The translations under genes were made by a program, and so were the position numbers. Shown one piece after another: positions 1-64,000 of a stretch of 64,000 bases of DNA. The notes below the pieces were generated by a model. That model was not told the DNA's origin. It did no database searches and saw only the letters and a program-made list of their open reading frames with translations. The stretch is from positions 13,086 to 77,085 of the forward strand of contig SKXQ01000086.1 of assembly GCA_007128315.1 (NCBI GenBank). The letters are read 5' to 3'. The stretch is from Spirochaetaceae bacterium. GTDB taxonomy: Bacteria; Spirochaetota; Spirochaetia; DSM-27196; SKKC01. The stretch's first letter is position 1, and each line of letters begins with the position of its first letter.

Positions 1-1710
1 ACCGGGTCCTGAGATCGTTACAGAAGCCCCGTCCACGGGACTTCCGTCTGACATCCGCTGGGCCCAGACAAGAATCCTGTTACGCGCATACCGGGTAATA
101 AGGCCGATGTCAGTCGACTGGATACGAAGCGTCCCGGAACGTCTCAGTGCGCGCCTGCCCGGTTCCGGCCGCGGCACGACATTCCAGCGAACCTCAACGG
201 CCCCCGACCCCGATGGGTCGAGAAACGGTTCGAGATCCATGACCTCGAGACGGGGAACGTTCGGCTCGGATTCTGACAGGTCCAGCGCCGCATATGGAGG
301 TGCTGACGAAGGGAAAAACGGATGATCGATTGATCCAAGGGCAAAATCGGCCCGATCAAGATTACGATACGAGAACCAGATCCTCGGCGCGAATGACGAC
401 TCCATAATGCGATTACCGGTCTCGGGCATTGTAAAACGCCCGGTGGCCGGTGGCAGATCTGCGGTCACGCGTAGGTCTTCGTCAATGCTCCGTCCGAATC
501 GATCTGCAAGCCCCGATCGTAGTTCAATACGAACGCGCTCCTCGAAGCCTGAAGGCAGGTTCCGGAGACGCACGACGGAACCGGCCACATCAGCATGGTC
601 GCTGACGTCGACCCAGTCGGAACCATTCATCCATATTCGGAACCGAAGGCTCCCGGGTTCGATATCATGAGAAAACTGCAGGTACAGCGTACCCGGTTCA
701 TCCTCCCAGCCACCCGGGAAACGATAGCTTCGCGTCGTCACCTCCTGAAAGGAAAACGGTCTGACCGTTGCAAAGTCGAAAGCCTGCCTCTCGGATGTAC
801 CGACGGTCGATTCGAGAGTACTCCGTGCGCCGGTCTCGAGCGCTATCCGTATCGAAGTCTCCACCGGAGGTGTGTCGTCGAGGTGCAGCTCCAGGTAATA
901 CCGGGAACGCGACGCACCCATCCACGCGGGCATCTCCGGATGCCTGAGCTCGAAATCGCCGGGGTCTTCCCCGACGGTCACGCTGAGATAGTCTTTCACG
1001 ACCTCCGCGGTCACCGGATAGTTAAACTCAAGCGTAAAGATGCGAGCCTCTTCGGGCGGCAGATCATCAGCGTCTCCCCAGACGCGGAACGCCATGCTGC
1101 CGGCGTGAACGCGAAGTAGATCGAGTTCATCATCCTGAAAGACAAACTGAAGAAGCGGATCCGATGAGTCGGATCGATGTAAGACCGAAACCCGGTATTC
1201 GTGCTGCCCTTCAAGATCCCGTGCCGGCTCAAAAAGGAACATTCTGCTGCCAAGCGCCCGCACGACGCCTTCGACTTCGGGTTCAATGCGCAGGAGGCCC
1301 GAGGGGATACCGTTCCCTGAAAGCGCCTGCACGGGCAAGACCGGTCTGTCGAACACGACGTAGACCTGCGGACGTCTCGTCCCGGCAGGGAGGGTGCCGA
1401 CCGGTCCGTAATCGACGACGACGAGATCATCGACATCTTCAAGGAAGTCTGTATCTGCCACGACATCACGTGCCTGACGACCGTAATAGCGCACAGGGGT
1501 ATCAAAACGAACCGATCGAATACCGGGAACGGACGAAAACCCATCGAAATACGACGGGACCCCGGCTTCACGAGCCCGCCGTTCCACTTCGTCGATACGC
1601 GACGAGACATCGCTGGTACCCGAGCGGCACGAGAACAGCACAATCACAATCAGTGTGAGGCAGAATCCGAGCGGATGCCGTGCTACTCGACGGTGATCAT
1701 GATTGCGCAT
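1..1710 (-). CDS. Large lipoprotein, N-terminal 570 codons only (3' end lies beyond the left window edge); MG-domain / alpha-2-macroglobulin-like candidate
   Basis: Absent from the ORF track because no stop lies inside the window. I checked every codon of the minus frame that ends at nt 1 and found no stop from 1710 down to 1. ATG at 1710-1708. Translation begins MRNHDHRRVARHPLGFCLTLIVIVLFSCRSGTSDVSSRIDEVERR (signal peptide plus lipobox LFSC). At the window edge it reads QSTDIGLITRYARNRILVWAQRMSDGSPVDGASVTISGPG, a strand pattern typical of bacterial macroglobulin (MG) domains. It overlaps the stop of the upstream gene by 14 nt. Confidence 0.6.
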   Translation of the reverse strand, partial: MRNHDHRRVARHPLGFCLTLIVIVLFSCRSGTSDVSSRIDEVERRAREAGVPSYFDGFSSVPGIRSVRFDTPVRYYGRQARDVVADTDFLEDVDDLVVVDYGPVGTLPAGTRRPQVYVVFDRPVLPVQALSGNGIPSGLLRIEPEVEGVVRALGSRMFLFEPARDLEGQHEYRVSVLHRSDSSDPLLQFVFQDDELDLLRVHAGSMAFRVWGDADDLPPEEARIFTLEFNYPVTAEVVKDYLSVTVGEDPGDFELRHPEMPAWMGASRSRYYLELHLDDTPPVETSIRIALETGARSTLESTVGTSERQAFDFATVRPFSFQEVTTRSYRFPGGWEDEPGTLYLQFSHDIEPGSLRFRIWMNGSDWVDVSDHADVAGSVVRLRNLPSGFEERVRIELRSGLADRFGRSIDEDLRVTADLPPATGRFTMPETGNRIMESSFAPRIWFSYRNLDRADFALGSIDHPFFPSSAPPYAALDLSESEPNVPRLEVMDLEPFLDPSGSGAVEVRWNVVPRPEPGRRALRRSGTLRIQSTDIGLITRYARNRILVWAQRMSDGSPVDGASVTISGPG

Positions 1711-3541
1711 CGCGAAGAACCCTGGCGCTACCGAGAAGACCACTGTGCTCAGCAAAATCAGCCGGCGTCCAGATTGTTCCCTGCACTCGAATACGATCGT
1801 TCGTACGTGCACCCGCTGCAACGAGACGTTCGATCACCCCAACCGGGTCAAAATCGAACTCCGCCCCAAGGACCAATGCCATTGCGAGAGGGTTCAGGAC
1901 ACGGCCTTCGTAAAACGCGGCGGCGTGTACATCAGCGCCCGCTTCCAGAAAGAGGTCGATCAGCGACAGGTTGATGTCGCCGCGCTCAATCCCGACGATT
2001 ACCGGCAGCGTGAGCGCCGTCACCCGCATCTCTCCGGTCTCGAGAACAATATCCGGTGACGCTCCTTCCGCAAGGAGTAGTTCTATCAGTTCAATGTCAA
2101 CGTTATCGCGGAACAGCCCTGAAAGAACGACCGCTGTAAGAGGAGTAAATGTCGAGGCTTCAATATCGAACCGGGTATCAGCATCAGCACCGGCTCCGAG
2201 AAGCAGTCGGACGATTTCCATGGACGGCATAAAGGACCCGAGAAGCTCCTGCAAAGACGACTCGGCGCCAAAGGCCACTGAAAGTGCGGAATCACCGTCG
2301 GCACTGACCACGTCCGGGTCTCCTCCTTCGCTGATCCACTGTCGGACCGTTTCCGGGTTTCTCCGCCGTAATCCGCGAAACAGCTCATTCCGGCTGATGG
2401 TCGGTTGTCGGCGTTCAAGGACGACCAGGAGTCGCTCATCCAGCTCGGGGGTGAACTCTACTTCCAGTGTCCGGCTATCATACCCCTGCGCCCGAACTTC
2501 AACAGACGCGGTCTCACCGGACTCGAAAAGCCCGGAAAAGATCTGATTCCCGACTGATACGCCATCGAGAAGAATGTCAGCGCCCGGGGGGTCGGTTTCA
2601 ATTGTAAGACGGGCCGGTCCGCTCCGACCGTCGGTCCCGCCATCGCGGACGGGAGGGAGCAGTCGGGTGCTCGACCGGTCAAGAATCTCCGTTCGCTCCG
2701 CCACGGTAATGCTTGAAGTCGACGGTCTGACCTGGGCCATACGTTCGGCAGCGTAACGAAGAACCGTCTGTATGGTCCGAATATCCGCTTCGTCCGGCGC
2801 CGATGCAACGCCGAAGCGTTGAAGCTGCGCTTTCATGTCTTCCAGTATGTCACTCGCGGTACGAACATCCTGAGGGCGCAGGAGCACCATACCGTCGGCA
2901 TCCACAAACACCGAGGTCCGAGAGATCTCGTCGAGAACATCCAGGATCTCTTCAATGTCGGTGACGGCACGAAGTTCATCCGGGTCGACGCTCGACGCGA
3001 GGACTCTCACCCGCCCGGATGCCACCTGCACCGATGTCGACTGCTCGCTGCGCGTAACCCGAAAACTGGTACCTTCGGGTTCGACGATGGCGGCATCGGT
3101 GCGTATCCGTACGGTATGGCCGGTTGCTTCGGGTCTGCGTCTTACGATCGTCGTCCCAGAGCCGAGCATAACGGTCAGGACCGACTCACCGTTTCGTGTG
3201 TGAAGGCGTATCTCAAAATCAGCAGGGCCTTCAACCCGTGCGAGCGCAGCCTCTTCATACTGAATCTGCGCCACCGCACCGTCGGCGAGCTCAACAACGT
3301 CGCCGTCCTGAAACCGCGAACCCGCCGTCAACTCTTCCTGCGACGTCTCGCGATACAGGGTTCCGCGTCCGGTGAGCGAACTCAAGAACAGCTCCGCGTC
3401 ACGGTCCTCCTGAATAACCGTCTGCTGCGGTACCGGATCATCGACGCCGATACGGCATGAAAACAAAGCGAGTACTGCAAGGAGCACGACGGCGAGATAA
3501 ACAGAACCCGGACCTTTCAGCGCACGTTTCACTTTAGACAC
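1697..3541 (-). CDS. Lipoprotein with FecR-like, PEGA and C-terminal ankyrin-repeat regions
   Basis: 614-aa ORF with a GTG start. Signal peptide and lipobox (VLALFSC). FecR-like segment: GSRFQDGDVVELADGAVAQIQYEE...FEIRLH. PEGA-like segment: LTIETDPPGADILLDGVSVGN...VEVRAQGYDSRTLEVEF. Repeated LLxxGADxD / TPLT ankyrin-type motifs in the C-terminal third. Confidence 0.7.
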   Translation of the reverse strand: MSKVKRALKGPGSVYLAVVLLAVLALFSCRIGVDDPVPQQTVIQEDRDAELFLSSLTGRGTLYRETSQEELTAGSRFQDGDVVELADGAVAQIQYEEAALARVEGPADFEIRLHTRNGESVLTVMLGSGTTIVRRRPEATGHTVRIRTDAAIVEPEGTSFRVTRSEQSTSVQVASGRVRVLASSVDPDELRAVTDIEEILDVLDEISRTSVFVDADGMVLLRPQDVRTASDILEDMKAQLQRFGVASAPDEADIRTIQTVLRYAAERMAQVRPSTSSITVAERTEILDRSSTRLLPPVRDGGTDGRSGPARLTIETDPPGADILLDGVSVGNQIFSGLFESGETASVEVRAQGYDSRTLEVEFTPELDERLLVVLERRQPTISRNELFRGLRRRNPETVRQWISEGGDPDVVSADGDSALSVAFGAESSLQELLGSFMPSMEIVRLLLGAGADADTRFDIEASTFTPLTAVVLSGLFRDNVDIELIELLLAEGASPDIVLETGEMRVTALTLPVIVGIERGDINLSLIDLFLEAGADVHAAAFYEGRVLNPLAMALVLGAEFDFDPVGVIERLVAAGARTNDRIRVQGTIWTPADFAEHSGLLGSARVLRDAQS

Positions 3542-3604
3542 CTTGAGTACACAGTATCCCGTGTTGCGCGGTAATTCTACCGCAGGTTCGATGGTTCCGC
3601 GTTA

Positions 3605-4729
3605 TTACCAGACCATTGCCATAATTGCCACGGCGACTGAAAAACCTGCGGTCAATACCCATGCGCTTCGTGACCATCGGTAGATCCGCGCGGCGTTATA
3701 CGCCGAAAACGGGTACATGGGAAGCAGACCGTCGGTCAGCAGGAACCAGGCTCCGGCTCTGCGAATCCACCATACCCACGCCAGAACCTGCGGATCCGAA
3801 AACGTGTTCGAAGCCCAGATCGAAACAAGAGTAGCAGCAGAAACACTCGCGAGCCCGGCAACGGCCATTGTTGCAAGAGGCCCCCGAAACTCCCGTGCAC
3901 TCCAGAATGTCCCCTCGGGATACAGTGCACCGGTTACGGGCATGAGAAAACCAAAGAGTCCGGCTGCTCCGATCGAAAGGAGGAAGCCACTTTCCCACAT
4001 ATGGTACCGAACCGCGATCCCGCGGTATCGGGCAGCCATCCACATTGCGCCCGAACGCAGCAGCAACAGACCTGCCACAACCGCTGCGAGTCGGTATGTC
4101 AAAAGTGGTGACCATTGCGGTGTTTCCAGGAGTCGAAGAAGAAGCAGCATCACAATCGGGATATGCAGCACGAGGGTAGCAAGCAGTTGCAGGACAGGAC
4201 GGGTCGGAAGATTGGTCTGTACCTGACCGGAATCAGCAGGATCTTTCACGAACAGCGCATAGCCGGGATCAAGGATGTGCATTGTATGGCGCATAATTCT
4301 GATGACCCCAGGACCGAATATGGAAAACAGAGCTCCGGGGCCCATGGCTCTGAATCCGGCTGCGGCAAAGAGATTCGTCGAGTTGGTGTTGTCACGATCA
4401 ATGTTCGCTACAATCCGTGTGCACCTGTTCGCCGCGAGTGCATCGAGGGCAGCGTCTCGGAGGTGAGCCGCGACACCGAGACCGGAATAGTCAGGGTCGA
4501 CGAAAATCCAGGAAACGATTCCCGTTCTCCTGTTGTTCCTGCTGTCGACGGTTTTAAGAATCACCGCCCCGCACACACGACCTTCATCGACTGCAACGAG
4601 CGTGTTGGGGGTGACGTGAAAAGATATCCGCACAAAGGGAGAGAAGGCCCGGCGCACGATGCTTCGTATCTGAGGAACATCAGCGGGGTCCAATGCGCGT
4701 ATTTCCGGGGGATTCGTGCTGTTGACCAT
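3605..4729 (-). CDS. GNAT N-acetyltransferase domain fused to a polytopic membrane domain
   Basis: 374 aa. The N-terminal ~160 aa carry a GNAT pattern (IRALDPADVPQIRSIVRRAF...WIFVDPDYSGLGVAAHLRDAALDAL). The C-terminal ~200 aa form several hydrophobic helices (LLATLVLHIPIVMLLLL, AAVVAGLLLL, LLSIGAAGLFGFLMPV, and others). Confidence 0.65.
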   Translation of the reverse strand: MVNSTNPPEIRALDPADVPQIRSIVRRAFSPFVRISFHVTPNTLVAVDEGRVCGAVILKTVDSRNNRRTGIVSWIFVDPDYSGLGVAAHLRDAALDALAANRCTRIVANIDRDNTNSTNLFAAAGFRAMGPGALFSIFGPGVIRIMRHTMHILDPGYALFVKDPADSGQVQTNLPTRPVLQLLATLVLHIPIVMLLLLRLLETPQWSPLLTYRLAAVVAGLLLLRSGAMWMAARYRGIAVRYHMWESGFLLSIGAAGLFGFLMPVTGALYPEGTFWSAREFRGPLATMAVAGLASVSAATLVSIWASNTFSDPQVLAWVWWIRRAGAWFLLTDGLLPMYPFSAYNAARIYRWSRSAWVLTAGFSVAVAIMAMVW

Positions 4730-4783
4730 GCAATGAAGGTAGCGGAATCCGGCGGTCGGAGCAACGCCATGTTGCCCACGCGC

Positions 4784-5482
4784 TCAAAGTGACATGATTG
4801 CGCCGACGACGGCTGGTGCGAGGATACTTGTTGCAATACCGTTCAGGCAGATAGCCAGACTGCCGGCTGCACCTTCGGTCCGCCCGAACTCGAGCGCTCG
4901 CGCGGTACCAATGCCGTGAGACGCGGCACCGAGCGCGTACCCGAAGGCAACCGGATCGGAAACACCGGTAAGCTTTAGCACAGCCGGTCCAATGACCCCT
5001 CCGAGTATGCCGCACATGACCACAAAACTCGCTGCAAGTGACCCGTCGCCGCCCAGTTGCTCCGCAACCGAAATCGCGATCGGAGTCGTGATACTCTTCG
5101 GTGCCATGCTCATGACAACAAGTTCCGGTGCAGCCATGAGGATAACCGGCAGCACTGCCGAAACCAGACCCACCAGACTACCAGCTGCCACACTTATGAG
5201 GAGTGCCGGTGCCTGACTCCGCATCTGCTGAAAGCGCTCATACAGGGGCAAACCCAATGCGACAACCGATGGTCCAAGAAAAAACGAAATGATATCTCCC
5301 CCTCCCCGGTAGGTCTCGTACTCGACATCGAACAGCAGCAGCAGAAAAATGACGCTGGCAATGGCAACGAGTACCGGATGAAAAAGCGGGAAGCGATTCC
5401 GTGCATAGAGCCATTTTCCAGATAAAAAGGCTCCGAGCGAAACGGTAACCCAGAGAATCGGGTTCTCAAACAGAGCGTTCAT
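4784..5482 (-). CDS. lrgB: LrgB/CidB family membrane protein
   Basis: Full-length LrgB pattern (MNALFENPILW...APKSITTPIAISVAEQLGG...GAASHGIGTARA). Start moved to ATG 5482, which is preceded by GGAGG. It overlaps the lrgA stop by 17 nt. Confidence 0.8.
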   Translation of the reverse strand: MNALFENPILWVTVSLGAFLSGKWLYARNRFPLFHPVLVAIASVIFLLLLFDVEYETYRGGGDIISFFLGPSVVALGLPLYERFQQMRSQAPALLISVAAGSLVGLVSAVLPVILMAAPELVVMSMAPKSITTPIAISVAEQLGGDGSLAASFVVMCGILGGVIGPAVLKLTGVSDPVAFGYALGAASHGIGTARALEFGRTEGAAGSLAICLNGIATSILAPAVVGAIMSL

Positions 5483-5852
5483 TCCGCCTCCGCGAACCAA
5501 GAACCTGCTGCAAGCCGCCAACGACGATCAGAACGAGTAGCGTCGACACGACAACCGCGAGCGATATTGACAGCCAGTGAGTTCGAATGAGCTGTATGTG
5601 CACCAGAATGCCTACACCCGGTGGAACAAAGAGAAAGGCCAGGTTGTCAAGCAGCACATTAGATGCTGTCCGGACGTGCTCGGGCTTCAGGACACCCGTG
5701 GCAAGCGCACCGGTCATGAGAAGCATTCCCGTGACGTTACCCGGTAACGGCAGCCCGATACCGCTCAGGACTTCACCTGCAGAGAGAAACAGAAAAAGAT
5801 AGAATATGCCACCAAACATAGTGCCAACAGCGTAACGAGGAGGCCACTTCAT
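5466..5852 (-). CDS. lrgA: LrgA/CidA holin-like membrane protein
   Basis: Small protein with four hydrophobic helices (GLPLPGNVTGMLLMTGAL...FLFVPPGVGIL), directly upstream of lrgB. The start is uncertain. ATG 5852 gives 128 aa and ATG 5819 gives 117 aa, and neither has a clear RBS. The track start at 5960 would overlap the HD gene. Confidence 0.65.
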   Translation of the reverse strand: MKWPPRYAVGTMFGGIFYLFLFLSAGEVLSGIGLPLPGNVTGMLLMTGALATGVLKPEHVRTASNVLLDNLAFLFVPPGVGILVHIQLIRTHWLSISLAVVVSTLLVLIVVGGLQQVLGSRRRNERSV

Positions 5853-6393
5853 GAACAGTACGGAGGCGCTTTTGACGCAGCTGAAATCGACAGTTCGTAC
5901 GGGATGGGTCGAGCACGGTGTTGCAAACCCCGAGTCGGTTGCCGAACACAGCCTCGGCACAGCGCTCCTCTGCCTGTGTTACGGTACCGCCGCAGGCGTC
6001 GATGCGCAGCGAGCGGCGTCCATGGCGGTGATACACGACCTGGCCGAAGCCGTCACTGGTGACCATCCCTGGCGACCGGATGCGAGCCCGGACAGAAAAC
6101 ACGAAGCGGAAGGCGCTGCCATGGCCACCATCGGGAAGCAACTGTATCCGTCTGGAGCGGAAGAGTCGCTCCTTAGAGAACTATTCGACGAGTACACGAA
6201 GGCGCGCAGCGCCGAAGCCCTGTTCGTCAGGGATATGAATCTGATCGATATGGCACTGCAGGCGGCCCGCTATAAGAGCTGTGACAGCGGAGCAGACCTT
6301 TCGGAATTCATCGACAGCAGCCGAGTCCGGCTCGGAACGCCCTTCGGAGTCGCCCTGTTTCGGATGTTTTTCGAAGCACCGAAAACAGGTTGA
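5851..6393 (+). CDS. HD-domain phosphohydrolase (YfbR-like 5'-nucleotidase type)
   Basis: H...HD...D metal-site pattern (SVAEHSLGTALL; MAVIHDLAEAVTGD). GAGGAGG lies 7 nt upstream of ATG 5851. Confidence 0.75.
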   Translation: MNSTEALLTQLKSTVRTGWVEHGVANPESVAEHSLGTALLCLCYGTAAGVDAQRAASMAVIHDLAEAVTGDHPWRPDASPDRKHEAEGAAMATIGKQLYPSGAEESLLRELFDEYTKARSAEALFVRDMNLIDMALQAARYKSCDSGADLSEFIDSSRVRLGTPFGVALFRMFFEAPKTG

Positions 6394-6418
6394 CCCTTGT
6401 ATTACCCACACGTAGCAT
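6390..6418 (+). promoter_or_regulatory. Candidate sigma70-type promoter of the carboxylase gene (TTGACC-17 nt-TAGCAT)
   Basis: TTGACC at 6390-6395 overlaps the HD gene stop. A 17-nt spacer follows, then TAGCAT at 6413-6418. Sequence match only. Confidence 0.35.
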
Positions 6419-6423
6419 ATGGA

Positions 6424-6442
6424 AATCGGTCGCTGACCGATT
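6424..6442. promoter_or_regulatory. Perfect 8-bp inverted repeat (AATCGGTC-gct-GACCGATT) between the candidate promoter and the RBS of the carboxylase gene
   Basis: Read directly at 6424-6431 and 6435-6442. It lies between the putative -10 (6413-6418) and the GGAAGGAG RBS (6449-6456). It could be an operator or a 5'-UTR hairpin. Confidence 0.4.
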
Positions 6443-6462
6443 AGTCCGGGAAGGAGCAGATT

Positions 6463-9400
6463 TTGAAAAGACGTACGATGAGCAGGGACGCGCGGAGAGG
6501 TATCGTAAACCGCGGCGAACCCGCAATGCGCTTTATCCGATCGGTAAAAGAATACAACGCTGAACATGGAACAGAACTGAGCACTGTCGCATTTTTCGTG
6601 GCTGAAGAAGGCGAAGCGCTGTTTACGAAGGAAGCGGACTACGCCGTCCCGTTCTCCGACGTCCCGGCAGGCGAATCAAAGGCGGCGACCCCATATCTGA
6701 ATCATGAGCAACTGCTCGCCGGGCTCCAGCAGGCCTCGTGCTCCGCCGTTTGGCCCGGCTGGGGGTTTGTCAGCGAAGATGCGGATTTCGTCGCCCGGGT
6801 CGAAGAAGCAGGCATTGTTTTTCTGGGCCCGGATTCCGGGCCCATGGCTGCACTTGGTGACAAGATACAGGCCAAAGAGCTCGCCGAACAGAGCAATGTG
6901 CCCGTTCTACCCTGGAGTAACGGCCCGGTGCGTTCCATAGAAGAAGCACAGGCCATGGCGGAAAAAATCGGATACCCGTGCATCCTGAAAGCTGCAAATG
7001 CAGGAGGAGGAAGGGGAATACGCTTCGTCATGGAACCCGACGAGCTGCTGTCGCAGTTTACGTCGGCCCGGGACGAAACTATAAGGATCACCGGCAACGA
7101 TATACTGTTCATGGAGCGTCTGGTCGTACACGGACGTCATCTCGAGGTTCAGTGCCTCGCAGACACACACGGTACTGTTGCTACCTTTGGTGTTCGCGAC
7201 TGTTCGGTACAGCGCAAGAATCAGAAGATTATAGAAGAAACCCCACCACCAGACGTCAGGGACGATCTCGTACCTGAAATGGAAGCCGCCGCGGCACGCC
7301 TTCTGGAGACAGCCGGATATACCGGAGCGGGGACCGTTGAGTTTCTGTACGACCTTGATCGTGCCGAGTACTACTTCATGGAGGTGAACACGCGACTCCA
7401 GGTGGAACATTGTGTTACCGAGGAGTTGTACGGCATAGACCTGGTAAAAGGACAGATCGATGTCGGACTCGGTAACCGCATAACACCCCGCACACAGGAG
7501 CCAGTGGGACACGTCATGGAAGTCCGGCTTAACGCCGAGGATCCGGACCGGGAGTTCACCCCCGCTCCGGGTTACGTATCTACTTTCAAACCCCCTGCCG
7601 GTCCCGGCATTCGCGTCGACTCCGGCGTCGAACAGGGCTCAACGATTCCGGCGGTTTTTGATTCGATGATCGCGAAGATCATAGCAAAGGGACCAAACCG
7701 TCAGGCGGCTATCGCTCGTTTAGAGCGGGCGTTGCGAGAGCTCCGCGTCCGCATCGAAAACGGTACAACCAACCGAAGTTTTCTGCTTGCCCTCCTCGCG
7801 AACGAGCAGGTCCGGACGGGTAAAGTACACACGCGATGTGTGGAACAGATGCTCGCCGAACGACGCGTTGCTACCGGGGGACCCGATGCCCGGTACGCGA
7901 TTTTCGCCTGTGCTGTCGAGAACTACCTCAGCGAATGCGAAGAAGATCTCGCGAACTTCAATCAGCAACTCTCAACGGCAGGAAATCCCAGAGATGTCAG
8001 AGGCGGTGAAGGCAAGACATGTTCGCTGAAGTATCGCGACTATCCCTACGAACTCCTCGTCAAATCGGTCGGTGAGAACGAGTTTCACATAGAAACTGAA
8101 GGCTCGGTGCATCGCATCACCTACCTGAAGCGCGATCACGAGGCCCTGCTGCTCGCAGGACCTCGACGGCTGAACGTGCAGACCGTCGAGCGCGGCGACA
8201 GCATACAGTGCGAGATTGACGGACATCCGTACGTGCTCGAAGTCGAGTCATCCGGTGCGGTAAAGGCTCCGTCGCCATCCATTGTGCTTTCCGTTCCCAC
8301 CACGGTCGGTCAGTCGGTTGCAAAAGGTGACGTGATCCTCAGCCTTGAAGCAATGAAAATGGAGATGATCGTAGAAGCACCGGAGTCAGGTGTGATTCGC
8401 GAGATACTCGTGAAACCCGGGGAGCAGGTTGCAGCCGGACAGGTCCTGATACAACTGGAAGCTGAAGGCGCTTCGGAATCATCTGTTTCAAGCGCCGAAC
8501 CGATACTGTTCGACGGACCGACGGTGATCGAAGAGGACGATCGCGTCCTCCGGGAGTTTCAGAGCCTGTTCCTCGGCTACGACTACAGTTTTGACGTATC
8601 AAAAAAAGGCCCGGCTCTTCTCCGTACTTCTGTTTCCGGATCTGAGCGAAACGTGCATGCCGACCGCATCATCGAAGCAATGGAAGCATTCGTGGCCGTT
8701 GGCGTGCTGTTCGGCGACCGAAAGGGAATGGCCGAAGGCTTCGCGCGACCGGCTCCGTATTCCGAGCTTCTGATTCATTACTACAAACGCCACCTGGACC
8801 GGGAACGCGGGATGCCTCAGGACTTTCTCGACAGTCTGAACCGCGCCCTGAAGCATTACGTTCGTGACGAGTTCGGCGGTCTCGACAAAGAGCGAAGCAT
8901 CCTGCTGAGAATGTTCCGTTCGCACGCAATCCGTGAGGTGAAGCAGCAGGTTCTCCGGGAAACGCTGTTCGTACTGGAAGAAGCCGGCCTTCCATCCGCC
9001 TCACCGCATAACCCCGGTGATCTGCTCGATGAAATAGCCCTGCTCTGCGGTGTTCAGGCGCGCGCCCTTGCCGACGCGGCGATCCATGCACGGTACCAGT
9101 TGATCGACCGGCAGTTTCTGCAGTCCTTGAAGGAAGAACGCTACGAGCAGATCAGCAGAGCGGTAGACCTCATTCATCGTGCGGGTGACCGACAGGGTGT
9201 CATTGATGGCATCATGGCCCGTATTATCGACAGCGGACACAATATCAACGCCGAACTCGTTCGCACGGTTATCGATGAGTCCGATGCGTCTCGTGCCATC
9301 GTTATGGAGATGCTTGCGCGACGCTTCAATCGAGACCGGAACATCCGGTCAGTCTCGACGCTGTCCTGTGATGTTTCCGGTGTCTCGCAGTGTGCCGTGG

Positions 9401-12000
9401 TCGTTTCAGAGGACGGCACCGGGGTACACACACAGCTTGTCGTTGTCGGCACGCCTGCTCTCGCCACGGCACTTCCGGAGGCCGTTGACGCATCATCCTC
9501 CATCATCGCCGGACACCGGCATCGGGGAGACGCGGAAGTTCTCATACTGATTGATGGCCGCGACAAAAGCCTTGATGCCGATGGTGTTTTCCCTTCGCTC
9601 CAGGGTTTGAAGACAGATGCAAGCTGGATTTCAGTCGGTATCCTCCATTCCGGTGGTACCACATACCGGACCTTCGTGCCCGCTGCCGAAGGGCTGCAGG
9701 AGGACACCCACCGGGGTCCGTTTAATCCCCTGCGCTATCGCGAACTGCGCATCGAACGCCTGGCAAACTTTACCTACACCGTCGCGTACGCGGGTGAGTT
9801 CGTTACCCTTATCGATGCGGTGTGCCGTACGGACAAGAAAGACGAGCGGCTTTTCGCTCTCGTAGAGATACCGAGCTCCCGCCTTGAACTCGATGAAACG
9901 GGACAGATCAGGCGCATGGTCGCGTTCGAGAACGTGTTCATGGAAGCCGTATACGCAATGCGGGCCGAGCAGGCAAAGCGCGCCCGCCGTCTGCAATGGA
10001 ACCGCATTATCGTACACATGCGCAGCGTGGTTGATGCCCGCCTCGAAGACATTCGTGCCTACGGCGAAGCGCTCAGCACCCGGGCTGCGGATCTCGGGCT
10101 CGAGAAGTTCGTTCTCTACAATCGGAGGCTCTCGCACGCTGACCAAAGCCCGAAAGAAGTCGAAATGCTCTTCGAAAACATTTCCGGGCGAAGTTTCTCC
10201 CTGCGCGGACGAACACCGTCTCGCGAGATTCTGCAGCCGATTGATGCATATACCGCGAAAGTTGTGCGCGCGCGACAACGCGGCACAGTCTATCCCTACG
10301 AACTCATTAAACTCATCACCCGGACCGGCATACAGGTCTCGGAATCCTTCCCGAAAGGCGACTTTGAAGAGTTCGACATCGCCCTTGAGGGTGATACAAG
10401 CCGGCCGGTATCCGTACGTGGTCGGGCTTCTGGTGACACCAGAGCAAACATCGTATTCGGCATTATCACGTCCTGGCCTGCGACGGTCCCGGAAGGTATT
10501 GCGCGAGTGCTGATACTCTCGGACACCACGTCGGACATGGGTTCGCTGAGCGAAGCCGAATGCCGCAGGATAAATGCAGCACTCGATCTCGCCGAAGAGC
10601 GGAAACTCCCTGTGGAATGGATTCCTGTCTCGGCAGGTGCCCGTATCGACATGGACAGCGGAACCGAAAACCTTGACTGGACAGCGGATACGCTCAAACG
10701 AATCATCCAGTTCACCCAGAGCGGCGGCGAAATAAACATAATTGTCAGCGGTATCAACGTCGGAGCTCAGAGCTACTGGAACGCGGAAGCAACGATGCTC
10801 ATGCATACGCGCGGTCTTCTGATTATGACCGAAGACGCATCCATGCTGCTGACCGGCAAGCGGGCACTCGATTTTTCCGGCAGCGTGAGTGCCGAAGACA
10901 ACGTCGGCATCGGCGGTGCGGAGCGAATCATGGGGCCAAACGGCCAGGCTCAGATCACCGTCCGCGATCTGTTCAGTGCGTACGAGGTCCTGTTCCGTCA
11001 TTATGAGCTTTCCTTCGCGCAGCCAGGAAAACGCTTTCCCGAACGTCGAAGAACCGACGATCCATCCGATCGGAATGCAGGTCTGACCCCGTATCAGGAC
11101 GCACTCGGGCAGGGTTTTCAGACCATAGGGGACATCTTTTCGCCAACGCTGAACCCGGAACGGAAGAAACCCTTTGATATGCGGCAGGTGATGTCCGCCG
11201 TGATTGACAGCGACTCGCCCGTTCTCGAACGCTGGCGTGATATGCGCGACGGAGAAACGGCCGTCGTCTGGGAGTCTCGAGCTGGCGGATACTCGATAGG
11301 CCTGATCGGCATCGAAAGCAGATCGCTATCGCGGATCGGAGAGGTACCTCACGATGGACCCGAAAGCTGGAGTGGTGGTACCCTCTTTCCAATGTCCAGC
11401 AAGAAGGTTGCCAGGGGCTTGAACGCCTTCAGTGGGCGCCTTCCCGCGGTTATCCTGGCGAACCTCAGCGGTTTCGACGGCAGCCCGGAATCCTTGCGAA
11501 AACTGCAGCTGGAGTACGGCGCAGAAATCGGACGCGCCGTCGTTAATTTCGACGGCCCCATCGTGTTCGTCGTCATGGCTCGCTACCACGGCGGCGCCTA
11601 TGTCGTGTTCTCGAAAAAGCTGAATCCGCACCTGCACTCAGCCGCACTCGAGGGAGCCTACGCCTCAGTCATCGGCGGCGCGCCGGCAGCGGCAGTCGTT
11701 TTTCCCGGGATCGTGCGAAAGGAAACCTATGACGACTCACGGGTCAAGGAAGCGTCAAAAAAGCTTAACGAAGATCCGGGGTTCACACAGAAAGACTTTG
11801 AGAATGTGTTGCAGTCGGTCCAAAGCGAAAAACAGGCCGAACTCGCCACACGTTTCGACCGCATCCACAGTGTCGAGCGGGCCCGTGATGTTGGCAGTAT
11901 TGACAGCATAATCTCAATCTCGGAACTCCGGCCATATATTATTGGTTCCGTCGAGCACGGAATGGCCGCGTTCCCTGATTCGTCGCGTCCGTCGAGTTGA
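6463..12000 (+). CDS. Single-chain multidomain biotin-dependent acyl-CoA carboxylase (biotin carboxylase - BCCP - long central region - carboxyltransferase)
   Basis: 1845 aa with no internal stop. TTG start at 6463, 6 nt after GGAAGGAG. BC/ATP-grasp region: IVNRGEPAMRFIRSV, ILKAANAGGGRGIR, YFMEVNTRLQVEH. Biotinyl domain with EAMKMEM. The CT N- and C-subdomains resemble the eukaryote-type ACC CT (LILSDTTSDMGSLSEAE...IPVSAGARID; LPAVILANLSGFDGSPESLRKLQLEYGAEIGRAV...YHGGAYVVF). Confidence 0.9.
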   Translation: MKRRTMSRDARRGIVNRGEPAMRFIRSVKEYNAEHGTELSTVAFFVAEEGEALFTKEADYAVPFSDVPAGESKAATPYLNHEQLLAGLQQASCSAVWPGWGFVSEDADFVARVEEAGIVFLGPDSGPMAALGDKIQAKELAEQSNVPVLPWSNGPVRSIEEAQAMAEKIGYPCILKAANAGGGRGIRFVMEPDELLSQFTSARDETIRITGNDILFMERLVVHGRHLEVQCLADTHGTVATFGVRDCSVQRKNQKIIEETPPPDVRDDLVPEMEAAAARLLETAGYTGAGTVEFLYDLDRAEYYFMEVNTRLQVEHCVTEELYGIDLVKGQIDVGLGNRITPRTQEPVGHVMEVRLNAEDPDREFTPAPGYVSTFKPPAGPGIRVDSGVEQGSTIPAVFDSMIAKIIAKGPNRQAAIARLERALRELRVRIENGTTNRSFLLALLANEQVRTGKVHTRCVEQMLAERRVATGGPDARYAIFACAVENYLSECEEDLANFNQQLSTAGNPRDVRGGEGKTCSLKYRDYPYELLVKSVGENEFHIETEGSVHRITYLKRDHEALLLAGPRRLNVQTVERGDSIQCEIDGHPYVLEVESSGAVKAPSPSIVLSVPTTVGQSVAKGDVILSLEAMKMEMIVEAPESGVIREILVKPGEQVAAGQVLIQLEAEGASESSVSSAEPILFDGPTVIEEDDRVLREFQSLFLGYDYSFDVSKKGPALLRTSVSGSERNVHADRIIEAMEAFVAVGVLFGDRKGMAEGFARPAPYSELLIHYYKRHLDRERGMPQDFLDSLNRALKHYVRDEFGGLDKERSILLRMFRSHAIREVKQQVLRETLFVLEEAGLPSASPHNPGDLLDEIALLCGVQARALADAAIHARYQLIDRQFLQSLKEERYEQISRAVDLIHRAGDRQGVIDGIMARIIDSGHNINAELVRTVIDESDASRAIVMEMLARRFNRDRNIRSVSTLSCDVSGVSQCAVVVSEDGTGVHTQLVVVGTPALATALPEAVDASSSIIAGHRHRGDAEVLILIDGRDKSLDADGVFPSLQGLKTDASWISVGILHSGGTTYRTFVPAAEGLQEDTHRGPFNPLRYRELRIERLANFTYTVAYAGEFVTLIDAVCRTDKKDERLFALVEIPSSRLELDETGQIRRMVAFENVFMEAVYAMRAEQAKRARRLQWNRIIVHMRSVVDARLEDIRAYGEALSTRAADLGLEKFVLYNRRLSHADQSPKEVEMLFENISGRSFSLRGRTPSREILQPIDAYTAKVVRARQRGTVYPYELIKLITRTGIQVSESFPKGDFEEFDIALEGDTSRPVSVRGRASGDTRANIVFGIITSWPATVPEGIARVLILSDTTSDMGSLSEAECRRINAALDLAEERKLPVEWIPVSAGARIDMDSGTENLDWTADTLKRIIQFTQSGGEINIIVSGINVGAQSYWNAEATMLMHTRGLLIMTEDASMLLTGKRALDFSGSVSAEDNVGIGGAERIMGPNGQAQITVRDLFSAYEVLFRHYELSFAQPGKRFPERRRTDDPSDRNAGLTPYQDALGQGFQTIGDIFSPTLNPERKKPFDMRQVMSAVIDSDSPVLERWRDMRDGETAVVWESRAGGYSIGLIGIESRSLSRIGEVPHDGPESWSGGTLFPMSSKKVARGLNAFSGRLPAVILANLSGFDGSPESLRKLQLEYGAEIGRAVVNFDGPIVFVVMARYHGGAYVVFSKKLNPHLHSAALEGAYASVIGGAPAAAVVFPGIVRKETYDDSRVKEASKKLNEDPGFTQKDFENVLQSVQSEKQAELATRFDRIHSVERARDVGSIDSIISISELRPYIIGSVEHGMAAFPDSSRPSS
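8347..8367 (+). other. Biotin attachment motif EAMKMEM (Lys codon AAA at 8356-8358)
   Basis: Codons gaa gca atg aaa atg gag atg read directly. This is the canonical A-M-K-M biotinyl-lysine motif. Confidence 0.85.
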
Positions 12001-14053
12001 ACGCGTCTACAACCTCTTCGGGAGTCCGGGAGGCGAGTATCGCCTCCCGGACTTCATCCCGTCTCAACCGTTGCACGAGGGCCGCGAGAAACTGCAGGTG
12101 CGGACCTTTACTGTTTTTCGGCGATGCCAGCAGGACGACTATATTCGAAAGCTTCTGATCGACCGCCTGAAAGTCGATCCCGTCGGGAATAATACCGATC
12201 GCGCACACCATTCTCGACACACCGTCTGTCTTGGCGTGCGGAATTGCCAAGCCTCGCTCCATACCCGTACCGGTCTGTTGCTCGCGGTGAATAACGTCGG
12301 CGATAACCAGTTCCTGATCAAGAACCGCATCTGCAGGCAAGAGAGCTGCCAGCGCCTCTATCGCCTCTTCCCGTGTTTCGACACGTAAGGGAACCCGGAC
12401 CTGCGTCGGACTCAAATACTCTCCGAGTCGCATGCTGTCCCGGCCCTTCGCCTCGGCGGCACCACGGCGGATCTCTTCGGGAACCGCCATTTGTGCCATT
12501 CGACTGACGCGGTCGGACACGTGCACGAGCGTCTCGTAGAGCGCGGTCTTGAGCACGCCCTCGTCCTGACTATCGCCTGATAGTTCGATGCGGGTTCCCT
12601 TGACCGTAAAGGTATACGTCACATTGTCCCGTCGTATTCGGTACAGGAGTTTATCCAGTTCGAGACGATGAACAATGTATCCGTCCGCTGCGAACGATCG
12701 CAGAAGTCCGCCTCGCACAAGGTCTGCGATCTCTTCGTTCGGTACGTCGAGAGAGACGACGGCCGGCTTCACCTCCATAGACGAGTCAGATCGGCCACTT
12801 TTCTCCAGTTTTGTCAGCGCCGAAAACAGCGGCGAACCGACCAGAATAGAGGTAATCGTCATGATCGCGATGATATCGAAACGTTCCGGCGATATGAGCC
12901 CCGATGCATCACCAACGAGTCCCATAATGAGCGCGACCTCTCCTCGTGAGACCGTCCCCATGCCGATGCGGAGCGCACCGGTCAGATTGAAACCGCCCCG
13001 AAGCGCCGGGATTCCCGAGCCGATCAGTTTCGCGAGACCCGAAACGAGCGCGAACAGGATGCCTGCGAACAGGACGTGCGGTGTAAGAATCACCGATATG
13101 TCTATGAACATTCCCAGGATTGCGTACAGAAGCGGGACGAAAAAGTCAGCCACCGGCCTCATTCGTTCCTGTATCAGGTCAACAACGTCTGTCCGCGAAA
13201 GCGCTGCTCCGACGCCGTAGGCTCCGATTATTGATGCGATTCCGGCCAGTTCGAACGAACCGGAAAACAGCAGCGCAAGAGCGAGCGCCGGGATCGCGGC
13301 AACAGCAGCCGGAGCTCCGATCCGCTTGAGTACGTTCGCGATCTGGGGTGCAAAGCCAATAACCAGTGCGAATCCAACGATCCAGACTACGAGCGCCTGA
13401 ACAAAAATCGGTACCGTCCCGGCAAACAGCCCTGCTGCATCTGATTCGCCGTCGAAACTCAGTAAGGCCATCGTGATCGCGAGTATTGTAATCGCGAGGC
13501 CGTCCTGCAGCAGCGACGATTCCATGATCACACGACCTTCGGGAGTGTCGAGCTTATGATAGTCGGACAGAATGCGAGCCTGTACACCGAGCGACGTAGA
13601 AATCGAGATCCCGGCGAAGAACAGGACGACCGGGTTCCCGAAATCGTATCCGAGCACAACGACAGGGAAAACGGCGCCTACGATGCCCGGTAGAATGATT
13701 CCACCCATGGCAGGACGAACAGCTACAGCTTTCAGCCTGGCGAGCGAGCGTATGTCCGTCTCGAGTCCGACGAGAAAGATGTGAACGACCGCCCCCACGG
13801 CGGCAAACGCGTATAATTCGATAGAGATTGGGAGAATGCCTGTTTCAAGAGGAAAAAAACCGTGCTCAAACCCGGGAAGCGACAACGAGCCAAGGGCATA
13901 CGGTCCCACGACAACACCCGCCAATACTTCTCCGAGAAGCGTCGGCAGGCCAATCTTCCTGGCCATAATACCGGCAATCTTCGCGACAACGAGAAGAGCG
14001 CCAATCTGAAGGAGCAGCTGAGCCAGTTGATGAGTCAGTTCAGTTCCGTGCAT
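11939..14053 (-). CDS. CPA2-family cation/proton antiporter fused to an unassigned soluble domain and a C-terminal PTS EIIA(Ntr/fructose, type 2) domain
   Basis: 704 aa. The N-terminal ~400 aa are a Kef-type membrane domain (LLGEVLAGVVVGPYALG...). The C-terminal domain has the EIIA-2 phospho-His motif (GTGMERGLAIPHAKTDGV...NIVVLLASP). I saw no GxGxxG Rossmann (RCK/KTN) motif. The start codon overlaps the upstream stop by 1 nt (TAATG). Confidence 0.85.
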   Translation of the reverse strand: MHGTELTHQLAQLLLQIGALLVVAKIAGIMARKIGLPTLLGEVLAGVVVGPYALGSLSLPGFEHGFFPLETGILPISIELYAFAAVGAVVHIFLVGLETDIRSLARLKAVAVRPAMGGIILPGIVGAVFPVVVLGYDFGNPVVLFFAGISISTSLGVQARILSDYHKLDTPEGRVIMESSLLQDGLAITILAITMALLSFDGESDAAGLFAGTVPIFVQALVVWIVGFALVIGFAPQIANVLKRIGAPAAVAAIPALALALLFSGSFELAGIASIIGAYGVGAALSRTDVVDLIQERMRPVADFFVPLLYAILGMFIDISVILTPHVLFAGILFALVSGLAKLIGSGIPALRGGFNLTGALRIGMGTVSRGEVALIMGLVGDASGLISPERFDIIAIMTITSILVGSPLFSALTKLEKSGRSDSSMEVKPAVVSLDVPNEEIADLVRGGLLRSFAADGYIVHRLELDKLLYRIRRDNVTYTFTVKGTRIELSGDSQDEGVLKTALYETLVHVSDRVSRMAQMAVPEEIRRGAAEAKGRDSMRLGEYLSPTQVRVPLRVETREEAIEALAALLPADAVLDQELVIADVIHREQQTGTGMERGLAIPHAKTDGVSRMVCAIGIIPDGIDFQAVDQKLSNIVVLLASPKNSKGPHLQFLAALVQRLRRDEVREAILASRTPEEVVDAFNSTDATNQGTRPFRARRNQ

Positions 14054-15300
14054 TACCTGGCAGAAGTCCCCGATTCGCCGGTTTTGTCAAGACTGTAGCG
14101 AGTGAGAATGGGACCCACAAGCTCGAATATGACACTTGTCGCGGTAATGGTGACGATCACCGTACGTGCGATGGCCTCGCCTTCCGCACCAAGTGGTGAA
14201 AGTTCCTGCAGTGCGATGAGCGCAAGACCAATAGCCAGGCCGGCCTGCGACAGGATGCTGAGTCCAAGGTACTTCCGCACGTTTTCGGGTGCTTTCGCTC
14301 GTCTCGCGCCCATGGAAGCCCCGAGAACCTTACCTCCGGCTCTGCCGACAATATACATTATGCCTGCACCGCCAACCGCCGGAAGCAGGGAAAGATCGAG
14401 GTGGGCCCCGGCGAGCGCGAAAAACAGAACGAATACCGCAGGCGTGACCTCGGAGATGTAGCCCGCAATCGGTTCGACTACTCTAAGAGACTGGGTATTG
14501 GTGATAACGGCCCCTGCAGTCATGGCAGTCAGTACCAGCGACATGGGCATCACTTGCGAAAGCCCGGAGAGAAGAAAAACCGTGGCAAGGGTCAGAATAA
14601 ATACGTCCCGGGACTGACCGAGCGCCCGCGAAAGCAGTCCCGCAGCAAGGCCGGTGATGATGCCGATAGCGAGACTGAGCCCGATTTCGGTAAAGGGCGC
14701 TACGATCAGTGGCAGGACATCAACACCTTCACCCAGCCCGGCCTCTACCCCGATCAGGAACTTCGTGAGAGCGAGCGCGAAGCCAAAAACCAGGATTGCA
14801 GCAACGTCGTCGAAGCCTACTACGGCAAGAAGCGTCGACGTGAACCGTCCGCGCGCCCGGGTTTCCTGTACCACAGCGACAGTTCCGGCGGGCGCCGTCG
14901 TGACGGCGATAGCACCGAAAAGCACAGCGAGCGGCAATCGGAATGTCACCAGGTATACGAGAAGTGTCACGAGCGTAAAGGCCAGCAAGCTCTCCCAGGC
15001 GACGATACGCACCAGCTGCTTACCCTGCCCCTTCATCTGTTTCAGATTAAACTCGAATCCAATGGTAAGAGCTACGAACCCGAGAGCTATCTCAGTCACG
15101 AACGAGAGGTTCGCCAGCGTTTCACGGCTTATGATGCCGAGAACGGTGGGACCGGTAATCAAGCCAAGCACCATGAAGCCCATAAGCGAGGGGAGACGGA
15201 CGGATTTCATGAGGCGGCCGGCGAATACGCCGAGAAACAGTATTATTCCGACAATAACGAGAACCGGTACGCCGCCGGCGGGGGCTACTCCGTGATTCAT
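14053..15300 (-). CDS. CPA2-family cation/proton antiporter (membrane domain only)
   Basis: 415 aa, polytopic. Motifs LPSLMGFMVLGLITGP and TTAPAGTVAVVQETRARG, which are paralogous to 16209..17471. Confidence 0.85.
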   Translation of the reverse strand: MNHGVAPAGGVPVLVIVGIILFLGVFAGRLMKSVRLPSLMGFMVLGLITGPTVLGIISRETLANLSFVTEIALGFVALTIGFEFNLKQMKGQGKQLVRIVAWESLLAFTLVTLLVYLVTFRLPLAVLFGAIAVTTAPAGTVAVVQETRARGRFTSTLLAVVGFDDVAAILVFGFALALTKFLIGVEAGLGEGVDVLPLIVAPFTEIGLSLAIGIITGLAAGLLSRALGQSRDVFILTLATVFLLSGLSQVMPMSLVLTAMTAGAVITNTQSLRVVEPIAGYISEVTPAVFVLFFALAGAHLDLSLLPAVGGAGIMYIVGRAGGKVLGASMGARRAKAPENVRKYLGLSILSQAGLAIGLALIALQELSPLGAEGEAIARTVIVTITATSVIFELVGPILTRYSLDKTGESGTSAR

Positions 15301-15309
15301 GTTGTCGGC

Positions 15310-16104
15310 CTACAATTCCACGTGGCCCGACACATAAAATACGTCCCGGGCGGTAATAAGAACGTCGTCTGTCGCGTCCTGTTCCGCGAGTACATTTTTC
15401 ATACTTCTGATTGTCTCGTTCACGAGGCGTTTGTCGAGAAGGGCTGTCACAAGTCGTATCGATTCGTCAACATCGCTGGTCCATAACGAAGCGAACAGCG
15501 GCATGCGGGTCAGATAACTAGATGCTTTCTTGAACTCGTGCACGAAAACGTTTCCCGTCGTTCGGGACGTCAATTCTTCGAGTACCGCTTCGACCCCAAA
15601 GTGCACCGGCAGAAATACCTGCAGTTCGCACCATTCGATCTCCTCCGGTGCACTGTCCCGGTGAAAAATCGGGGACACGAGCGTTTTTAAGATGCTTTCG
15701 TTCGCCGCCTCCCGCAGCCGCATTCGCGACTCCTCCGGACGGACGAAACGTGAAATCCTGGAAAGCAGCGCCACGTGCTCGCTCCTCTGACCCGTTGGAG
15801 CAACAATGAAAAAAAACAAATCGACAGGAACACCGTCCGGAGCGTCGAATTCTACCGGTTTCTGTGTTGTCACGAGACCGGCTACGAAGTGATCCAGACC
15901 ATCAAGAAAGCAGTGCGGAAGCGCAACTCCATGGCCGATCGATGTCGATGTCACGTTCTCGCGACGCTGCAGCTTACGATATATCGCTTCGGTGCCAAAA
16001 TTCGGCAATAAATCGCTGACCTGTTCGGCAGCAAGATAAAGTATCTCATCAGCCGTCGACGCCGATTCTCCAGTCCGAAAAAACAGATCCTTCTCGATGT
16101 TCAT
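15310..16104 (-). CDS. Two-domain regulator: PTS EIIA(Ntr)-type domain + PII-like (beta-alpha-beta-beta-alpha-beta) domain
   Basis: EIIA-2 motif SIGHGVALPHCFLDG...DLFFFIVAP. The C-terminal ~110 aa have the PII-like secondary-structure order (CELQVFLPV / HFGVEAVLEELT / NVFVHEF / loop with MPLFA / IRLVTALL / VNETIRSMKNVL / VLITARDVFYVSG). Start moved to ATG 16104, with AGGTGG 5 nt upstream. The track start at 16194 leaves no promoter space. Confidence 0.7.
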   Translation of the reverse strand: MNIEKDLFFRTGESASTADEILYLAAEQVSDLLPNFGTEAIYRKLQRRENVTSTSIGHGVALPHCFLDGLDHFVAGLVTTQKPVEFDAPDGVPVDLFFFIVAPTGQRSEHVALLSRISRFVRPEESRMRLREAANESILKTLVSPIFHRDSAPEEIEWCELQVFLPVHFGVEAVLEELTSRTTGNVFVHEFKKASSYLTRMPLFASLWTSDVDESIRLVTALLDKRLVNETIRSMKNVLAEQDATDDVLITARDVFYVSGHVEL

Positions 16105-16168
16105 AGATACCACCTGATTACTACTACACGGTACAGATATTACGACACCGTGTCGATCGTTTGCTCCC

Positions 16169-16197
16169 TTGCGATTTGATACACTGTCCTTCATAAT
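16169..16197 (+). promoter_or_regulatory. Candidate sigma70-type promoter TTGCGA-17 nt-CATAAT for the plus-strand antiporter gene
   Basis: TTGCGA at 16169-16174 and CATAAT at 16192-16197. The start codon lies only ~12 nt downstream, implying a very short leader or a leaderless transcript. Sequence match only. Confidence 0.3.
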
Positions 16198-16208
16198 CGT
16201 TCGAGATC

Positions 16209-17471
16209 ATGACGGCACTCACTCACCTGATAGAACGTCTCGCAATTATCGATTTCTTGCGTATACATCCACTTTTTGCCATCGGGACAATGCTGGTTCT
16301 CGGCTATATTCTCGCAAAAATATCGGAGGTTCTACGCTTGCCGGAAATTACGGGCTTCATCCTTGCCGGCCTTGTCATGGGAAGCGGTGGACTCGCGGTG
16401 CTTGGCTACAGCGCATCCGAGGATCTAAGCGTAATTACCGAAGTCGCGTTAGGACTGATTGCCCTCACAATTGGCGGAGAGCTCCGACTCTCGAAACTAC
16501 GACGGATCATGCGATCAGTCGCGTGGATCACTGCCGGTCAGTTCGTCCTTCCATTTCTTATGGTCTCGTTCGCGCTTGTGTTGTTCGATAAGTCCTTCCC
16601 TTTCGCATTGCTTCTTGGAGTCGTCGCCACGACCACATCACCTGCTGCCATTGTGGCGGTCGTCCAGTCCACTCGTGCACGAGGACCTATTATCGACAGT
16701 CTTTACGGAACTGTTGCGCTGGGAGACGCACTTTCCATCGCGGCTTTCGGAATTGTACTGTCGATTGTTCCGTCGCTGTACGGTGAGTCGACCGCTGTGA
16801 CAGAACTGATTTTCACCGCGATTCTTGATATCGGCATGAGTATTGTACTCGGGATCGTATTCGGTTTTCTTACCTACGTCTCCACTCGTTCGCAGAACAA
16901 TACCGGTGAAGTCATGATCCTCACGCTCGGCTTCCTCTTTCTCGCGACGACGACCGCACTGCTGCTCGGGTTCTCTCCCCTGCTGGTCAATATGGCCACA
17001 GGCGCGACTTTAACCAATATCAGTCCGCGATCGAACAGGATTTTTCGGACGCTCGAGCCATTTACACCACCGGTATATGCACTTTTTTTCGTCATCGCCG
17101 GGACGAAACTGAACCCGTCGTTGCTTTTCAGCCCCGAAGTTCTTCTTTTTGGAACGGTGTTCGTCGTAGCACGCTGGACAGGAAAATACACTGGATCATA
17201 TCTCGGTGGGCTCATCTCTGGCGTAAGTAGCGAGGTACGACGGTATCTGGGGCTTGGACTGTTCGCACAGGCGGGGATTGCCCTCGGTCTGGTCGTACTT
17301 CTGCAGACGGCTCCTGAACTGCACGGTCTTCAGAGCATACCGGCCGGGGTGGTTCAGAGCAGCATCAATATCGTTCTCTTCTCGGTGTTCGTGAACGAGA
17401 TCACCGGACCACCAATCGCGAAAGTAGCAATACGGAGAGCTCTGAAACTGGAGGGAAAATGGAACTCATAG
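16209..17471 (+). CDS. CPA2-family cation/proton antiporter (membrane domain only)
   Basis: 420 aa, polytopic. LPEITGFILAGLVMGSGG and TTSPAAIVAVVQSTRARG. Alignable over its full length with 14053..15300. Confidence 0.85.
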   Translation: MTALTHLIERLAIIDFLRIHPLFAIGTMLVLGYILAKISEVLRLPEITGFILAGLVMGSGGLAVLGYSASEDLSVITEVALGLIALTIGGELRLSKLRRIMRSVAWITAGQFVLPFLMVSFALVLFDKSFPFALLLGVVATTTSPAAIVAVVQSTRARGPIIDSLYGTVALGDALSIAAFGIVLSIVPSLYGESTAVTELIFTAILDIGMSIVLGIVFGFLTYVSTRSQNNTGEVMILTLGFLFLATTTALLLGFSPLLVNMATGATLTNISPRSNRIFRTLEPFTPPVYALFFVIAGTKLNPSLLFSPEVLLFGTVFVVARWTGKYTGSYLGGLISGVSSEVRRYLGLGLFAQAGIALGLVVLLQTAPELHGLQSIPAGVVQSSINIVLFSVFVNEITGPPIAKVAIRRALKLEGKWNS

Positions 17472-18295
17472 ATGCTATAGATCCACTCGCGTGTGGAGTC
17501 GGTCTGAAAGCCCGCACAAAAGATGAAGCCCTGTGGAAACTGGCGGAACTCGCGCGCCGATCGAAGGCGCTCGAAGAAGTGGACGCACAGACCATCTACT
17601 CGGCTTTGAGTGAACGGGAACGACAGGGCTCAACCGGCTTCGGAAAGGAAGTCGCGCTTCCTCATGCACGCATACCCGGAATGGACGAGTTTCTTGTCCT
17701 GATTGCGATCTTTCCGGGAGGAGTACCTTTTGACACCGTAGACAAAAAGAAGGCCAAGGTTTTTTTCGTCATTCTCGGTCCCGCAGAAGACGTACAGTCA
17801 CATCTCCGGCTCCTTGCGGCGATCTCCCGAATCATTGCGCATACCAATGCGAAACAGGAACTGTTGAAGAGTCGCTCGATAGAAGCTGCCGTAGAGACGC
17901 TTCATCGCCACATCAACCAGGGCGATCAGGGTACAGCGAGCGGGAAAACCGGTGCAGATGCAATGAAGATGCTTCTGGTAACGGTCTATGTCGAGCAATA
18001 CATGTACGACATCCTCGAACTGCTCCTTGAGTTTGGAATCGATGGTGCGACCATTATGGAATCTACCGGTATGAGCCGGTATATCTCGAACGTCCCGCTG
18101 TTCGCGGAGTTCATCGGCTTCATGAACGAGAGCAAGAATTCGAGCAAAACCATCCTTGCGCTGGCCCCCGAGCGCCATATCCGGGCGATCGTTGAGCGTA
18201 TTGAGGAGGTCACAGGTGACCTTGACAAACAGGAAGGTGCGATGGTGCTCGCACTCGATGTGAGTTTCTACAAGGGAACCATGAAAATGATGTAG
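17459..18295 (+). CDS. Two-domain regulator: PTS EIIA(Ntr)-type domain + PII-like domain (paralogue of 15310..16104)
   Basis: EIIA-2 motif GSTGFGKEVALPHARIPG...KVFFVILGP. C-terminal PII-like pattern: KMLLVTVYVEQYMYDILELLLEFGIDGATIMESTGMSRYISNVPLFAEF...KTILALAPERHIRAIVERIEEVTG...AMVLALDVSFYKG. It overlaps the antiporter stop by 13 nt. Confidence 0.7.
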   Translation: MELIDAIDPLACGVGLKARTKDEALWKLAELARRSKALEEVDAQTIYSALSERERQGSTGFGKEVALPHARIPGMDEFLVLIAIFPGGVPFDTVDKKKAKVFFVILGPAEDVQSHLRLLAAISRIIAHTNAKQELLKSRSIEAAVETLHRHINQGDQGTASGKTGADAMKMLLVTVYVEQYMYDILELLLEFGIDGATIMESTGMSRYISNVPLFAEFIGFMNESKNSSKTILALAPERHIRAIVERIEEVTGDLDKQEGAMVLALDVSFYKGTMKMM

Positions 18296-18302
18296 AACCA
18301 TG

Positions 18303-20669
18303 TCAGTTCCCGGCGGTGATCTTCTCCAGAGTTTCGCGACAGGCTCTGTGCACTGCAGAGTGATCCGGATGCGATAACATTTGCTCCAGCAACCCTGTAA
18401 CCTCCTGGATTTCGAGCTCACCAGCAGCACGTACGAGTGCTGTCTTGAGCCTCCACTCGCATCGATCGCATATTTTTCCCGAAACGCCTTCCCGGAGCCA
18501 GACATACCGGTCATAGATGTTCTCATGGCTTAGCGATTGTTCGTCATCGAGCAGCTGTCGGGTCTCACCGGCCATCGACCTGATGCCTGCGTATGCGATG
18601 CAATCTACCGCCGCGAGTCGATCTTCCCAACTGTCCGACTGCAGTGCATCTCGAAGCATTCCGGGAAGCGCATCGGAATCGAGAACGGCTGACGAGTACA
18701 GTCTGTCATGAGCCGATTCGCCCGCCTCTCCCGGTCGCGGCGTACGCAGATCCGGACACAACAGGTTTTCCCGCAACTCGACTTGCCCTGTAGTCGATCC
18801 GACTACATCAATGTCCTCAGCACCCTGCAGACGGTCGCCCGCTTGTGGAATACGTCCGAGATTGAGCGTATGTGTGCCAGCGTTATCGTCGATCCTGAGA
18901 TACGCATCGGTGCGTTCTATCTTCGGATCACAGCCTGCACCGGCGGGTATCCCGCACAATACATGAACAAGCCTGCACCGAACGCCACGACCCTTCACAG
19001 CAATGCGGGTAGACGAAGCTTCAAAGACACGCGGATACCCTTCGATGAACTCGTGTTCAAGAACACATTGTGGGTCAGGGATGAGACAGGCACACACATC
19101 GTTGATTTCGGACATATACGCCTTTGCTCCGTCTTCAAGCGTTACAGGCAAGGCTTTCGCTCTGAGAAAAAAACGAGCTTCATAGTCGTGGGTAGAGTCG
19201 AACTGTAAATCGTCAACGATCACAACGGAACAGGACGATAGCAGTATGCTCGTCCGTTCAATCCTCTTCACACCCGCAATATCGCGGTAAAATTCCGTCA
19301 CATCCGCTCGCACAGACGGATAGGTGCCGTCTATTGTGCCGGCGGTCCCGTTGCCTTCGGCAGGCAGCTCCGGCCGGTAGAACTCATCATCATCGATGAT
19401 GATTACGTTGTGCCCGGCGAGTGTTCCGTAACCGAAGTTGTACGCAAGACCATCCAGATTGCTGAACGCGGTATTTTCGTCGGCAAACCGTGTGCATACA
19501 TCGGTCGGCATGCCATCCATCAGAAAGGGGACACCGGAAAACTCAAATACCAGGGAGTTCGGATTTACCTGCTGTCTAACCGGATTTACTCCTTCGCATC
19601 GATCCCACATCTGAAATATGTACAGCCCGGTCTCGCTGCCTCCCCACAGACCGGCACCGACTTCTGGATGAATCCAGTGACCGAAGCGATGGGACTCCTC
19701 AGTAACCGCCGGCCAGAATACGGCCGTAAGTATCTGATCGTCTCCGCCCCACATGATCTCGTGGTCGTAGGCGAAGACATTAGAACTCCGTATCAGACCG
19801 AGCAGCTCGGGTCTTTTATAGTGCGCGTACCATGCCAGAGCGGCTGAACCGAGCGCTGGCACATAGTCGTAATGGTCCCACGGTAAGAGGTACCCCGAGG
19901 GGGTGAAACAGCGATAGTTCATTTCAAGCAGATCATCAACACACGATCCATTCGGCGAGAATCGAATCCCGGCGAGACCGGTGTCTGTCATATACTGCAG
20001 GCTTGCATCCAGAAGCGCGAGAGTCGGCGCGGCCACGACAGCCATGTACGTGCTCCCCTCGCCGGTATACCCGGTCCGGGGCATGCTTCCGAGCAGAGGT
20101 CCAAGACGCTCGAACCCATATCGCAGAACTACCTGGGAGGATGCCCGGGAATCAATAAGCTGGCCCAGAATGTAGCCCATGATTATACACGAGACGACCA
20201 GCGCTGCGGTCTGGTTGTTTCCATCAAACGTGGATTTCAGCCTGGTCGACTGGTACACATTCAAGTAGAGATAATCTGAAAAACTCTGTTCGATATAGCG
20301 CTTGTCAGCCTCGGCGAACGCTCCACTGTCTCGCACCCACGTGTAATATACAAGAACACGCGCTACCGGGAGAGCCCCGACCCAGTGGTCGATCTGTCCC
20401 TCCCTGTACAGTTCGCGCACGCGCAGCTGCGCCGTAAAGTGCAATATCGACTGCCGTGCAGATAAAGCGTAGCGCTCCTGACCCGTCAGCACCCATGCGA
20501 GAGCGGCGTGCCAGTTAAACGGAGGCGTCAACGGTGATGTTATTGGCCCCTCCCGTCCCTCTGCCTCTGCTGCTTCGAGTAAAGTACGATAGTAATCAGA
20601 CGGAAAACAGGTATGAATCTTCTTCCGGAACGTTTCTTTGTCTCGTATCAGGAACAATCCTGTCTCCAT
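18303..20669 (-). CDS. Cytoplasmic heparinase II/III-like (alpha/alpha toroid + beta-sandwich) protein with C-terminal HEAT-like repeats
   Basis: Start set at ATG 20669 (METGLF...), with GGGAGG 7 nt upstream. No signal peptide. The central NPNSLVFEFSGVPFLMDGMP resembles the Hepar_II_III core. The C-terminus (SDSWEDRLAAVDCIAYAG...; ALVRAAGELEIQEVTGLLEQMLSHPDHSAVHRACRETL) looks like HEAT/PBS-lyase repeats. The family call is tentative. Confidence 0.5.
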   Translation of the reverse strand: METGLFLIRDKETFRKKIHTCFPSDYYRTLLEAAEAEGREGPITSPLTPPFNWHAALAWVLTGQERYALSARQSILHFTAQLRVRELYREGQIDHWVGALPVARVLVYYTWVRDSGAFAEADKRYIEQSFSDYLYLNVYQSTRLKSTFDGNNQTAALVVSCIIMGYILGQLIDSRASSQVVLRYGFERLGPLLGSMPRTGYTGEGSTYMAVVAAPTLALLDASLQYMTDTGLAGIRFSPNGSCVDDLLEMNYRCFTPSGYLLPWDHYDYVPALGSAALAWYAHYKRPELLGLIRSSNVFAYDHEIMWGGDDQILTAVFWPAVTEESHRFGHWIHPEVGAGLWGGSETGLYIFQMWDRCEGVNPVRQQVNPNSLVFEFSGVPFLMDGMPTDVCTRFADENTAFSNLDGLAYNFGYGTLAGHNVIIIDDDEFYRPELPAEGNGTAGTIDGTYPSVRADVTEFYRDIAGVKRIERTSILLSSCSVVIVDDLQFDSTHDYEARFFLRAKALPVTLEDGAKAYMSEINDVCACLIPDPQCVLEHEFIEGYPRVFEASSTRIAVKGRGVRCRLVHVLCGIPAGAGCDPKIERTDAYLRIDDNAGTHTLNLGRIPQAGDRLQGAEDIDVVGSTTGQVELRENLLCPDLRTPRPGEAGESAHDRLYSSAVLDSDALPGMLRDALQSDSWEDRLAAVDCIAYAGIRSMAGETRQLLDDEQSLSHENIYDRYVWLREGVSGKICDRCEWRLKTALVRAAGELEIQEVTGLLEQMLSHPDHSAVHRACRETLEKITAGN

Positions 20670-20750
20670 TCTGCATCCTCCCGATCCGGCATAAAAAAGG
20701 CGGGCGCCTTCCGGCACCCGCCTGGACGGCAGCAGTTCACTGACGAACGA

Positions 20751-22292
20751 CTATCTGCCCCACGCTTCACGATTCTCGTTGTACCAGCCCTGTACAATAC
20801 GCTGCACCGATTCACCACCAAGCCTGCTCCACTCGGAAACAGCCTGCTGGTAGGCCTCGCGTGGACTGACTGTACCAAGCTGAACCTCGACCATGATGTC
20901 GTTGAATACCGGAGCAAACTCATCGTTAAAGTTCAGAATCTCCTGCATGGTCGGGCGAAACGGTGTGTCGCGACGGAACGTTACAGCGAGCTGTGTTTCA
21001 ATTGCCTCGCCGCGCATTCTCGCGATTTCCTGTGACATCGGGTCATCTGCGGCAAGAACGGGAAGCCATTCGGTCTGAAGCTGCCACTGCTGCAGAAGAA
21101 TATAGTCCCAGGCGTAGCGAAGCTGCTCGTTGTGCTGGTCACCGGTAAGCAGCGTACGGGGTACACCGTCTACCATCTCATGGTGTTGCCCTTCGAAACC
21201 GAAGCGAAGCGTGAACCATCCTTCGTCGACCAACCAGTCAAGATACTCGATTGCCGCCCGGGGATTCGCAATATTGCGATTAAGTGCGACAAACCGCTCA
21301 GCCGGTGGTTCCTGAAGTAATCCGAACCGACCATGTCGCGTCTCGAAAGGACCGAGTGGCTGAAGTTGAGCACCAGGAACGTTCGCCAGCAGTTCCTGAT
21401 AGTGGGGCGGGTTCACCCCGGAGAAATGTATGCCAGCTCGCCCGGTAACCCACAACTGACGCTGGCGTTGCCGCTCGCTGTCGGTCACGAGCTCAGGATC
21501 GACCCATCCGCGCTCATTCGCCAACTGGTGAAAGGTAAAGAAATCAACAAGACGTTCCTGGGTACGCGCTTCAGAAATAACCCCGGTATCGTCTACGTAC
21601 CATTCACGACTGTATACAGCGTATAGCGCTTCGATGATTGGCATATAGGCATGGTCTGCGGCAAATGCGAACGTATCGTTTTGCCCTGTACCATTCGGGT
21701 CCTGATTGACAAATGCATCGGCAACAGCAAAGAACTCTTCCTCGGTCGTCGGAACGTCAAGACCGACATTATCGAGCCAGTCTTTTCTTATCCACATGAG
21801 ATGTCCACTGATTGAGTCCTGCGATCGCATGGTTGTGACCGCATACATCTCATTATTTTCGCCGAATCGGAGGTAGGGATCGAGATGAGGGTTGTCCGCG
21901 AGGTACTGTCTCAGACTCGTACTGTACTGTTCAATCCAGTCATCCAGCGGGGCAAGGACTCCCTGGGCCTGAAAGTTTGCAACGGTATCGCGCGAGAAGT
22001 CATTGATGATATCGGGCGCCGTACCTGCGGCAAACTGGGTGTTCAGCACTTCCCTGACTTCCCATCTCGGAACCGGGACCATCCGGATATCCAGACCACT
22101 GTCCTCCCGGATCCAGTCGAGCCAGTCGTTGTCGTCCATTGTTCCGCGCTCGGCGGGAGCCCATCCACGCTCGTAGACCATGACCGACACCGTATCCTCG
22201 GATACTGCTTCCCGACGCCCGCCGGCAAATACAATACCGGTCACCGCGAGAAGCAGGACCGCCGTAAAAACTAGTGACGTGATTTTTTTCAC
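20751..22292 (-). CDS. Extracellular solute-binding protein of a carbohydrate ABC transporter (large LplA/YtcQ-type)
   Basis: Start moved to GTG 22292 (VKKITSLVFTAVLLLAVTGIVFAGG, a signal peptide), with GGGAGG 6 nt upstream. The length and W/D/Y-rich composition are typical of family-1 sugar SBPs. It lies adjacent to two permeases. Confidence 0.8.
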   Translation of the reverse strand: MKKITSLVFTAVLLLAVTGIVFAGGRREAVSEDTVSVMVYERGWAPAERGTMDDNDWLDWIREDSGLDIRMVPVPRWEVREVLNTQFAAGTAPDIINDFSRDTVANFQAQGVLAPLDDWIEQYSTSLRQYLADNPHLDPYLRFGENNEMYAVTTMRSQDSISGHLMWIRKDWLDNVGLDVPTTEEEFFAVADAFVNQDPNGTGQNDTFAFAADHAYMPIIEALYAVYSREWYVDDTGVISEARTQERLVDFFTFHQLANERGWVDPELVTDSERQRQRQLWVTGRAGIHFSGVNPPHYQELLANVPGAQLQPLGPFETRHGRFGLLQEPPAERFVALNRNIANPRAAIEYLDWLVDEGWFTLRFGFEGQHHEMVDGVPRTLLTGDQHNEQLRYAWDYILLQQWQLQTEWLPVLAADDPMSQEIARMRGEAIETQLAVTFRRDTPFRPTMQEILNFNDEFAPVFNDIMVEVQLGTVSPREAYQQAVSEWSRLGGESVQRIVQGWYNENREAWGR

Positions 22293-22390
22293 GCTGCACC
22301 TCCCTGAAAGTTTGTGACTGTCGAAACACCGAACGTACGCTGCCGTTCGGGGCATTCGCAGATTTATACCTTGTCTCATTCGTGGAGCCT

Positions 22391-23287
22391 TCACCCCTTC
22401 ACTGACCCGATTAGAGCCCCCTTCACAAAATAGCGTTGTAAAAAAGGATAAATTGTCATGATCGGAATGGTTGCAATTACGATTGCGCCTGCGCGTATCG
22501 CCTCAGGCGTCAAAGCCTGCTGAAGGAATGCAAGGCCTTCGGTACCATCAGCCTGACCAATCAGCATCTGCTCCTGGACGGTATTGATCATCCGACGGAG
22601 AACGACCATAAGAGTCTGGCGACTCGGCGAGGGAATATATATGAGCACGTTCATGTAACTGTTCCAGTGACCGACCGCGTAGAAGAGAATGAGTGTCGCG
22701 ATAACGGGGAGCGAAAGGGGAAGGACGATGCGCAATAGAATTACGATATCGTTTGCCCCGTCGATCATAGCCGAGTCTTCAAGGCTTTGAGGTAAGCTCT
22801 GAAAATAGGTTTTCATGACAAAGAGGTTAAACGTACTGACAAGCCCCAGAAACCATACGGACCAATACGAGTCGATCAGCCCCAGCGTCCTTACGACAAT
22901 GTAGGTCGGAATGATTCCGCCGTTGAACAGCATGGTAAAGAGCACAAACCAGATGAACACGTTGCGTCCCCGGAGCCGGTTCTTGGAAAGCGGGTACGCG
23001 GCCATGATTGTCGCGATCATGTTCAGAGTCACACCGACGCCGGTCACCAGAACGGTGTTCCAGAACGCACGAAAAATCTGTCCGTCCCTTATAAGCGAAC
23101 GATACGCATCAGTGTTGAAGTCTACCGGCCAGAGAAAAACCTCGCCCGAAACGATGGCGCGACTGCTGCTGAACGAAGTCGCTACTATCTGCAGCATGGG
23201 ATACACGCAGATGAACGCGAGAGTCATCAGTAAAATGTTGTTAAGAACGTAGAATATTTTTTCGCCGGTTGTCGCTGTTGTTACCAT
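22391..23287 (-). CDS. Carbohydrate ABC transporter permease (LplC-type)
   Basis: Six hydrophobic helices and an EAA loop (SLEDSAMIDGANDIVILLRIVLPLSLP). Confidence 0.9.
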   Translation of the reverse strand: MVTTATTGEKIFYVLNNILLMTLAFICVYPMLQIVATSFSSSRAIVSGEVFLWPVDFNTDAYRSLIRDGQIFRAFWNTVLVTGVGVTLNMIATIMAAYPLSKNRLRGRNVFIWFVLFTMLFNGGIIPTYIVVRTLGLIDSYWSVWFLGLVSTFNLFVMKTYFQSLPQSLEDSAMIDGANDIVILLRIVLPLSLPVIATLILFYAVGHWNSYMNVLIYIPSPSRQTLMVVLRRMINTVQEQMLIGQADGTEGLAFLQQALTPEAIRAGAIVIATIPIMTIYPFLQRYFVKGALIGSVKG

Positions 23288-23296
23288 GGTATGCTC

Positions 23297-24268
23297 CTAA
23301 AACAATCCCGATCCACCGGTCTTCTTGATTACTTTGTTTACACTCCATATGAGAACGAGTCCTACGAACGACTGGAAGAAACCTACGCCGGTTGTATAGC
23401 TGAATTGCGCTCCCTGCAGCCCTGCACGATACACGAAGGTCGGAATGACATCTGCAACCCGCATAACGCGCTGATTCTGAAGCATGAAGATGTGTTCAAA
23501 ACTGATCTCGAGAAATCCCCCGACATTCAATATCAGGAGAATACCGATCGTGCTTGATATTCCGGGAACTGTTATGTGCCAGATCTGTCTCCACTTGTTG
23601 GCGCCGTCTATAATCGCAGCTTCGTAGAGCTGAGGGTCAATGCTTGTAATCGCAGCAAGATAAAGTATTGTCCCCCAACCGGCCGTCTTCCAGATGCCGG
23701 AGACAATGAACACGACGACCCACCAGAAGCGGTCCGCCATGAAAAAGATCGGATCGACTCGAAAGACCCGAACCAGAATAATGTTGATAATACCGGTGCT
23801 CGGCGAAAGAATTGCAATCAGAATGCCACCGAGAACAACCCAGGAAATAAAGTGAGGTACATAGAGAAGGCTCTGCACGGTCCGCTTCAGGTACTTCCTG
23901 CGCATCTCGTTCAGGAGAATCGCAAGGATTATGGGAACCGGGAACTGAAATACAAGCTGATACACGTTCAGAATGAAGGTGTTCCAGACGATGCGAAAAA
24001 ACTGCTCACTCCGGAACATTCTTTCGAAGTGCTGGAGACCGACCCACTGACTTCCGATGATTCCATCTATGAAACGAAAGTCCTTGAACGCAATGACCAG
24101 ACCGTACATGGGCACATATCGGAAGATCACGTAAAAGACGAGTATCGGCAGCAGTAACATGTAAAGGTATCGATCGCGATAGATGTCACGCCGCAGATTT
24201 CCATGCTGTTTCGAGTTGCTGTCGATACCGATGGTCGAAGAAATATCAGAAGGCTTTGAGACGTCCAA
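23297..24268 (-). CDS. Carbohydrate ABC transporter permease (LplB-type)
   Basis: EAA loop LYEAAIIDGANKWRQIWHITVPGI. Polytopic. TTG start. Confidence 0.9.
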   Translation of the reverse strand: MDVSKPSDISSTIGIDSNSKQHGNLRRDIYRDRYLYMLLLPILVFYVIFRYVPMYGLVIAFKDFRFIDGIIGSQWVGLQHFERMFRSEQFFRIVWNTFILNVYQLVFQFPVPIILAILLNEMRRKYLKRTVQSLLYVPHFISWVVLGGILIAILSPSTGIINIILVRVFRVDPIFFMADRFWWVVVFIVSGIWKTAGWGTILYLAAITSIDPQLYEAAIIDGANKWRQIWHITVPGISSTIGILLILNVGGFLEISFEHIFMLQNQRVMRVADVIPTFVYRAGLQGAQFSYTTGVGFFQSFVGLVLIWSVNKVIKKTGGSGLF

Positions 24269-24430
24269 TCATCGCTCCTTTAACGAACCCTAAGAGCTTA
24301 TGGCACGACTTCTGTGAACCCGCTATGACGAATTCTTTCGATTGTTCGCATTCTTTTATCTGCGCAGTCATTATCGTTGCGGAAGTACACATTTATTGCG
24401 TTTTACACGAATGTCCGCACAGGATTCACT

Positions 24431-24460
24431 TTGACAAGGCCGGAAATTCAGGCATATGGT
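24431..24460 (+). promoter_or_regulatory. Candidate promoter TTGACA-18 nt-TATGGT immediately upstream of the AraC-type sensor gene
   Basis: Perfect -35 TTGACA at 24431-24436 and TATGGT at 24455-24460. ATG 24470 follows about 10 nt later, so the mRNA may be leaderless. Sequence match only. Confidence 0.35.
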
Positions 24461-24469
24461 GCTATCTAC

Positions 24470-26884
24470 ATGCAAAGTCTTGGGTACTACTGGATGCGTG
24501 CGACGTTTGTGCTGGTCGGTGTCCTGCTTGTTGCTGCATCATTAGGTTTAACACACGCGACAAGTACACGAACCCTTCGTGCGCAGCTGACAGACTCGAA
24601 TGCGGCGATACTGCGCGAGGTTGCTACGCATATCTCCAATCGCGTAACGAGACTTGACCAGCGGCTTCTCGAACTCGCCGGGCGACGCGTGGCGCTCGAT
24701 TTCATGCACTCGCGCTTCAGCGACGTCGCCGAGCAGCGTGATTCGTCGAGACTCGTGCAGATAGAGCTCACCCTTATTCGTCGCTCAGACCCTCTTGTTC
24801 ACTCGGCAGGTGTCCACAGCAGGCGAAGCGGTTACCTTCTCAGCGATCGCATAGGTCTTTCATACATAGGCACCGGGGACCCGCGACACATCGATGTTCC
24901 GCTCGCACGGAGCGAGCTGGAAACGATATTACACGCAGGAAGCGATTTCCGCATACTTTCCACCCTTACCGAGCAGGGGCCGGTTCGCGTTGTTCCGCTT
25001 CGACGCCTCTATCCACTCGGTGCAGGCCCCGAAAATGCGCTTGGGAGCATATTCATCGGCCTGGACACCCGTCATCTCGCGGATACTGTTCTTCAGGCTT
25101 CCCGTGAACGTGTGCACGAGATTCTCGTCATGGATTCGAGCCGCGACGACGCATCAATCCTGGCGGCATCGAGTTCCTGGGCCGAAAGAGAGCTTCTCGC
25201 ATACACTGTCCAGTCGGAGTCGTGGAACCCTTCGCCGGATTCCTTTGAGGTTCGACTCGGAGGACGCAGATATGGTGTCGCCCGTGTCCTGATACCAGAA
25301 ACCGGCTGGGTTATGATCGGGGCAGTTTCGCTTAGTGGCGGAACGCCGCTGCTTGTCACCATGCAAATTACGTTTTTACTGATAGGGACGGGCATGCTGT
25401 TAGCGGCACTGCTGTCGCTTCTGACCCTTTCCCGTTTCACGATAGACCCGCTGTTAGGTTTTGTGCGAAAAGTCTCGTCCTGGGTTCCTGACGCGTTGTC
25501 CGCATCTGAAGCACCCATCCGACTTCCTGCCTCGGGAGCTCATCTTTCCCGGCTTGAGTTACGCTTTCGGGAAACAATTGACCAGTCGCAGAAAATGAAA
25601 GATCGTTTTGCATCAGCAACACCGATCATCCATCGATATTGTCTCCGGAACCTGTTCGCGGGAACGGGTCATTCTGAAGAACTTGTTTCCCAGCTCGCCG
25701 AACACGGTCTCGCACTTCATACGGGCGCATTCGCGATTCTGCGACTGGCTCTTACAGAGCGACCGTCGGGTGTCAATGCGCCTTCACAACTCAGCTCCGT
25801 TACACCGCGTAATCCACTCGTTTCCATAAGCGAGTCACGTCTTGCGGAACTCAGTAGCGGATATCTTGGTGAACATGGCCAATGCGCGGTTCTTCTGGAA
25901 AAAAACAACCGTGTCAGCGTCCTCATCAGTTCCGCGGATCGTGCCAGACTCGAGGGTCCTGTCCTCATGACTCTCGCCGAGCAGATCCGTATCGGTCTTG
26001 CGTCGACCCTTGGTGTCAGTGTTTCTGCAGGTCTCGGGTCCATCGTAACTAAAGCACACGAGATCAGTTCCTCGTGGCGCACAGCGACGAAAGCGCTTGA
26101 CTATACCCTGATGTTTCAGACCCGCGCCCTGTACCGCCACGATGATATTGAGCTCGTCGAGTCTTCGGTTCCGATGCGGGAGCTATTAGCGGAGGTCAAT
26201 GCGCTCCAGGATTCTGTCCGCTCTGGTGACGCTGACGATGCTGGTCAACGCGTCGCACGCTTGTTCCGGGATGCTCAATCCGCCCGCCTGCCCGGCGACT
26301 CGGTCAGACAAATCGGTGTTCACGTACTCATGGAAGGACTCCGGGTAGCGCAGGAGTCCGGCTGTCTGATTCCAGAGCAGCATGTCAATGAGGCAACCGC
26401 TGTATGGCATGACTTCGATCATGCCGAAACAATGACTGAGATCGAAAACCTTACAACACAGGTAATCAGGCAGCTGACAATCGACGTCGGCAAGCAGCGA
26501 CAGGAACACCATCGACACGAGCTTGTCGACAGCATAATCGAGTATATTGAAGATCACTATGCCAGTCCCGATCTGTCACTTTCTTCGGTAGCGGTGCGCT
26601 TCGGGATCAGTCCCGCGTACCTGAGCAAACTGTTCAAGGAACACGCGGGTGTAAAATACATCGACTTTCTGGCGACCCTGCGAGTGACCGTCGCAAAAGC
26701 GCTTCTTGAACGGGGCCTTCATAACGTGAACGAAGTGGCCGAGCATATCGGATACACGAACACGCGCAGTTTTATACGCATGTTTCGCGCTGAAACCGGT
26801 CATACACCGGGTGAGTATCGTCGCCTGTATATCATCCGGCGGGAGAATTCTGATTCGGGTTTACCGTCAGACAATCCGGACTGA
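24470..26884 (+). CDS. Membrane-anchored AraC-family transcriptional regulator with an extracytoplasmic sensor domain
   Basis: TM1 ATFVLVGVLLVAASLG, then a ~300-aa loop, then TM2 ITFLLIGTGMLLAALLSLL. C-terminal AraC HTH pair (VAVRFGISPAYLSKLFKEH...VAEHIGYTNTRSFIRMFRAETGHTPGEYR). Start placed at ATG 24470 rather than TTG 24377. Confidence 0.8.
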   Translation: MQSLGYYWMRATFVLVGVLLVAASLGLTHATSTRTLRAQLTDSNAAILREVATHISNRVTRLDQRLLELAGRRVALDFMHSRFSDVAEQRDSSRLVQIELTLIRRSDPLVHSAGVHSRRSGYLLSDRIGLSYIGTGDPRHIDVPLARSELETILHAGSDFRILSTLTEQGPVRVVPLRRLYPLGAGPENALGSIFIGLDTRHLADTVLQASRERVHEILVMDSSRDDASILAASSSWAERELLAYTVQSESWNPSPDSFEVRLGGRRYGVARVLIPETGWVMIGAVSLSGGTPLLVTMQITFLLIGTGMLLAALLSLLTLSRFTIDPLLGFVRKVSSWVPDALSASEAPIRLPASGAHLSRLELRFRETIDQSQKMKDRFASATPIIHRYCLRNLFAGTGHSEELVSQLAEHGLALHTGAFAILRLALTERPSGVNAPSQLSSVTPRNPLVSISESRLAELSSGYLGEHGQCAVLLEKNNRVSVLISSADRARLEGPVLMTLAEQIRIGLASTLGVSVSAGLGSIVTKAHEISSSWRTATKALDYTLMFQTRALYRHDDIELVESSVPMRELLAEVNALQDSVRSGDADDAGQRVARLFRDAQSARLPGDSVRQIGVHVLMEGLRVAQESGCLIPEQHVNEATAVWHDFDHAETMTEIENLTTQVIRQLTIDVGKQRQEHHRHELVDSIIEYIEDHYASPDLSLSSVAVRFGISPAYLSKLFKEHAGVKYIDFLATLRVTVAKALLERGLHNVNEVAEHIGYTNTRSFIRMFRAETGHTPGEYRRLYIIRRENSDSGLPSDNPD

Positions 26885-29173
26885 CTGTCCTTTTACCAGG
26901 CTGACCGTAATCTCCCGAGCATCGGAACCCGCCCGAATGGTCACCGAGCAGCCGTGCTCCGACTCAAGATACAGTTCCACAAGACGACGATCACGGACAA
27001 TGCCGTCGGCGAGCACCGCTCCAGGCAGACGCACACGTGAAAACGCAAGGTCCGGTATGGCCGCGGGCAGTGTGTCAGCAATGTGGTACCCGCTGAGGGT
27101 GTACAGGTCAGTCGCCTCCCACCAGCTGGCGTCGGTTCGTACGATGAGCTCGATGACAGCCGCGCTGAAACCAAGACACGCTTCCAGCTGCATTATATCC
27201 GGCCGTCCGTCGAGTACGGTAAGGCCGGGACTGGTGGCATCGTGTGTCGTCGCATAACCTTCGTTCGTAAAAAAAGCCATGAACGTCTGCAACATGTGAA
27301 ACGCGGCATCGGATGAACCACTGTGACTGTGCAGGATGGAAGCCCACGGAAAACTCCAGCCTGACCATTCACCGGCTCCCAGCCGCACCCAGCGTGACAA
27401 CGCACGTCGTGTGGCATCGGCGTCGACACCGTCTGTATCGATGGTCTGAAGGGGCCATATTCCGGCCAGATGCGAATGGTGCCGATGACTGTGCGGAAGA
27501 GGCACATCGTCAAACACAAAAATCTCAGTGTCTTCCACCCCGGCACGTTGAGTCGACGCGTATTTCGGGAGCGCTCCGGCGTCAAGATTCTTAGCGAACG
27601 CGAGCAGATCGTCCAGATCAGGCACGCGCTCATGAAGAACGGCTCGGTCCTTCATGTCACACATCCGCTCCACGAAGCGAAGATCCCTCGCGCAGGCGTG
27701 TATGGCAGCAAGCTGATAGGACGAGTTTACACCCCAGGCGTGTTCACCTGCTCCCCCGAGCTCAGGGGACACACTCACCTCAAATCGATACACGCCAGAT
27801 TCGTCGAGGCGCAACAATGCTCTGGACACACGCAGGACCTTGCAGAGAAGCGGCGCCGCAAGATCACGATACAGTACACAACTATGAACGTAGCGGCAGT
27901 ACTCCATGAGGGTATGCATGAGCCAGGCCGTGGACCCGTGATCGATACTGCCTGTCCAGAACCCCCCCATACACGCACCCTTGTCGTCGATCGCGTGCGG
28001 CAGATGATAACCATCCTCAACACCTGCAAGAAGACGTGCGTAGTTCCTCGCGGCCTGCTCGTGTTTGAGCACAAAGTCGACGAGTGGTTTCGCCGCACTC
28101 ATGCAGTTTCCCGCGAAGGCGGGCCAGTAACACTCCTGTATGTTCACGTTGAGATGATAGTCACCGGACCACGGTGGCATTCGATGGTCTTCGATCCACG
28201 GCCCCTGAAGGCCGGTCGCGTCAAATCCTTCGACACTGCTTGCGCCGAGGCGATACATACCCATGAGATACTGCCGGTCGAGCCTCTGGTACCCCGTCCT
28301 TACCATTGCGCTCTCCGTCCAGAAACGGTGCCAGTAGGCTCGTGTCGACTCCGTCAGATCCGTGAAGTCTACTGCCCGGCTCAAGCCCTTGCCGGCGGCC
28401 GTAAGCGCTTCTCCCTCGGAATCGGCGATGGCGCAGGAAATCTGTGTCAGGACGACACGACCTTCGGAAGCCCCGGACATGCGACTCGCATTGGTGCTTA
28501 TCCTGTCGGTATAAATGTGCACGCCAAGAAAGGCACCATCAGGTATGGACTGAACCCAGCGCACATCCGAGGAATCATTCTGGACGATCCCCGGCGGTTG
28601 GAGTCTCCATGCCGCGGTCGCGTATGAGTCAGAACCTGACGGTGGGTTGCTCGGGACAGTATCGAACCTGAGTTCGAAGTCTCCGCGCGACTCAACGAGT
28701 ACGACCGCATCGCTTCCCTTCATGGATAGCTGCATCGTACACGTCTGCGCCGTCTTAACGTCAGCCAGGACGATCTCTGCCTTCCCTTCCGGTAAAACGA
28801 GCGAGATCGACTGAACACAGATCTGTTCGGGCATGGTGTAGTCAATCCGTCCCATTGGAAGGCGCGTCGGTCGCGCAGGAACGTCCCCTGAATCGGTCTT
28901 CCGAAACCGCTGTATTACCTCGGACGCTCGCCCGGACTGAAGCAGATTGACGATTTCGGTATAGTTCATGCCTTCGTTCCAGACGAGAGCACCCCGATGA
29001 TCCCAGTAATCGCTGCGGTTGAAGGTCACGTGAATGGTATTCGCGTCCACCCAGACGAGGGCACCGGCAATACCGTTGCCGAGAGGAACACCTGCATGTA
29101 CCGACGGCAGTCGGGCAGGAAACGGAATACGGAACACATCGGACTGTAAAAGGTCGTGTCGTGTTGTCTGCAT
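26867..29173 (-). CDS. Cytoplasmic GH95-like glycoside hydrolase (alpha-L-fucosidase/galactosidase family fold)
   Basis: 768 aa with no signal peptide. The motif PWSGDYHLNVNIQECYWPAFAGN matches the GH95 catalytic-region signature (DYHxNxNxQxxYWP). Confidence 0.65.
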   Translation of the reverse strand: MQTTRHDLLQSDVFRIPFPARLPSVHAGVPLGNGIAGALVWVDANTIHVTFNRSDYWDHRGALVWNEGMNYTEIVNLLQSGRASEVIQRFRKTDSGDVPARPTRLPMGRIDYTMPEQICVQSISLVLPEGKAEIVLADVKTAQTCTMQLSMKGSDAVVLVESRGDFELRFDTVPSNPPSGSDSYATAAWRLQPPGIVQNDSSDVRWVQSIPDGAFLGVHIYTDRISTNASRMSGASEGRVVLTQISCAIADSEGEALTAAGKGLSRAVDFTDLTESTRAYWHRFWTESAMVRTGYQRLDRQYLMGMYRLGASSVEGFDATGLQGPWIEDHRMPPWSGDYHLNVNIQECYWPAFAGNCMSAAKPLVDFVLKHEQAARNYARLLAGVEDGYHLPHAIDDKGACMGGFWTGSIDHGSTAWLMHTLMEYCRYVHSCVLYRDLAAPLLCKVLRVSRALLRLDESGVYRFEVSVSPELGGAGEHAWGVNSSYQLAAIHACARDLRFVERMCDMKDRAVLHERVPDLDDLLAFAKNLDAGALPKYASTQRAGVEDTEIFVFDDVPLPHSHRHHSHLAGIWPLQTIDTDGVDADATRRALSRWVRLGAGEWSGWSFPWASILHSHSGSSDAAFHMLQTFMAFFTNEGYATTHDATSPGLTVLDGRPDIMQLEACLGFSAAVIELIVRTDASWWEATDLYTLSGYHIADTLPAAIPDLAFSRVRLPGAVLADGIVRDRRLVELYLESEHGCSVTIRAGSDAREITVSLVKGQSVRIV

Positions 29174-29235
29174 GGAAGCCCATATATTAGCGCGGCTTGC
29201 AGCGCTGTGCTACTATAGGCTCCGCAGATTGTACC

Positions 29236-31458
29236 ATGAGTGATACACAGAACATCCCGAAAACGTACAGCACACCCGTCAAGCTCCGGGGTCGGCGCCA
29301 GTTCACCGTGTTCGCCGTTTTCAACGCTTTCAGCTATCTCCTTCTCTCAGGAAACATACTGACCCTGTTTCTCCTTCGACTTGAAGTGAACCGAACGATC
29401 GTCGGTCTCGTGTCGAGCTTCCTGTACGTCTCGTTCTTCTTCATGCTTGTCGGGAAGAAGTTCGGCATACACCTCGGTGCCGTGCGGCTCTTTGCACTTG
29501 GATGGACGCTGCGCTATATATCGGTGATTCCGCTTATCGCAATACCATGGTTGCACTCAGCAGGCTTCTATCGGGCCATTCCCGTCGTCTTTGTGCTTTC
29601 CACGCTCGCGTTCAACGTATTCCGGGGAGCTGGTCTGGTCGGGCAGAGCCCTATCCTCGGCGAGCTGTCCTCCGGTTCCGACCGTGGTGCGTTTCTTTTG
29701 CGATTTCAGATCATCGCGAACGTGATTGCCGTGTTTGCCGGGCTGCTCATAGCTGCCATGCTTGGTGACAGCGCCCCGCTGAGCCGGTACGCTGTTTTCA
29801 TTGCATTCGGTGTCGGCTTCGGCCTTATTGCGAGTGCCGTGGTTGCCCGCGTTCCGGAGCCACCCGGTGTACAGGAGGGTGCGTCGGAGCGTCTCGCCAC
29901 CGCGATACGCCGAGCCTTCGCGGATTACCGTTTTCGCCGTTTTCTGCTGGCCTTCGGCTCGCTGGCGATGATCAGCGGCGCAGCCCGCCCCTTTCTTATT
30001 GTGTACGCACGGGAAGTGTACGCACAGACCGACAGTGCCGCAATCGCGTACGGCGTCATCGGGAACGTGGGGGCTATCGCGATGGGGCTGTTGATCAGGC
30101 TCATGCTTGATCGGGTCGGTGCAAAACCACTGATCATTGCAACCGTCCTGACCGCGCTCGCCGGCTACGGACTCGCAATGCTCTCACCGGCCGCGACCGG
30201 GTTTACCATCGTTGCCGTTCTGTCGGTGATCTTCTTTATATCCTCGTTCGGATCCGCCGGGGCGGAGTCCTGCTCCCAGAGTTACTACTACGCAATGCTC
30301 AAACCAGTTGATCAGATGAACATGGGAATCATCTATTTTCTGGTACTCGGTATCGGTGGCAGCATCGGCTCCTTCGGCGGCGGAGTAGCCCTCGATATTC
30401 TTCATTCGGTGACCGGAGGTTCTGACCCGGTTACCGTCTACCAGTGGTACTATGGTGGTATATTCGTCGCGGTTGCGATTCTCGTTTTGCTGTTCAGCCG
30501 CCTTGAACGTCTCGGAGCCTACTCTTTCCGTGGCACGATAGGCGTGTTTTTTTCCATCCGTGATCTCAGGACAATGACGCTCCTCGATCGCCTCGACCGT
30601 GCTTCCGACCTCGATCATGAACGCTCGGCGATACGTGGCCTTGGTGGTACCGGAAGCCGGTTCGCGCGCGAAAGCCTTTTGAAGAAACTCGAGTCGCCCA
30701 GCTACGCGATACGCAGCGAGACACTGACCGCGCTCGAACGGCTCCCGTATCACCGCGATATCGAGCAGGCCCTGATACAGGAACTTGGTGACCATCCCTA
30801 TACAACTGCCTCCCTGGCCGCCCGCATACTGGGTGGCTATCCCGGACGACAGTCGATCAAGGCTTTGCGCGAAGCCGTCTACTCCGACGACTACGTTCTC
30901 TGCGGCGAAGCAATGACGGCGCTCGGGAGACTCAACGATAAGTCGGGAAGTCACCGTGTTGAAATGGTCCTGCGCCTGACTGACAACCCCTACCTGGTAA
31001 TACGGGCGACGGAAGCGCTTCGTCTGCTTCGCCAGACGGGTTCAATCACCCTCCTTTTCAGCGCACTGGCAGGCGATGATGTGCCTGAGTACCTGAGAGA
31101 TGAGGTAATCCTGGCGGTTGCCGACCTCATCGACATACACAGCTGGTTCTACACTTTATACGTCCGGTTTCTCGCGGACAGATTTGACGCAATCGAGTTT
31201 CTCCGGGAGCGAATCGGGACGAAACCCGACAACGGCGTGCATCGAATCCTAGACCATCTCCTTGATGACGCCCGCGAGTTTGCCACAGGCGCTGCCACGA
31301 TTCTGAGAACCCGCCCCGACCGATACGCGTATGGCGAGAAACTCGCGAACATCATTGAAAGCGAACGAATCTATCGATTCGAGCGTGTTCGATTTCTCTT
31401 CGGTGCCGTGATATCCGACTGGCCAAACGAGTTGACGGACAACGAACGAACACTCTAA
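29236..31458 (+). CDS. MFS transporter fused to a C-terminal cytoplasmic HEAT-repeat domain
   Basis: About 12 hydrophobic helices in the first ~440 aa. These are followed by ~290 aa with repeated HEAT/PBS-lyase-like units (AIRGLGGTGSRFARESLLKKLESPSYAIRSETLTALERL; LCGEAMTALGRLND; VIRATEALRLL). Start placed at ATG 29236. Confidence 0.75.
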   Translation: MSDTQNIPKTYSTPVKLRGRRQFTVFAVFNAFSYLLLSGNILTLFLLRLEVNRTIVGLVSSFLYVSFFFMLVGKKFGIHLGAVRLFALGWTLRYISVIPLIAIPWLHSAGFYRAIPVVFVLSTLAFNVFRGAGLVGQSPILGELSSGSDRGAFLLRFQIIANVIAVFAGLLIAAMLGDSAPLSRYAVFIAFGVGFGLIASAVVARVPEPPGVQEGASERLATAIRRAFADYRFRRFLLAFGSLAMISGAARPFLIVYAREVYAQTDSAAIAYGVIGNVGAIAMGLLIRLMLDRVGAKPLIIATVLTALAGYGLAMLSPAATGFTIVAVLSVIFFISSFGSAGAESCSQSYYYAMLKPVDQMNMGIIYFLVLGIGGSIGSFGGGVALDILHSVTGGSDPVTVYQWYYGGIFVAVAILVLLFSRLERLGAYSFRGTIGVFFSIRDLRTMTLLDRLDRASDLDHERSAIRGLGGTGSRFARESLLKKLESPSYAIRSETLTALERLPYHRDIEQALIQELGDHPYTTASLAARILGGYPGRQSIKALREAVYSDDYVLCGEAMTALGRLNDKSGSHRVEMVLRLTDNPYLVIRATEALRLLRQTGSITLLFSALAGDDVPEYLRDEVILAVADLIDIHSWFYTLYVRFLADRFDAIEFLRERIGTKPDNGVHRILDHLLDDAREFATGAATILRTRPDRYAYGEKLANIIESERIYRFERVRFLFGAVISDWPNELTDNERTL

Positions 31459-31469
31459 CGTGGGCAGAC

Positions 31470-32453
31470 ATGGACACGTACACACCGTCTGATATTCATG
31501 CGAGTGTCGGGCAAATGATCAGCAACATTCGAACAGTGATTTCCATCGATCAGAAAAAGCTCGAATACCTTGTAGCTGCTTACATGGCAGGAGGGCACGT
31601 TCTGCTCGCGGACAGTCATGGGGTTGGTAAGACAAGCCTCGCACGAGCTCTCGCCGGGAGCATCGTCTGGGACCGCCATCGATCCGAAGCCCCCATCGAT
31701 ATGGATGACTTTAACCGTGTGCAGTGCACTGTTGACCTTCTTCCACAGGACATCATCGGGTATAACCGTATCACTGCCGACGGAAGCACTCTCTCGTTTA
31801 ACCGTGGTCCGATCTTCAGTCACTTCGTTCTCTGCGACGAAATAAACCTGCTTACTCCGAAAACCCAGGGCAGTTTCTTCCAGGCGATGGAGGAACAGGA
31901 GGTTTCAGTCGAGGGTCAGACATATCCCCTGACCGATCCGTTCTTCATTATCGCGACGATGAACCTGAAGGGAGCCCACCTGTTTCCGCTGCCGGCACCA
32001 CAGCTGGACCGGTTCATGGTGCAGCTCTCCATGGGGTATCCTACAGACGAGGATGAAGCCCGGATCGTACGCCAGCATGGACAGACCGACTCCTGGACCA
32101 GCTTCCGTCCCGTTGTGCGGTGGGAAGAGGTGCGTGCCTGGAAACAGGCCGTTGACGATGTCTACATCCACGACGAAATCATCACGTATATCGTGTCCTG
32201 TGTCAGGTCGACACGCGCGCACACGGATGTCGCCGTCGGAGCAAGCCCTCGAACCGGGGTGAAAATCTCGCGTCTGGCACGGTCTCTCGCCCTTCTTCGC
32301 GGACAGGACTTCGTGACGATAGATCTGGTAAAGGAGATCTTTCCAGCAGCGGTGACACACCGACTTGTCATGAAAAACGCTGCAGGAAAAGCCGAAGATG
32401 TCATTCGCGATGTACTGACCGACGTGAGCGCCGAGGGTATTCCGGTACGATGA
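31470..32453 (+). CDS. MoxR-family AAA+ ATPase
   Basis: Walker A ADSHGVGKTSLARAL and Walker B FVLCDEINLLTPKTQGSFFQAMEE. The 327-aa length and the C-terminal lid are typical of MoxR. Confidence 0.9.
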   Translation: MDTYTPSDIHASVGQMISNIRTVISIDQKKLEYLVAAYMAGGHVLLADSHGVGKTSLARALAGSIVWDRHRSEAPIDMDDFNRVQCTVDLLPQDIIGYNRITADGSTLSFNRGPIFSHFVLCDEINLLTPKTQGSFFQAMEEQEVSVEGQTYPLTDPFFIIATMNLKGAHLFPLPAPQLDRFMVQLSMGYPTDEDEARIVRQHGQTDSWTSFRPVVRWEEVRAWKQAVDDVYIHDEIITYIVSCVRSTRAHTDVAVGASPRTGVKISRLARSLALLRGQDFVTIDLVKEIFPAAVTHRLVMKNAAGKAEDVIRDVLTDVSAEGIPVR

Positions 32454-33790
32454 GCTCGTTCATGCAGACGCTGAAGAGGAGCCAGACCGCAGAGCAGGTA
32501 CGGAAATACTATCCGTTCACCGTTCTCGGTTCATTTGTCATTATAACGGGAATCTACATGGCCGCGCGTGGCCGTACAACAGACGATGTATATCAGAGCC
32601 TGACAGGCATTCTCGCTGTCCTCCTTCCATGCACGCTTACGGTTCTTTCCCGCGTTCAGGCGGTCCGTTTTTCGAACACTGAATGCACCTGGATAATCCG
32701 GGACGAACTCTCCTGCTCGCTCATACGGCCGACGACGGAGGGAGATGTATCGCTGTCGATTCCACGTTCTACAGCGTGGCTGTTTTTTCGCATACACGTC
32801 CGGGTATCCGGTATGCTCTCGGCTTCGGACACGATCCTGTATCACGTTCTCGAAGAACGTATGGCCGTTCGGGCTGATCCACTGACGCTGTTTCTGAACC
32901 TTCCCCTCGCCGGCGTACTCAGACTCAGGGGAAACACCGAGATCCGGGACCTCTTCGGATTGACCCGGGCGGGGTTCGGCAGGTCATTCGGACAGACCGT
33001 CTGTGTCAGGCCACAATTACCGGGCCGACCGCAGATCACTCAACCGCAGGTTTCGTCAGGTCAGTCGGAGACAGACAGGACTCGCAATCCGGATGAGACG
33101 CGCTATTACATGCGCGAGTACATTGCCGGCGATCGCGTGCGCGATATCAACTGGAAGGCATCCCAGCGCTTTCGCTCCTTGATTACCCGCATTTCACCCG
33201 AGACCCGGAACAAAGAGACCACCATCACGATATATCTGCGACACTTCGGTGATTCACGCTTTGACTCACTGCTTGCAGCCGTTCACCTGACCTACCTCTC
33301 CGGCTGGCTGTTATCGTTCGTCCGTACGCTGCTCGCAGCGGATGACAGCCTCAGGTTCAGGGTTATCACTGCAGACGGGGTGATTCCCGTCGACGATCCG
33401 CCTGCAGCCGACCGGCTGGCGTGCACGCTTGCCGGGATTTCGCTGCGACCGGAACCGCCAAACCTGCCAGTACAGACCGACGACAGACTTGTCGTTTTTT
33501 TTACCACTCCCTTCGACACGGATACGCAAAAGGCTCTGGCCCGACATCCGGGCGTACCGGTGACGATCTTTTCCACCGGATATTTTCAGTCGACCGGAGA
33601 ATCCGAACTGTGTTTGACCGAGCCTCTCGCCGTTTCGTTTGACAGCCGGCTAATCCCGGTAAACACACGTGCGGTCCGTCTGATCGAACCTGAGATGCAA
33701 TCAGGTCGAACGACAGGCGCGGTGTTTCTCGAGGAAGTTCTGCTCAGTGTGCAAAGGGAGACCGGCGCGGTTGAGAGGGATACATTATGA
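32450..33790 (+). CDS. DUF58-family protein (MoxR partner)
   Basis: DUF58 signature YMREYIAGDRVRDINWKASQR. N-terminal TM helices. ATGA overlap with the moxR stop. Confidence 0.8.
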   Translation: MSSFMQTLKRSQTAEQVRKYYPFTVLGSFVIITGIYMAARGRTTDDVYQSLTGILAVLLPCTLTVLSRVQAVRFSNTECTWIIRDELSCSLIRPTTEGDVSLSIPRSTAWLFFRIHVRVSGMLSASDTILYHVLEERMAVRADPLTLFLNLPLAGVLRLRGNTEIRDLFGLTRAGFGRSFGQTVCVRPQLPGRPQITQPQVSSGQSETDRTRNPDETRYYMREYIAGDRVRDINWKASQRFRSLITRISPETRNKETTITIYLRHFGDSRFDSLLAAVHLTYLSGWLLSFVRTLLAADDSLRFRVITADGVIPVDDPPAADRLACTLAGISLRPEPPNLPVQTDDRLVVFFTTPFDTDTQKALARHPGVPVTIFSTGYFQSTGESELCLTEPLAVSFDSRLIPVNTRAVRLIEPEMQSGRTTGAVFLEEVLLSVQRETGAVERDTL

Positions 33791-36027
33791 AACGGAGTAT
33801 CTTTTTCAGCAGAATGATGCTGTATCTTGTCGCCGTCAGCGTTCCCGTCTTCCATCCCGGTGTTGTTGTCGGGTACAACGCAGGCGCAGCGATGATCTGG
33901 TTTGCTCTCGTTCCGCTTCAGATGCTGACGGCGTGTTTTGCCGCGCCTCCGCGACTTCGCTTCGGGGTATGGATAACGCTCGGCATGCTGCCCGTCGTAG
34001 TGACGGGAGTGTTCATTGGACTCCACGCGTCCCCGATTCTGCCGGTGTCGGTAGGACTTGCGGCGTTTTTTCTTACCGCCGCACTTTTTCATCTGGGATC
34101 GCGGTTTCGCTGGCTCTTTATCGTGGAGCAGGCGAGTCTCGCAATACTGTACTACCGCATGCTGAATTTTTCCCGGGCGAGCGAGTTCCTTGCCATGCAG
34201 TCGGCGACTGCAACACAGTTCATTCTGGGGCTTCTTGTCTTTGCATTCCTCCTGCACGGTGCAATCATTACGACCTACCTGGGAAAAAGCTCGCGAAATA
34301 GTAGCGAAGATTCACGGCGGAGAGACCGTTTGCCGCGCATTCTCGTCGAAGGCACGCTGTTCACCGGAGTTGCCGCCCTGTCTCTCTTTGCGCTCGCCTG
34401 TCTGCTTCCTCAGGATTTTATCGTTCATAATCCGGTGATAAACCTTCTCGGCAGGCAGGCGGAACCACCATCCCGATCACTCGACGATGTTGCACGGGAA
34501 CTGCTTGATCATCGGAACGGTGGTTCTGATCAGGGCAGGAGCCGGAGTCCCGAAGGCGGCGAGTACGGAGGAGACTCGTCCGATTCGAGTGGCGACGGCG
34601 ACGAGTACGAGCTTTCGGGCATTCCGTCCGAGGACTGGGGAACCGGAAGTGGAGGAACAGACGAGCAGCGGGCAGTGCTTGTAGTCGCCTCGCAGTTTGA
34701 GCCGGTCTACGCCGCGGACGGGTACCGGGACCGCTTTGATCAGGAACACGGCTTCGTTTCCGTCGAAGAACAGGCATTCAACGAACTCGTGCATCGACGA
34801 CTCGCCGGGACCTGGCAGAACACCTCGATTGGTCGCGATCGCGGGCGCACGAGTGTCGAAACAGCCTATTACTCTACGTTCCCCGACCGCGTTCTACCCT
34901 ACCTGCCGGTTTCTGCTGAGCCAACGGTGTTTCAGCCACGATACTATCCGTTCTCCTACTCGTATCGAGGCGTATCGCGGATACAGAACTCGCCTCCACA
35001 CGTCCTGCGACGAGCTCCCGACCTGAGTCCCGCGGAACAGGATCAGTTCTCCTCATGGACAGGGATCGAACTCGAGCCCGAGCATCGTGCCGCATTTCAG
35101 AACCACATCGATGAACATATACCAAGCGTTCCCGGGAACCTGTACGAACGGGTTCTATCAGTTCTTCAGAGCTTTCGTGGTTTTCAGTATGAGCTCGGCT
35201 TTGAGGATGACTTTTCTCCGGCTCATATGGCTAACTTCGTTTCGTCGACCCTCTCCGGTGACTGCGTTGAGTTCTCCAGCACCGCGGCAATTCTGGGCCG
35301 CATGCTCGGAATACCTTCCCGGGTAGTTACCGGTTATCTCGCCGCTGAGAGTCTTCAGACCCCAGCCCACGACCGGGGCCTTGCTGTCCTGCAGAACAGT
35401 CTGCCCTTCCTGCAGGAATATTCTCTTAACGATCTTCTGCTGGTAACGACCAGCCACAGGCACGCGTGGGTACAGTTCTGGATTCCGGGATTCGGGTGGA
35501 CGGACTTCGAACCGACCAGTTACGCTATCCCGCCCGAACCGGGAAGCGATCCGAATGAACGCAGAGTTGTCATCCCGATCATCGATCCACGAGATCCTCC
35601 CCCGCAGACGGCAATACCCTGGTCGGAGATCGCACGAGGGATCCTTCGTCTCGTTGTGGTCTTCGTGACGCTTCTGTACCTCTGGCGTTACGGAATGGAA
35701 GGCTATCTCGTGCTTCGCTCCCGGAGCCCGAACCGTGGAGGTCTGCGGGCGCGATACCGTCTCCTCCTCATGAAACTCGCCTCGGACGGGCTCCGTCTCA
35801 AACCGCGGTCAGCGACGATCCTCGAGTATTCGAACACGTATCCCGAGCTTCGCAGGTTCGCGCTGCGTTACGATTCAGCGATGTATGGAAGACCTTCACA
35901 GGATCCGACGGTGCTGCGCGAATCGATACGGATGGAATACCGGACTGCACGTTCAGCTCTCAAGACACGCGGACTCCGTGCGGTTTTGCGACGTCTGTTC
36001 AGTCTGCGAGGTCTTCACTATGCATAG
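33787..36027 (+). CDS. Polytopic membrane protein with transglutaminase-like cysteine protease core
   Basis: N-terminal multi-TM region, then an acidic/Gly-Ser linker. The TGase core has an intact Cys-His-Asp triad (LSGDCVEFSSTAAILGRMLGIPSRVVTGY; HRHAWVQFWIPGFGWTDFEPT). ATGA overlap with the DUF58 gene. Confidence 0.8.
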   Translation: MKRSIFFSRMMLYLVAVSVPVFHPGVVVGYNAGAAMIWFALVPLQMLTACFAAPPRLRFGVWITLGMLPVVVTGVFIGLHASPILPVSVGLAAFFLTAALFHLGSRFRWLFIVEQASLAILYYRMLNFSRASEFLAMQSATATQFILGLLVFAFLLHGAIITTYLGKSSRNSSEDSRRRDRLPRILVEGTLFTGVAALSLFALACLLPQDFIVHNPVINLLGRQAEPPSRSLDDVARELLDHRNGGSDQGRSRSPEGGEYGGDSSDSSGDGDEYELSGIPSEDWGTGSGGTDEQRAVLVVASQFEPVYAADGYRDRFDQEHGFVSVEEQAFNELVHRRLAGTWQNTSIGRDRGRTSVETAYYSTFPDRVLPYLPVSAEPTVFQPRYYPFSYSYRGVSRIQNSPPHVLRRAPDLSPAEQDQFSSWTGIELEPEHRAAFQNHIDEHIPSVPGNLYERVLSVLQSFRGFQYELGFEDDFSPAHMANFVSSTLSGDCVEFSSTAAILGRMLGIPSRVVTGYLAAESLQTPAHDRGLAVLQNSLPFLQEYSLNDLLLVTTSHRHAWVQFWIPGFGWTDFEPTSYAIPPEPGSDPNERRVVIPIIDPRDPPPQTAIPWSEIARGILRLVVVFVTLLYLWRYGMEGYLVLRSRSPNRGGLRARYRLLLMKLASDGLRLKPRSATILEYSNTYPELRRFALRYDSAMYGRPSQDPTVLRESIRMEYRTARSALKTRGLRAVLRRLFSLRGLHYA

Positions 36028-37279
36028 ATTAAAGACGACGGCAGCCACATGCATGCTGCTGGCTGTCCTGCTCGGCAGCTGCAACGGACAGGCCGACTGG
36101 ACTCGCTTTCGTGGCGAAGGCGGCCGTGGTCACAGCCGGAACCTCATGACACCACCGCTCGGAATACGCTGGGAGCTTTCGTTACAGTCAGAGGACCAGC
36201 GTGGTTTTGCATTTAACAATCTCGTCATCCGCGACAACCGACTGTACTTCGGAACGACAGACGGCAACTTCTACGCAATGAACATCGAGACGGGGTACAT
36301 GGACTGGGTATACCGAACGGGAGCTCCGGTGAACTCGGTACCCTATGCCGACGAAACGCACGTCTACTTTGGCTCGAACGACGGACACGTATATGCAGTA
36401 CATCGCGAGAGCGGTGAGGAAGCCTGGCGCTTCAACACCGGCAGCACGGTACAGAGTACCGTTATTCGCCATGAAGACCAGATTATTTTCGGGAGCGATG
36501 GAGCCGGAATCTGGTTTCTTTCACCTGACGGTGAACTCGAACACTACATTGAAAACCCCGTGTGGCATCGCGTCAGCCTGCAGGTTGACCGTAACAGGCT
36601 CATGCTGACCCCCGGCCCGATTGAGAACCCGCGAACCCTCGGCGTATACGATCTTCGTGAGCAGCGGCATCTCTGGCTCCTTCCGGAAGAGATCATGCAG
36701 GCCACGTGGTATAGCTTCCCGGCTTCAACAGGTGATGCGATGATCATGCAGACCAGCCGCTTCAGCGGCGATGGTCTGGTCTTTAGCACCTACTCACTCG
36801 ACTTTGACACAGGCGACATACGCTGGTCACGAAGCTTCTCCTCAACCTTTGGCGCACACGCACCTGATGATCTGTTCAGGTACTGGCGTCGGGATCTGCT
36901 TAACATCCTCGACTACCAGGCGCCCGCAGTCTGGCGGAACACGGTGATCGTTGCAGGAGGAGACAACACGGTTCGTGCCTTGAATGTGGACAATGGAAGC
37001 ATGCTGTGGGAGAAGCGGTTCAACCACCACACGTCGAGCGCACCTATGGTTGTGGGAGACAACGTGTTCATTGGTGTGCACGGCGATCGGATCGACCGGT
37101 TACCCGAAGGGGAAGAACGCACCGGACCACGACTCGTAGCGCTCAGTGCCCGCAGCGGCAGTCGGGTATGGGAGCTCGAGACCAACGGGGTGATCCTGAG
37201 TCCTCCGGTAAGCGCGGGACGCCACATGGTCTTCGGTACGGACCGGAATTATGTCTATGTTCTTGAGCGGGTATTTTGA
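36020..37279 (+). CDS. PQQ-like beta-propeller lipoprotein (BamB-like fold)
   Basis: Start at ATG 36020 (MHRLKTTAATCMLLAVLLGSCNGQ, a lipobox). Repeated propeller blades (DGNFYAMNIETGYMDWVY; DGHVYAVHRESGEEAWRF; NTVRALNVDNGSMLWEK; ARSGSRVWEL). It overlaps the upstream stop by 8 nt. Confidence 0.75.
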   Translation: MHRLKTTAATCMLLAVLLGSCNGQADWTRFRGEGGRGHSRNLMTPPLGIRWELSLQSEDQRGFAFNNLVIRDNRLYFGTTDGNFYAMNIETGYMDWVYRTGAPVNSVPYADETHVYFGSNDGHVYAVHRESGEEAWRFNTGSTVQSTVIRHEDQIIFGSDGAGIWFLSPDGELEHYIENPVWHRVSLQVDRNRLMLTPGPIENPRTLGVYDLREQRHLWLLPEEIMQATWYSFPASTGDAMIMQTSRFSGDGLVFSTYSLDFDTGDIRWSRSFSSTFGAHAPDDLFRYWRRDLLNILDYQAPAVWRNTVIVAGGDNTVRALNVDNGSMLWEKRFNHHTSSAPMVVGDNVFIGVHGDRIDRLPEGEERTGPRLVALSARSGSRVWELETNGVILSPPVSAGRHMVFGTDRNYVYVLERVF

Positions 37280-37296
37280 TACACTGCAGGAATTCT

Positions 37297-38343
37297 ATGA
37301 AACGCATAATATATTTCATCGCAGCTGCACTTCTTTCAGTGCTTGTGTTCAGCCTAACAATTTCATGCTCGCGGGACAGTGGTCCAGCGCGCGAGACCCG
37401 ATTTCTTCTCGGGACGGCGACGACGATCAGCGTGTTCGACAGTTCGTTTCCGTCACAGGCGATCTCCCGGGCATTTGACCGCGTTTCCGAAATTCAGGAG
37501 CGCATGAGTATCAACGAGTCCGAATACGACGACACGGAGATCCTCGAGGTAAACCGGAATGCAGGTCTGTCTCCCGTTGCCGTGTCCGATGATACTGCGC
37601 TGGTCGTCTCTGAAGGTATCAGATGGGCAGAGTTGAGCAGTGGTGCCTTTGATATCTCCATCGCCCCCCTTGTACAGCTCTGGGGCATCGGCACACCCCG
37701 GGAGCGGGTACCCGCGCCCCCGGAAATCGAGGAGACTCTACCGCTGGTAAATTACCGTCGGGTTTCAGTACGTGACGGGAACCGCATCTTTCTACCCGAA
37801 GAGGGCATGGGCATCGATGTCGGCGGAATTGCCAAGGGTTATGCGGTCGATGAAGCTGCGCGGATTCTCCGTGAAGCAGGAATTCAACACGCCCTTATCG
37901 ACTTCGGCGGTGACATATTCACGATAGGAACCCGTGTCGACGGTAAGCCCTGGCGAATCGGGGTACAACACCCATCATCGGTACGACAGGATCTGCTCGC
38001 GGTCGTTGAAATCGTCGATCTGGCTATTGTCTCGTCCGGTGACTACGAGCGCTACTTCGAGCAGAACGGGATCCGCTATCATCATATTCTCGATCCCGCG
38101 ACCGGCATGCCTTCACGATCGGGTCTCACGAGTGCGACCGTCATCGGACCGGACTCAATTGGTGCTGACGCACTCTCTACGGCGGTGTTTGTCATGGGTC
38201 TTGACGATGGAATGGAACTAATAGAGTCCCTTCCCGGCTATGAAGCAATCTTTGCTACTACAAACCGCAGGGTGTACGTGAGCAGCGGCCTCCAGGGGCG
38301 CGTTGAGCTCCTTGCATCCGACCACGAACTGGCAGATTCATGA
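37297..38343 (+). CDS. apbE: FAD:protein FMN transferase (ApbE family) lipoprotein
   Basis: Lipobox LTISC. ApbE motifs FDISIAPLVQLWG, GIDVGGIAKGYAVDEA, SGDYERYF and YHHILDPATG. ATG 37297 preferred over TTG 37276. Confidence 0.85.
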   Translation: MKRIIYFIAAALLSVLVFSLTISCSRDSGPARETRFLLGTATTISVFDSSFPSQAISRAFDRVSEIQERMSINESEYDDTEILEVNRNAGLSPVAVSDDTALVVSEGIRWAELSSGAFDISIAPLVQLWGIGTPRERVPAPPEIEETLPLVNYRRVSVRDGNRIFLPEEGMGIDVGGIAKGYAVDEAARILREAGIQHALIDFGGDIFTIGTRVDGKPWRIGVQHPSSVRQDLLAVVEIVDLAIVSSGDYERYFEQNGIRYHHILDPATGMPSRSGLTSATVIGPDSIGADALSTAVFVMGLDDGMELIESLPGYEAIFATTNRRVYVSSGLQGRVELLASDHELADS

Positions 38344-40067
38344 ACAGACGGGCGACACTCGTACTTCTTGTCAGTACAGGCTTTCTGTTGAACGCACTTC
38401 TCAACACCTATCGCTGGCTCGCTTCAGGGTACGCGGCCACCGCGCTTGTACCCTCACCGTTGCTTATGGCGGGTATTCTTCTGGTGTGGATCTCGGCGCG
38501 GACACACGGTGACTCTGCTGGCCGGCTGTCACGAAGCCTCCTCAACGCGCTCAGTGCCTGTATCGGCTTCGCACTCGTATACTCCATGGCCGAAGGAGCC
38601 ATACAGCTTCTGTATGCCCGACCGTTCATTCCTTTGTCGGACGCCTCGTATATCCGCGGCGGGCTGCTGCTGCTCTTTCCGGAAGCGACGGCAACCGTCA
38701 CCGCGTTAACGCCGTTCGTAGTTATCCTGATACTCGGGTCTGCATTTCTGCTCGCACGAGGGTATCTGCTGCTTGTAAGTGGGACTGCGTTAAAGATCCC
38801 TGCCCTGTCATCCCGCATGAAACGCGTTTCGGTGATCTGTGCGTGTTTCGTGCTGATCGCAGTGATATCGGTTCGTGTGTTTTCTTCGCCGACTCGCGAC
38901 AGCGAGACATGGTCGCACATGCTTATTCCGATAATGCTGCGCGGTGCTGCAGATATCGACCGGTTCGAGCTCGCCGACCCTGTGATCGGGTACGCCGAAG
39001 CCGAACAAGCCGACGAGGAAATCGAGGCAAACAGAAATGGCCAGGATGGAGCGCATGGTCTTCCGGGCATCCGGGATGCCGATATTTACATGTTCGCCAT
39101 CGAGAGCTACGGAATAACGGTTTTCGATAATGAAGAGCACCACGCTGCACTTCTGCCGGTCATACGTGACAGTTATGACCATCTGCGGTCAGCGGGGTTT
39201 TCTGTAGCAAGCCATTATCTCGAGTCTCCGGTCTTCAGCGGACTTTCATGGCTTGCAGAGGCAACACTGTTCAGCGGTAATGTCATAGACCGGCAGTCCC
39301 GTTTTGAGAACCTCATCGAGACTGGTGTCTTTTCGCTCCCGGATTTTCTCGCTGAGGAAGCACAGTATTATAACATGAAGGCGAAACCCGGAGCCGTACA
39401 CGGAGACTGGCCCGAAGGCTACGACGTGTTCGGTTTTGACGAGATGCTCATTGCATACAACGACGATTTCGGGTATCGGGGACCCTGGTTCAGTTTCGTG
39501 CCTGTCCCCGACCAGTTCGCAATACAGGCGCTGCACGATCGCATACGGGAACGAAAGGACGATGGAACCCTGGAGGACCGCCCCCTCTTCGCCTATTACC
39601 AGCTTGTATCAAGTCACATACCATTCAACCATATACCCGAGTATCTCAGCGACTGGTCAAGGCTTGGAGACGGGTCGATCTACTTCGAAACGGACAATCT
39701 CGTCTTCGACAATGACTACTTCTCAGGCACTGAATACGTTGAAGGTTTTATCGCCTCGATCGAGTACGTGCTTACGGTACTGACCGAGTACGTCACCCGA
39801 TTTATCCCTGAGGATCGCGAGAGCCTGATCGTGTTCTTCGGAGACCACCAACCGGGATCTGTAGTCAGCGGCAGAGGTGCTTCACGATCGGTCCCCGTAC
39901 ACATCATTTCCCGAAATGATGCGATAGTAAGCCGCTTCATCGACGAACTTTCGTACGTCCCGGGAATGATCCCTGACCAGCCACATCCACATCCGCACAT
40001 GGCCGATTTCTACCCTGACTTCGTACGAGTCAGCAGACTGGAGCCCTCGTCTGTCGTGCAGGACTGA
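38340..40067 (+). CDS. Membrane-anchored alkaline-phosphatase-superfamily (sulfatase / LtaS / OpgB-like) protein
   Basis: About 5 N-terminal TM helices followed by a soluble domain with DIYMFAIESYG and VFFGDHQPG motifs, reminiscent of LtaS/phosphoglycerol-transferase-type enzymes. ATGA overlap with apbE. The family call is tentative. Confidence 0.5.
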   Translation: MNRRATLVLLVSTGFLLNALLNTYRWLASGYAATALVPSPLLMAGILLVWISARTHGDSAGRLSRSLLNALSACIGFALVYSMAEGAIQLLYARPFIPLSDASYIRGGLLLLFPEATATVTALTPFVVILILGSAFLLARGYLLLVSGTALKIPALSSRMKRVSVICACFVLIAVISVRVFSSPTRDSETWSHMLIPIMLRGAADIDRFELADPVIGYAEAEQADEEIEANRNGQDGAHGLPGIRDADIYMFAIESYGITVFDNEEHHAALLPVIRDSYDHLRSAGFSVASHYLESPVFSGLSWLAEATLFSGNVIDRQSRFENLIETGVFSLPDFLAEEAQYYNMKAKPGAVHGDWPEGYDVFGFDEMLIAYNDDFGYRGPWFSFVPVPDQFAIQALHDRIRERKDDGTLEDRPLFAYYQLVSSHIPFNHIPEYLSDWSRLGDGSIYFETDNLVFDNDYFSGTEYVEGFIASIEYVLTVLTEYVTRFIPEDRESLIVFFGDHQPGSVVSGRGASRSVPVHIISRNDAIVSRFIDELSYVPGMIPDQPHPHPHMADFYPDFVRVSRLEPSSVVQD

Positions 40068-40072
40068 ACTCT

Positions 40073-40891
40073 TCAGGAATGGATTTCGCAGATCTGACGC
40101 AGCCGGGGTACAATCGCCTTCATGGCTGCATACCCGCGCTCGATTGCTTCGTCAATCCTCCCCATACTGTGATACGAGAAGCCGACCAGATCAGGCTGGA
40201 GAAAGATATCCGAGTTTCGCCGTCCAACATCACTGGTGGCATACATGAGTATACCCATGGTACGCGCGAGCACGTCGACCACGTTGTCTATTCCTTCGTC
40301 CGAACCGACATTATCGGCGTTCAGATCCACCCCGACGACAAAATCAGCTCCGAGCGATCGCGCCACATCGGCGGGTACAGAGTTGCGGGTGCCTCCGTCA
40401 ACAAGAAGCTCGCCGTCGCGTTCGACCGGGACGAAGACACCGGGCAGACCACAACTCGCTCGCACTGCGGTGTGCACCGGGCCGCTTCGTATTACGCGTT
40501 CCTGGCCTGAGACAAGATCCACCGTTACGGCCGCAAAGGGAAGCTTCAAATCGTCGATCCGAACGTCGCCGATCAGTTCCTGTACGAGATCGCTGAGTTT
40601 ATCAGTTTTCACGAGTCCCATGCGGGGAAGGGTCATCTGAACGAGATCAGCCCACTTCATTTTACGGGCCTCTTCTTCGATGCGATGCGAGTCAAAGCCC
40701 GCACAGTACAGCGCTCCAACCAGACTTCCCGCACTGGTACCCGCAACGCATGACGGCACGATATTACCTTCTTCAAGCGCCCGGATGACGCCGATATGTG
40801 CGAATCCCCGCGCAGCACCTCCTCCGAGAGCAAGGCCGAGCTTCTTCCGTTGCCGGACAGCCCTGCGCATGATCGATGCGAACACGTTCAT
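40073..40891 (-). CDS. Patatin-like phospholipase
   Basis: GGGAARG oxyanion motif, GTSAG nucleophile elbow, and catalytic Asp in LLVDGGTRN. Start placed at ATG 40891. The track start at 40963 would overlap the divergent gene. Confidence 0.85.
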   Translation of the reverse strand: MNVFASIMRRAVRQRKKLGLALGGGAARGFAHIGVIRALEEGNIVPSCVAGTSAGSLVGALYCAGFDSHRIEEEARKMKWADLVQMTLPRMGLVKTDKLSDLVQELIGDVRIDDLKLPFAAVTVDLVSGQERVIRSGPVHTAVRASCGLPGVFVPVERDGELLVDGGTRNSVPADVARSLGADFVVGVDLNADNVGSDEGIDNVVDVLARTMGILMYATSDVGRRNSDIFLQPDLVGFSYHSMGRIDEAIERGYAAMKAIVPRLRQICEIHS

Positions 40892-40940
40892 GCTCTCACC
40901 CGATGGACACGTTTCAAAGCTTTCTTCATCATTACTCCAT

Positions 40941-41282
40941 ATGATACCGCAAATCATCGGCATAAAGAAATCCGCGAGTACCCGCCGCGTAATCCGATAC
41001 TGCAGCGACCGGGGGATAGGTTATCAGCTCGTGGATCTGAAAGAACGGACCCCTGGCAAGCGGGAACTCGACGCAATTGCAGCAGCGGCAGGCGGCTACG
41101 ACAGGCTCATAGACACGGAGTCCGCAGCGTACCGGAAAACGAACATGGGCTATATGGATTTTGATCCGGAAGAAGAACTTATCGAGAACACCGAGCTAAT
41201 GCGCATTCCTGTCGTTCGGACTGATAATGGAATAGCCGTTAATCCGTCCGATGCGGAGCTTGAATCACTGTTCGGGAAATAG
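40941..41282 (+). CDS. ArsC/Spx/YffB-family thioredoxin-fold protein (N-terminal Cys replaced)
   Basis: 113 aa from ATG 40941: MIPQIIGIKKSASTRRVIRYCSDRGIGYQLVDLKERTPGKRELDAI...MRIPVV. The family fold pattern is present, but the position of the usual CxxC/CxxS reads SAST. Confidence 0.55.
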   Translation: MIPQIIGIKKSASTRRVIRYCSDRGIGYQLVDLKERTPGKRELDAIAAAAGGYDRLIDTESAAYRKTNMGYMDFDPEEELIENTELMRIPVVRTDNGIAVNPSDAELESLFGK

Positions 41283-41284
41283 AC

Positions 41285-43108
41285 TCACGGACCGAGTACG
41301 GCGAGTGCATCCGGAGGCATGGTGAGGATACCGTCTGTGAAATCCACTCCGTCGCTTGCGAGCAGTACTGTCTTCGGATCCGGGTCTGACAGCCCGGTAA
41401 ATCCGACGGTCGCGTCTCCGTAGCGATGGCTGTTCGGTGCCCGGCAGACCGGAATCACGGGGCTGACCGACCGGGACAGCGAAAAGGCGACGGCGCAGGA
41501 GCCTCGAAATATGAGCATCCACTCGGCTTCCGCATCGTAGACGACCTCCGGAACGGTATGCATGGAACACGAAAACGAGGGCACATCGTGCCGTATGCGT
41601 ATCAGATCGATGTACCATTGCCGCATACGCTCGTGCGCTTTGAGTCTCTGCTCGAAACGGCGCAGTTTCGACCGCAAAAACGTCTCTTCATCCTGCGGAT
41701 CGGGCACATCCTCCGGGTCCCACCCGAAGTCGCGGAACTCGTTCCGTCGTCCCTCGCTGACGGCCCGGGCGAGATCCCTGTCCTGATGATCGGTGAAGTA
41801 CTGAAACGGCGCTGTACAGGCCCACTCTTCCCCCTGAAAAAGCATGGGAACGGCGGGGGACAGGATGTGTACTGCCGCGGCTACCCTGGTTCGTCCCTCG
41901 GACACAAGGTGCGATAATCGCTCGCCAAAAGCCCGATTCCCGACCTGGTCATGATTTTGTACGCAATGGACGAATCGGCTTCTGGGAGTGTCGCCGACCG
42001 GCCTACCGTAGCTCCGACCCCTATGAGGAGCGTAGTGACCGTCGCGCACGAACACGCGCGTCAGAGCCTTCGCGAGCTGCTCGAAACCGCCGAATCCCGC
42101 GTAGTAACCGCTGCTCTCGCCGGTAAGCAGACAGTGCACTGCGTGGTGAAAATCGTCACTCCATTGTGCATCAAGCCCGTAGCCGCCTGCATCGTGTGAC
42201 TTCACAAGGGAGGGATCATTCAGGTCGCTTTCAGCGATGAGTACGAGAGGTTTCCCGAGTTCCCGTTCGAGAGCTCCAACACGGTGGGTCATCGCTTCAA
42301 GAATATGTACGGCAGAACTGTCATGCAGGGCGTGAACCGCATCGAGGCGAAACCCGTCGACATGGTAGTACCTGACCCAGTACTCGAGATTGTCGAGGAT
42401 AAACGCACGGACCTCGTCGCTCTGCGGGCCATCAAGATTAAGGGCATCGCCCCACGGTGTATGATAGCGATCAGTAAAATACGGTCCGAACTGTCCAAGA
42501 TAGTTCCCTTCCGGCCCAAGATGGTTATAGACGACATCAAGGATTACGGCCAGATCGTGCTCATGGCACGCATCGACAAAACGCTTGAAGGCCTCAGGGC
42601 CACCATACGCCTCCCACGGGGCGAAGAGTCCGACACCGTCGTATCCCCAGCCGCGGGTTCCCGACGCTGAGGCGATCGGCATGACGTTCAGATGCGTCAC
42701 CCGGAGCTCAGACAGTTCAGGAAGGTGTGGAATCGCCGAATCAAAGGTACCTTCGTCGGAGAAGGTTCCGATATGCAGTTCGTACACCACTGCTGAAGCA
42801 AAGGGTCTTGCCCGAAAGCGTCGATCGTTCCACGCGTGCGCCTCATGGTCGACCAGCTGCGAAAAGCCGTGCACACCGTCCGGAAGACGGGGAGCCCGAG
42901 GGTCCGCGTAGGGGCCTTTCCCGTTCACCTTGAACGCGTACCGGCCGTCGTCCGGCATACGGTCGGGACATATCGACCAGTATCCGGTCTGTGCCACTGC
43001 CTCCATCTCTCGTTCCAGATCGCGTGTTACAAGAGTCACCGAATCCGCTGACGGGGCCCAGACCGTAAAGCGCGGCGTCTGACCGGCGAACGCTGTCTCC
43101 CGGTTCAT
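41285..43108 (-). CDS. treZ: Malto-oligosyltrehalose trehalohydrolase (GH13)
   Basis: VWAPSADSVTLV, YELHIGTFS, GFRLDAVHAL, LIAESDLNDP and QNHDQVGNR. ATGA overlap with treY. Confidence 0.85.
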   Translation of the reverse strand: MNRETAFAGQTPRFTVWAPSADSVTLVTRDLEREMEAVAQTGYWSICPDRMPDDGRYAFKVNGKGPYADPRAPRLPDGVHGFSQLVDHEAHAWNDRRFRARPFASAVVYELHIGTFSDEGTFDSAIPHLPELSELRVTHLNVMPIASASGTRGWGYDGVGLFAPWEAYGGPEAFKRFVDACHEHDLAVILDVVYNHLGPEGNYLGQFGPYFTDRYHTPWGDALNLDGPQSDEVRAFILDNLEYWVRYYHVDGFRLDAVHALHDSSAVHILEAMTHRVGALERELGKPLVLIAESDLNDPSLVKSHDAGGYGLDAQWSDDFHHAVHCLLTGESSGYYAGFGGFEQLAKALTRVFVRDGHYAPHRGRSYGRPVGDTPRSRFVHCVQNHDQVGNRAFGERLSHLVSEGRTRVAAAVHILSPAVPMLFQGEEWACTAPFQYFTDHQDRDLARAVSEGRRNEFRDFGWDPEDVPDPQDEETFLRSKLRRFEQRLKAHERMRQWYIDLIRIRHDVPSFSCSMHTVPEVVYDAEAEWMLIFRGSCAVAFSLSRSVSPVIPVCRAPNSHRYGDATVGFTGLSDPDPKTVLLASDGVDFTDGILTMPPDALAVLGP

Positions 43109-45777
43109 GCCTGATCCTCCCGCACGAGAACACAGATCGGAAACGGCTTGATCAGTGTATTCACGGCCTGCGTGCCGCCCTGCACGGTCTCGCCGCTTAT
43201 GACGTTTCTGTAAAGTCCACCGGGAATCACGACTGAGGTGTCCGGATAGCGGCCGGCTCTGCTGTGAAAGCGCAACGGACAGACGGCAATCACGTCTCCA
43301 CCGCGTTCGAACGCCAGGACGTCCGCGCGTGCCTCGCCGGTTACGTCCAGAGCGACATACGGTTTCGGCCCTCTGCTGCCGCTTCCCCAGAAGACATCGC
43401 TGTGCGCGTTTCGCAGGTGCAGAAGCGCCCGTGTCAGTGCCAGCTTCGGATAACCGTCGGCCATACCTTCCATGATCTCGGACACGGACAGCGAATCGAG
43501 CTCATCGAGCATGCGTCCCAGGGTCGAATAGTCGATATCGCGACGATTATCCGGATCCACAAGGCTATAGTTCCAGACCTCACATCCCTGGTACAGGTCA
43601 GGAACACCGGGCCCGAGCAACTTGACTGTCGTTTGAACCAGGCTGTTGACATACGCACCGAGAGCAATGCGCTCGACAAGGCGCTGCATCGATGACTGAA
43701 TCGCAGTGTCTGCGAGAACGCCTCGTGCGAAGGAGAGAACGGCGGCTTCGTACAGCTCATCGATCTCAGTCCACGAGGTATGCTCCTTTGATTCCCGGAT
43801 CGCTTTCGTAAGGTATTCGGTAAGGCGTTCTTCCGAGATCGGCCACGCTCCGATGAGAGTCTGATAAATGAAGTATTCCGTGTTCCGGTCAGGCCATTGC
43901 TCGATACGGTACTGAGATGCCAACGAAGACCAGCTTCCTGTCGCTTCAGCCCACTCGTTCGGAATTTCGGTGAGTACCAGCAGGCGGGCGCGAAGATCTT
44001 CGCTTCGTTTTGTGTCGTGCGTACTCGTCGTGAGCATGGACCGGGGAAGCGTGACACTGCGATCGGCCATCCTTTCGTTGAAATCGTCAACCGACATGCC
44101 AAAACGGTCGGGTTCTGCTCCGACCTCGTTCAGAGCAATAAGCCGGTTGTAGCGGTAAAAAGTTGTGTCCTCCGCTCCCTTGGCCATAACAGGCCCGCTC
44201 AGTTGCTGAAAACGCATCACGAAATCGCGTTCCACGTCGCCACCGAGGTCCAGGGTCAATATGCGATACAGAAAATCAAAAAGTTCCGGATCCAGGTCAT
44301 CACGATTCTCGCGCGCGCGTTCGACCGCGTTCTGTATGTGGCTGCGATCGGAATCGCGTATAGTGCCGTGTTCCGCGCGAATGTAGGTCCGATACACCGA
44401 GAACGAAACAAGAATCTCGCACAACGCGTCCTGTACATCGTCCCTGCTGAAATCCCGGTACCGTCGGTTGCGATAGGAAATCAGCAGAAGCATCTCTGTC
44501 AATCGATTCACATCGCTTCCAAGAAGATCCTCCACGACTTCAAGCTTGCTTTCGTGCAGCAGATTGTGATAATCGGTGCTTTCACCGGTGAACGACCGGT
44601 ACAGATCAGTAATTCTACGCTCGCTCGTCGTCTGTACCAGAACCGCCTGCAGGTCGTTCAGAAAATCGTAGCCGGTCGTACCGTGTATGGGCCATGAGTC
44701 GGGCATGTGCTCGTTCGGTGCGAGGATCTTTTCACCGACAATCCACGCATCTCCGGCGCGATGTCGCAGACGCTGAAAATACTCCTCCGGATCGCGAAGT
44801 CCGTCAGGATGATCAACCCTGAGCCCGTCGACTTTCCGCTCGCGTATCCAGGAAAGAATGAGTTCGTGCGTGTCGGAGAATACATCCTCATCTTCGACCC
44901 GAATCGCAATGAGATCGTTAATATCAAAGAATCTTCGATACCCGAGATCGCTGCGTGCAATTCGCCAGTACGCCAGTCGGTAGTTCTGTCGCTCAAGCAG
45001 CGCATCGAGTCGGTCAACATCGGAGTTGACAAGATCGACCTCCGAGTCCACTGCCCGACGCACGTGCGGAGCATCTTCGAGCAGCAGCGACAGGCGATCC
45101 CGTATGACTTCCTTATCGCGGTGTCGCCGGCGCGTGTTCACTCTGTCATCGGCCTTCGGGAGGGGCAGATAATCAAGGGCGCTTGCGAGAAAGGCAAGCT
45201 CCGGATGCTCGATGCGGGAAGCGGCCTGAAACAGGAGATCCGAAAGACTCCGTGGATCCACCGGTACCCGATGATCGTAATACTGTAACTGGAAAGATCC
45301 GTCGGTCCGAACCAGCTGAATCTCACCCGCTTCAAGAACACGCCCGTAGTGGTCGCCTAGGATAGGCAGCAGGACACGATTCAGTGTGTTCTCACTGTCC
45401 TGGGCATACTGCCAGTCAACATCGAAATAATCGGCATACCGGCTTCGCTGGCCGTTTTCCAGAACATCCCACCACCACGTGTTCTCGGGTCCGGAAACCG
45501 CCATATGGTTGGGCACGACATCGACGATCTGCCCGAGACCCGCGTCTCGAAGGGTTCTGCAGAGTTCGTCATGAGCATCCTGCCCGCCAAGGTCGTCACT
45601 GACCCTGGAATGATCGACCACATCGTAGCCGTGAGTGCTCCCTCGTGCCGCCTGAAGATATGGTGAACAGTACATGTGACTGATGCCCAGTCGAACGAGA
45701 TAGGGTGCGAGCGATGCGGCTATACGGAACCCGCGATCGGGTGAAAGCTGTACTCTGTAACTCGATAACATCTTCAT
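43105..45777 (-). CDS. treY: Malto-oligosyltrehalose synthase
   Basis: The N-terminus SYRVQLSPDRGFRIAASLAPYLVRLGISHMYCSPYLQAARGSTHGYDVVDH is the characteristic TreY start. 890 aa. Adjacent to treZ. Confidence 0.9.
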   Translation of the reverse strand: MKMLSSYRVQLSPDRGFRIAASLAPYLVRLGISHMYCSPYLQAARGSTHGYDVVDHSRVSDDLGGQDAHDELCRTLRDAGLGQIVDVVPNHMAVSGPENTWWWDVLENGQRSRYADYFDVDWQYAQDSENTLNRVLLPILGDHYGRVLEAGEIQLVRTDGSFQLQYYDHRVPVDPRSLSDLLFQAASRIEHPELAFLASALDYLPLPKADDRVNTRRRHRDKEVIRDRLSLLLEDAPHVRRAVDSEVDLVNSDVDRLDALLERQNYRLAYWRIARSDLGYRRFFDINDLIAIRVEDEDVFSDTHELILSWIRERKVDGLRVDHPDGLRDPEEYFQRLRHRAGDAWIVGEKILAPNEHMPDSWPIHGTTGYDFLNDLQAVLVQTTSERRITDLYRSFTGESTDYHNLLHESKLEVVEDLLGSDVNRLTEMLLLISYRNRRYRDFSRDDVQDALCEILVSFSVYRTYIRAEHGTIRDSDRSHIQNAVERARENRDDLDPELFDFLYRILTLDLGGDVERDFVMRFQQLSGPVMAKGAEDTTFYRYNRLIALNEVGAEPDRFGMSVDDFNERMADRSVTLPRSMLTTSTHDTKRSEDLRARLLVLTEIPNEWAEATGSWSSLASQYRIEQWPDRNTEYFIYQTLIGAWPISEERLTEYLTKAIRESKEHTSWTEIDELYEAAVLSFARGVLADTAIQSSMQRLVERIALGAYVNSLVQTTVKLLGPGVPDLYQGCEVWNYSLVDPDNRRDIDYSTLGRMLDELDSLSVSEIMEGMADGYPKLALTRALLHLRNAHSDVFWGSGSRGPKPYVALDVTGEARADVLAFERGGDVIAVCPLRFHSRAGRYPDTSVVIPGGLYRNVISGETVQGGTQAVNTLIKPFPICVLVREDQA

Positions 45778-47141
45778 GTTTTACCCTCAATTGTTCGAGG
45801 CAGTTCAATGCGCACTACGGTGCAATCGTCATCCTGCTGCATGCAGACAGTCCCCTTGTGCAGATCAGTTATCGCCCGGACGATCGAAAGTCCGAGTCCA
45901 CTTCCGCGCGATCCCCGACTGTTTTCTCCGCGGTACAGGCGGTCGAATGCGTGAAATCGCGTTTCGCTGTCGACGAAACCCGAGTTGCGCACTTCGATAA
46001 CAACGCCGGGAAATCCGGATGTGATTGTCACGTCAATCCGTCCGCCGGGCTCCGCATACTTCACCGCGTTGTGTACAACATTCGATACGGCTCTATCCAG
46101 CAGATGATCGTCACCCTCGAACACACGGTCGTCCGCCTGGAAAGTGTACTCCAGACCCCGATCCTGTATCAGCGCCTCAAACCTGGCTGATAAGGCTTCC
46201 AGAAACACCTTTGCGTCAATAACATCAACCGACAGCTGCTGCTCGGGAGCTTCAAGCGAGTTCAGTTCGCGCAGATCGCTGATCAGTTCGTCGATGCGTT
46301 CTACTTCGGCAAATACAAGCTTCAGTCGTTCAGGGTTCGGGTCAATGACACCTTCGATCATGGCTTCAAACTGGGTTTTCAAGGCAGTCACCGGCGTCCG
46401 GAGATCATGTGCAACATCCTGCGCCCATTGCCGTCTCAGTCGCTCCTCTTTGAGAAGTTGTGACTGCAGATTATGCGCCGAGTCGGCGATAGTCCGGATC
46501 TCGTCCGCCTGACTTTCAGGAAAGTGAACATCGCGATTGCCTCTGGCAAGCTGCTCCAGTCCCGAGGCAACGGAGGCAGTTTTGGCCGTTATCCGTCGCG
46601 AAAGGTATCCTGCCACGACAGTGGCCAGACCGAAGGCTGCCAGAACAACGGCGACGAGTGTTCCCATCATGGAGAACAGGAACTGACGATTCGCCGGATC
46701 GCTTGTAAACCCCAGGGTACCGGCGCTGAGAAAGCCTATGATCTCGTCGGAGTGGATCAGTGCTGACGGTGGCCTGAAGCCGTCCAGACCAACATACGCT
46801 CCCGACTGGGTAACAGACACACCTACCGGATCGAGGATTTCTCCGTTTCGATACAGAAACACTGCGTCTCCGCCTTCGTCAAAGACATAGAGGTACTGGT
46901 TCTGCGTAAGAAAAGGTAAGAGGGCAGCTTCCAGCCCCTCCCGTTCAAGAGCTGCCTGCTGTCGAAAGGTACGGGACACAATGGGAAGCACGAGATTCTG
47001 AATGCGCTGATCACGGTAGAGGTTCCATTCCCCGACGCTGCGGCGGACACCAAGATAGAAAAACACCGCTGCAACCAGGGTCAGGACAAGGAGAGACGCT
47101 ATCATTGCTACGAATGTACGTGCGAAAAGCGAGCGCATCAT
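45774..47141 (-). CDS. Sensor histidine kinase (two TM segments, HAMP, HisKA, HATPase)
   Basis: H-box WAQDVAHDLRTPVTALK. ATP-lid GSRGSGLGLSIVRAI. 4-nt overlaps with the upstream response regulator and with treY downstream. Confidence 0.85.
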   Translation of the reverse strand: MMRSLFARTFVAMIASLLVLTLVAAVFFYLGVRRSVGEWNLYRDQRIQNLVLPIVSRTFRQQAALEREGLEAALLPFLTQNQYLYVFDEGGDAVFLYRNGEILDPVGVSVTQSGAYVGLDGFRPPSALIHSDEIIGFLSAGTLGFTSDPANRQFLFSMMGTLVAVVLAAFGLATVVAGYLSRRITAKTASVASGLEQLARGNRDVHFPESQADEIRTIADSAHNLQSQLLKEERLRRQWAQDVAHDLRTPVTALKTQFEAMIEGVIDPNPERLKLVFAEVERIDELISDLRELNSLEAPEQQLSVDVIDAKVFLEALSARFEALIQDRGLEYTFQADDRVFEGDDHLLDRAVSNVVHNAVKYAEPGGRIDVTITSGFPGVVIEVRNSGFVDSETRFHAFDRLYRGENSRGSRGSGLGLSIVRAITDLHKGTVCMQQDDDCTVVRIELPRTIEGKT

Positions 47142-47848
47142 GCTTCTCCATCGGCTTTCATTTCACCACAGAACCGGTATCCGTAGCCTCTGACCGTCTC
47201 AATCCAGTCGTCGTCCTTAAGCTTGTTGCGAATGTTCGCAATATGCGTATCTACCGTGCGCTCCGACCCGTCATGAAGATAATCAAGGCATTCTCCAAGG
47301 ATCGACCGCCGCGTGCGAACCGCCTCGTCGTACGATGCGAGATACGACAGGATCTTCCACTCACTCGCGGTCAGAGAAAGCTCATCACCATTGATAAATG
47401 CTCTGTGTCGCTTTCTGTCAAGCAGCAGCTCCGAGTCACCGAGTACCCAACGCGCGCTCAGACCCGTTTCTGAATCGTCGCCCTTGTTCGAGGTTCTTCT
47501 GATCAGTGCTTTCGCTCTGAGAACAAGTTCTTTCGCGGAAAACGGTTTAACAACGTAGTCGTCCGCGCCGATCTCAAAACCGGTGATCCGGTCACTCTCT
47601 GACTCCCGCGCAGTCAGAAACATTATTGGTATATCGCTGCTGCGCCGTATCTGTTTTGCAAGCACAAAACCATTTTCATCCGGAAGCATGACGTCGAGAA
47701 TGAGCAGATCGGGATTCTGAGTCTCAATCGCATCGGTGACCCCTGATGCCTGAGAAAACTCGACCACATCGGTGCCGTCGATCTGAAAATACTGACTGAC
47801 AGCTTCCCGTATGAGTTGATTATCTTCAACAATGAACACAAGCGCCAT
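47138..47848 (-). CDS. OmpR/PhoB-family response regulator
   Basis: Receiver domain (MALVFIVEDNQ...DLLILDVMLPDENGF) and winged helix (ETVRGYGYRF). ATG 47848 is preceded by GGAGG at a 4-nt spacing. The track start at 47938 is an upstream extension. Confidence 0.9.
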   Translation of the reverse strand: MALVFIVEDNQLIREAVSQYFQIDGTDVVEFSQASGVTDAIETQNPDLLILDVMLPDENGFVLAKQIRRSSDIPIMFLTARESESDRITGFEIGADDYVVKPFSAKELVLRAKALIRRTSNKGDDSETGLSARWVLGDSELLLDRKRHRAFINGDELSLTASEWKILSYLASYDEAVRTRRSILGECLDYLHDGSERTVDTHIANIRNKLKDDDWIETVRGYGYRFCGEMKADGEA

Positions 47849-47876
47849 ATAGCCTCCACGGCCATTGTCGTACCGG

Positions 47877-48833
47877 TCAGTAATATCGTATCTGCCGCTG
47901 CAGAGTGTTGTGATCTTCACCAACACGTTCGCCGTCACGTTCGGTCACGATTCGTTCCGTTCGATCGGTCCAGTTACCCTGAGCGTCGAATCTGTACTCA
48001 AAACTACGGATGACTTCGACGTTCTCCACCATATCGACTCTGTGTATTCGCTCTGGATAGTCGTTGTCGACGTACTGATATGTACGGGTCCGTCTGATAG
48101 CGCCGGTATCATCGCGCGTGGTGACCTGTCGGACCCGTCCATACCGGTCATACGCGTAGCTCAGGACCTCGGTGGTTGCATCGTTCTGATCGAAGTGCTC
48201 TTCCCGCACGAGACGTCCGAAAGGCGAATAATGCTCCTCAACACGCTTGACCAGTCCACCATCGGCAAAAATCAGGGTCCACGTTCGCAGAAGACCACCA
48301 TCTCTCCAGTCAAAACGGCGACTCCACTGCACTCGCCCCGCACCGTCGTACTGAATCTGTTCTTCGAGAACATCATTCCGATACTGCATGTTTCGCACGC
48401 CAGCTAGAAGTCCGGATCCGGTCTGTTCGGTGACCTGAACCCTCCGTCCCTGATCGTCGTAATCGTACTCATAGATCCATTCAAGATCACCACTCACGTT
48501 CCGCCCGCGCCATTGCACGAGCCTGTCGCTCTCGTCGTACGAGAACTCGGACCGCCACCGGAAACGTCCGTCACCGTAGGTCGTATGTGACAACGGTTTC
48601 CCGCTACGCGAAAACTCCATTGCCAGAACCGGAACAGGTTGCGCGTCATTGGTCACACGTAAAATGCGGATTGCCTCTACCTGTCCGTCGAAGTGGGCGA
48701 TATCAGGAGCGGGCAGCTCGTAATCGTCGATAAGCGACGGATACATCTGAGCGGCCGGAGACACGGAGAACAGCAGAAACAGACCAGGTATGACGATGTG
48801 TTTCTTCAAAATCGCAGGCATCGTTTTCAGCAT
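47877..48833 (-). CDS. Small secreted YD/Rhs-repeat protein without a recognisable toxin tip
   Basis: Signal peptide (KKHIVIPGLFLLFSVSPAAQ). Repeated YxYDxxGR units (YEYDYDDQGRRVQVT; YAYDRYGRVRQVTT; FSYDESDRLVQW; FEYRFDAQGNWTD). The start is ambiguous (48833 or 48821) because the upstream terminator T-tract abuts it. Confidence 0.6.
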   Translation of the reverse strand: MLKTMPAILKKHIVIPGLFLLFSVSPAAQMYPSLIDDYELPAPDIAHFDGQVEAIRILRVTNDAQPVPVLAMEFSRSGKPLSHTTYGDGRFRWRSEFSYDESDRLVQWRGRNVSGDLEWIYEYDYDDQGRRVQVTEQTGSGLLAGVRNMQYRNDVLEEQIQYDGAGRVQWSRRFDWRDGGLLRTWTLIFADGGLVKRVEEHYSPFGRLVREEHFDQNDATTEVLSYAYDRYGRVRQVTTRDDTGAIRRTRTYQYVDNDYPERIHRVDMVENVEVIRSFEYRFDAQGNWTDRTERIVTERDGERVGEDHNTLQRQIRYY

Positions 48834-48835
48834 AC

Positions 48836-48891
48836 ACAAAAAAAAGGCCGGTGTGCAGGAGCACCAGGTGCTCCGGCATGCAACCGGCCTT
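48836..48891 (-). terminator. Rho-independent terminator of sodA
   Basis: On the minus strand there is a GC-rich hairpin. The outer stem is AAGGCCGG/CCGGCCTT (48844-48851 with 48884-48891). The inner palindrome is GGAGCACC-A-GGTGCTCC. A run of eight T follows (A-run at 48838-48845 on the plus strand), about 30 nt after the sodA stop. Confidence 0.7.
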
Positions 48892-48920
48892 CGCGCAACT
48901 CCTGTTCGAGCAGGACTATC

Positions 48921-49526
48921 TTACTTTGCGGCTTTATACAGCTCGTTTACACGATCCCAGTTAATGCAACCGAAGAACGCATCGATGTATTCCGGCCGTC
49001 GATTCTGATATTTCAGGTAGTACGCATGCTCCCATACGTCGAGCCCGAGTACCGGTTTCTTTCCGTCCGTAACGGGGTTGTCCTGATTCGGGGTACTCAC
49101 AATTTCGAGCTTTCCGTCTGACACTACAAGCCATGCCCAGCCGCTGCCGAACCGTCCCGCGGCGGCAGTTGCGAACTGCTCCTTGAATTCCGCATACGAG
49201 CTGAATGCCGAATTGATCGCCTGAGCAATATCACCGCTCGGCTCACCACCGCCATTCGGAGCGAGAACGGTCCAGAACAGGCTGTGATTCAGGTGACCGC
49301 CACCGTTGTTCCGCACCGCGGTACGGATATTCTCCGGCAGCGATGCGTATTCGGCGACAAGCTTCTCGACAGGCCAGTCGGCATACTCAGTGCCTTCGAC
49401 CGCAGCGTTCAGTTTTGTTACGTAACCACCATGGTGCTTGTCGTGGTGAATACGCATCGTCTGCTCGTCGATATGCGGTTCGAGTGCGTTATACGCATAT
49501 GGTAGATCCGGTAAGCTAAATGACAT
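48921..49526 (-). CDS. sodA: Superoxide dismutase, Mn-type
   Basis: [49 protein letters not shown] (Gln in the Mn-type position) and [26 protein letters not shown] lies 6 nt upstream of the ATG. Confidence 0.9.
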
Positions 49527-49614
49527 ATTTTGTCCTCCCTGGTACGAGTAATCTGTCTTTCAAGTCAGAAGATACTAAAAACTATTCGCTTTGTGCACAT
49601 TTGACGCGAAAAAC

Positions 49615-50931
49615 CTACATGCCAAGCGCTGCCTGGGCACGATCGAGCAGAGACAGAATGCCGGTGGACGCCCGAACCTCATTCTGTGAGAACACCGGTA
49701 CAGCAGCAAGCTCTTCTCCGTACAGACGGTAGACAATGCGACCGACAATCTGGCGTTCCCGGACCGGCGCGCGGATGTCAGAATCAAGCTGCAACTCTCC
49801 GGAGAGATGAGAAACGTCGGCTCGAGGCAGTATCATTTCCGGCGGAACGACGGATACCGGAACCGTCGGAACTTCCCCACCGCGAACTCGAACGGGTTCG
49901 AGCGAGGGATGGCCGGGTGTCAGGACATCGTAGGCGTCGTACGCATGATCAAGCAGTGCAATGGCATCGTCGGTACGCAATCTGCTGCCGATGCGTGCAT
50001 TCGGAGCATCTACACCAAGAACGACTGCAGCGACCCTCCGGCCGCCTCGTCGGGCCGACGCGGCAAGACTGTATCCGGCACTGTAGGTGAACCCGGTCTT
50101 GAGGCCGTCTGCATCCGGATACTCACGTATCAGAAGATTTCGGTTGTGGTGTGTGACGGAAACCGGATTCCATCGGCCAGCATAGTCCTCGACCGTCGGA
50201 AACACGAGCGTCGGTACGGTATGAAAACGGTCCGGCGCATCCGGAAACCGTCGGAGATACTGTGCGACGAAGCGTGCAAAATCTTCCGCGCCGGCACGGT
50301 TTCTTCGATCTATACCGGAAGGTTCGACGAAGGAATGCGTGGTAAGACCAAGCTCGTCCAGCACATCCTCCATCCGTCGGGCAAATGCGGGAACGGATCC
50401 GTCGATGTGATAGGCGAGTGCGGTTGCTGCGTCATTACCGGATGCGATTGAAAGGCCAAGAAGCAGTGTCTCTATTCTGACGCGTTGATCGACCCCGAGA
50501 AACAGGACGCTTGATCGCGCAGGCATCGCGTTCCAGAAGGCTTCAGGGACAGGCTCGATTCTGTCGTCCAGTGACACGGTCCCGTTTTCGACAAGATCAA
50601 GGACGACGTACATGGTTACGAGTTTCGTGAGCGACGCAAGCGAACGAATCTCTCCGCTCCCATGTGAGTACAGCACGATGCCGGTATCCACGTCTATCAG
50701 AACCGCCTCGCGCGCGTGCAGGCGCGGCACGTCGTGCTCAGCAGGCACAAATACGGGCGCGACGCCGAAGCTTTCGTCGGCAAATATGGACGCGGATTCA
50801 CTATCAGCAGCGAACCAGACCCGGGATATATCCATCTGTGCAAGGCCGATGACGATGAGGAGGATAACACCGGCCGACAGTGCCAGACTGCGCAGACGGA
50901 ACCTGGAATGTAAGACTGTGGTTGCGTGCAT
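49615..50931 (-). CDS. Serine-type D-Ala-D-Ala carboxypeptidase (PBP5/S11 family)
   Basis: SxxK (ASLTKLV), SxN (SGND) and KTG (LKTGFT) motifs. N-terminal membrane anchor/signal sequence. Confidence 0.85.
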   Translation of the reverse strand: MHATTVLHSRFRLRSLALSAGVILLIVIGLAQMDISRVWFAADSESASIFADESFGVAPVFVPAEHDVPRLHAREAVLIDVDTGIVLYSHGSGEIRSLASLTKLVTMYVVLDLVENGTVSLDDRIEPVPEAFWNAMPARSSVLFLGVDQRVRIETLLLGLSIASGNDAATALAYHIDGSVPAFARRMEDVLDELGLTTHSFVEPSGIDRRNRAGAEDFARFVAQYLRRFPDAPDRFHTVPTLVFPTVEDYAGRWNPVSVTHHNRNLLIREYPDADGLKTGFTYSAGYSLAASARRGGRRVAAVVLGVDAPNARIGSRLRTDDAIALLDHAYDAYDVLTPGHPSLEPVRVRGGEVPTVPVSVVPPEMILPRADVSHLSGELQLDSDIRAPVRERQIVGRIVYRLYGEELAAVPVFSQNEVRASTGILSLLDRAQAALGM

Positions 50932-51030
50932 AACCGCCGAACCCTACCACAGTTGCGGAAAAAGAATACATACGCATTTCGCGGGATGAGGCCATGGACG
51001 GCCAGGCACACGTTTCATTATTGTAGCGGG

Positions 51031-51966
51031 ATGAGTGAGACCATCATTGACGTATCCCACCTGTATAAAAGCTACGGTTCCTTCCGGGCAGTGTCGAACG
51101 TCAGCTTCAGAGTTCAGAAGTCGAGCTGTGTAGCTTTTCTTGGCCCCAATGGCGCGGGAAAAACAACGATCATGAAAACACTCTACGGGCGCGCCACACC
51201 AGATACACACAGCGACACAAGGATGCGGGTTTTCGACTTCGACCCCCGTACACACGAGCTGAACATCAAAGCACGGACCGGAGTGGTTCCACAGGAAGAC
51301 AACCTTGACGTCGAGCTCAACGTCGCTCAGAATCTGTCGATCTACGCGGCATTCTACGGTCTCTCGCGTTCGTTTACCGAACACCAGATTGACTATCTGC
51401 TCGAGTTTATGGAACTCGGCGACCGGAGAAAGGCAAAAGTCCGGGAACTGTCCGGTGGAATGAAACGCAGACTCATTATTGCACGTGCTCTTCTGAATAA
51501 CCCCGAACTCCTCATCCTCGATGAGCCTACAACGGGACTTGACCCGCAGGTTCGGCAGGTAATCTGGGATAAACTGCACGGTCTGAAAAAGAACGGAACA
51601 ACAATCCTTCTTACGACACACTATATGGACGAAGCCTATCAGCTGGCCGACGACGTCATAATTATGGACAAGGGTAAGTCTGTCATGGCAGGTACCCCTC
51701 GCGGTCTGCTTGAGGAGCACATGGAGTCGCATGTGTTTGAGCTTACCGCCCCTGAAATGGCCGATTCACTGGAATCGTCGCTCGCGCCTTCCGATCGGTG
51801 GAGGCGTGAAGACTCGAGCGCTCGCATCCTGTACTACTGCAGCAGCCAGGACACGCTGACGCGCATGACGAGCACCGTTCCGGCAGGCAGATATATCGTC
51901 AGACCAGTCAATCTTGAGGATCTCTTTATTCATGCAACAGGGAGACGACTGAATGAACTCCAGTAG
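51031..51966 (+). CDS. ABC transporter ATP-binding protein (ABC-2/NodI/DrrA-type exporter)
   Basis: Walker A GPNGAGKTT, signature LSGGMKRRL and Walker B LLILDEPTTGLD. Start placed at ATG 51031 (MSETIIDVSHLYKSYG). Confidence 0.9.
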   Translation: MSETIIDVSHLYKSYGSFRAVSNVSFRVQKSSCVAFLGPNGAGKTTIMKTLYGRATPDTHSDTRMRVFDFDPRTHELNIKARTGVVPQEDNLDVELNVAQNLSIYAAFYGLSRSFTEHQIDYLLEFMELGDRRKAKVRELSGGMKRRLIIARALLNNPELLILDEPTTGLDPQVRQVIWDKLHGLKKNGTTILLTTHYMDEAYQLADDVIIMDKGKSVMAGTPRGLLEEHMESHVFELTAPEMADSLESSLAPSDRWRREDSSARILYYCSSQDTLTRMTSTVPAGRYIVRPVNLEDLFIHATGRRLNELQ

Positions 51967-52810
51967 ATCACACATAGACGGACCCGAGCTCGAAGAGCAC
52001 GACGGTCGGAAACGATCATCAGCGTCCCGCGCTCACCGGCACCTGCCTCCGCGTTTCGTACACCGGGTGTACAGCGTCTGGCTGCGACACGTGCGAGTCT
52101 ACTCACGGAATCTGTTGAGCAACGCCCTCCCGCCTTTTCTTGAGCCACTGGTCTTTCTCGTGGGTATAGGGCTCGGGCTTGGTGAGTTTATCAGCGAAAT
52201 GGAGGGGCTTCCGTTCCTGCAGTATCTCGCAAGCGGGCTGCTCGTAACCGCGGCCATGTTCACCGCTGCGTTCGAATGTACCTTCGGTACCTTTATCCGG
52301 CTCGAGTTCGACAAGGTATATCAGGGAATGCTCGGCTCGCCGGTTACCGCAAACAACCTTATACTCGGCGAAATGCTCTGGGCCGGAACCAAAGGTTTTA
52401 CCTTTACGCTGAGTGTCACCCTGATCGTCGCGGCGTTCGGAATACTGTCGCCGCTTCGAATCCTCATCGCTCCCTTCATAGGTTTTCTGACCGGCCTGAT
52501 GTTCGCCTGCCTTTCTCTCCTGATCACCAGCTTCGTAAAGACGATCAACCACTTCAATTTTTACTTTTCGGCGTTCATCTCACCGATGTTTTTTTTCGGA
52601 GGCGTCGTCTTTCCGATCGAAAACCTTCCGGTGGTCACGCGACCGATCACGGAGGCGTTGCCACTTACCCATTCAGTGCGACTCGTGCGCGCATTCGCCT
52701 TTATGGATTTCGAGATGATACATCTCTGGGACCTCGCGTACATCGTGCTGTTCATTGGCATGGTCGGGAGTGCCGCGATGATCCGACTGAAACGACGGCT
52801 CATAGACTGA
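51953..52810 (+). CDS. ABC-2 type transporter permease
   Basis: About six hydrophobic helices. It overlaps the ATPase gene by 14 nt. The size and position are typical of NodJ/DrrB-type permeases. Confidence 0.8.
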   Translation: MNSSRSHIDGPELEEHDGRKRSSASRAHRHLPPRFVHRVYSVWLRHVRVYSRNLLSNALPPFLEPLVFLVGIGLGLGEFISEMEGLPFLQYLASGLLVTAAMFTAAFECTFGTFIRLEFDKVYQGMLGSPVTANNLILGEMLWAGTKGFTFTLSVTLIVAAFGILSPLRILIAPFIGFLTGLMFACLSLLITSFVKTINHFNFYFSAFISPMFFFGGVVFPIENLPVVTRPITEALPLTHSVRLVRAFAFMDFEMIHLWDLAYIVLFIGMVGSAAMIRLKRRLID

Positions 52811-52818
52811 ACAGCGGA

Positions 52819-55800
52819 TCACGTCAGACGCACGGTCCTGATCTCAAAAGGTTTAAAGGTCATCTTGAGTTGCCCGTTTCTGAGAGACAGTGTACCCGTT
52901 TGCGTCTCAAGAAGGTCGGTCTCCACGGCGTTTTGGTATGTGTCCGGAACACGAATTACGGCGGTATCCCGGCGACCAAGACACTCGTAGATTCGAAGAA
53001 CTGTTCCCTGAAGATCTTCAGCCGGCTTTGCGAGTTCAAGTTTTACGCTTTCTGACTCCACCCGGAAGTAGGACGCATGTGGCCGAGTCGGCACGGTTGT
53101 TCCGATATCGGCTACGAGTGCCGGTGCGTTCAGTTCATGCGCGCGTCTGACGACCGCCATCTGGTCCTGCCGTCCGGCGTGCGGATAATAGGCGTAGGTA
53201 AACTTATGCACACCCATATCGGCTCCGGGATCAGGGTCTTTCGGACTTCGCAGAAGCGTCAGCTCCATGAATCTTCCCTGTATCCTGTGGCCGTACTTGC
53301 AGTCGTTCAACAACGCCAGACCGGCGTCTTCCCGGCTGAGATCCGCATATCGGTGAGCGGCTACTTCGAAACGCGCCTCATCCCACGACGTGTTCATGTG
53401 CGTCGGCCGGTTAACCTGCCCGAACTGTATCTCGTAACGAGCGGTGTCCGCACGGATCGCTGTTTCGGCCCCGACGCGAAGCATGCGGTGTTCCTCGTTC
53501 CAGTCGACGACGCAGGACACATACACAACCGGGTTGCCAGCCTCGAGATAGATGGTCTGATCGATTGTTGATCTGCCGATTCTTGACTTCATACGAACCG
53601 ATGCGGAAAAGCCTGACTGCTCGGTGACCTGCATCGCCTCAAGTACGGCGAACTCAGGGACGGTCTCACGATAGTAGTGACTTACATCCCAGGCATCGTA
53701 CTTGTAGGGCAGGTCCTCCCAGAGGGTATAAACAGCGGCCGGACCGTGAAGATACTCCTGATCGAGGTCTTTCCGGTAAATCGACGTGATGCTGCCATCT
53801 TTCCCGATGGAGACTTTGACGAACTCGTTCTCGAGTTCGTCAGCCCCTGCGCAGACCGGTCCGTGTGCGCGAACGAGTCTATCGGCGGACGAATGATCGG
53901 GGTCTGACTTATTGTCGGTGATCGTGGTGTATCCACTTGCCGGTACAGGAACCCTTACCTGCACGCTGCCATCCGATCGCCGGACAACCGGACAGGGAGT
54001 TCCATCGCCCGTCATTATCGTCGGCAGGGACGGTCCGTCTTCACGAAATGTAAGCAGCACGACGCGATCCCACGACAGGGTATTGAACACAACTACTGGA
54101 CGGCCGGTCTCCAGAACTTCGGCTGAATCGAGGTCCCGGACATGCGCGTTTTTCCGGCCCAGAAGGCCCGCGAGAAGGCGATCACGTGTTTCCGTCAGCT
54201 CCGCAATTGCCGAGAACGACTCCCTGTGAGCATCGCGATACACCCAGTTGATCGATGATCCGGGAAGAATGTCGTGAAACTGGTTCAGGAGGGTCTGTTT
54301 CCAGATCCGGTCGCGTTCAGCGTTCCCTTCGTGTGCCGTACCAGTCAGGGTCACAAGCAGCTCCACATCGTGGAGCAGGTGCTCGATCCTGCGATTCAGT
54401 TTCTTCATCAGAGCCTGGGTCGTGTACGTACCCCGGTGAAACTCGAGATACAGTTCGCCGACCCATTCTGGCAGTGTATGCGCCGGGATCTCGCGCAGGG
54501 TCTGGAAGAACCGCTCTGCCGGTGCCATTTCCACACGGGGCATCCCCTCGGTATCGGAACCACGCCGTGCGCGTTCAATGTGCTTCCGCGACGGCCCTCC
54601 TCCTCCGTCGCCGATACCGTACAGATTCAGAAACCCGTCGAACTGCGGCGACTGATGAAAACGCTGCTCCGCCGCGATGAGTTTTGCCGGTTCATTCGAG
54701 AGGTTGTAATCGTTCGTTGGCAGGAAATGGCTGCGTATGGTCGTCCCGTCGATTCCCTCCCAGAGGAACGTATGATGCGGAAATACGTTTCGCTCGTTCC
54801 AGGAGATCTTCTGTGTCATGAAAATGTCGACTCCGGCCTTCCTGAGTATCTGTGGAAGAGCAGCGGAGTAACCGAACACATCCGGCAACCATAGATTACG
54901 TACATCCGTATCGAACTCGTCACGATAAAAACGCTTACCGTGTACGAGCTGCCGGACAAGCGACTCACCGGAGGGAATGTTCATGTCGGGTTCCACCCAC
55001 ATCGCGCCCTGCAGCTCCCATCGTCCCGCCTGTACTGCCTTTCGGACCTGTTCATACAAAGCGGGATAATCTTCTTTGACCCAGGAAAACAGCTGTGGCT
55101 GTGATGCACCGAACACGTAGTCGGGATATTCATCGAGCATGCGCAGGACAGTCGCGAAAGTACGCCCTCCCTTCCTCCGGGTTTCCCGGACCGGCCACAG
55201 CCACCCGAGATCGATGTGCGCGTGGCCTACCGACCAGGCAGTCGGTGCGCTTTCGACGGCGGAATGTCCGAGTAGTCTTGTGGTGATTGCACGGGCCTCC
55301 TCAAGCCCCTTTCCGCTGGCCCAGACATTCGCGACCTCGTTCAGTCCATGCAGAATCTTGCGCGCCCGTGTCGTCTGCTCAGGGATCGCTTCGGCGAGGC
55401 CGAACAGAAACTCGAGATCAAGATAGAGCTGCCACTGCTGCGCGTCAAATAACGCGATCTCGGCCTGTCTGAGCACGAATGGCTCGGGAGCGCGACGAAA
55501 TCCGACCAGACCGTTTGCCGCCGCCTCGACGAGGAGATCAACCCCTTCCCCTCCCCGAACCGTTCCCAGAGGTATCCGTCGCTTCACCTCGAGAACATCT
55601 TCGGTCCGTTTGTAGGTCAGTCCCATCCAGGGAACAGCATCCCGAAACACGCAACCCTCAGCTCCGACATCGACGAGCGCGACAGCGGTCTTACCAGCCC
55701 ACCCGGCGGGCACTGTCCCGTGAAACCTGAACCAGGCGCTGTCCCAGAGAGCGCCCCACTCCTGGCCTGTCTGTATCGGCGTGAACGCCCTGTCGTCAAG

Positions 55801-55932
55801 CTCGTGAATCGAAATCGGATCACGGCTGTGCACGAACGTCGCTTCAAGCGGACGATGGTCCCGATAATAGCCGGTCCGTATCCGTTCAATCAGTTGTTCG
55901 ACTCTCTGTTTCGTTATCGATGGCTGATACAC
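52819..55932 (-). CDS. GH38 alpha-mannosidase (cytoplasmic)
   Basis: GH38 metal-site motif VGHAHIDLGWLW. Large multidomain size and no signal peptide. Start moved to GTG 55932, 5 nt after GGAGG. The track start at 55995 would overlap parC by 47 nt. Confidence 0.85.
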   Translation of the reverse strand: MYQPSITKQRVEQLIERIRTGYYRDHRPLEATFVHSRDPISIHELDDRAFTPIQTGQEWGALWDSAWFRFHGTVPAGWAGKTAVALVDVGAEGCVFRDAVPWMGLTYKRTEDVLEVKRRIPLGTVRGGEGVDLLVEAAANGLVGFRRAPEPFVLRQAEIALFDAQQWQLYLDLEFLFGLAEAIPEQTTRARKILHGLNEVANVWASGKGLEEARAITTRLLGHSAVESAPTAWSVGHAHIDLGWLWPVRETRRKGGRTFATVLRMLDEYPDYVFGASQPQLFSWVKEDYPALYEQVRKAVQAGRWELQGAMWVEPDMNIPSGESLVRQLVHGKRFYRDEFDTDVRNLWLPDVFGYSAALPQILRKAGVDIFMTQKISWNERNVFPHHTFLWEGIDGTTIRSHFLPTNDYNLSNEPAKLIAAEQRFHQSPQFDGFLNLYGIGDGGGGPSRKHIERARRGSDTEGMPRVEMAPAERFFQTLREIPAHTLPEWVGELYLEFHRGTYTTQALMKKLNRRIEHLLHDVELLVTLTGTAHEGNAERDRIWKQTLLNQFHDILPGSSINWVYRDAHRESFSAIAELTETRDRLLAGLLGRKNAHVRDLDSAEVLETGRPVVVFNTLSWDRVVLLTFREDGPSLPTIMTGDGTPCPVVRRSDGSVQVRVPVPASGYTTITDNKSDPDHSSADRLVRAHGPVCAGADELENEFVKVSIGKDGSITSIYRKDLDQEYLHGPAAVYTLWEDLPYKYDAWDVSHYYRETVPEFAVLEAMQVTEQSGFSASVRMKSRIGRSTIDQTIYLEAGNPVVYVSCVVDWNEEHRMLRVGAETAIRADTARYEIQFGQVNRPTHMNTSWDEARFEVAAHRYADLSREDAGLALLNDCKYGHRIQGRFMELTLLRSPKDPDPGADMGVHKFTYAYYPHAGRQDQMAVVRRAHELNAPALVADIGTTVPTRPHASYFRVESESVKLELAKPAEDLQGTVLRIYECLGRRDTAVIRVPDTYQNAVETDLLETQTGTLSLRNGQLKMTFKPFEIRTVRLT

Positions 55933-55948
55933 CTGTTCCTCCGCTGGC

Positions 55949-57904
55949 TCAGGACTTCGTGCCGTTTCCGGACGATTCGACGACGGTCTTTGCATCGGCT
56001 GCCATGAACCGTACAGTCTTGACCTTTTTCGGCGACAACCGCGTTCCGAGCGCTTTTGCGCTTTTGATCAGAAAATCGTCGACGGAGAAGCTTTCTTCGG
56101 TGACCTGCATGCGCGGGGTCGCAATATAGCGCACAAAGGCAGCAATGTTGTCCCGAGTCGTCACTGCCTGTATCTGTGCTCCCTTCGGTATCAGCTCATA
56201 TGTCTTTTCGAGAATGTACTGCTCGATCCGACACCGTTTCAGATACGCACAGCCGTTCTTCCGGTCGATGTATGCCACGTTGAATACTTTCCGGGCAAGG
56301 GAGTCTTTATCCGCTATTCCACAGGAAAGCATACCCTTGTCGACGAACAGTTTCTCCGGTGCACGGATAACCTGGTAGGTACCTCCCGCTCTGACGACAA
56401 GGATGCGGTCAAACTCGTTTACCTTGAAGAGTTCCTTGCCGCCGTGAACGCCGTAACCGAGATAGCCCGTAGCTTCATCGTATCGAAGCGACAAGTTACG
56501 TCCGATGACTTCACGGGCATCAACCTGCTCGAAACTCGCGATCTCCGTTCGCCTTCCGTGCAGTGTTTCCTGCTCACTCACGAGGCCGTCAAGAAAACCG
56601 ATTGCGTACGTGACAAGATCTGCGAGATGTCTCCTGACGGTCTCCAGCCGTTCCTTGATCTTCTGCATTTCATTGCGCGCCTTGTCTATGTCATAACGTG
56701 AGATGCGTCGGATCGGAATCCGAAGCAGTCGCTCTACATCATCTTCGGTGATAGCCCGTCGAATCTCTTTGAGAAAAGGTTTGAACCCTTCGATCACGGT
56801 CGCAACAATGGCTTCCTGTGTTCGTTCTTCTTCGATGCGCTTGTACAAACGCTCTTCGATGAAAATCCGTTCGAGTGTCCGGGCGTGAAGATCGTCGAGC
56901 AGATGCCCCTTCTCAAGTTCAAGCTCACGCTTGAGAATCTCGACAAGACGAGCGGCGTGGTACTCGATTATTTCGGTTACGGTCATGGAGACTGGTTTGT
57001 TATCCCGGATCAGAAGAAGATTTGCCGAGATGGACTGTTCACAGTCGGTAAACGCATACAGCGCGTCGACTACGTCGGCAGCGTAAACACCACGGGCGAG
57101 TCTGATTTCCAGTTCGACCTGCTCGGTCGTATAGTCCTGTATGCTCTGTATCTTTACCGACCCTTTGCGCGCAGCATTCTCGATGGACTGCATCAGTGAC
57201 TCGGTCGTTGTTCCAAATGGAACTTCCCTGATTACGATGCGCTTCGGGTCTGACGTGTCAAGTTTTGCGCGAACACGGACCTTGCCCTGACCGTCGGCAT
57301 AATCCGATACATCGACCAGTCCTCCCCCGGGGAAATCGGGAAAGAGCTGGAACTCGTCACCACGGAGACAGGCCTGCACCGCCTGTATGACTTCAATGAG
57401 ATTATGTGGAAGGATGCGCGTCGACATGCCTACAGCGATACCTTCGGCTCCGAGCGCAAGAATAACCGGAATCTTGGCCGGAAAGGTAACGGGCTCCTGG
57501 TTTCTTCCGTCATAGCTCGGCTCGAAACTGGTCAGCTCCGGATTATACAGAACCTTTTTGGCGAACGGAAGAACCCGACATTCGATATAGCGCGCGGCGC
57601 TCGCTTCATCGCCAGTCAGGATGTTGCCAAAGTTACCCTGCTTGTCAATGAACAGATCACGCGCGGCGAGACCCACGAGCGCTGCATAGATCGACGAGTC
57701 GCCGTGCGGATGATACTTCATGCAGTGTCCGACCACGTTGGCAACTTTATGAAACTTACCGTCATCAATCTCAAAAAGACTGTGCAGGATGCGACGCTGT
57801 ACCGGCTTCAGTCCATCGTCTATGTGCGGTATAGCTCTGTCCTTGATCACATAACTCGCGTACTCAAGGAAGTTATTGTTGAACAGCGTGTTTACGTATG
57901 CCAT
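55949..57904 (-). CDS. parC: Type IIA topoisomerase A subunit, short form (topoisomerase IV ParC-like)
   Basis: DGLKPVQRRILH, and the catalytic Tyr context SAARYIECRV. At only 651 aa the C-terminal beta-pinwheel is strongly shortened and no GyrA box is seen. It follows the B subunit after a 4-nt gap. Confidence 0.75.
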   Translation of the reverse strand: MAYVNTLFNNNFLEYASYVIKDRAIPHIDDGLKPVQRRILHSLFEIDDGKFHKVANVVGHCMKYHPHGDSSIYAALVGLAARDLFIDKQGNFGNILTGDEASAARYIECRVLPFAKKVLYNPELTSFEPSYDGRNQEPVTFPAKIPVILALGAEGIAVGMSTRILPHNLIEVIQAVQACLRGDEFQLFPDFPGGGLVDVSDYADGQGKVRVRAKLDTSDPKRIVIREVPFGTTTESLMQSIENAARKGSVKIQSIQDYTTEQVELEIRLARGVYAADVVDALYAFTDCEQSISANLLLIRDNKPVSMTVTEIIEYHAARLVEILKRELELEKGHLLDDLHARTLERIFIEERLYKRIEEERTQEAIVATVIEGFKPFLKEIRRAITEDDVERLLRIPIRRISRYDIDKARNEMQKIKERLETVRRHLADLVTYAIGFLDGLVSEQETLHGRRTEIASFEQVDAREVIGRNLSLRYDEATGYLGYGVHGGKELFKVNEFDRILVVRAGGTYQVIRAPEKLFVDKGMLSCGIADKDSLARKVFNVAYIDRKNGCAYLKRCRIEQYILEKTYELIPKGAQIQAVTTRDNIAAFVRYIATPRMQVTEESFSVDDFLIKSAKALGTRLSPKKVKTVRFMAADAKTVVESSGNGTKS

Positions 57905-57908
57905 AGGG

Positions 57909-59813
57909 TCAGATCAGGTTTTCCATAATATAGTCGCGACGCTGCGGAGTGTTCTTTCCCATATAAAACGTCAGGGTTTCGCGAATACTCTTGATACTCT
58001 TGAGATTGACGGGAACGATCCGCATGTCTTCACCGATAAACTGGCCGAACTCGCTCGGAGAAATCTCACCAAGGCCCTTGAAACGGGTGACCTCGGGGTT
58101 CCTGATCTCCGTGAGCGCGTGATCGCGCTCCCTGGCGTTGTAGCAGTAACGGGTTTCTTTCCTGTTTCGCACCCGAAACAGCGGTGTTTCAAGAATATAC
58201 ACGTGGCCTGCGAGCACAAGCTCCTCGAAGTAATTCAGAAAGAACGTAAGCAGCAGATTGCGGATATGAAAGCCGTCATGGTCGGCATCCGTTGCGATCA
58301 CCACCCGTGCGTAGCGCAGGTCTTCAATGGTGTTCTCTATGCCGAGCGCCATCATCATGTTATAGAGCTCTTCGTTCCGGTACAGGTCTGCACGTTTGCG
58401 GCCAAAGACGTTCTGAGGTTTTCCCCGCAGACTGAAGATCGCCTGTGTGTACACGTTTCGGGCACTCACCATACTCCCCGAGGCGCTCTGACCTTCGGTA
58501 ATGAAGATGGTTGACTCCTCGCCTTTGGGTCCATCCTGCAGGTGATTCTTACAGTCTTTCAGGTTCGGGATCTTGAGAGCAATCTTGCGCGCGTTCTCTT
58601 TTGCGTCCTTCTTTACCGCCTGAAGCTCTTTGCGAAGCCGCTCGTTGTTCGCGATCTTATCGAGAAGGCGCTTCGATGCGGTCTTGTTCCGGTGCAGATA
58701 ATCAACCACCGCCGACTTCACTTCGCCGACAATCCAGCCACGGATTTCGGTATTACCCAGCTTGTTTTTCGTCTGGCTCTCGAAAATGGGAGCCGCAAGC
58801 TTGACCGCAATTGCTCCTGCGATACCTTCGCGTACGTCCACACCGTTGTACTGCTTTTTGTAGAACTCGTTGACGCCTTTCAGAATTCCTTCCCGGAACG
58901 CTGACAGATGTGTGCCTCCGTCTGAAGTATACTGACCGTTCACAAAACTGAAAAAGGTTTCCCCGTAATTGTCGGTGTGCGTGAAGCTCAGTTCGATGCG
59001 ATCTCCGCGAGAGTAGCCGATGTCGTACATGGCTTCTTCGCCTACCTCGGCACTGAGCAGATCGAGCAGGCCGTTTGCGCTCTCGAATACCTGCCGTCCC
59101 GAAGGAGCGCCGATGCTTTTTGCATTCAATACGAGCGTCAGTCCGCTGTTCAGATACGCATAGTTCCAAAGGCGTTGCTCGATGAACTCGTAGTTGAAAC
59201 TGTATTCATCGAATATCTCCGTGTCAGGAGTAAAAACGATCAGCGTTCCGTTCCTCTCCTTTTCCGCTTTCCCTTTTGTCTGCTTTTTGAGTTTGCCGCG
59301 TTCAAAGAGCGCTTCGGCGTACTCACCGTCACGAACAGCACGTACACGAAAACTCCTTGAGAGTGCATTAACGGCTTTCGTTCCTACACCGTTCAGCCCC
59401 ACGGAGAACTGGAACACTTCATCGCTGTATTTCGCCCCGGTGTTGATAACGCTTACGCATTCGACGATCTTTCCCAGAGGTATTCCTCGACCGTAATCGC
59501 GCACCGTTACCTCTGAGGCATCAAAGGAGATCTCCACCCTGCTGCCGTGACCCATAATGAACTCATCGACTGCGTTATCGATCACCTCTTTCAGAAGAAT
59601 GTAGATCCCGTCGTCCTGATTCGATCCGTCGCCGAGGCGTCCGATGTACATGCCCGTTCGGAGCCGTATGTGCTCAAGGGAACTGAGCGTCCTGATCTTG
59701 CTCTCGTCATACACCGCGGCGCTATCTGCCTGCTTCACGGATTTCTGAGCAGACCTTGTCCCGGCACTCGCTTTGGTAACGGTTTTTTTCTTCGCTGTTC
59801 TCGCCATGATCAC
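57909..59813 (-). CDS. parE: Type IIA topoisomerase B subunit (ParE-like)
   Basis: GHKL ATPase (LEHIRLRTGMYIG, EVIDNAVDE), Toprim ITEGQSASGS and SLRGKPQNV. GTG 59813 or ATG 59807 start. Confidence 0.8.
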   Translation of the reverse strand: MIMARTAKKKTVTKASAGTRSAQKSVKQADSAAVYDESKIRTLSSLEHIRLRTGMYIGRLGDGSNQDDGIYILLKEVIDNAVDEFIMGHGSRVEISFDASEVTVRDYGRGIPLGKIVECVSVINTGAKYSDEVFQFSVGLNGVGTKAVNALSRSFRVRAVRDGEYAEALFERGKLKKQTKGKAEKERNGTLIVFTPDTEIFDEYSFNYEFIEQRLWNYAYLNSGLTLVLNAKSIGAPSGRQVFESANGLLDLLSAEVGEEAMYDIGYSRGDRIELSFTHTDNYGETFFSFVNGQYTSDGGTHLSAFREGILKGVNEFYKKQYNGVDVREGIAGAIAVKLAAPIFESQTKNKLGNTEIRGWIVGEVKSAVVDYLHRNKTASKRLLDKIANNERLRKELQAVKKDAKENARKIALKIPNLKDCKNHLQDGPKGEESTIFITEGQSASGSMVSARNVYTQAIFSLRGKPQNVFGRKRADLYRNEELYNMMMALGIENTIEDLRYARVVIATDADHDGFHIRNLLLTFFLNYFEELVLAGHVYILETPLFRVRNRKETRYCYNARERDHALTEIRNPEVTRFKGLGEISPSEFGQFIGEDMRIVPVNLKSIKSIRETLTFYMGKNTPQRRDYIMENLI

Positions 59814-59899
59814 CGCGGATACTATCAGAAACCGCGCTCGATGTCCTCACCCCCCGGACAGACTTGATTATCGACTGAATTCATGACAACACTGTTGAT

Positions 59900-60727
59900 G
59901 TGACATTCCTCGGAAAAGCGCTGGTCAGATGTACGCTCCTCTGTGCTTTGCTGTGCGGCCTTGTCGTACCGTCGACGGCGACCGAGGACGCGGAGGCGCT
60001 TCGGGAACGGCTTCACCGGGCCGAGACGCTCATCGAACAGGCGAAGAACTATTTGAGGGACGGCCGATACGCAGATGCCAACGCAGCGGCACGACTTGCA
60101 AACAGCATAGTCCGGTCGCTGCCTGCGGATACGGCTGTTCGCCTTCGCGCACTGCGTATTGACCCGGAGCGACATACGCGTCGTGACCCGCCGGAATTCA
60201 CGACTGTGCGACAGGCACGTGTTCCCGCCCCACCAGGCGCCCGTGGAGCGGCCAGCCGAACCACAGACGTTCTTACCGTCGAGGTTTCCCCCGGCGTTGT
60301 TCGCAGCTACGACACCCTGCGTAATCCGTGGAACGGGGATCAGATATATCTGTATAACGAAACGGCAGCTCGCGGGGCCGAGACCGGAGCCCGCCTGATT
60401 GCGGCCATAGACGTGCTTCGACCGGTGTCAGAGGCACCCTTTGATATTCGTGCGATGGAGATCCAGGCTGGCGATGAGCGGTACCGCTTCGGCTTTCCCG
60501 ACGAAACGGTAGCCCGTGTACGCGATTCGCGCTGGTACCTCGAGTCGGTGAGAATGCCGGTTGACGCCGTTTTACAGCGGGAGATAGAGCGCGCACTGTC
60601 TGCACCGACAATTGCGATCACGCTCGAAGGCAACGACGAACGCATCCCCCTTATCCTCGGGCGATCGGAGCGGGACGCGGTTCGTCGCATGCTTTTCTGG
60701 GCAGCGGATCCGCCCGAGTCTGACTAA
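59900..60727 (+). CDS. Secreted protein of unknown function
   Basis: GTG start. Signal-like N-terminus (LVRCTLLCALLCGLVVPSTA). No motif that I recognise. The coding call rests on ORF length, position in an otherwise empty slot, and plausible composition. Confidence 0.5.
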   Translation: MTFLGKALVRCTLLCALLCGLVVPSTATEDAEALRERLHRAETLIEQAKNYLRDGRYADANAAARLANSIVRSLPADTAVRLRALRIDPERHTRRDPPEFTTVRQARVPAPPGARGAASRTTDVLTVEVSPGVVRSYDTLRNPWNGDQIYLYNETAARGAETGARLIAAIDVLRPVSEAPFDIRAMEIQAGDERYRFGFPDETVARVRDSRWYLESVRMPVDAVLQREIERALSAPTIAITLEGNDERIPLILGRSERDAVRRMLFWAADPPESD

Positions 60728-63246
60728 TTCTGGTTTGCCGCTCCGCTTCCTGCGAGTTCCAGGGATGTTTCCGCCGCTTTACGCGGCCCCTGTTTGAACG
60801 ATATCGAGCCACTTCGGAGGTACACGATGATATGATCTCCTGCCTCGAAGCGTCCCTTGAGTATATCCATTGAAAGCGGATCCTCGATCTCGCGCTGTAT
60901 GGTTCGCCGCAGGGGTCGAGCTCCGTATTTTGCCTCGTAGCCGTGCTCGATAAGGTAGTCTTTCGCGCTCCGTTTGACTTCGAGGATGAGCTCCTTGTCG
61001 GCAAGCCGGGTCTGGACCTCTGCGAGCTCGAAGTCAAGTATCTTTCGCACGTGATCACGGGTGAGACTGTGAAAGACGACGATCTCATCCACCCTGTTGA
61101 CAAACTCGGGGCGGAAAAACCGTTTCAACTCGTTCATTGCTGAAGCCTTGATTTCACGATAATCAAATACGCTGTCATCTCCGCTCTGGAACCCGACGAG
61201 GCTGTCGCGCGTTATTTCACGAGCGCCGGCATTGCTGGTCATTATGAGGATGGTGTTTCGAAAACTGACCTTGTGCCCGAGGTTGTCCTGCAGTTCACCT
61301 TCCTCAAGAACCTGCAACAGCAGGTTGAACACGTCGGGATGTGCCTTTTCGATCTCGTCGAGAAGGACAACGCTGTACGGTTTACGTCTGATGCGTTCGG
61401 TCAGCAACCCGCCTTCCTCGTACCCGACGTAGCCCGGAGGTGCACCGACAAGGCGACTCACATTATGCTTTTCCATGAAGTCGCTCATGTCTATGCGGAG
61501 CAGCGCATCGGGGCTGCCGAACATGAACTCCGCAAGCGTCTTCGCCAGAAGGGTCTTTCCGACACCGGTGGGTCCGAGGAAGACAAAGCTTCCCATAGGC
61601 CGGTGCGGTGAGCTGAGCCCGGTCCGGCTGCGGCGAATCGACCCTGCGATGACTCCAACGGCGTCGTTCTGTCCAATAACCCGTTTGTGGAGCTCCTCTT
61701 CCACGTTGAGCAGCTTTTCCTGTTCGGTCTGAGCGATACGCTGCAGCGGAATACCGGTCATATCAGAGATCACGTAGTGAATGTCTTCGGCATCCACCAC
61801 GTTGTGCTCCGTCTTGAGTGTCACTTTCCATTCATTGCGCATGGTCTCCACGCGCTCTTTCAGCTCCCGGACCTGATCCCGCACTGCGGCGGCCCGCTCA
61901 TAATTCTGACTGTTCACAAGCGCAAGCTTTTCCTGCGTGAGGCTCTCTATCGTCTGCTCGAGTTCGGCGAGCTCGGTAGGCCTGACGCTGTTATGTATAC
62001 GCTTCCGGCTGCCTGCCTCATCGATCAGGTCGATTGCTTTATCCGGAAGATACCGGTCGGTTATGTAGCGACGCGAAAGCGTCGCGCTGACCTCGAGTGA
62101 GCCCGGTGTGTAGCTCACATTATGGTGATCCTCATACTGTTTCTTGATTCCGCGGAGAATCTCAATGGTTTCTTCGACACTCGGCTCCTCGACAAATATC
62201 GTCTGGAACCGTCGCTCGAGCGCTGCATCTTTTTCCACGTACTTGCGGTACTCGCTGAGCGTCGTCGCCCCTATGCACTGTATCTCGCCGCGCGAAAGAG
62301 CAGGCTTGAGCATATTCGAAGCATCAATGGCGCCTTCGGCACCTCCGGCCCCGATGATCGTGTGAAGTTCATCGATAAAGAGGATGATGTTTCCGGCGGT
62401 CGTAATTTCTTTCATGACCCGTTTGAGACGTTCCTCAAACTCACCCCGATACTTGGTACCGGCTATCAGGGACGCAAGATCAAGCGTGAGGACGCGCTTT
62501 CCGGTCAGCACCTCGGGGGCGCTCCCGTCAATGATCTGAAGTGCAAGCCCCTCGACGATCGCAGTCTTTCCGACGCCCGGCTCCCCGATAAGAACGGGAT
62601 TGTTCTTGCTTCGGCGAGCAAGGATCTGTATGACCCGCTGAATCTCACGAGCCCGTCCGACGACCGGATCCAGCTTGCCCGCCGACGCGTAAGCAGTCAG
62701 ATCCCTGGCAAACTCGTCGAGTGTTGGAGTGCTCTTCTTCTGACCCGGCGCACCCGCTTTCCGCTTTGCCTGCGATGCCGAACGCATGCCGGATGCGGCT
62801 GTCGGCGAAGTGCCGGACAATTCGGCGATTTCCTGCCGCAGGCGGTCAACGGTAACGTCAAAATCGGCCAGAACCCGGGAGGTTTCACCGTCTTCCTCAC
62901 GCGCGCACGCGAGAAGCAGGTGTTCGGTGCCGATGTACTCGTGACCGAGAAGACGAGCTTCTTCTGCCGAGTCCTCAAGCACTTTCTTGCCTCGCGGAGA
63001 CGGAGGCACATCACCGAGAATGAACCCGCTCTTCTTACGGGGGATCGATTTTTCCAGTTCAATCTGCATCTTTGCAGGATCGACTATGCACTTCTGAAGT
63101 GCCTTGTAACCCAGACCACCGCCCTCTTTGAGCAGGGCCAGGACGATATGCTCCGGTAATAACTGATCCGAGTGGAAGCGTTTCGCCTCATCTTGAGCAA
63201 GAATGGTGAGTACCTTCTGCGCTCGCTGCGTAAGTCCTTTGAACAT
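60724..63246 (-). CDS. clpC: ATP-dependent Clp protease ATP-binding subunit ClpC
   Basis: Clp_N repeats ([24 protein letters not shown]...). Two AAA+ modules ([15 protein letters not shown]; [15 protein letters not shown]). Start placed at ATG 63246, preceded by AGGGAG. Confidence 0.9.
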
Positions 63247-63361
63247 TGCGCTCTGCTCCCTGTTGTGACTAGTTCGGCGTCGCTGCCGGAATAGCCAGAT
63301 AATCGTTTCGTCCGCCGCCTTCACGGCGGGCTCTGAGGCCGGCCGAGCCTCTTGCGTTCAA

Positions 63362-64000
63362 TTACAACAACCTGCGTACCAGGTCCGCCCGGTGCGCAGC
63401 GACCATGCTGTCGGTAATACCGGAACTGTCCCCCCTGGTCCCGGTACTGCCTCCGCCTGCTTCCATGCCCCTCAATATATGGCTTTTCTGAACCTCGAAC
63501 AACAAGGGCGTGATCTGCTCCGTGCTCGAGCCGGGAATCAGCCCGACTGCCGCTCCGACCCGGAGCCATAGTACGGTTCGCAGCGCGTCCTCGGTCTCGA
63601 GTGCCGTAGCCATTCTCATGAACCTGAGCGCCTCGTCTATGTGCGTGCGGAATTCGGAGCTTTCCTGCTCAACAAGCTTCAGACGACTTTCGCGTTCCAC
63701 CTGCACGATCTCCCCCGTCACCGCTTCGAGCTCACGAATGACAGTTTCCTCGCTTTTTCCGAATTCTCCGCGGTCGGAGATCTGGTAGACCGAACCGAGG
63801 CTGCTGTCCTGAGACGATGCAAACCGCTTTACCCGGAATCCAGCGGCCTGGACCCGTGAGAGTACATCCTGCAGTTCACCGGTTTCCGATATCGCCGGAA
63901 CATGCAGAAGCGTTCCACATCTCATGCCGGTGCCACACGATGCGATTTCGCTGGTAAGAAATCCGAAATTCATGTCCACCGCAAATCGAAGCGTCTCATC
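63362..64000 (-). CDS. mcsB: Protein arginine kinase McsB (C-terminal part; the 5' end lies beyond the right window edge)
   Basis: Guanidino-kinase active-site region FGFLTSEIASCGTGMRCGTLLHVPAI. The frame stays open upstream to nt 64000 (..DETLRFAVDMNFGF..), so the track start at 63979 is internal. Confidence 0.8.
   Translation of the reverse strand, partial: DETLRFAVDMNFGFLTSEIASCGTGMRCGTLLHVPAISETGELQDVLSRVQAAGFRVKRFASSQDSSLGSVYQISDRGEFGKSEETVIRELEAVTGEIVQVERESRLKLVEQESSEFRTHIDEALRFMRMATALETEDALRTVLWLRVGAAVGLIPGSSTEQITPLLFEVQKSHILRGMEAGGGSTGTRGDSSGITDSMVAAHRADLVRRLL

Follow-up and report, generated by a model that had tools for sequence, protein, structure and literature searches.

Cation/proton antiporter genes tied to EIIA domains in a soda-lake spirochaete, and a candidate PII-family subunit for their control

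In the genome of a soda-lake spirochaete, each of three genes for cation/proton exchangers is linked to a phosphotransferase-type signalling domain (EIIA), and for two of them the link is an uncharacterised EIIA-PII-like fusion protein, encoded in dozens of bacteria by a gene that abuts or overlaps the exchanger gene. Five genes occupy positions 11939-18295 of the window (the whole 64,000-nucleotide stretch analysed here). The minus-strand operon C-B-A is tightly coupled and encodes, in this order, an EIIA plus PII-like regulator, an antiporter with a membrane domain only and an antiporter-EIIA fusion; the plus-strand pair D-E encodes a membrane-only antiporter followed by an EIIA plus PII-like regulator. 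The start of B lies 9 nt beyond the stop of C, B and A overlap by 1 nt (TAATG), and the first 13 nt of E lie within the end of D. Between C and D lies a divergent spacer of 104 nt (16105..16208) with a single sigma-70-like match at 16169..16197 on the plus strand, and promoter-like matches around it are not more numerous than in shuffled sequences. A preliminary description of this DNA had reported three antiporters and three EIIA domains within 6.4 kb, one EIIA being fused to an antiporter and the other two coupled or adjacent to membrane-only antiporters, with a divergent arrangement around 104 nt. Pfam assigns the domains accordingly across A-E (Na_H_Exchanger and PTS_EIIA_2 are both found in A), and the junctions and spacer coordinates agree. 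The other 36 window ORFs of at least 90 aa gave no match to Na_H_Exchanger, PTS_EIIA_2, EI, HPr, EIIB or EIIC; therefore all six domain instances in the 64 kb sit in one 6.4-kb block. In addition, tblastn of the window with HPr/NPr sequences as queries returned nothing credible, consistent with the earlier statement that the window has no EI, HPr/NPr or EIIB/C gene. We think it rather probable that the block comprises three antiporter modules, in which a PII-family subunit serves RCK-less NapA-like antiporters and brings in a PTS phospho-histidine input.

Gene A (11939..14053, minus strand; 704 aa, from the ORF and Pfam) encodes a NapA-like CPA2 antiporter, a linker domain and a C-terminal EIIA. 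For its membrane domain (residues 22-413; 12815..13990, minus strand; Pfam Na_H_Exchanger, E 4.6e-46), the nearest solved protein is NapA both in sequence (5.7e-26) and in fold (4bwz in Foldseek, TM-score 0.85 relative to the target), and the motif alignment gives LQDG, i.e. a KefC-like QD, in TM5. Gene B (14053..15300, minus strand; 415 aa) and gene D (16209..17471, plus strand; 420 aa) are membrane-only antiporters with Na_H_Exchanger as the sole Pfam domain (E 4.3e-31 and 4e-31). The TM5 motif is FDDV (DD) in B and LGDA in D, most D orthologues having ALDDA. The D protein is NapA-like, with NapA as its closest solved sequence (1.9e-11), and is distant from the membrane domain of A (23% identity, E 5e-05). 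B and D share 33% identity (E 2e-56), and the motif TTAPAGTVAVVQETRARG of B has the counterpart TTSPAAIVAVVQSTRARG in D. The only PDB match of B is the CPA1 protein MjNhaP1 (2e-3), so that its CPA2 label rests on paralogy to D. The CPA2 assignment given earlier to all three is thus well supported for A by NapA sequence and fold, reasonable for D, and carried over to B through D. No TrkA_N or TrkA_C match was found in A-E at E<=0.1 with Pfam, and the description of these antiporters as devoid of RCK/KTN domains holds.

Behind the membrane domain of A, AlphaFold2 secondary structure delimits an alpha/beta linker domain (residues 431-521; 12491..12763, minus strand) of beta-alpha-beta-beta-beta-beta-alpha topology, in which all of 43 sequences keep E441, G458, R474 and E507. 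This unclassified domain has no match in Pfam or among PDB sequences; a PII-like identity was considered and rejected (hhalign probability 0.6%). The EIIA type-2 domain follows (residues 546-686; 11996..12418, minus strand; PTS_EIIA_2, E 9.3e-29), with motif AIPHAK and the His606 codon at 12236..12238. Full-length relatives with the same PF00999+PF00359 architecture number at least 120, and all of 43 A-type fusions keep R590, E591, H606 and H652.

The soluble regulators are C (15310..16104, minus strand; 264 aa), identified by Pfam and full-length alignment to E, and E (17459..18295, plus strand; 278 aa), identified by Pfam, AlphaFold2 and Foldseek. The start of C agrees with the NCBI gene call and with an orthologue (L003). 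In C, the EIIA domain covers residues 3-137 (15694..16098, minus strand; PTS_EIIA_2, 3.7e-23; motif ALPHCF, His64 codon 15913..15915); about 105 residues lie beyond it, and profile alignment to E places a PII-like domain at residues 158-264 (15313..15633, minus strand). In E, an EIIA-Ntr-like domain (residues 1-150; 17459..17908, plus strand; PTS_EIIA_2 at 16-149, 9.8e-24; motif ALPHAR, His69 codon 17663..17665) precedes a PII-like domain at residues 168-278 (17960..18292, plus strand; AlphaFold2 model and Foldseek). We collected 196 homologues of E. C and E are 27% identical over their full length (E 5e-22), and together with the B-D similarity and the presence of all quoted motifs this upholds the view that the two antiporter/regulator pairs are paralogous. 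The AlphaFold2 model of E has a mean pLDDT of 83.7; since its pTM is only 0.56, the arrangement of the two domains is unreliable. Within the model, the EIIA fold matches IIA-Ntr 3urr/1a6j (Foldseek, E ~1e-12). The label "EIIA-Ntr-type" fits C and E as their best match, but all three domains score under the NCBI PtsN cut-off.

All three EIIA domains keep the Arg/His/His site of IIA-Ntr, R(-16), H and H(+46), equivalent to R57/H73/H120 in E. coli (PMC1201152). Among the two-domain relatives of E, at identities down to 26%, R53 and the acceptor H69 are kept in 156/156 and the second histidine, H115, in 147/156, and the active-site stretch ranks among the most conserved segments of the family. The histidine contexts pointed out earlier are present at His606, His64 and His69, and the acceptor is invariant in all 156 two-domain relatives and all 43 A-type fusions. 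The structural matches of the E model also include the cytoplasmic domains of band 3 and other SLC4 proteins, so the EIIA fold does serve elsewhere as a non-PTS transporter appendage. By analogy with these eukaryotic anion exchangers, the fold here might be a structural or ligand-binding domain and not a phospho-acceptor, with regulation solely by a ligand or by pH sensed through the two-domain protein. The lack of EI, HPr and NPr genes within ~8 kb of 39 related loci would suit this explanation, and it makes the phosphodonor an assumption. However, the residues conserved are precisely those of the phosphotransfer site, and at least one spirochaete, Treponema denticola, is reported to have HPr-based phosphoryl transfer together with HprK/P, without PTS permeases (Gonzalez et al. 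2005; PMC2937029). We consider a non-phosphorylated EIIA unlikely.

In the AlphaFold2 model, the C-terminal domain of E has the order beta-alpha-beta-beta-alpha-beta, a long loop joining beta2 to beta3; among solved structures it comes closest to PstA 4wk1 (Foldseek TM-score 0.79 relative to the target, E 3.7e-5). In the hhalign comparisons, the E-family C-terminal profile aligns with that of stand-alone relatives at 99.9% probability (E 1.5e-34), and the C-type profile aligns with the E-type PII domain equally well (99.9%, E 1.6e-32). Pfam P-II is matched by 31 of 45 aligned sequences, nearly all of them stand-alone relatives (best E 5e-9); E itself scores below threshold at residues 173-252 (E 0.055, 14.3 bits, cut-off 25), and C gives no P-II match in Pfam. 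According to the model and the profiles, the C-terminal domain of E is predicted to be a PII-type fold homologous to stand-alone P-II-family proteins, and the PII-like character proposed earlier for both regulators is recovered, for C through its alignment to E. PstA is a PII-like c-di-AMP receptor. Similarity to the canonical GlnB/GlnK profile is weak (probability 55% for the E type and 4% for the C type). The B-loop T-G-D-x-x-x-x-x-G is conserved, and of the residues that contact nucleotides in canonical PII proteins only some can be recognised, with no clear equivalents of Lys58, Arg101 and Arg103. The conservation profile places a T-loop-like segment of E, GMSRYISNVPLFAEFIGFMNESKN, at residues 204-227 (18068..18139, plus strand); its counterpart within the PII-like domain of C lies at 15460..15531 (minus strand), the loop motifs being VPLFA in E and MPLFA in C. 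No other segment of the family is as strongly conserved as this T-loop (mean top-residue frequency 0.88, against 0.67 for the entire EIIA domain and 0.26 for the interdomain linker). Its pattern, G-M-x-x-Y-I-S-N-V-P-L-F-A-E-F-I-G-F-M, is partly hydrophobic. P213 is kept in 154/156 and F215 in 155/156 two-domain relatives, and the Pro-x-Phe is conserved in the stand-alone relatives too.

The pairing of regulator and antiporter is conserved in other genomes. In 37/38 informative loci, which span Spirochaetota, Cloacimonadales, Kiritimatiellae, the PVC group and Polyangia, a D-type antiporter gene directly precedes the E-type gene on the same strand; the junctions abut or overlap, mostly by 1 or 4 nt, and the flanks hold no other conserved neighbour. 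The pairing extends to C-like proteins: two such regulators, P0235 and P0190, have a B-type antiporter gene 0-1 nt behind them (E 2e-100 and 9e-97 to B), and B-type orthologues lie 3' of C-like regulators in L083-86 and L097. E-type regulators thus stay with D-type antiporters and C-type regulators with B-type ones. Stand-alone PII-like genes precede the same antiporter clade as the two-domain regulators do, and three of them (P0186, P0193 and P0188), which have no EIIA, each overlap the 5' end of a B/D-type antiporter gene. In gene order, the PII-like domain, and not EIIA, is the common partner of this clade. In L090-92 and L103, EIIA and PII-like domains are encoded by separate genes overlapping by 4 nt, suggesting a Rosetta-stone link between them. 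Some of these split pairs adjoin no transporter, that in L091/92 adjoins a CLC channel, and the E-type gene of one Lentisphaeria locus (L030), the single exception, has no antiporter neighbour. Such cases would be expected if E and C were global regulators resembling PtsN, extended at the C-terminus and merely co-expressed with the antiporter, not touching it. The constancy of the partner among otherwise variable neighbours, the subtype fidelity and the retention of this partner by genes without EIIA speak against this, and we regard it as very unlikely.

The same pairing evidence would apply if the signal ran in reverse, i.e. if the antiporter sensed cytoplasmic pH, Na+ or K+ and binding or release of the PII-like domain gated EIIA phosphotransfer, so that the module reported ion status to the regulatory PTS. 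EIIA-Ntr has many targets besides transporters (review PMC13104625), and none of the present data fixes the direction of signalling. However, the antiporters are also paired with PII-like genes lacking EIIA, and the pairing therefore has a function needing no PTS output. The EIIA of A is tethered to its transporter, which is easier to reconcile with local control than with a diffusible output, and the characterised PII- and PtsN-transporter cases all regulate the transporter (PMC11808508, PMC10117731). We give the reversed direction little probability.

In the regulatory reading that we prefer, B and D, which have no cytoplasmic domain of their own, would each be made with a soluble two-domain subunit, C for B and E for D. 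The C-terminal PII-like domain would dock onto the antiporter, most likely via the highly conserved T-loop. The phosphorylated residue of EIIA would be His69 in E, His64 in C and His606 in A, and the phosphoryl group would presumably come from HPr or NPr of a regulatory phosphotransferase system whose genes lie in another part of the genome. On phosphorylation, the subunit would change between inhibiting and permissive states, the sign being provisional, and a nucleotide signal, possibly adenine nucleotides or c-di-AMP, may enter through the PII-like domain. A would carry its EIIA input in cis, behind the linker domain, and Na+ or K+ may be the ion exchanged for H+. The PII proteins known so far are trimers whose target transporters are trimeric too, and CPA antiporters are dimers; because of this difference in symmetry, a simple T-loop plug does not fit.

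Precedents for the concept exist in PtsN-YcgO, SbtB-SbtA and GlnK-AmtB. In E. coli, EIIA-Ntr controls the CPA antiporter YcgO directly and in trans (PMC11808508; bioRxiv 10.64898/2026.08.14.744764). According to genetics and biochemistry (PMC11808508), unphosphorylated PtsN keeps this K+/H+ antiporter closed and phosphorylation of His73 releases it, which our proposal mirrors; by cryoEM, H73 lies at the YcgO-PtsN interface, and H73E abolishes binding (bioRxiv 10.64898/2026.08.14.744764). The T-loop is the main target-binding element of PII proteins, as in the SbtB-SbtA complex (PMC10117731), and the proposed docking would resemble the insertion of the GlnK T-loop into AmtB and that of SbtB into SbtA. 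The preliminary description had suggested an undescribed system. A full-text literature search found no description of the EIIA plus PII-like/antiporter architecture, but the principle is less new than was implied, since EIIA-Ntr control of YcgO is already established. The EIIA-PII-like fusion and its pairing with exchangers point to an as yet unstudied mode of ion-exchanger switching.

Five genes, designated A to E, lie between positions 11939 and 18295 of the window. On the minus strand the order is C (15310..16104), B (14053..15300) and A (11939..14053), with a gap of 9 nt between C and B and an overlap of 1 nt between B and A (TAATG). D (16209..17471) is followed on the plus strand by E (17459..18295), the two overlapping by 13 nt, and a spacer of 104 nt separates the divergent genes C and D. 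According to the Pfam searches, A encodes a protein of 704 aa with a Na_H_Exchanger domain and a C-terminal PTS_EIIA_2 domain, B (415 aa) and D (420 aa) are Na_H_Exchanger proteins, and C (264 aa) and E (278 aa) carry an N-terminal PTS_EIIA_2 domain, joined in E by a sub-threshold P-II match at the C-terminus. The preliminary description of the block as three cation/proton antiporters and three EIIA domains is confirmed: all five genes are real, Na_H_Exchanger is present in A, B and D and PTS_EIIA_2 in A, C and E, and every motif quoted there was found in the window proteins. The two antiporter/regulator pairs had also been called paralogous, and indeed C and E are paralogous over their full length (27% identity, E-value 5e-22), as are B and D (33% identity, E-value 2e-56); the membrane domain of A is only distantly related to D. 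The reported absence of RCK domains was borne out, since TrkA_N and TrkA_C matched none of the five block proteins at E<=0.1; nor were they found in the ORFs neighbouring the five genes. The antiporter, EIIA, EI, HPr, EIIB and EIIC families are absent from the 36 other ORFs of the window, in agreement with the earlier statement that it holds no EI, HPr/NPr or EIIB/C gene, and HPr/NPr was not found by tblastn of the window and 39 related loci with HPr/NPr sequences as queries.

A scan of 11700..18600 for promoters and terminators gave counts of 5 against 3.6±2.5 and 13 against 7.0±2.6 in shuffles, without clear excess; we make no regulatory claim for the 104-nt spacer between C and D, which had been described as a control region. 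On the plus strand, a gene at 6463..12000 encodes biotin carboxylase, biotin carrier and carboxyltransferase domains in a single chain of 1845 aa; it converges on A, the two genes sharing 62 nt at their 3' ends. Directly downstream of E lies an ORF of 804 aa (18303..20717, minus strand) without a Pfam match, which adjoins an ABC sugar-uptake gene set (20751..24268). The NCBI assemblies GCA_003566595.1 and GCA_007123585.1 contain a protein with the same sequence as E. The closest relatives of E are from Spirochaetaceae MAGs, whose isolate names we take to denote soda-lake and hypersaline sediment series.

The PTS_EIIA_2 domains of A, C and E score 100.7, 82.5 and 84.4 bits, respectively, against a Pfam gathering cut-off of 27. 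Each has an Arg 16 residues before the acceptor His and a second His 46 residues after it, the same constellation as the active-site set R57/H73/H120 of E. coli IIA-Ntr (PMC1201152). The full-length two-domain relatives reach down to 26% identity; all 156 have the Arg and the acceptor His, and 147 also have the second His. R590, H606 and H652 do not vary among 43 A-type fusions. In a Foldseek search with the AlphaFold2 model of E (mean pLDDT 83.7), the closest structures were those of IIA-Ntr, 3urr, 1a6j, 2a0j and 4gqx, with E-values of 8e-13 to 6e-12 and TM-scores, relative to the target, of 0.86-0.89. Band 3 is also among the fold matches of this model, which raises the reading that the EIIA fold is used here in a non-phosphorylated form, as in band 3; alongside the conserved acceptor site, we consider such a use improbable. 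The scores against TIGR01419, the NCBIfam equivalog model for PtsN, are 68.9 bits for C, 71.4 for E and 58.3 for A and miss its cut-off of 138.7. TIGR01419 is still the top model for C and E, at about half of the cut-off, and the top EIIA model for A is the fructose-type IIA. The linkage to rpoN, hpf and ptsO known from proteobacterial ptsN was not seen in the window, and none is conserved in the 39 loci. The three domains are thus EIIA-Ntr-like, their phospho-acceptor site being intact, and are not PtsN orthologues.

The C-terminal domain of E was modelled with strands at residues 169-176, 197-203, 228-237 and 261-267 and helices at 179-191 and 238-252; this beta-alpha-beta-loop-beta-alpha-beta order is that of a ferredoxin-like, PII-type fold. 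The loop between beta2 and beta3 (residues 204-227) is long and partly of low confidence: pLDDT is low at 207-210, and residues 213-223 form a short helix. Foldseek placed the domain near PstA, a PII-like receptor of c-di-AMP (4wk1, E-value 3.7e-5, TM-score 0.79 relative to the target), with 4d3h also matched, so that PstA/DarA (PMC4316997) is the closest solved fold. The likeness is one of fold only: PstA/DarA membership was rejected on sequence, as no CdAMP_rec Pfam match was found at E<=0.1, and PstA/DarA differs in being stand-alone, neither linked to an antiporter nor fused to EIIA. The P-II match of E itself (PF00543) reaches 14.3 bits (E-value 0.055), below the gathering score of 25, and C has no match. 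An exhaustive phmmer search of the isolated E domain against 1.84 billion representatives returned 216 proteins, many of them stand-alone and 105-120 aa long, and PF00543 was matched at E<=0.01 by 31 of the 45 sequences aligned, almost all of them stand-alone proteins (best E-value 5e-9). In profile-profile comparison by hhalign, the E-family domain matched the stand-alone set with 99.9% probability (E-value 1.5e-34), and the C-type profile matched the E-type domain with 99.9% and the stand-alone set with 97.7% probability. Similarity to canonical GlnB/GlnK sequences was weak (probability 55% for E-type, 4% for C-type); the P-II link of C and E therefore rests on the stand-alone intermediates. 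Taken with the model, these profiles place the C-terminal domain of C and E in a divergent branch of the PII superfamily.

The best-conserved part of the E family is the T-loop-like segment GMSRYISNVPLFAEFIGFMNESKN at residues 204-227 (mean top-residue frequency 0.88). The B-loop-like T-G-D-x-x-x-x-x-G comes next at 0.85, ahead of the EIIA active site at 0.83, and the linker between the domains is hypervariable (0.26). A Pro-x-Phe at the loop tip is common to the E family and the stand-alone relatives. In canonical PII homotrimers, nucleotides bind in clefts where neighbouring subunits meet. Among the B-loop-like glycines, G253 is kept in all but one of the 156 sequences and G260 in 145 of them, and K58, R101 and R103 have no clear equivalents.

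A scan of one genome per GTDB species yielded 39 loci with a full two-domain relative, mostly from Spirochaetota, the rest from Cloacimonadales, Lentisphaeria, Kiritimatiellae, the PVC group and Polyangia. Upstream DNA is available for 38 of these loci, and in 37 of them the gene immediately before the two-domain relative, on the same strand, encodes a D-type antiporter. Most junctions, as read from the coordinates, are overlaps of 1 or 4 nt between stop and start, and the range runs from an overlap of 10 nt to a gap of 18 nt. The exception is L030, from a Lentisphaeria MAG, in which the E-type gene (907..1734) stands between genes for a peptidase S49 and a GH4 glycosidase and has no antiporter neighbour. 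Further conserved neighbours of the D-E pair were not found in the 39 loci beyond close relatives. The C-B arrangement is rarer than D-E and is also conserved. Relatives of C were drawn from the representative-library matches of the PII domain of E, and the metagenome scan with C itself gave one locus, with the match confined to the EIIA domain. B-type antiporter genes begin 0-1 nt after the C-like regulators P0235 and P0190, and their products match B with E-values of 2e-100 and 9e-97 as compared with 2e-49 and 3e-51 for D; P0235 has a second B-type antiporter upstream as well. Therefore, each regulator subtype travels with its own antiporter subtype. Mere co-expression of regulator and antiporter could also keep two such genes together, and L030 parts the regulator from the antiporter; beside the fidelity of the subtypes, we give this explanation little weight.

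Two close relatives of the block differ in content. The 96%-identical locus L001 (4507..8837) has A and D-E without C-B, and the 87%-identical L003 (825..7208) has all five genes; the C-B module was therefore gained or lost between close relatives. In a Cloacimonadales genome, a gene some 4 kb ahead of D-E (L019, 617..2500) encodes an AA_permease_2 amino-acid permease with a C-terminal PTS_EIIA_2 domain, a further example of EIIA fused to a secondary transporter.

The PII-like domain also occurs without EIIA or beside it. Eight stand-alone PII-like relatives were inspected in context, two of them on contigs too short to inform and one at a locus cut upstream, with no transporter downstream. 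Three (P0186, P0193 and P0188) overlap a B/D-type antiporter gene at its start, and two (P0162 and P0177) follow a separate EIIA gene with a 4-nt overlap, a CLC channel coming after P0162. From these contexts it follows that the PII-like module is the common partner of the B/D antiporter clade, and that EIIA and PII-like domains are linked through gene fusion and fission. EIIA and PII-like domains are two genes with a 4-nt overlap at L090 (2528..3336), L091 (164..3013) and L103 (2591..3330). At L091 and L092 the pair is followed by a 78-aa protein with a weak DUF2007 match and then by a CLC channel with CBS domains; therefore, the pair may serve other ion transporters too.

Among solved proteins, A is closest to NapA in both sequence (E-value 5.7e-26) and fold (TM-score 0.85 relative to the target), with KefC also matched at 5.4e-5 and the KefC structures 8bxg and 8by2 among its fold matches. 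D is likewise closest to NapA (1.9e-11), ahead of MjNhaP1 (3.4e-9), and the sole match of B is a weak one to the CPA1 protein MjNhaP1 (2e-3). All three score below the cut-off of TIGR00932. In an alignment made without the NapA sequence, the TM5 motif is FDDV in B-type proteins including window B, LGDA in window D, ALDDA in most D orthologues and LQDG in A; we take the Asp-Asp pair to be NapA-type and the Gln-Asp of A to be KefC-like. At TM5 of D (window positions about 16680..16700), the window protein and its closest relatives have Gly-Asp, L033 and L034 have Leu-Asp, and L006 has Gly-Ala without Asp. Given this variation, some D-type members may couple ions differently or have lost transport. 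B and D stop just past the last membrane helix, with Pfam coverage to residue 399 of 415 and 405 of 420, so that any regulator of B or D must bind the membrane domain itself.

The architecture of A (antiporter, linker and EIIA) was found in at least 120 clusters, from spirochaetes (Treponema, Breznakiella) and one deltaproteobacterial MAG, which the databases annotate as 'cation:proton antiporter' and nothing more. These relatives were gathered with full-length A as the query, as the C-terminal 290 residues alone gave two matches and were uninformative. Between antiporter and EIIA lies a domain of about 95 aa (residues 431-521; 12491..12763, minus strand) of beta-alpha-beta-beta-beta-beta-alpha order, with E441, G458, R474 and E507 invariant. 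A second PII-like domain was ruled out (hhalign probability 0.6%), CorC_HlyC or RCK_C (TrkA_C) gave no Pfam match at E<=10 in 12 members, the PDB held no sequence match for the linker, and the fold search with whole A returned membrane-domain matches only. By analogy, the linker might play a role like the docking role of CorC in YcgO.

On sequence and by analogy, we consider it rather probable that C regulates B, and E regulates D, as a detachable subunit, much as the preliminary description had suggested in proposing a replacement gating subunit. The PII-like domain would dock on the antiporter, probably with the conserved T-loop as contact surface. The EIIA domain would take a phosphoryl group on His64 (C) or His69 (E) from an HPr/NPr donor belonging to a regulatory PTS encoded elsewhere in the genome, and its phosphorylation state would decide whether the subunit inhibits the antiporter or releases it. 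The PII-like domain may bind a nucleotide, B and D are predicted to exchange Na+ or K+ for H+, and in A the EIIA input would act in cis. This reading draws on two precedents. PtsN in its unphosphorylated form binds the K+/H+ antiporter YcgO of E. coli and inhibits it, with H73 at the interface and H73E abolishing binding (PMC11808508; bioRxiv 10.64898/2026.08.14.744764), and PII proteins bind their targets mainly by the T-loop, SbtB-SbtA being an example (PMC10117731). Signalling in the reverse direction seems unlikely to us next to these precedents. Against regulation of B and D by C and E speak the lack of a phosphodonor gene nearby, in the window and the 39 loci, the sub-threshold P-II scores and L030 with its missing antiporter.

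The closest parallel for the EIIA side, PtsN and YcgO (CvrA), likewise joins an EIIA-Ntr-type Arg/His/His domain to a monovalent cation/proton antiporter of the CPA superfamily. There the action on the antiporter is direct and the phosphorylation state of one His decides (PMC11808508; bioRxiv 10.64898/2026.08.14.744764), as is predicted here. However, PtsN has a single domain and acts in trans from a gene distant from ycgO, whereas the genes here are operon-coupled and EIIA is part of a larger protein, together with a PII-like domain in C and E and with the transporter in A. PtsN docks on the CorC and RCK domains of YcgO itself, a CPA1 protein, whereas the window antiporters are NapA-like and B and D have no cytoplasmic domain. 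For A, the direct analogue is LacS, a secondary transporter with a covalently fused EIIA-Glc-like domain whose phosphorylation by HPr tunes lactose transport (PMC10710835); its EIIA is of the glucose type and that of A of the mannitol/fructose/Ntr type 2, and the two transporters belong to different families with different substrates.

CPA antiporters are dimeric in all solved cases, whereas PII proteins form trimers and their partners AmtB and SbtA are trimeric as well. The docking geometry of the proposed complex is problematic for this reason. KefC/KefF, KhtT-KhtU and CpaA place a CPA2 membrane domain under a cytoplasmic nucleotide- or ligand-sensing module, either fused or an operon-encoded subunit. 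The arrangement proposed here is alike in placing an antiporter membrane domain, CPA2-like in A and D, under a fused or separate regulatory module, but the module of those systems has a Rossmann-type RCK fold, and here it consists of EIIA and PII-like domains, with no TrkA_N or TrkA_C. In GlnK-AmtB and SbtB-SbtA (PMC10117731, PMC8395244), as here, the gene for a PII-fold protein lies beside a transporter gene, and C and E resemble GlnK and SbtB in a long beta2-beta3 T-loop as the expected contact and in a possible nucleotide input. They differ in that the T-loop sequence is unrelated and partly hydrophobic in C and E, EIIA is fused in front, and the partners AmtB and SbtA are trimers.

EIIA-Ntr gating of a CPA antiporter is already known in trans from YcgO, and PII control of co-encoded transporters from AmtB and SbtA. 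What appears to be undescribed is an EIIA domain fused to a PII-like one, the obligate pairing of this fusion protein with NapA-like antiporters that lack further domains, PII-antiporter pairs without EIIA, and the large A-type family. A full-text literature search found nothing on EIIA-PII fusions, on PII-like proteins paired with CPA antiporters, with or without EIIA, or on the A-type family; in a 2026 review of PTS-Ntr the words 'fused', 'fusion', 'spirochet' and 'PII' are absent, and antiporters enter only through a citation on YcgO. The finding is thus a robust, well-delimited and experimentally tractable lead and not a categorically new system. The window provides natural controls in one fused and two separate-subunit versions, and the relatives add EIIA-less and split ones.

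More tentatively, and with somewhat less than even confidence, we suggest a third PII-transporter partnership, in which this PII branch is a detachable subunit of domain-less NapA-like antiporters and EIIA was captured in spirochaetes and several other phyla. If true, the PII superfamily would gain another transporter class after GlnK-AmtB and SbtB-SbtA, and a new docking geometry would be required because the partner is a dimeric elevator-type transporter. PTS control of ion transport would reach well beyond proteobacterial PtsN, and A-type proteins, if phosphorylated, would be a second case after LacS in which a bacterial transporter is regulated through its direct phosphorylation. Two classic bacterial metabolic-signalling modules would be naturally fused, a combination of which we found no earlier description. 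Cation/proton antiporters set cytoplasmic pH and Na+/K+ levels, and many of them have no RCK domain; for the regulation of these, the family offers a candidate answer, a co-translated PII-like subunit with or without phospho-histidine input. For the host, which judging by the isolate names comes from soda-lake sediment, survival presumably depends on Na+/H+ exchange. On the reading of a third partnership, pH and Na+/K+ homeostasis would be under the joint influence of phosphoenolpyruvate/PTS status and a nucleotide signal.
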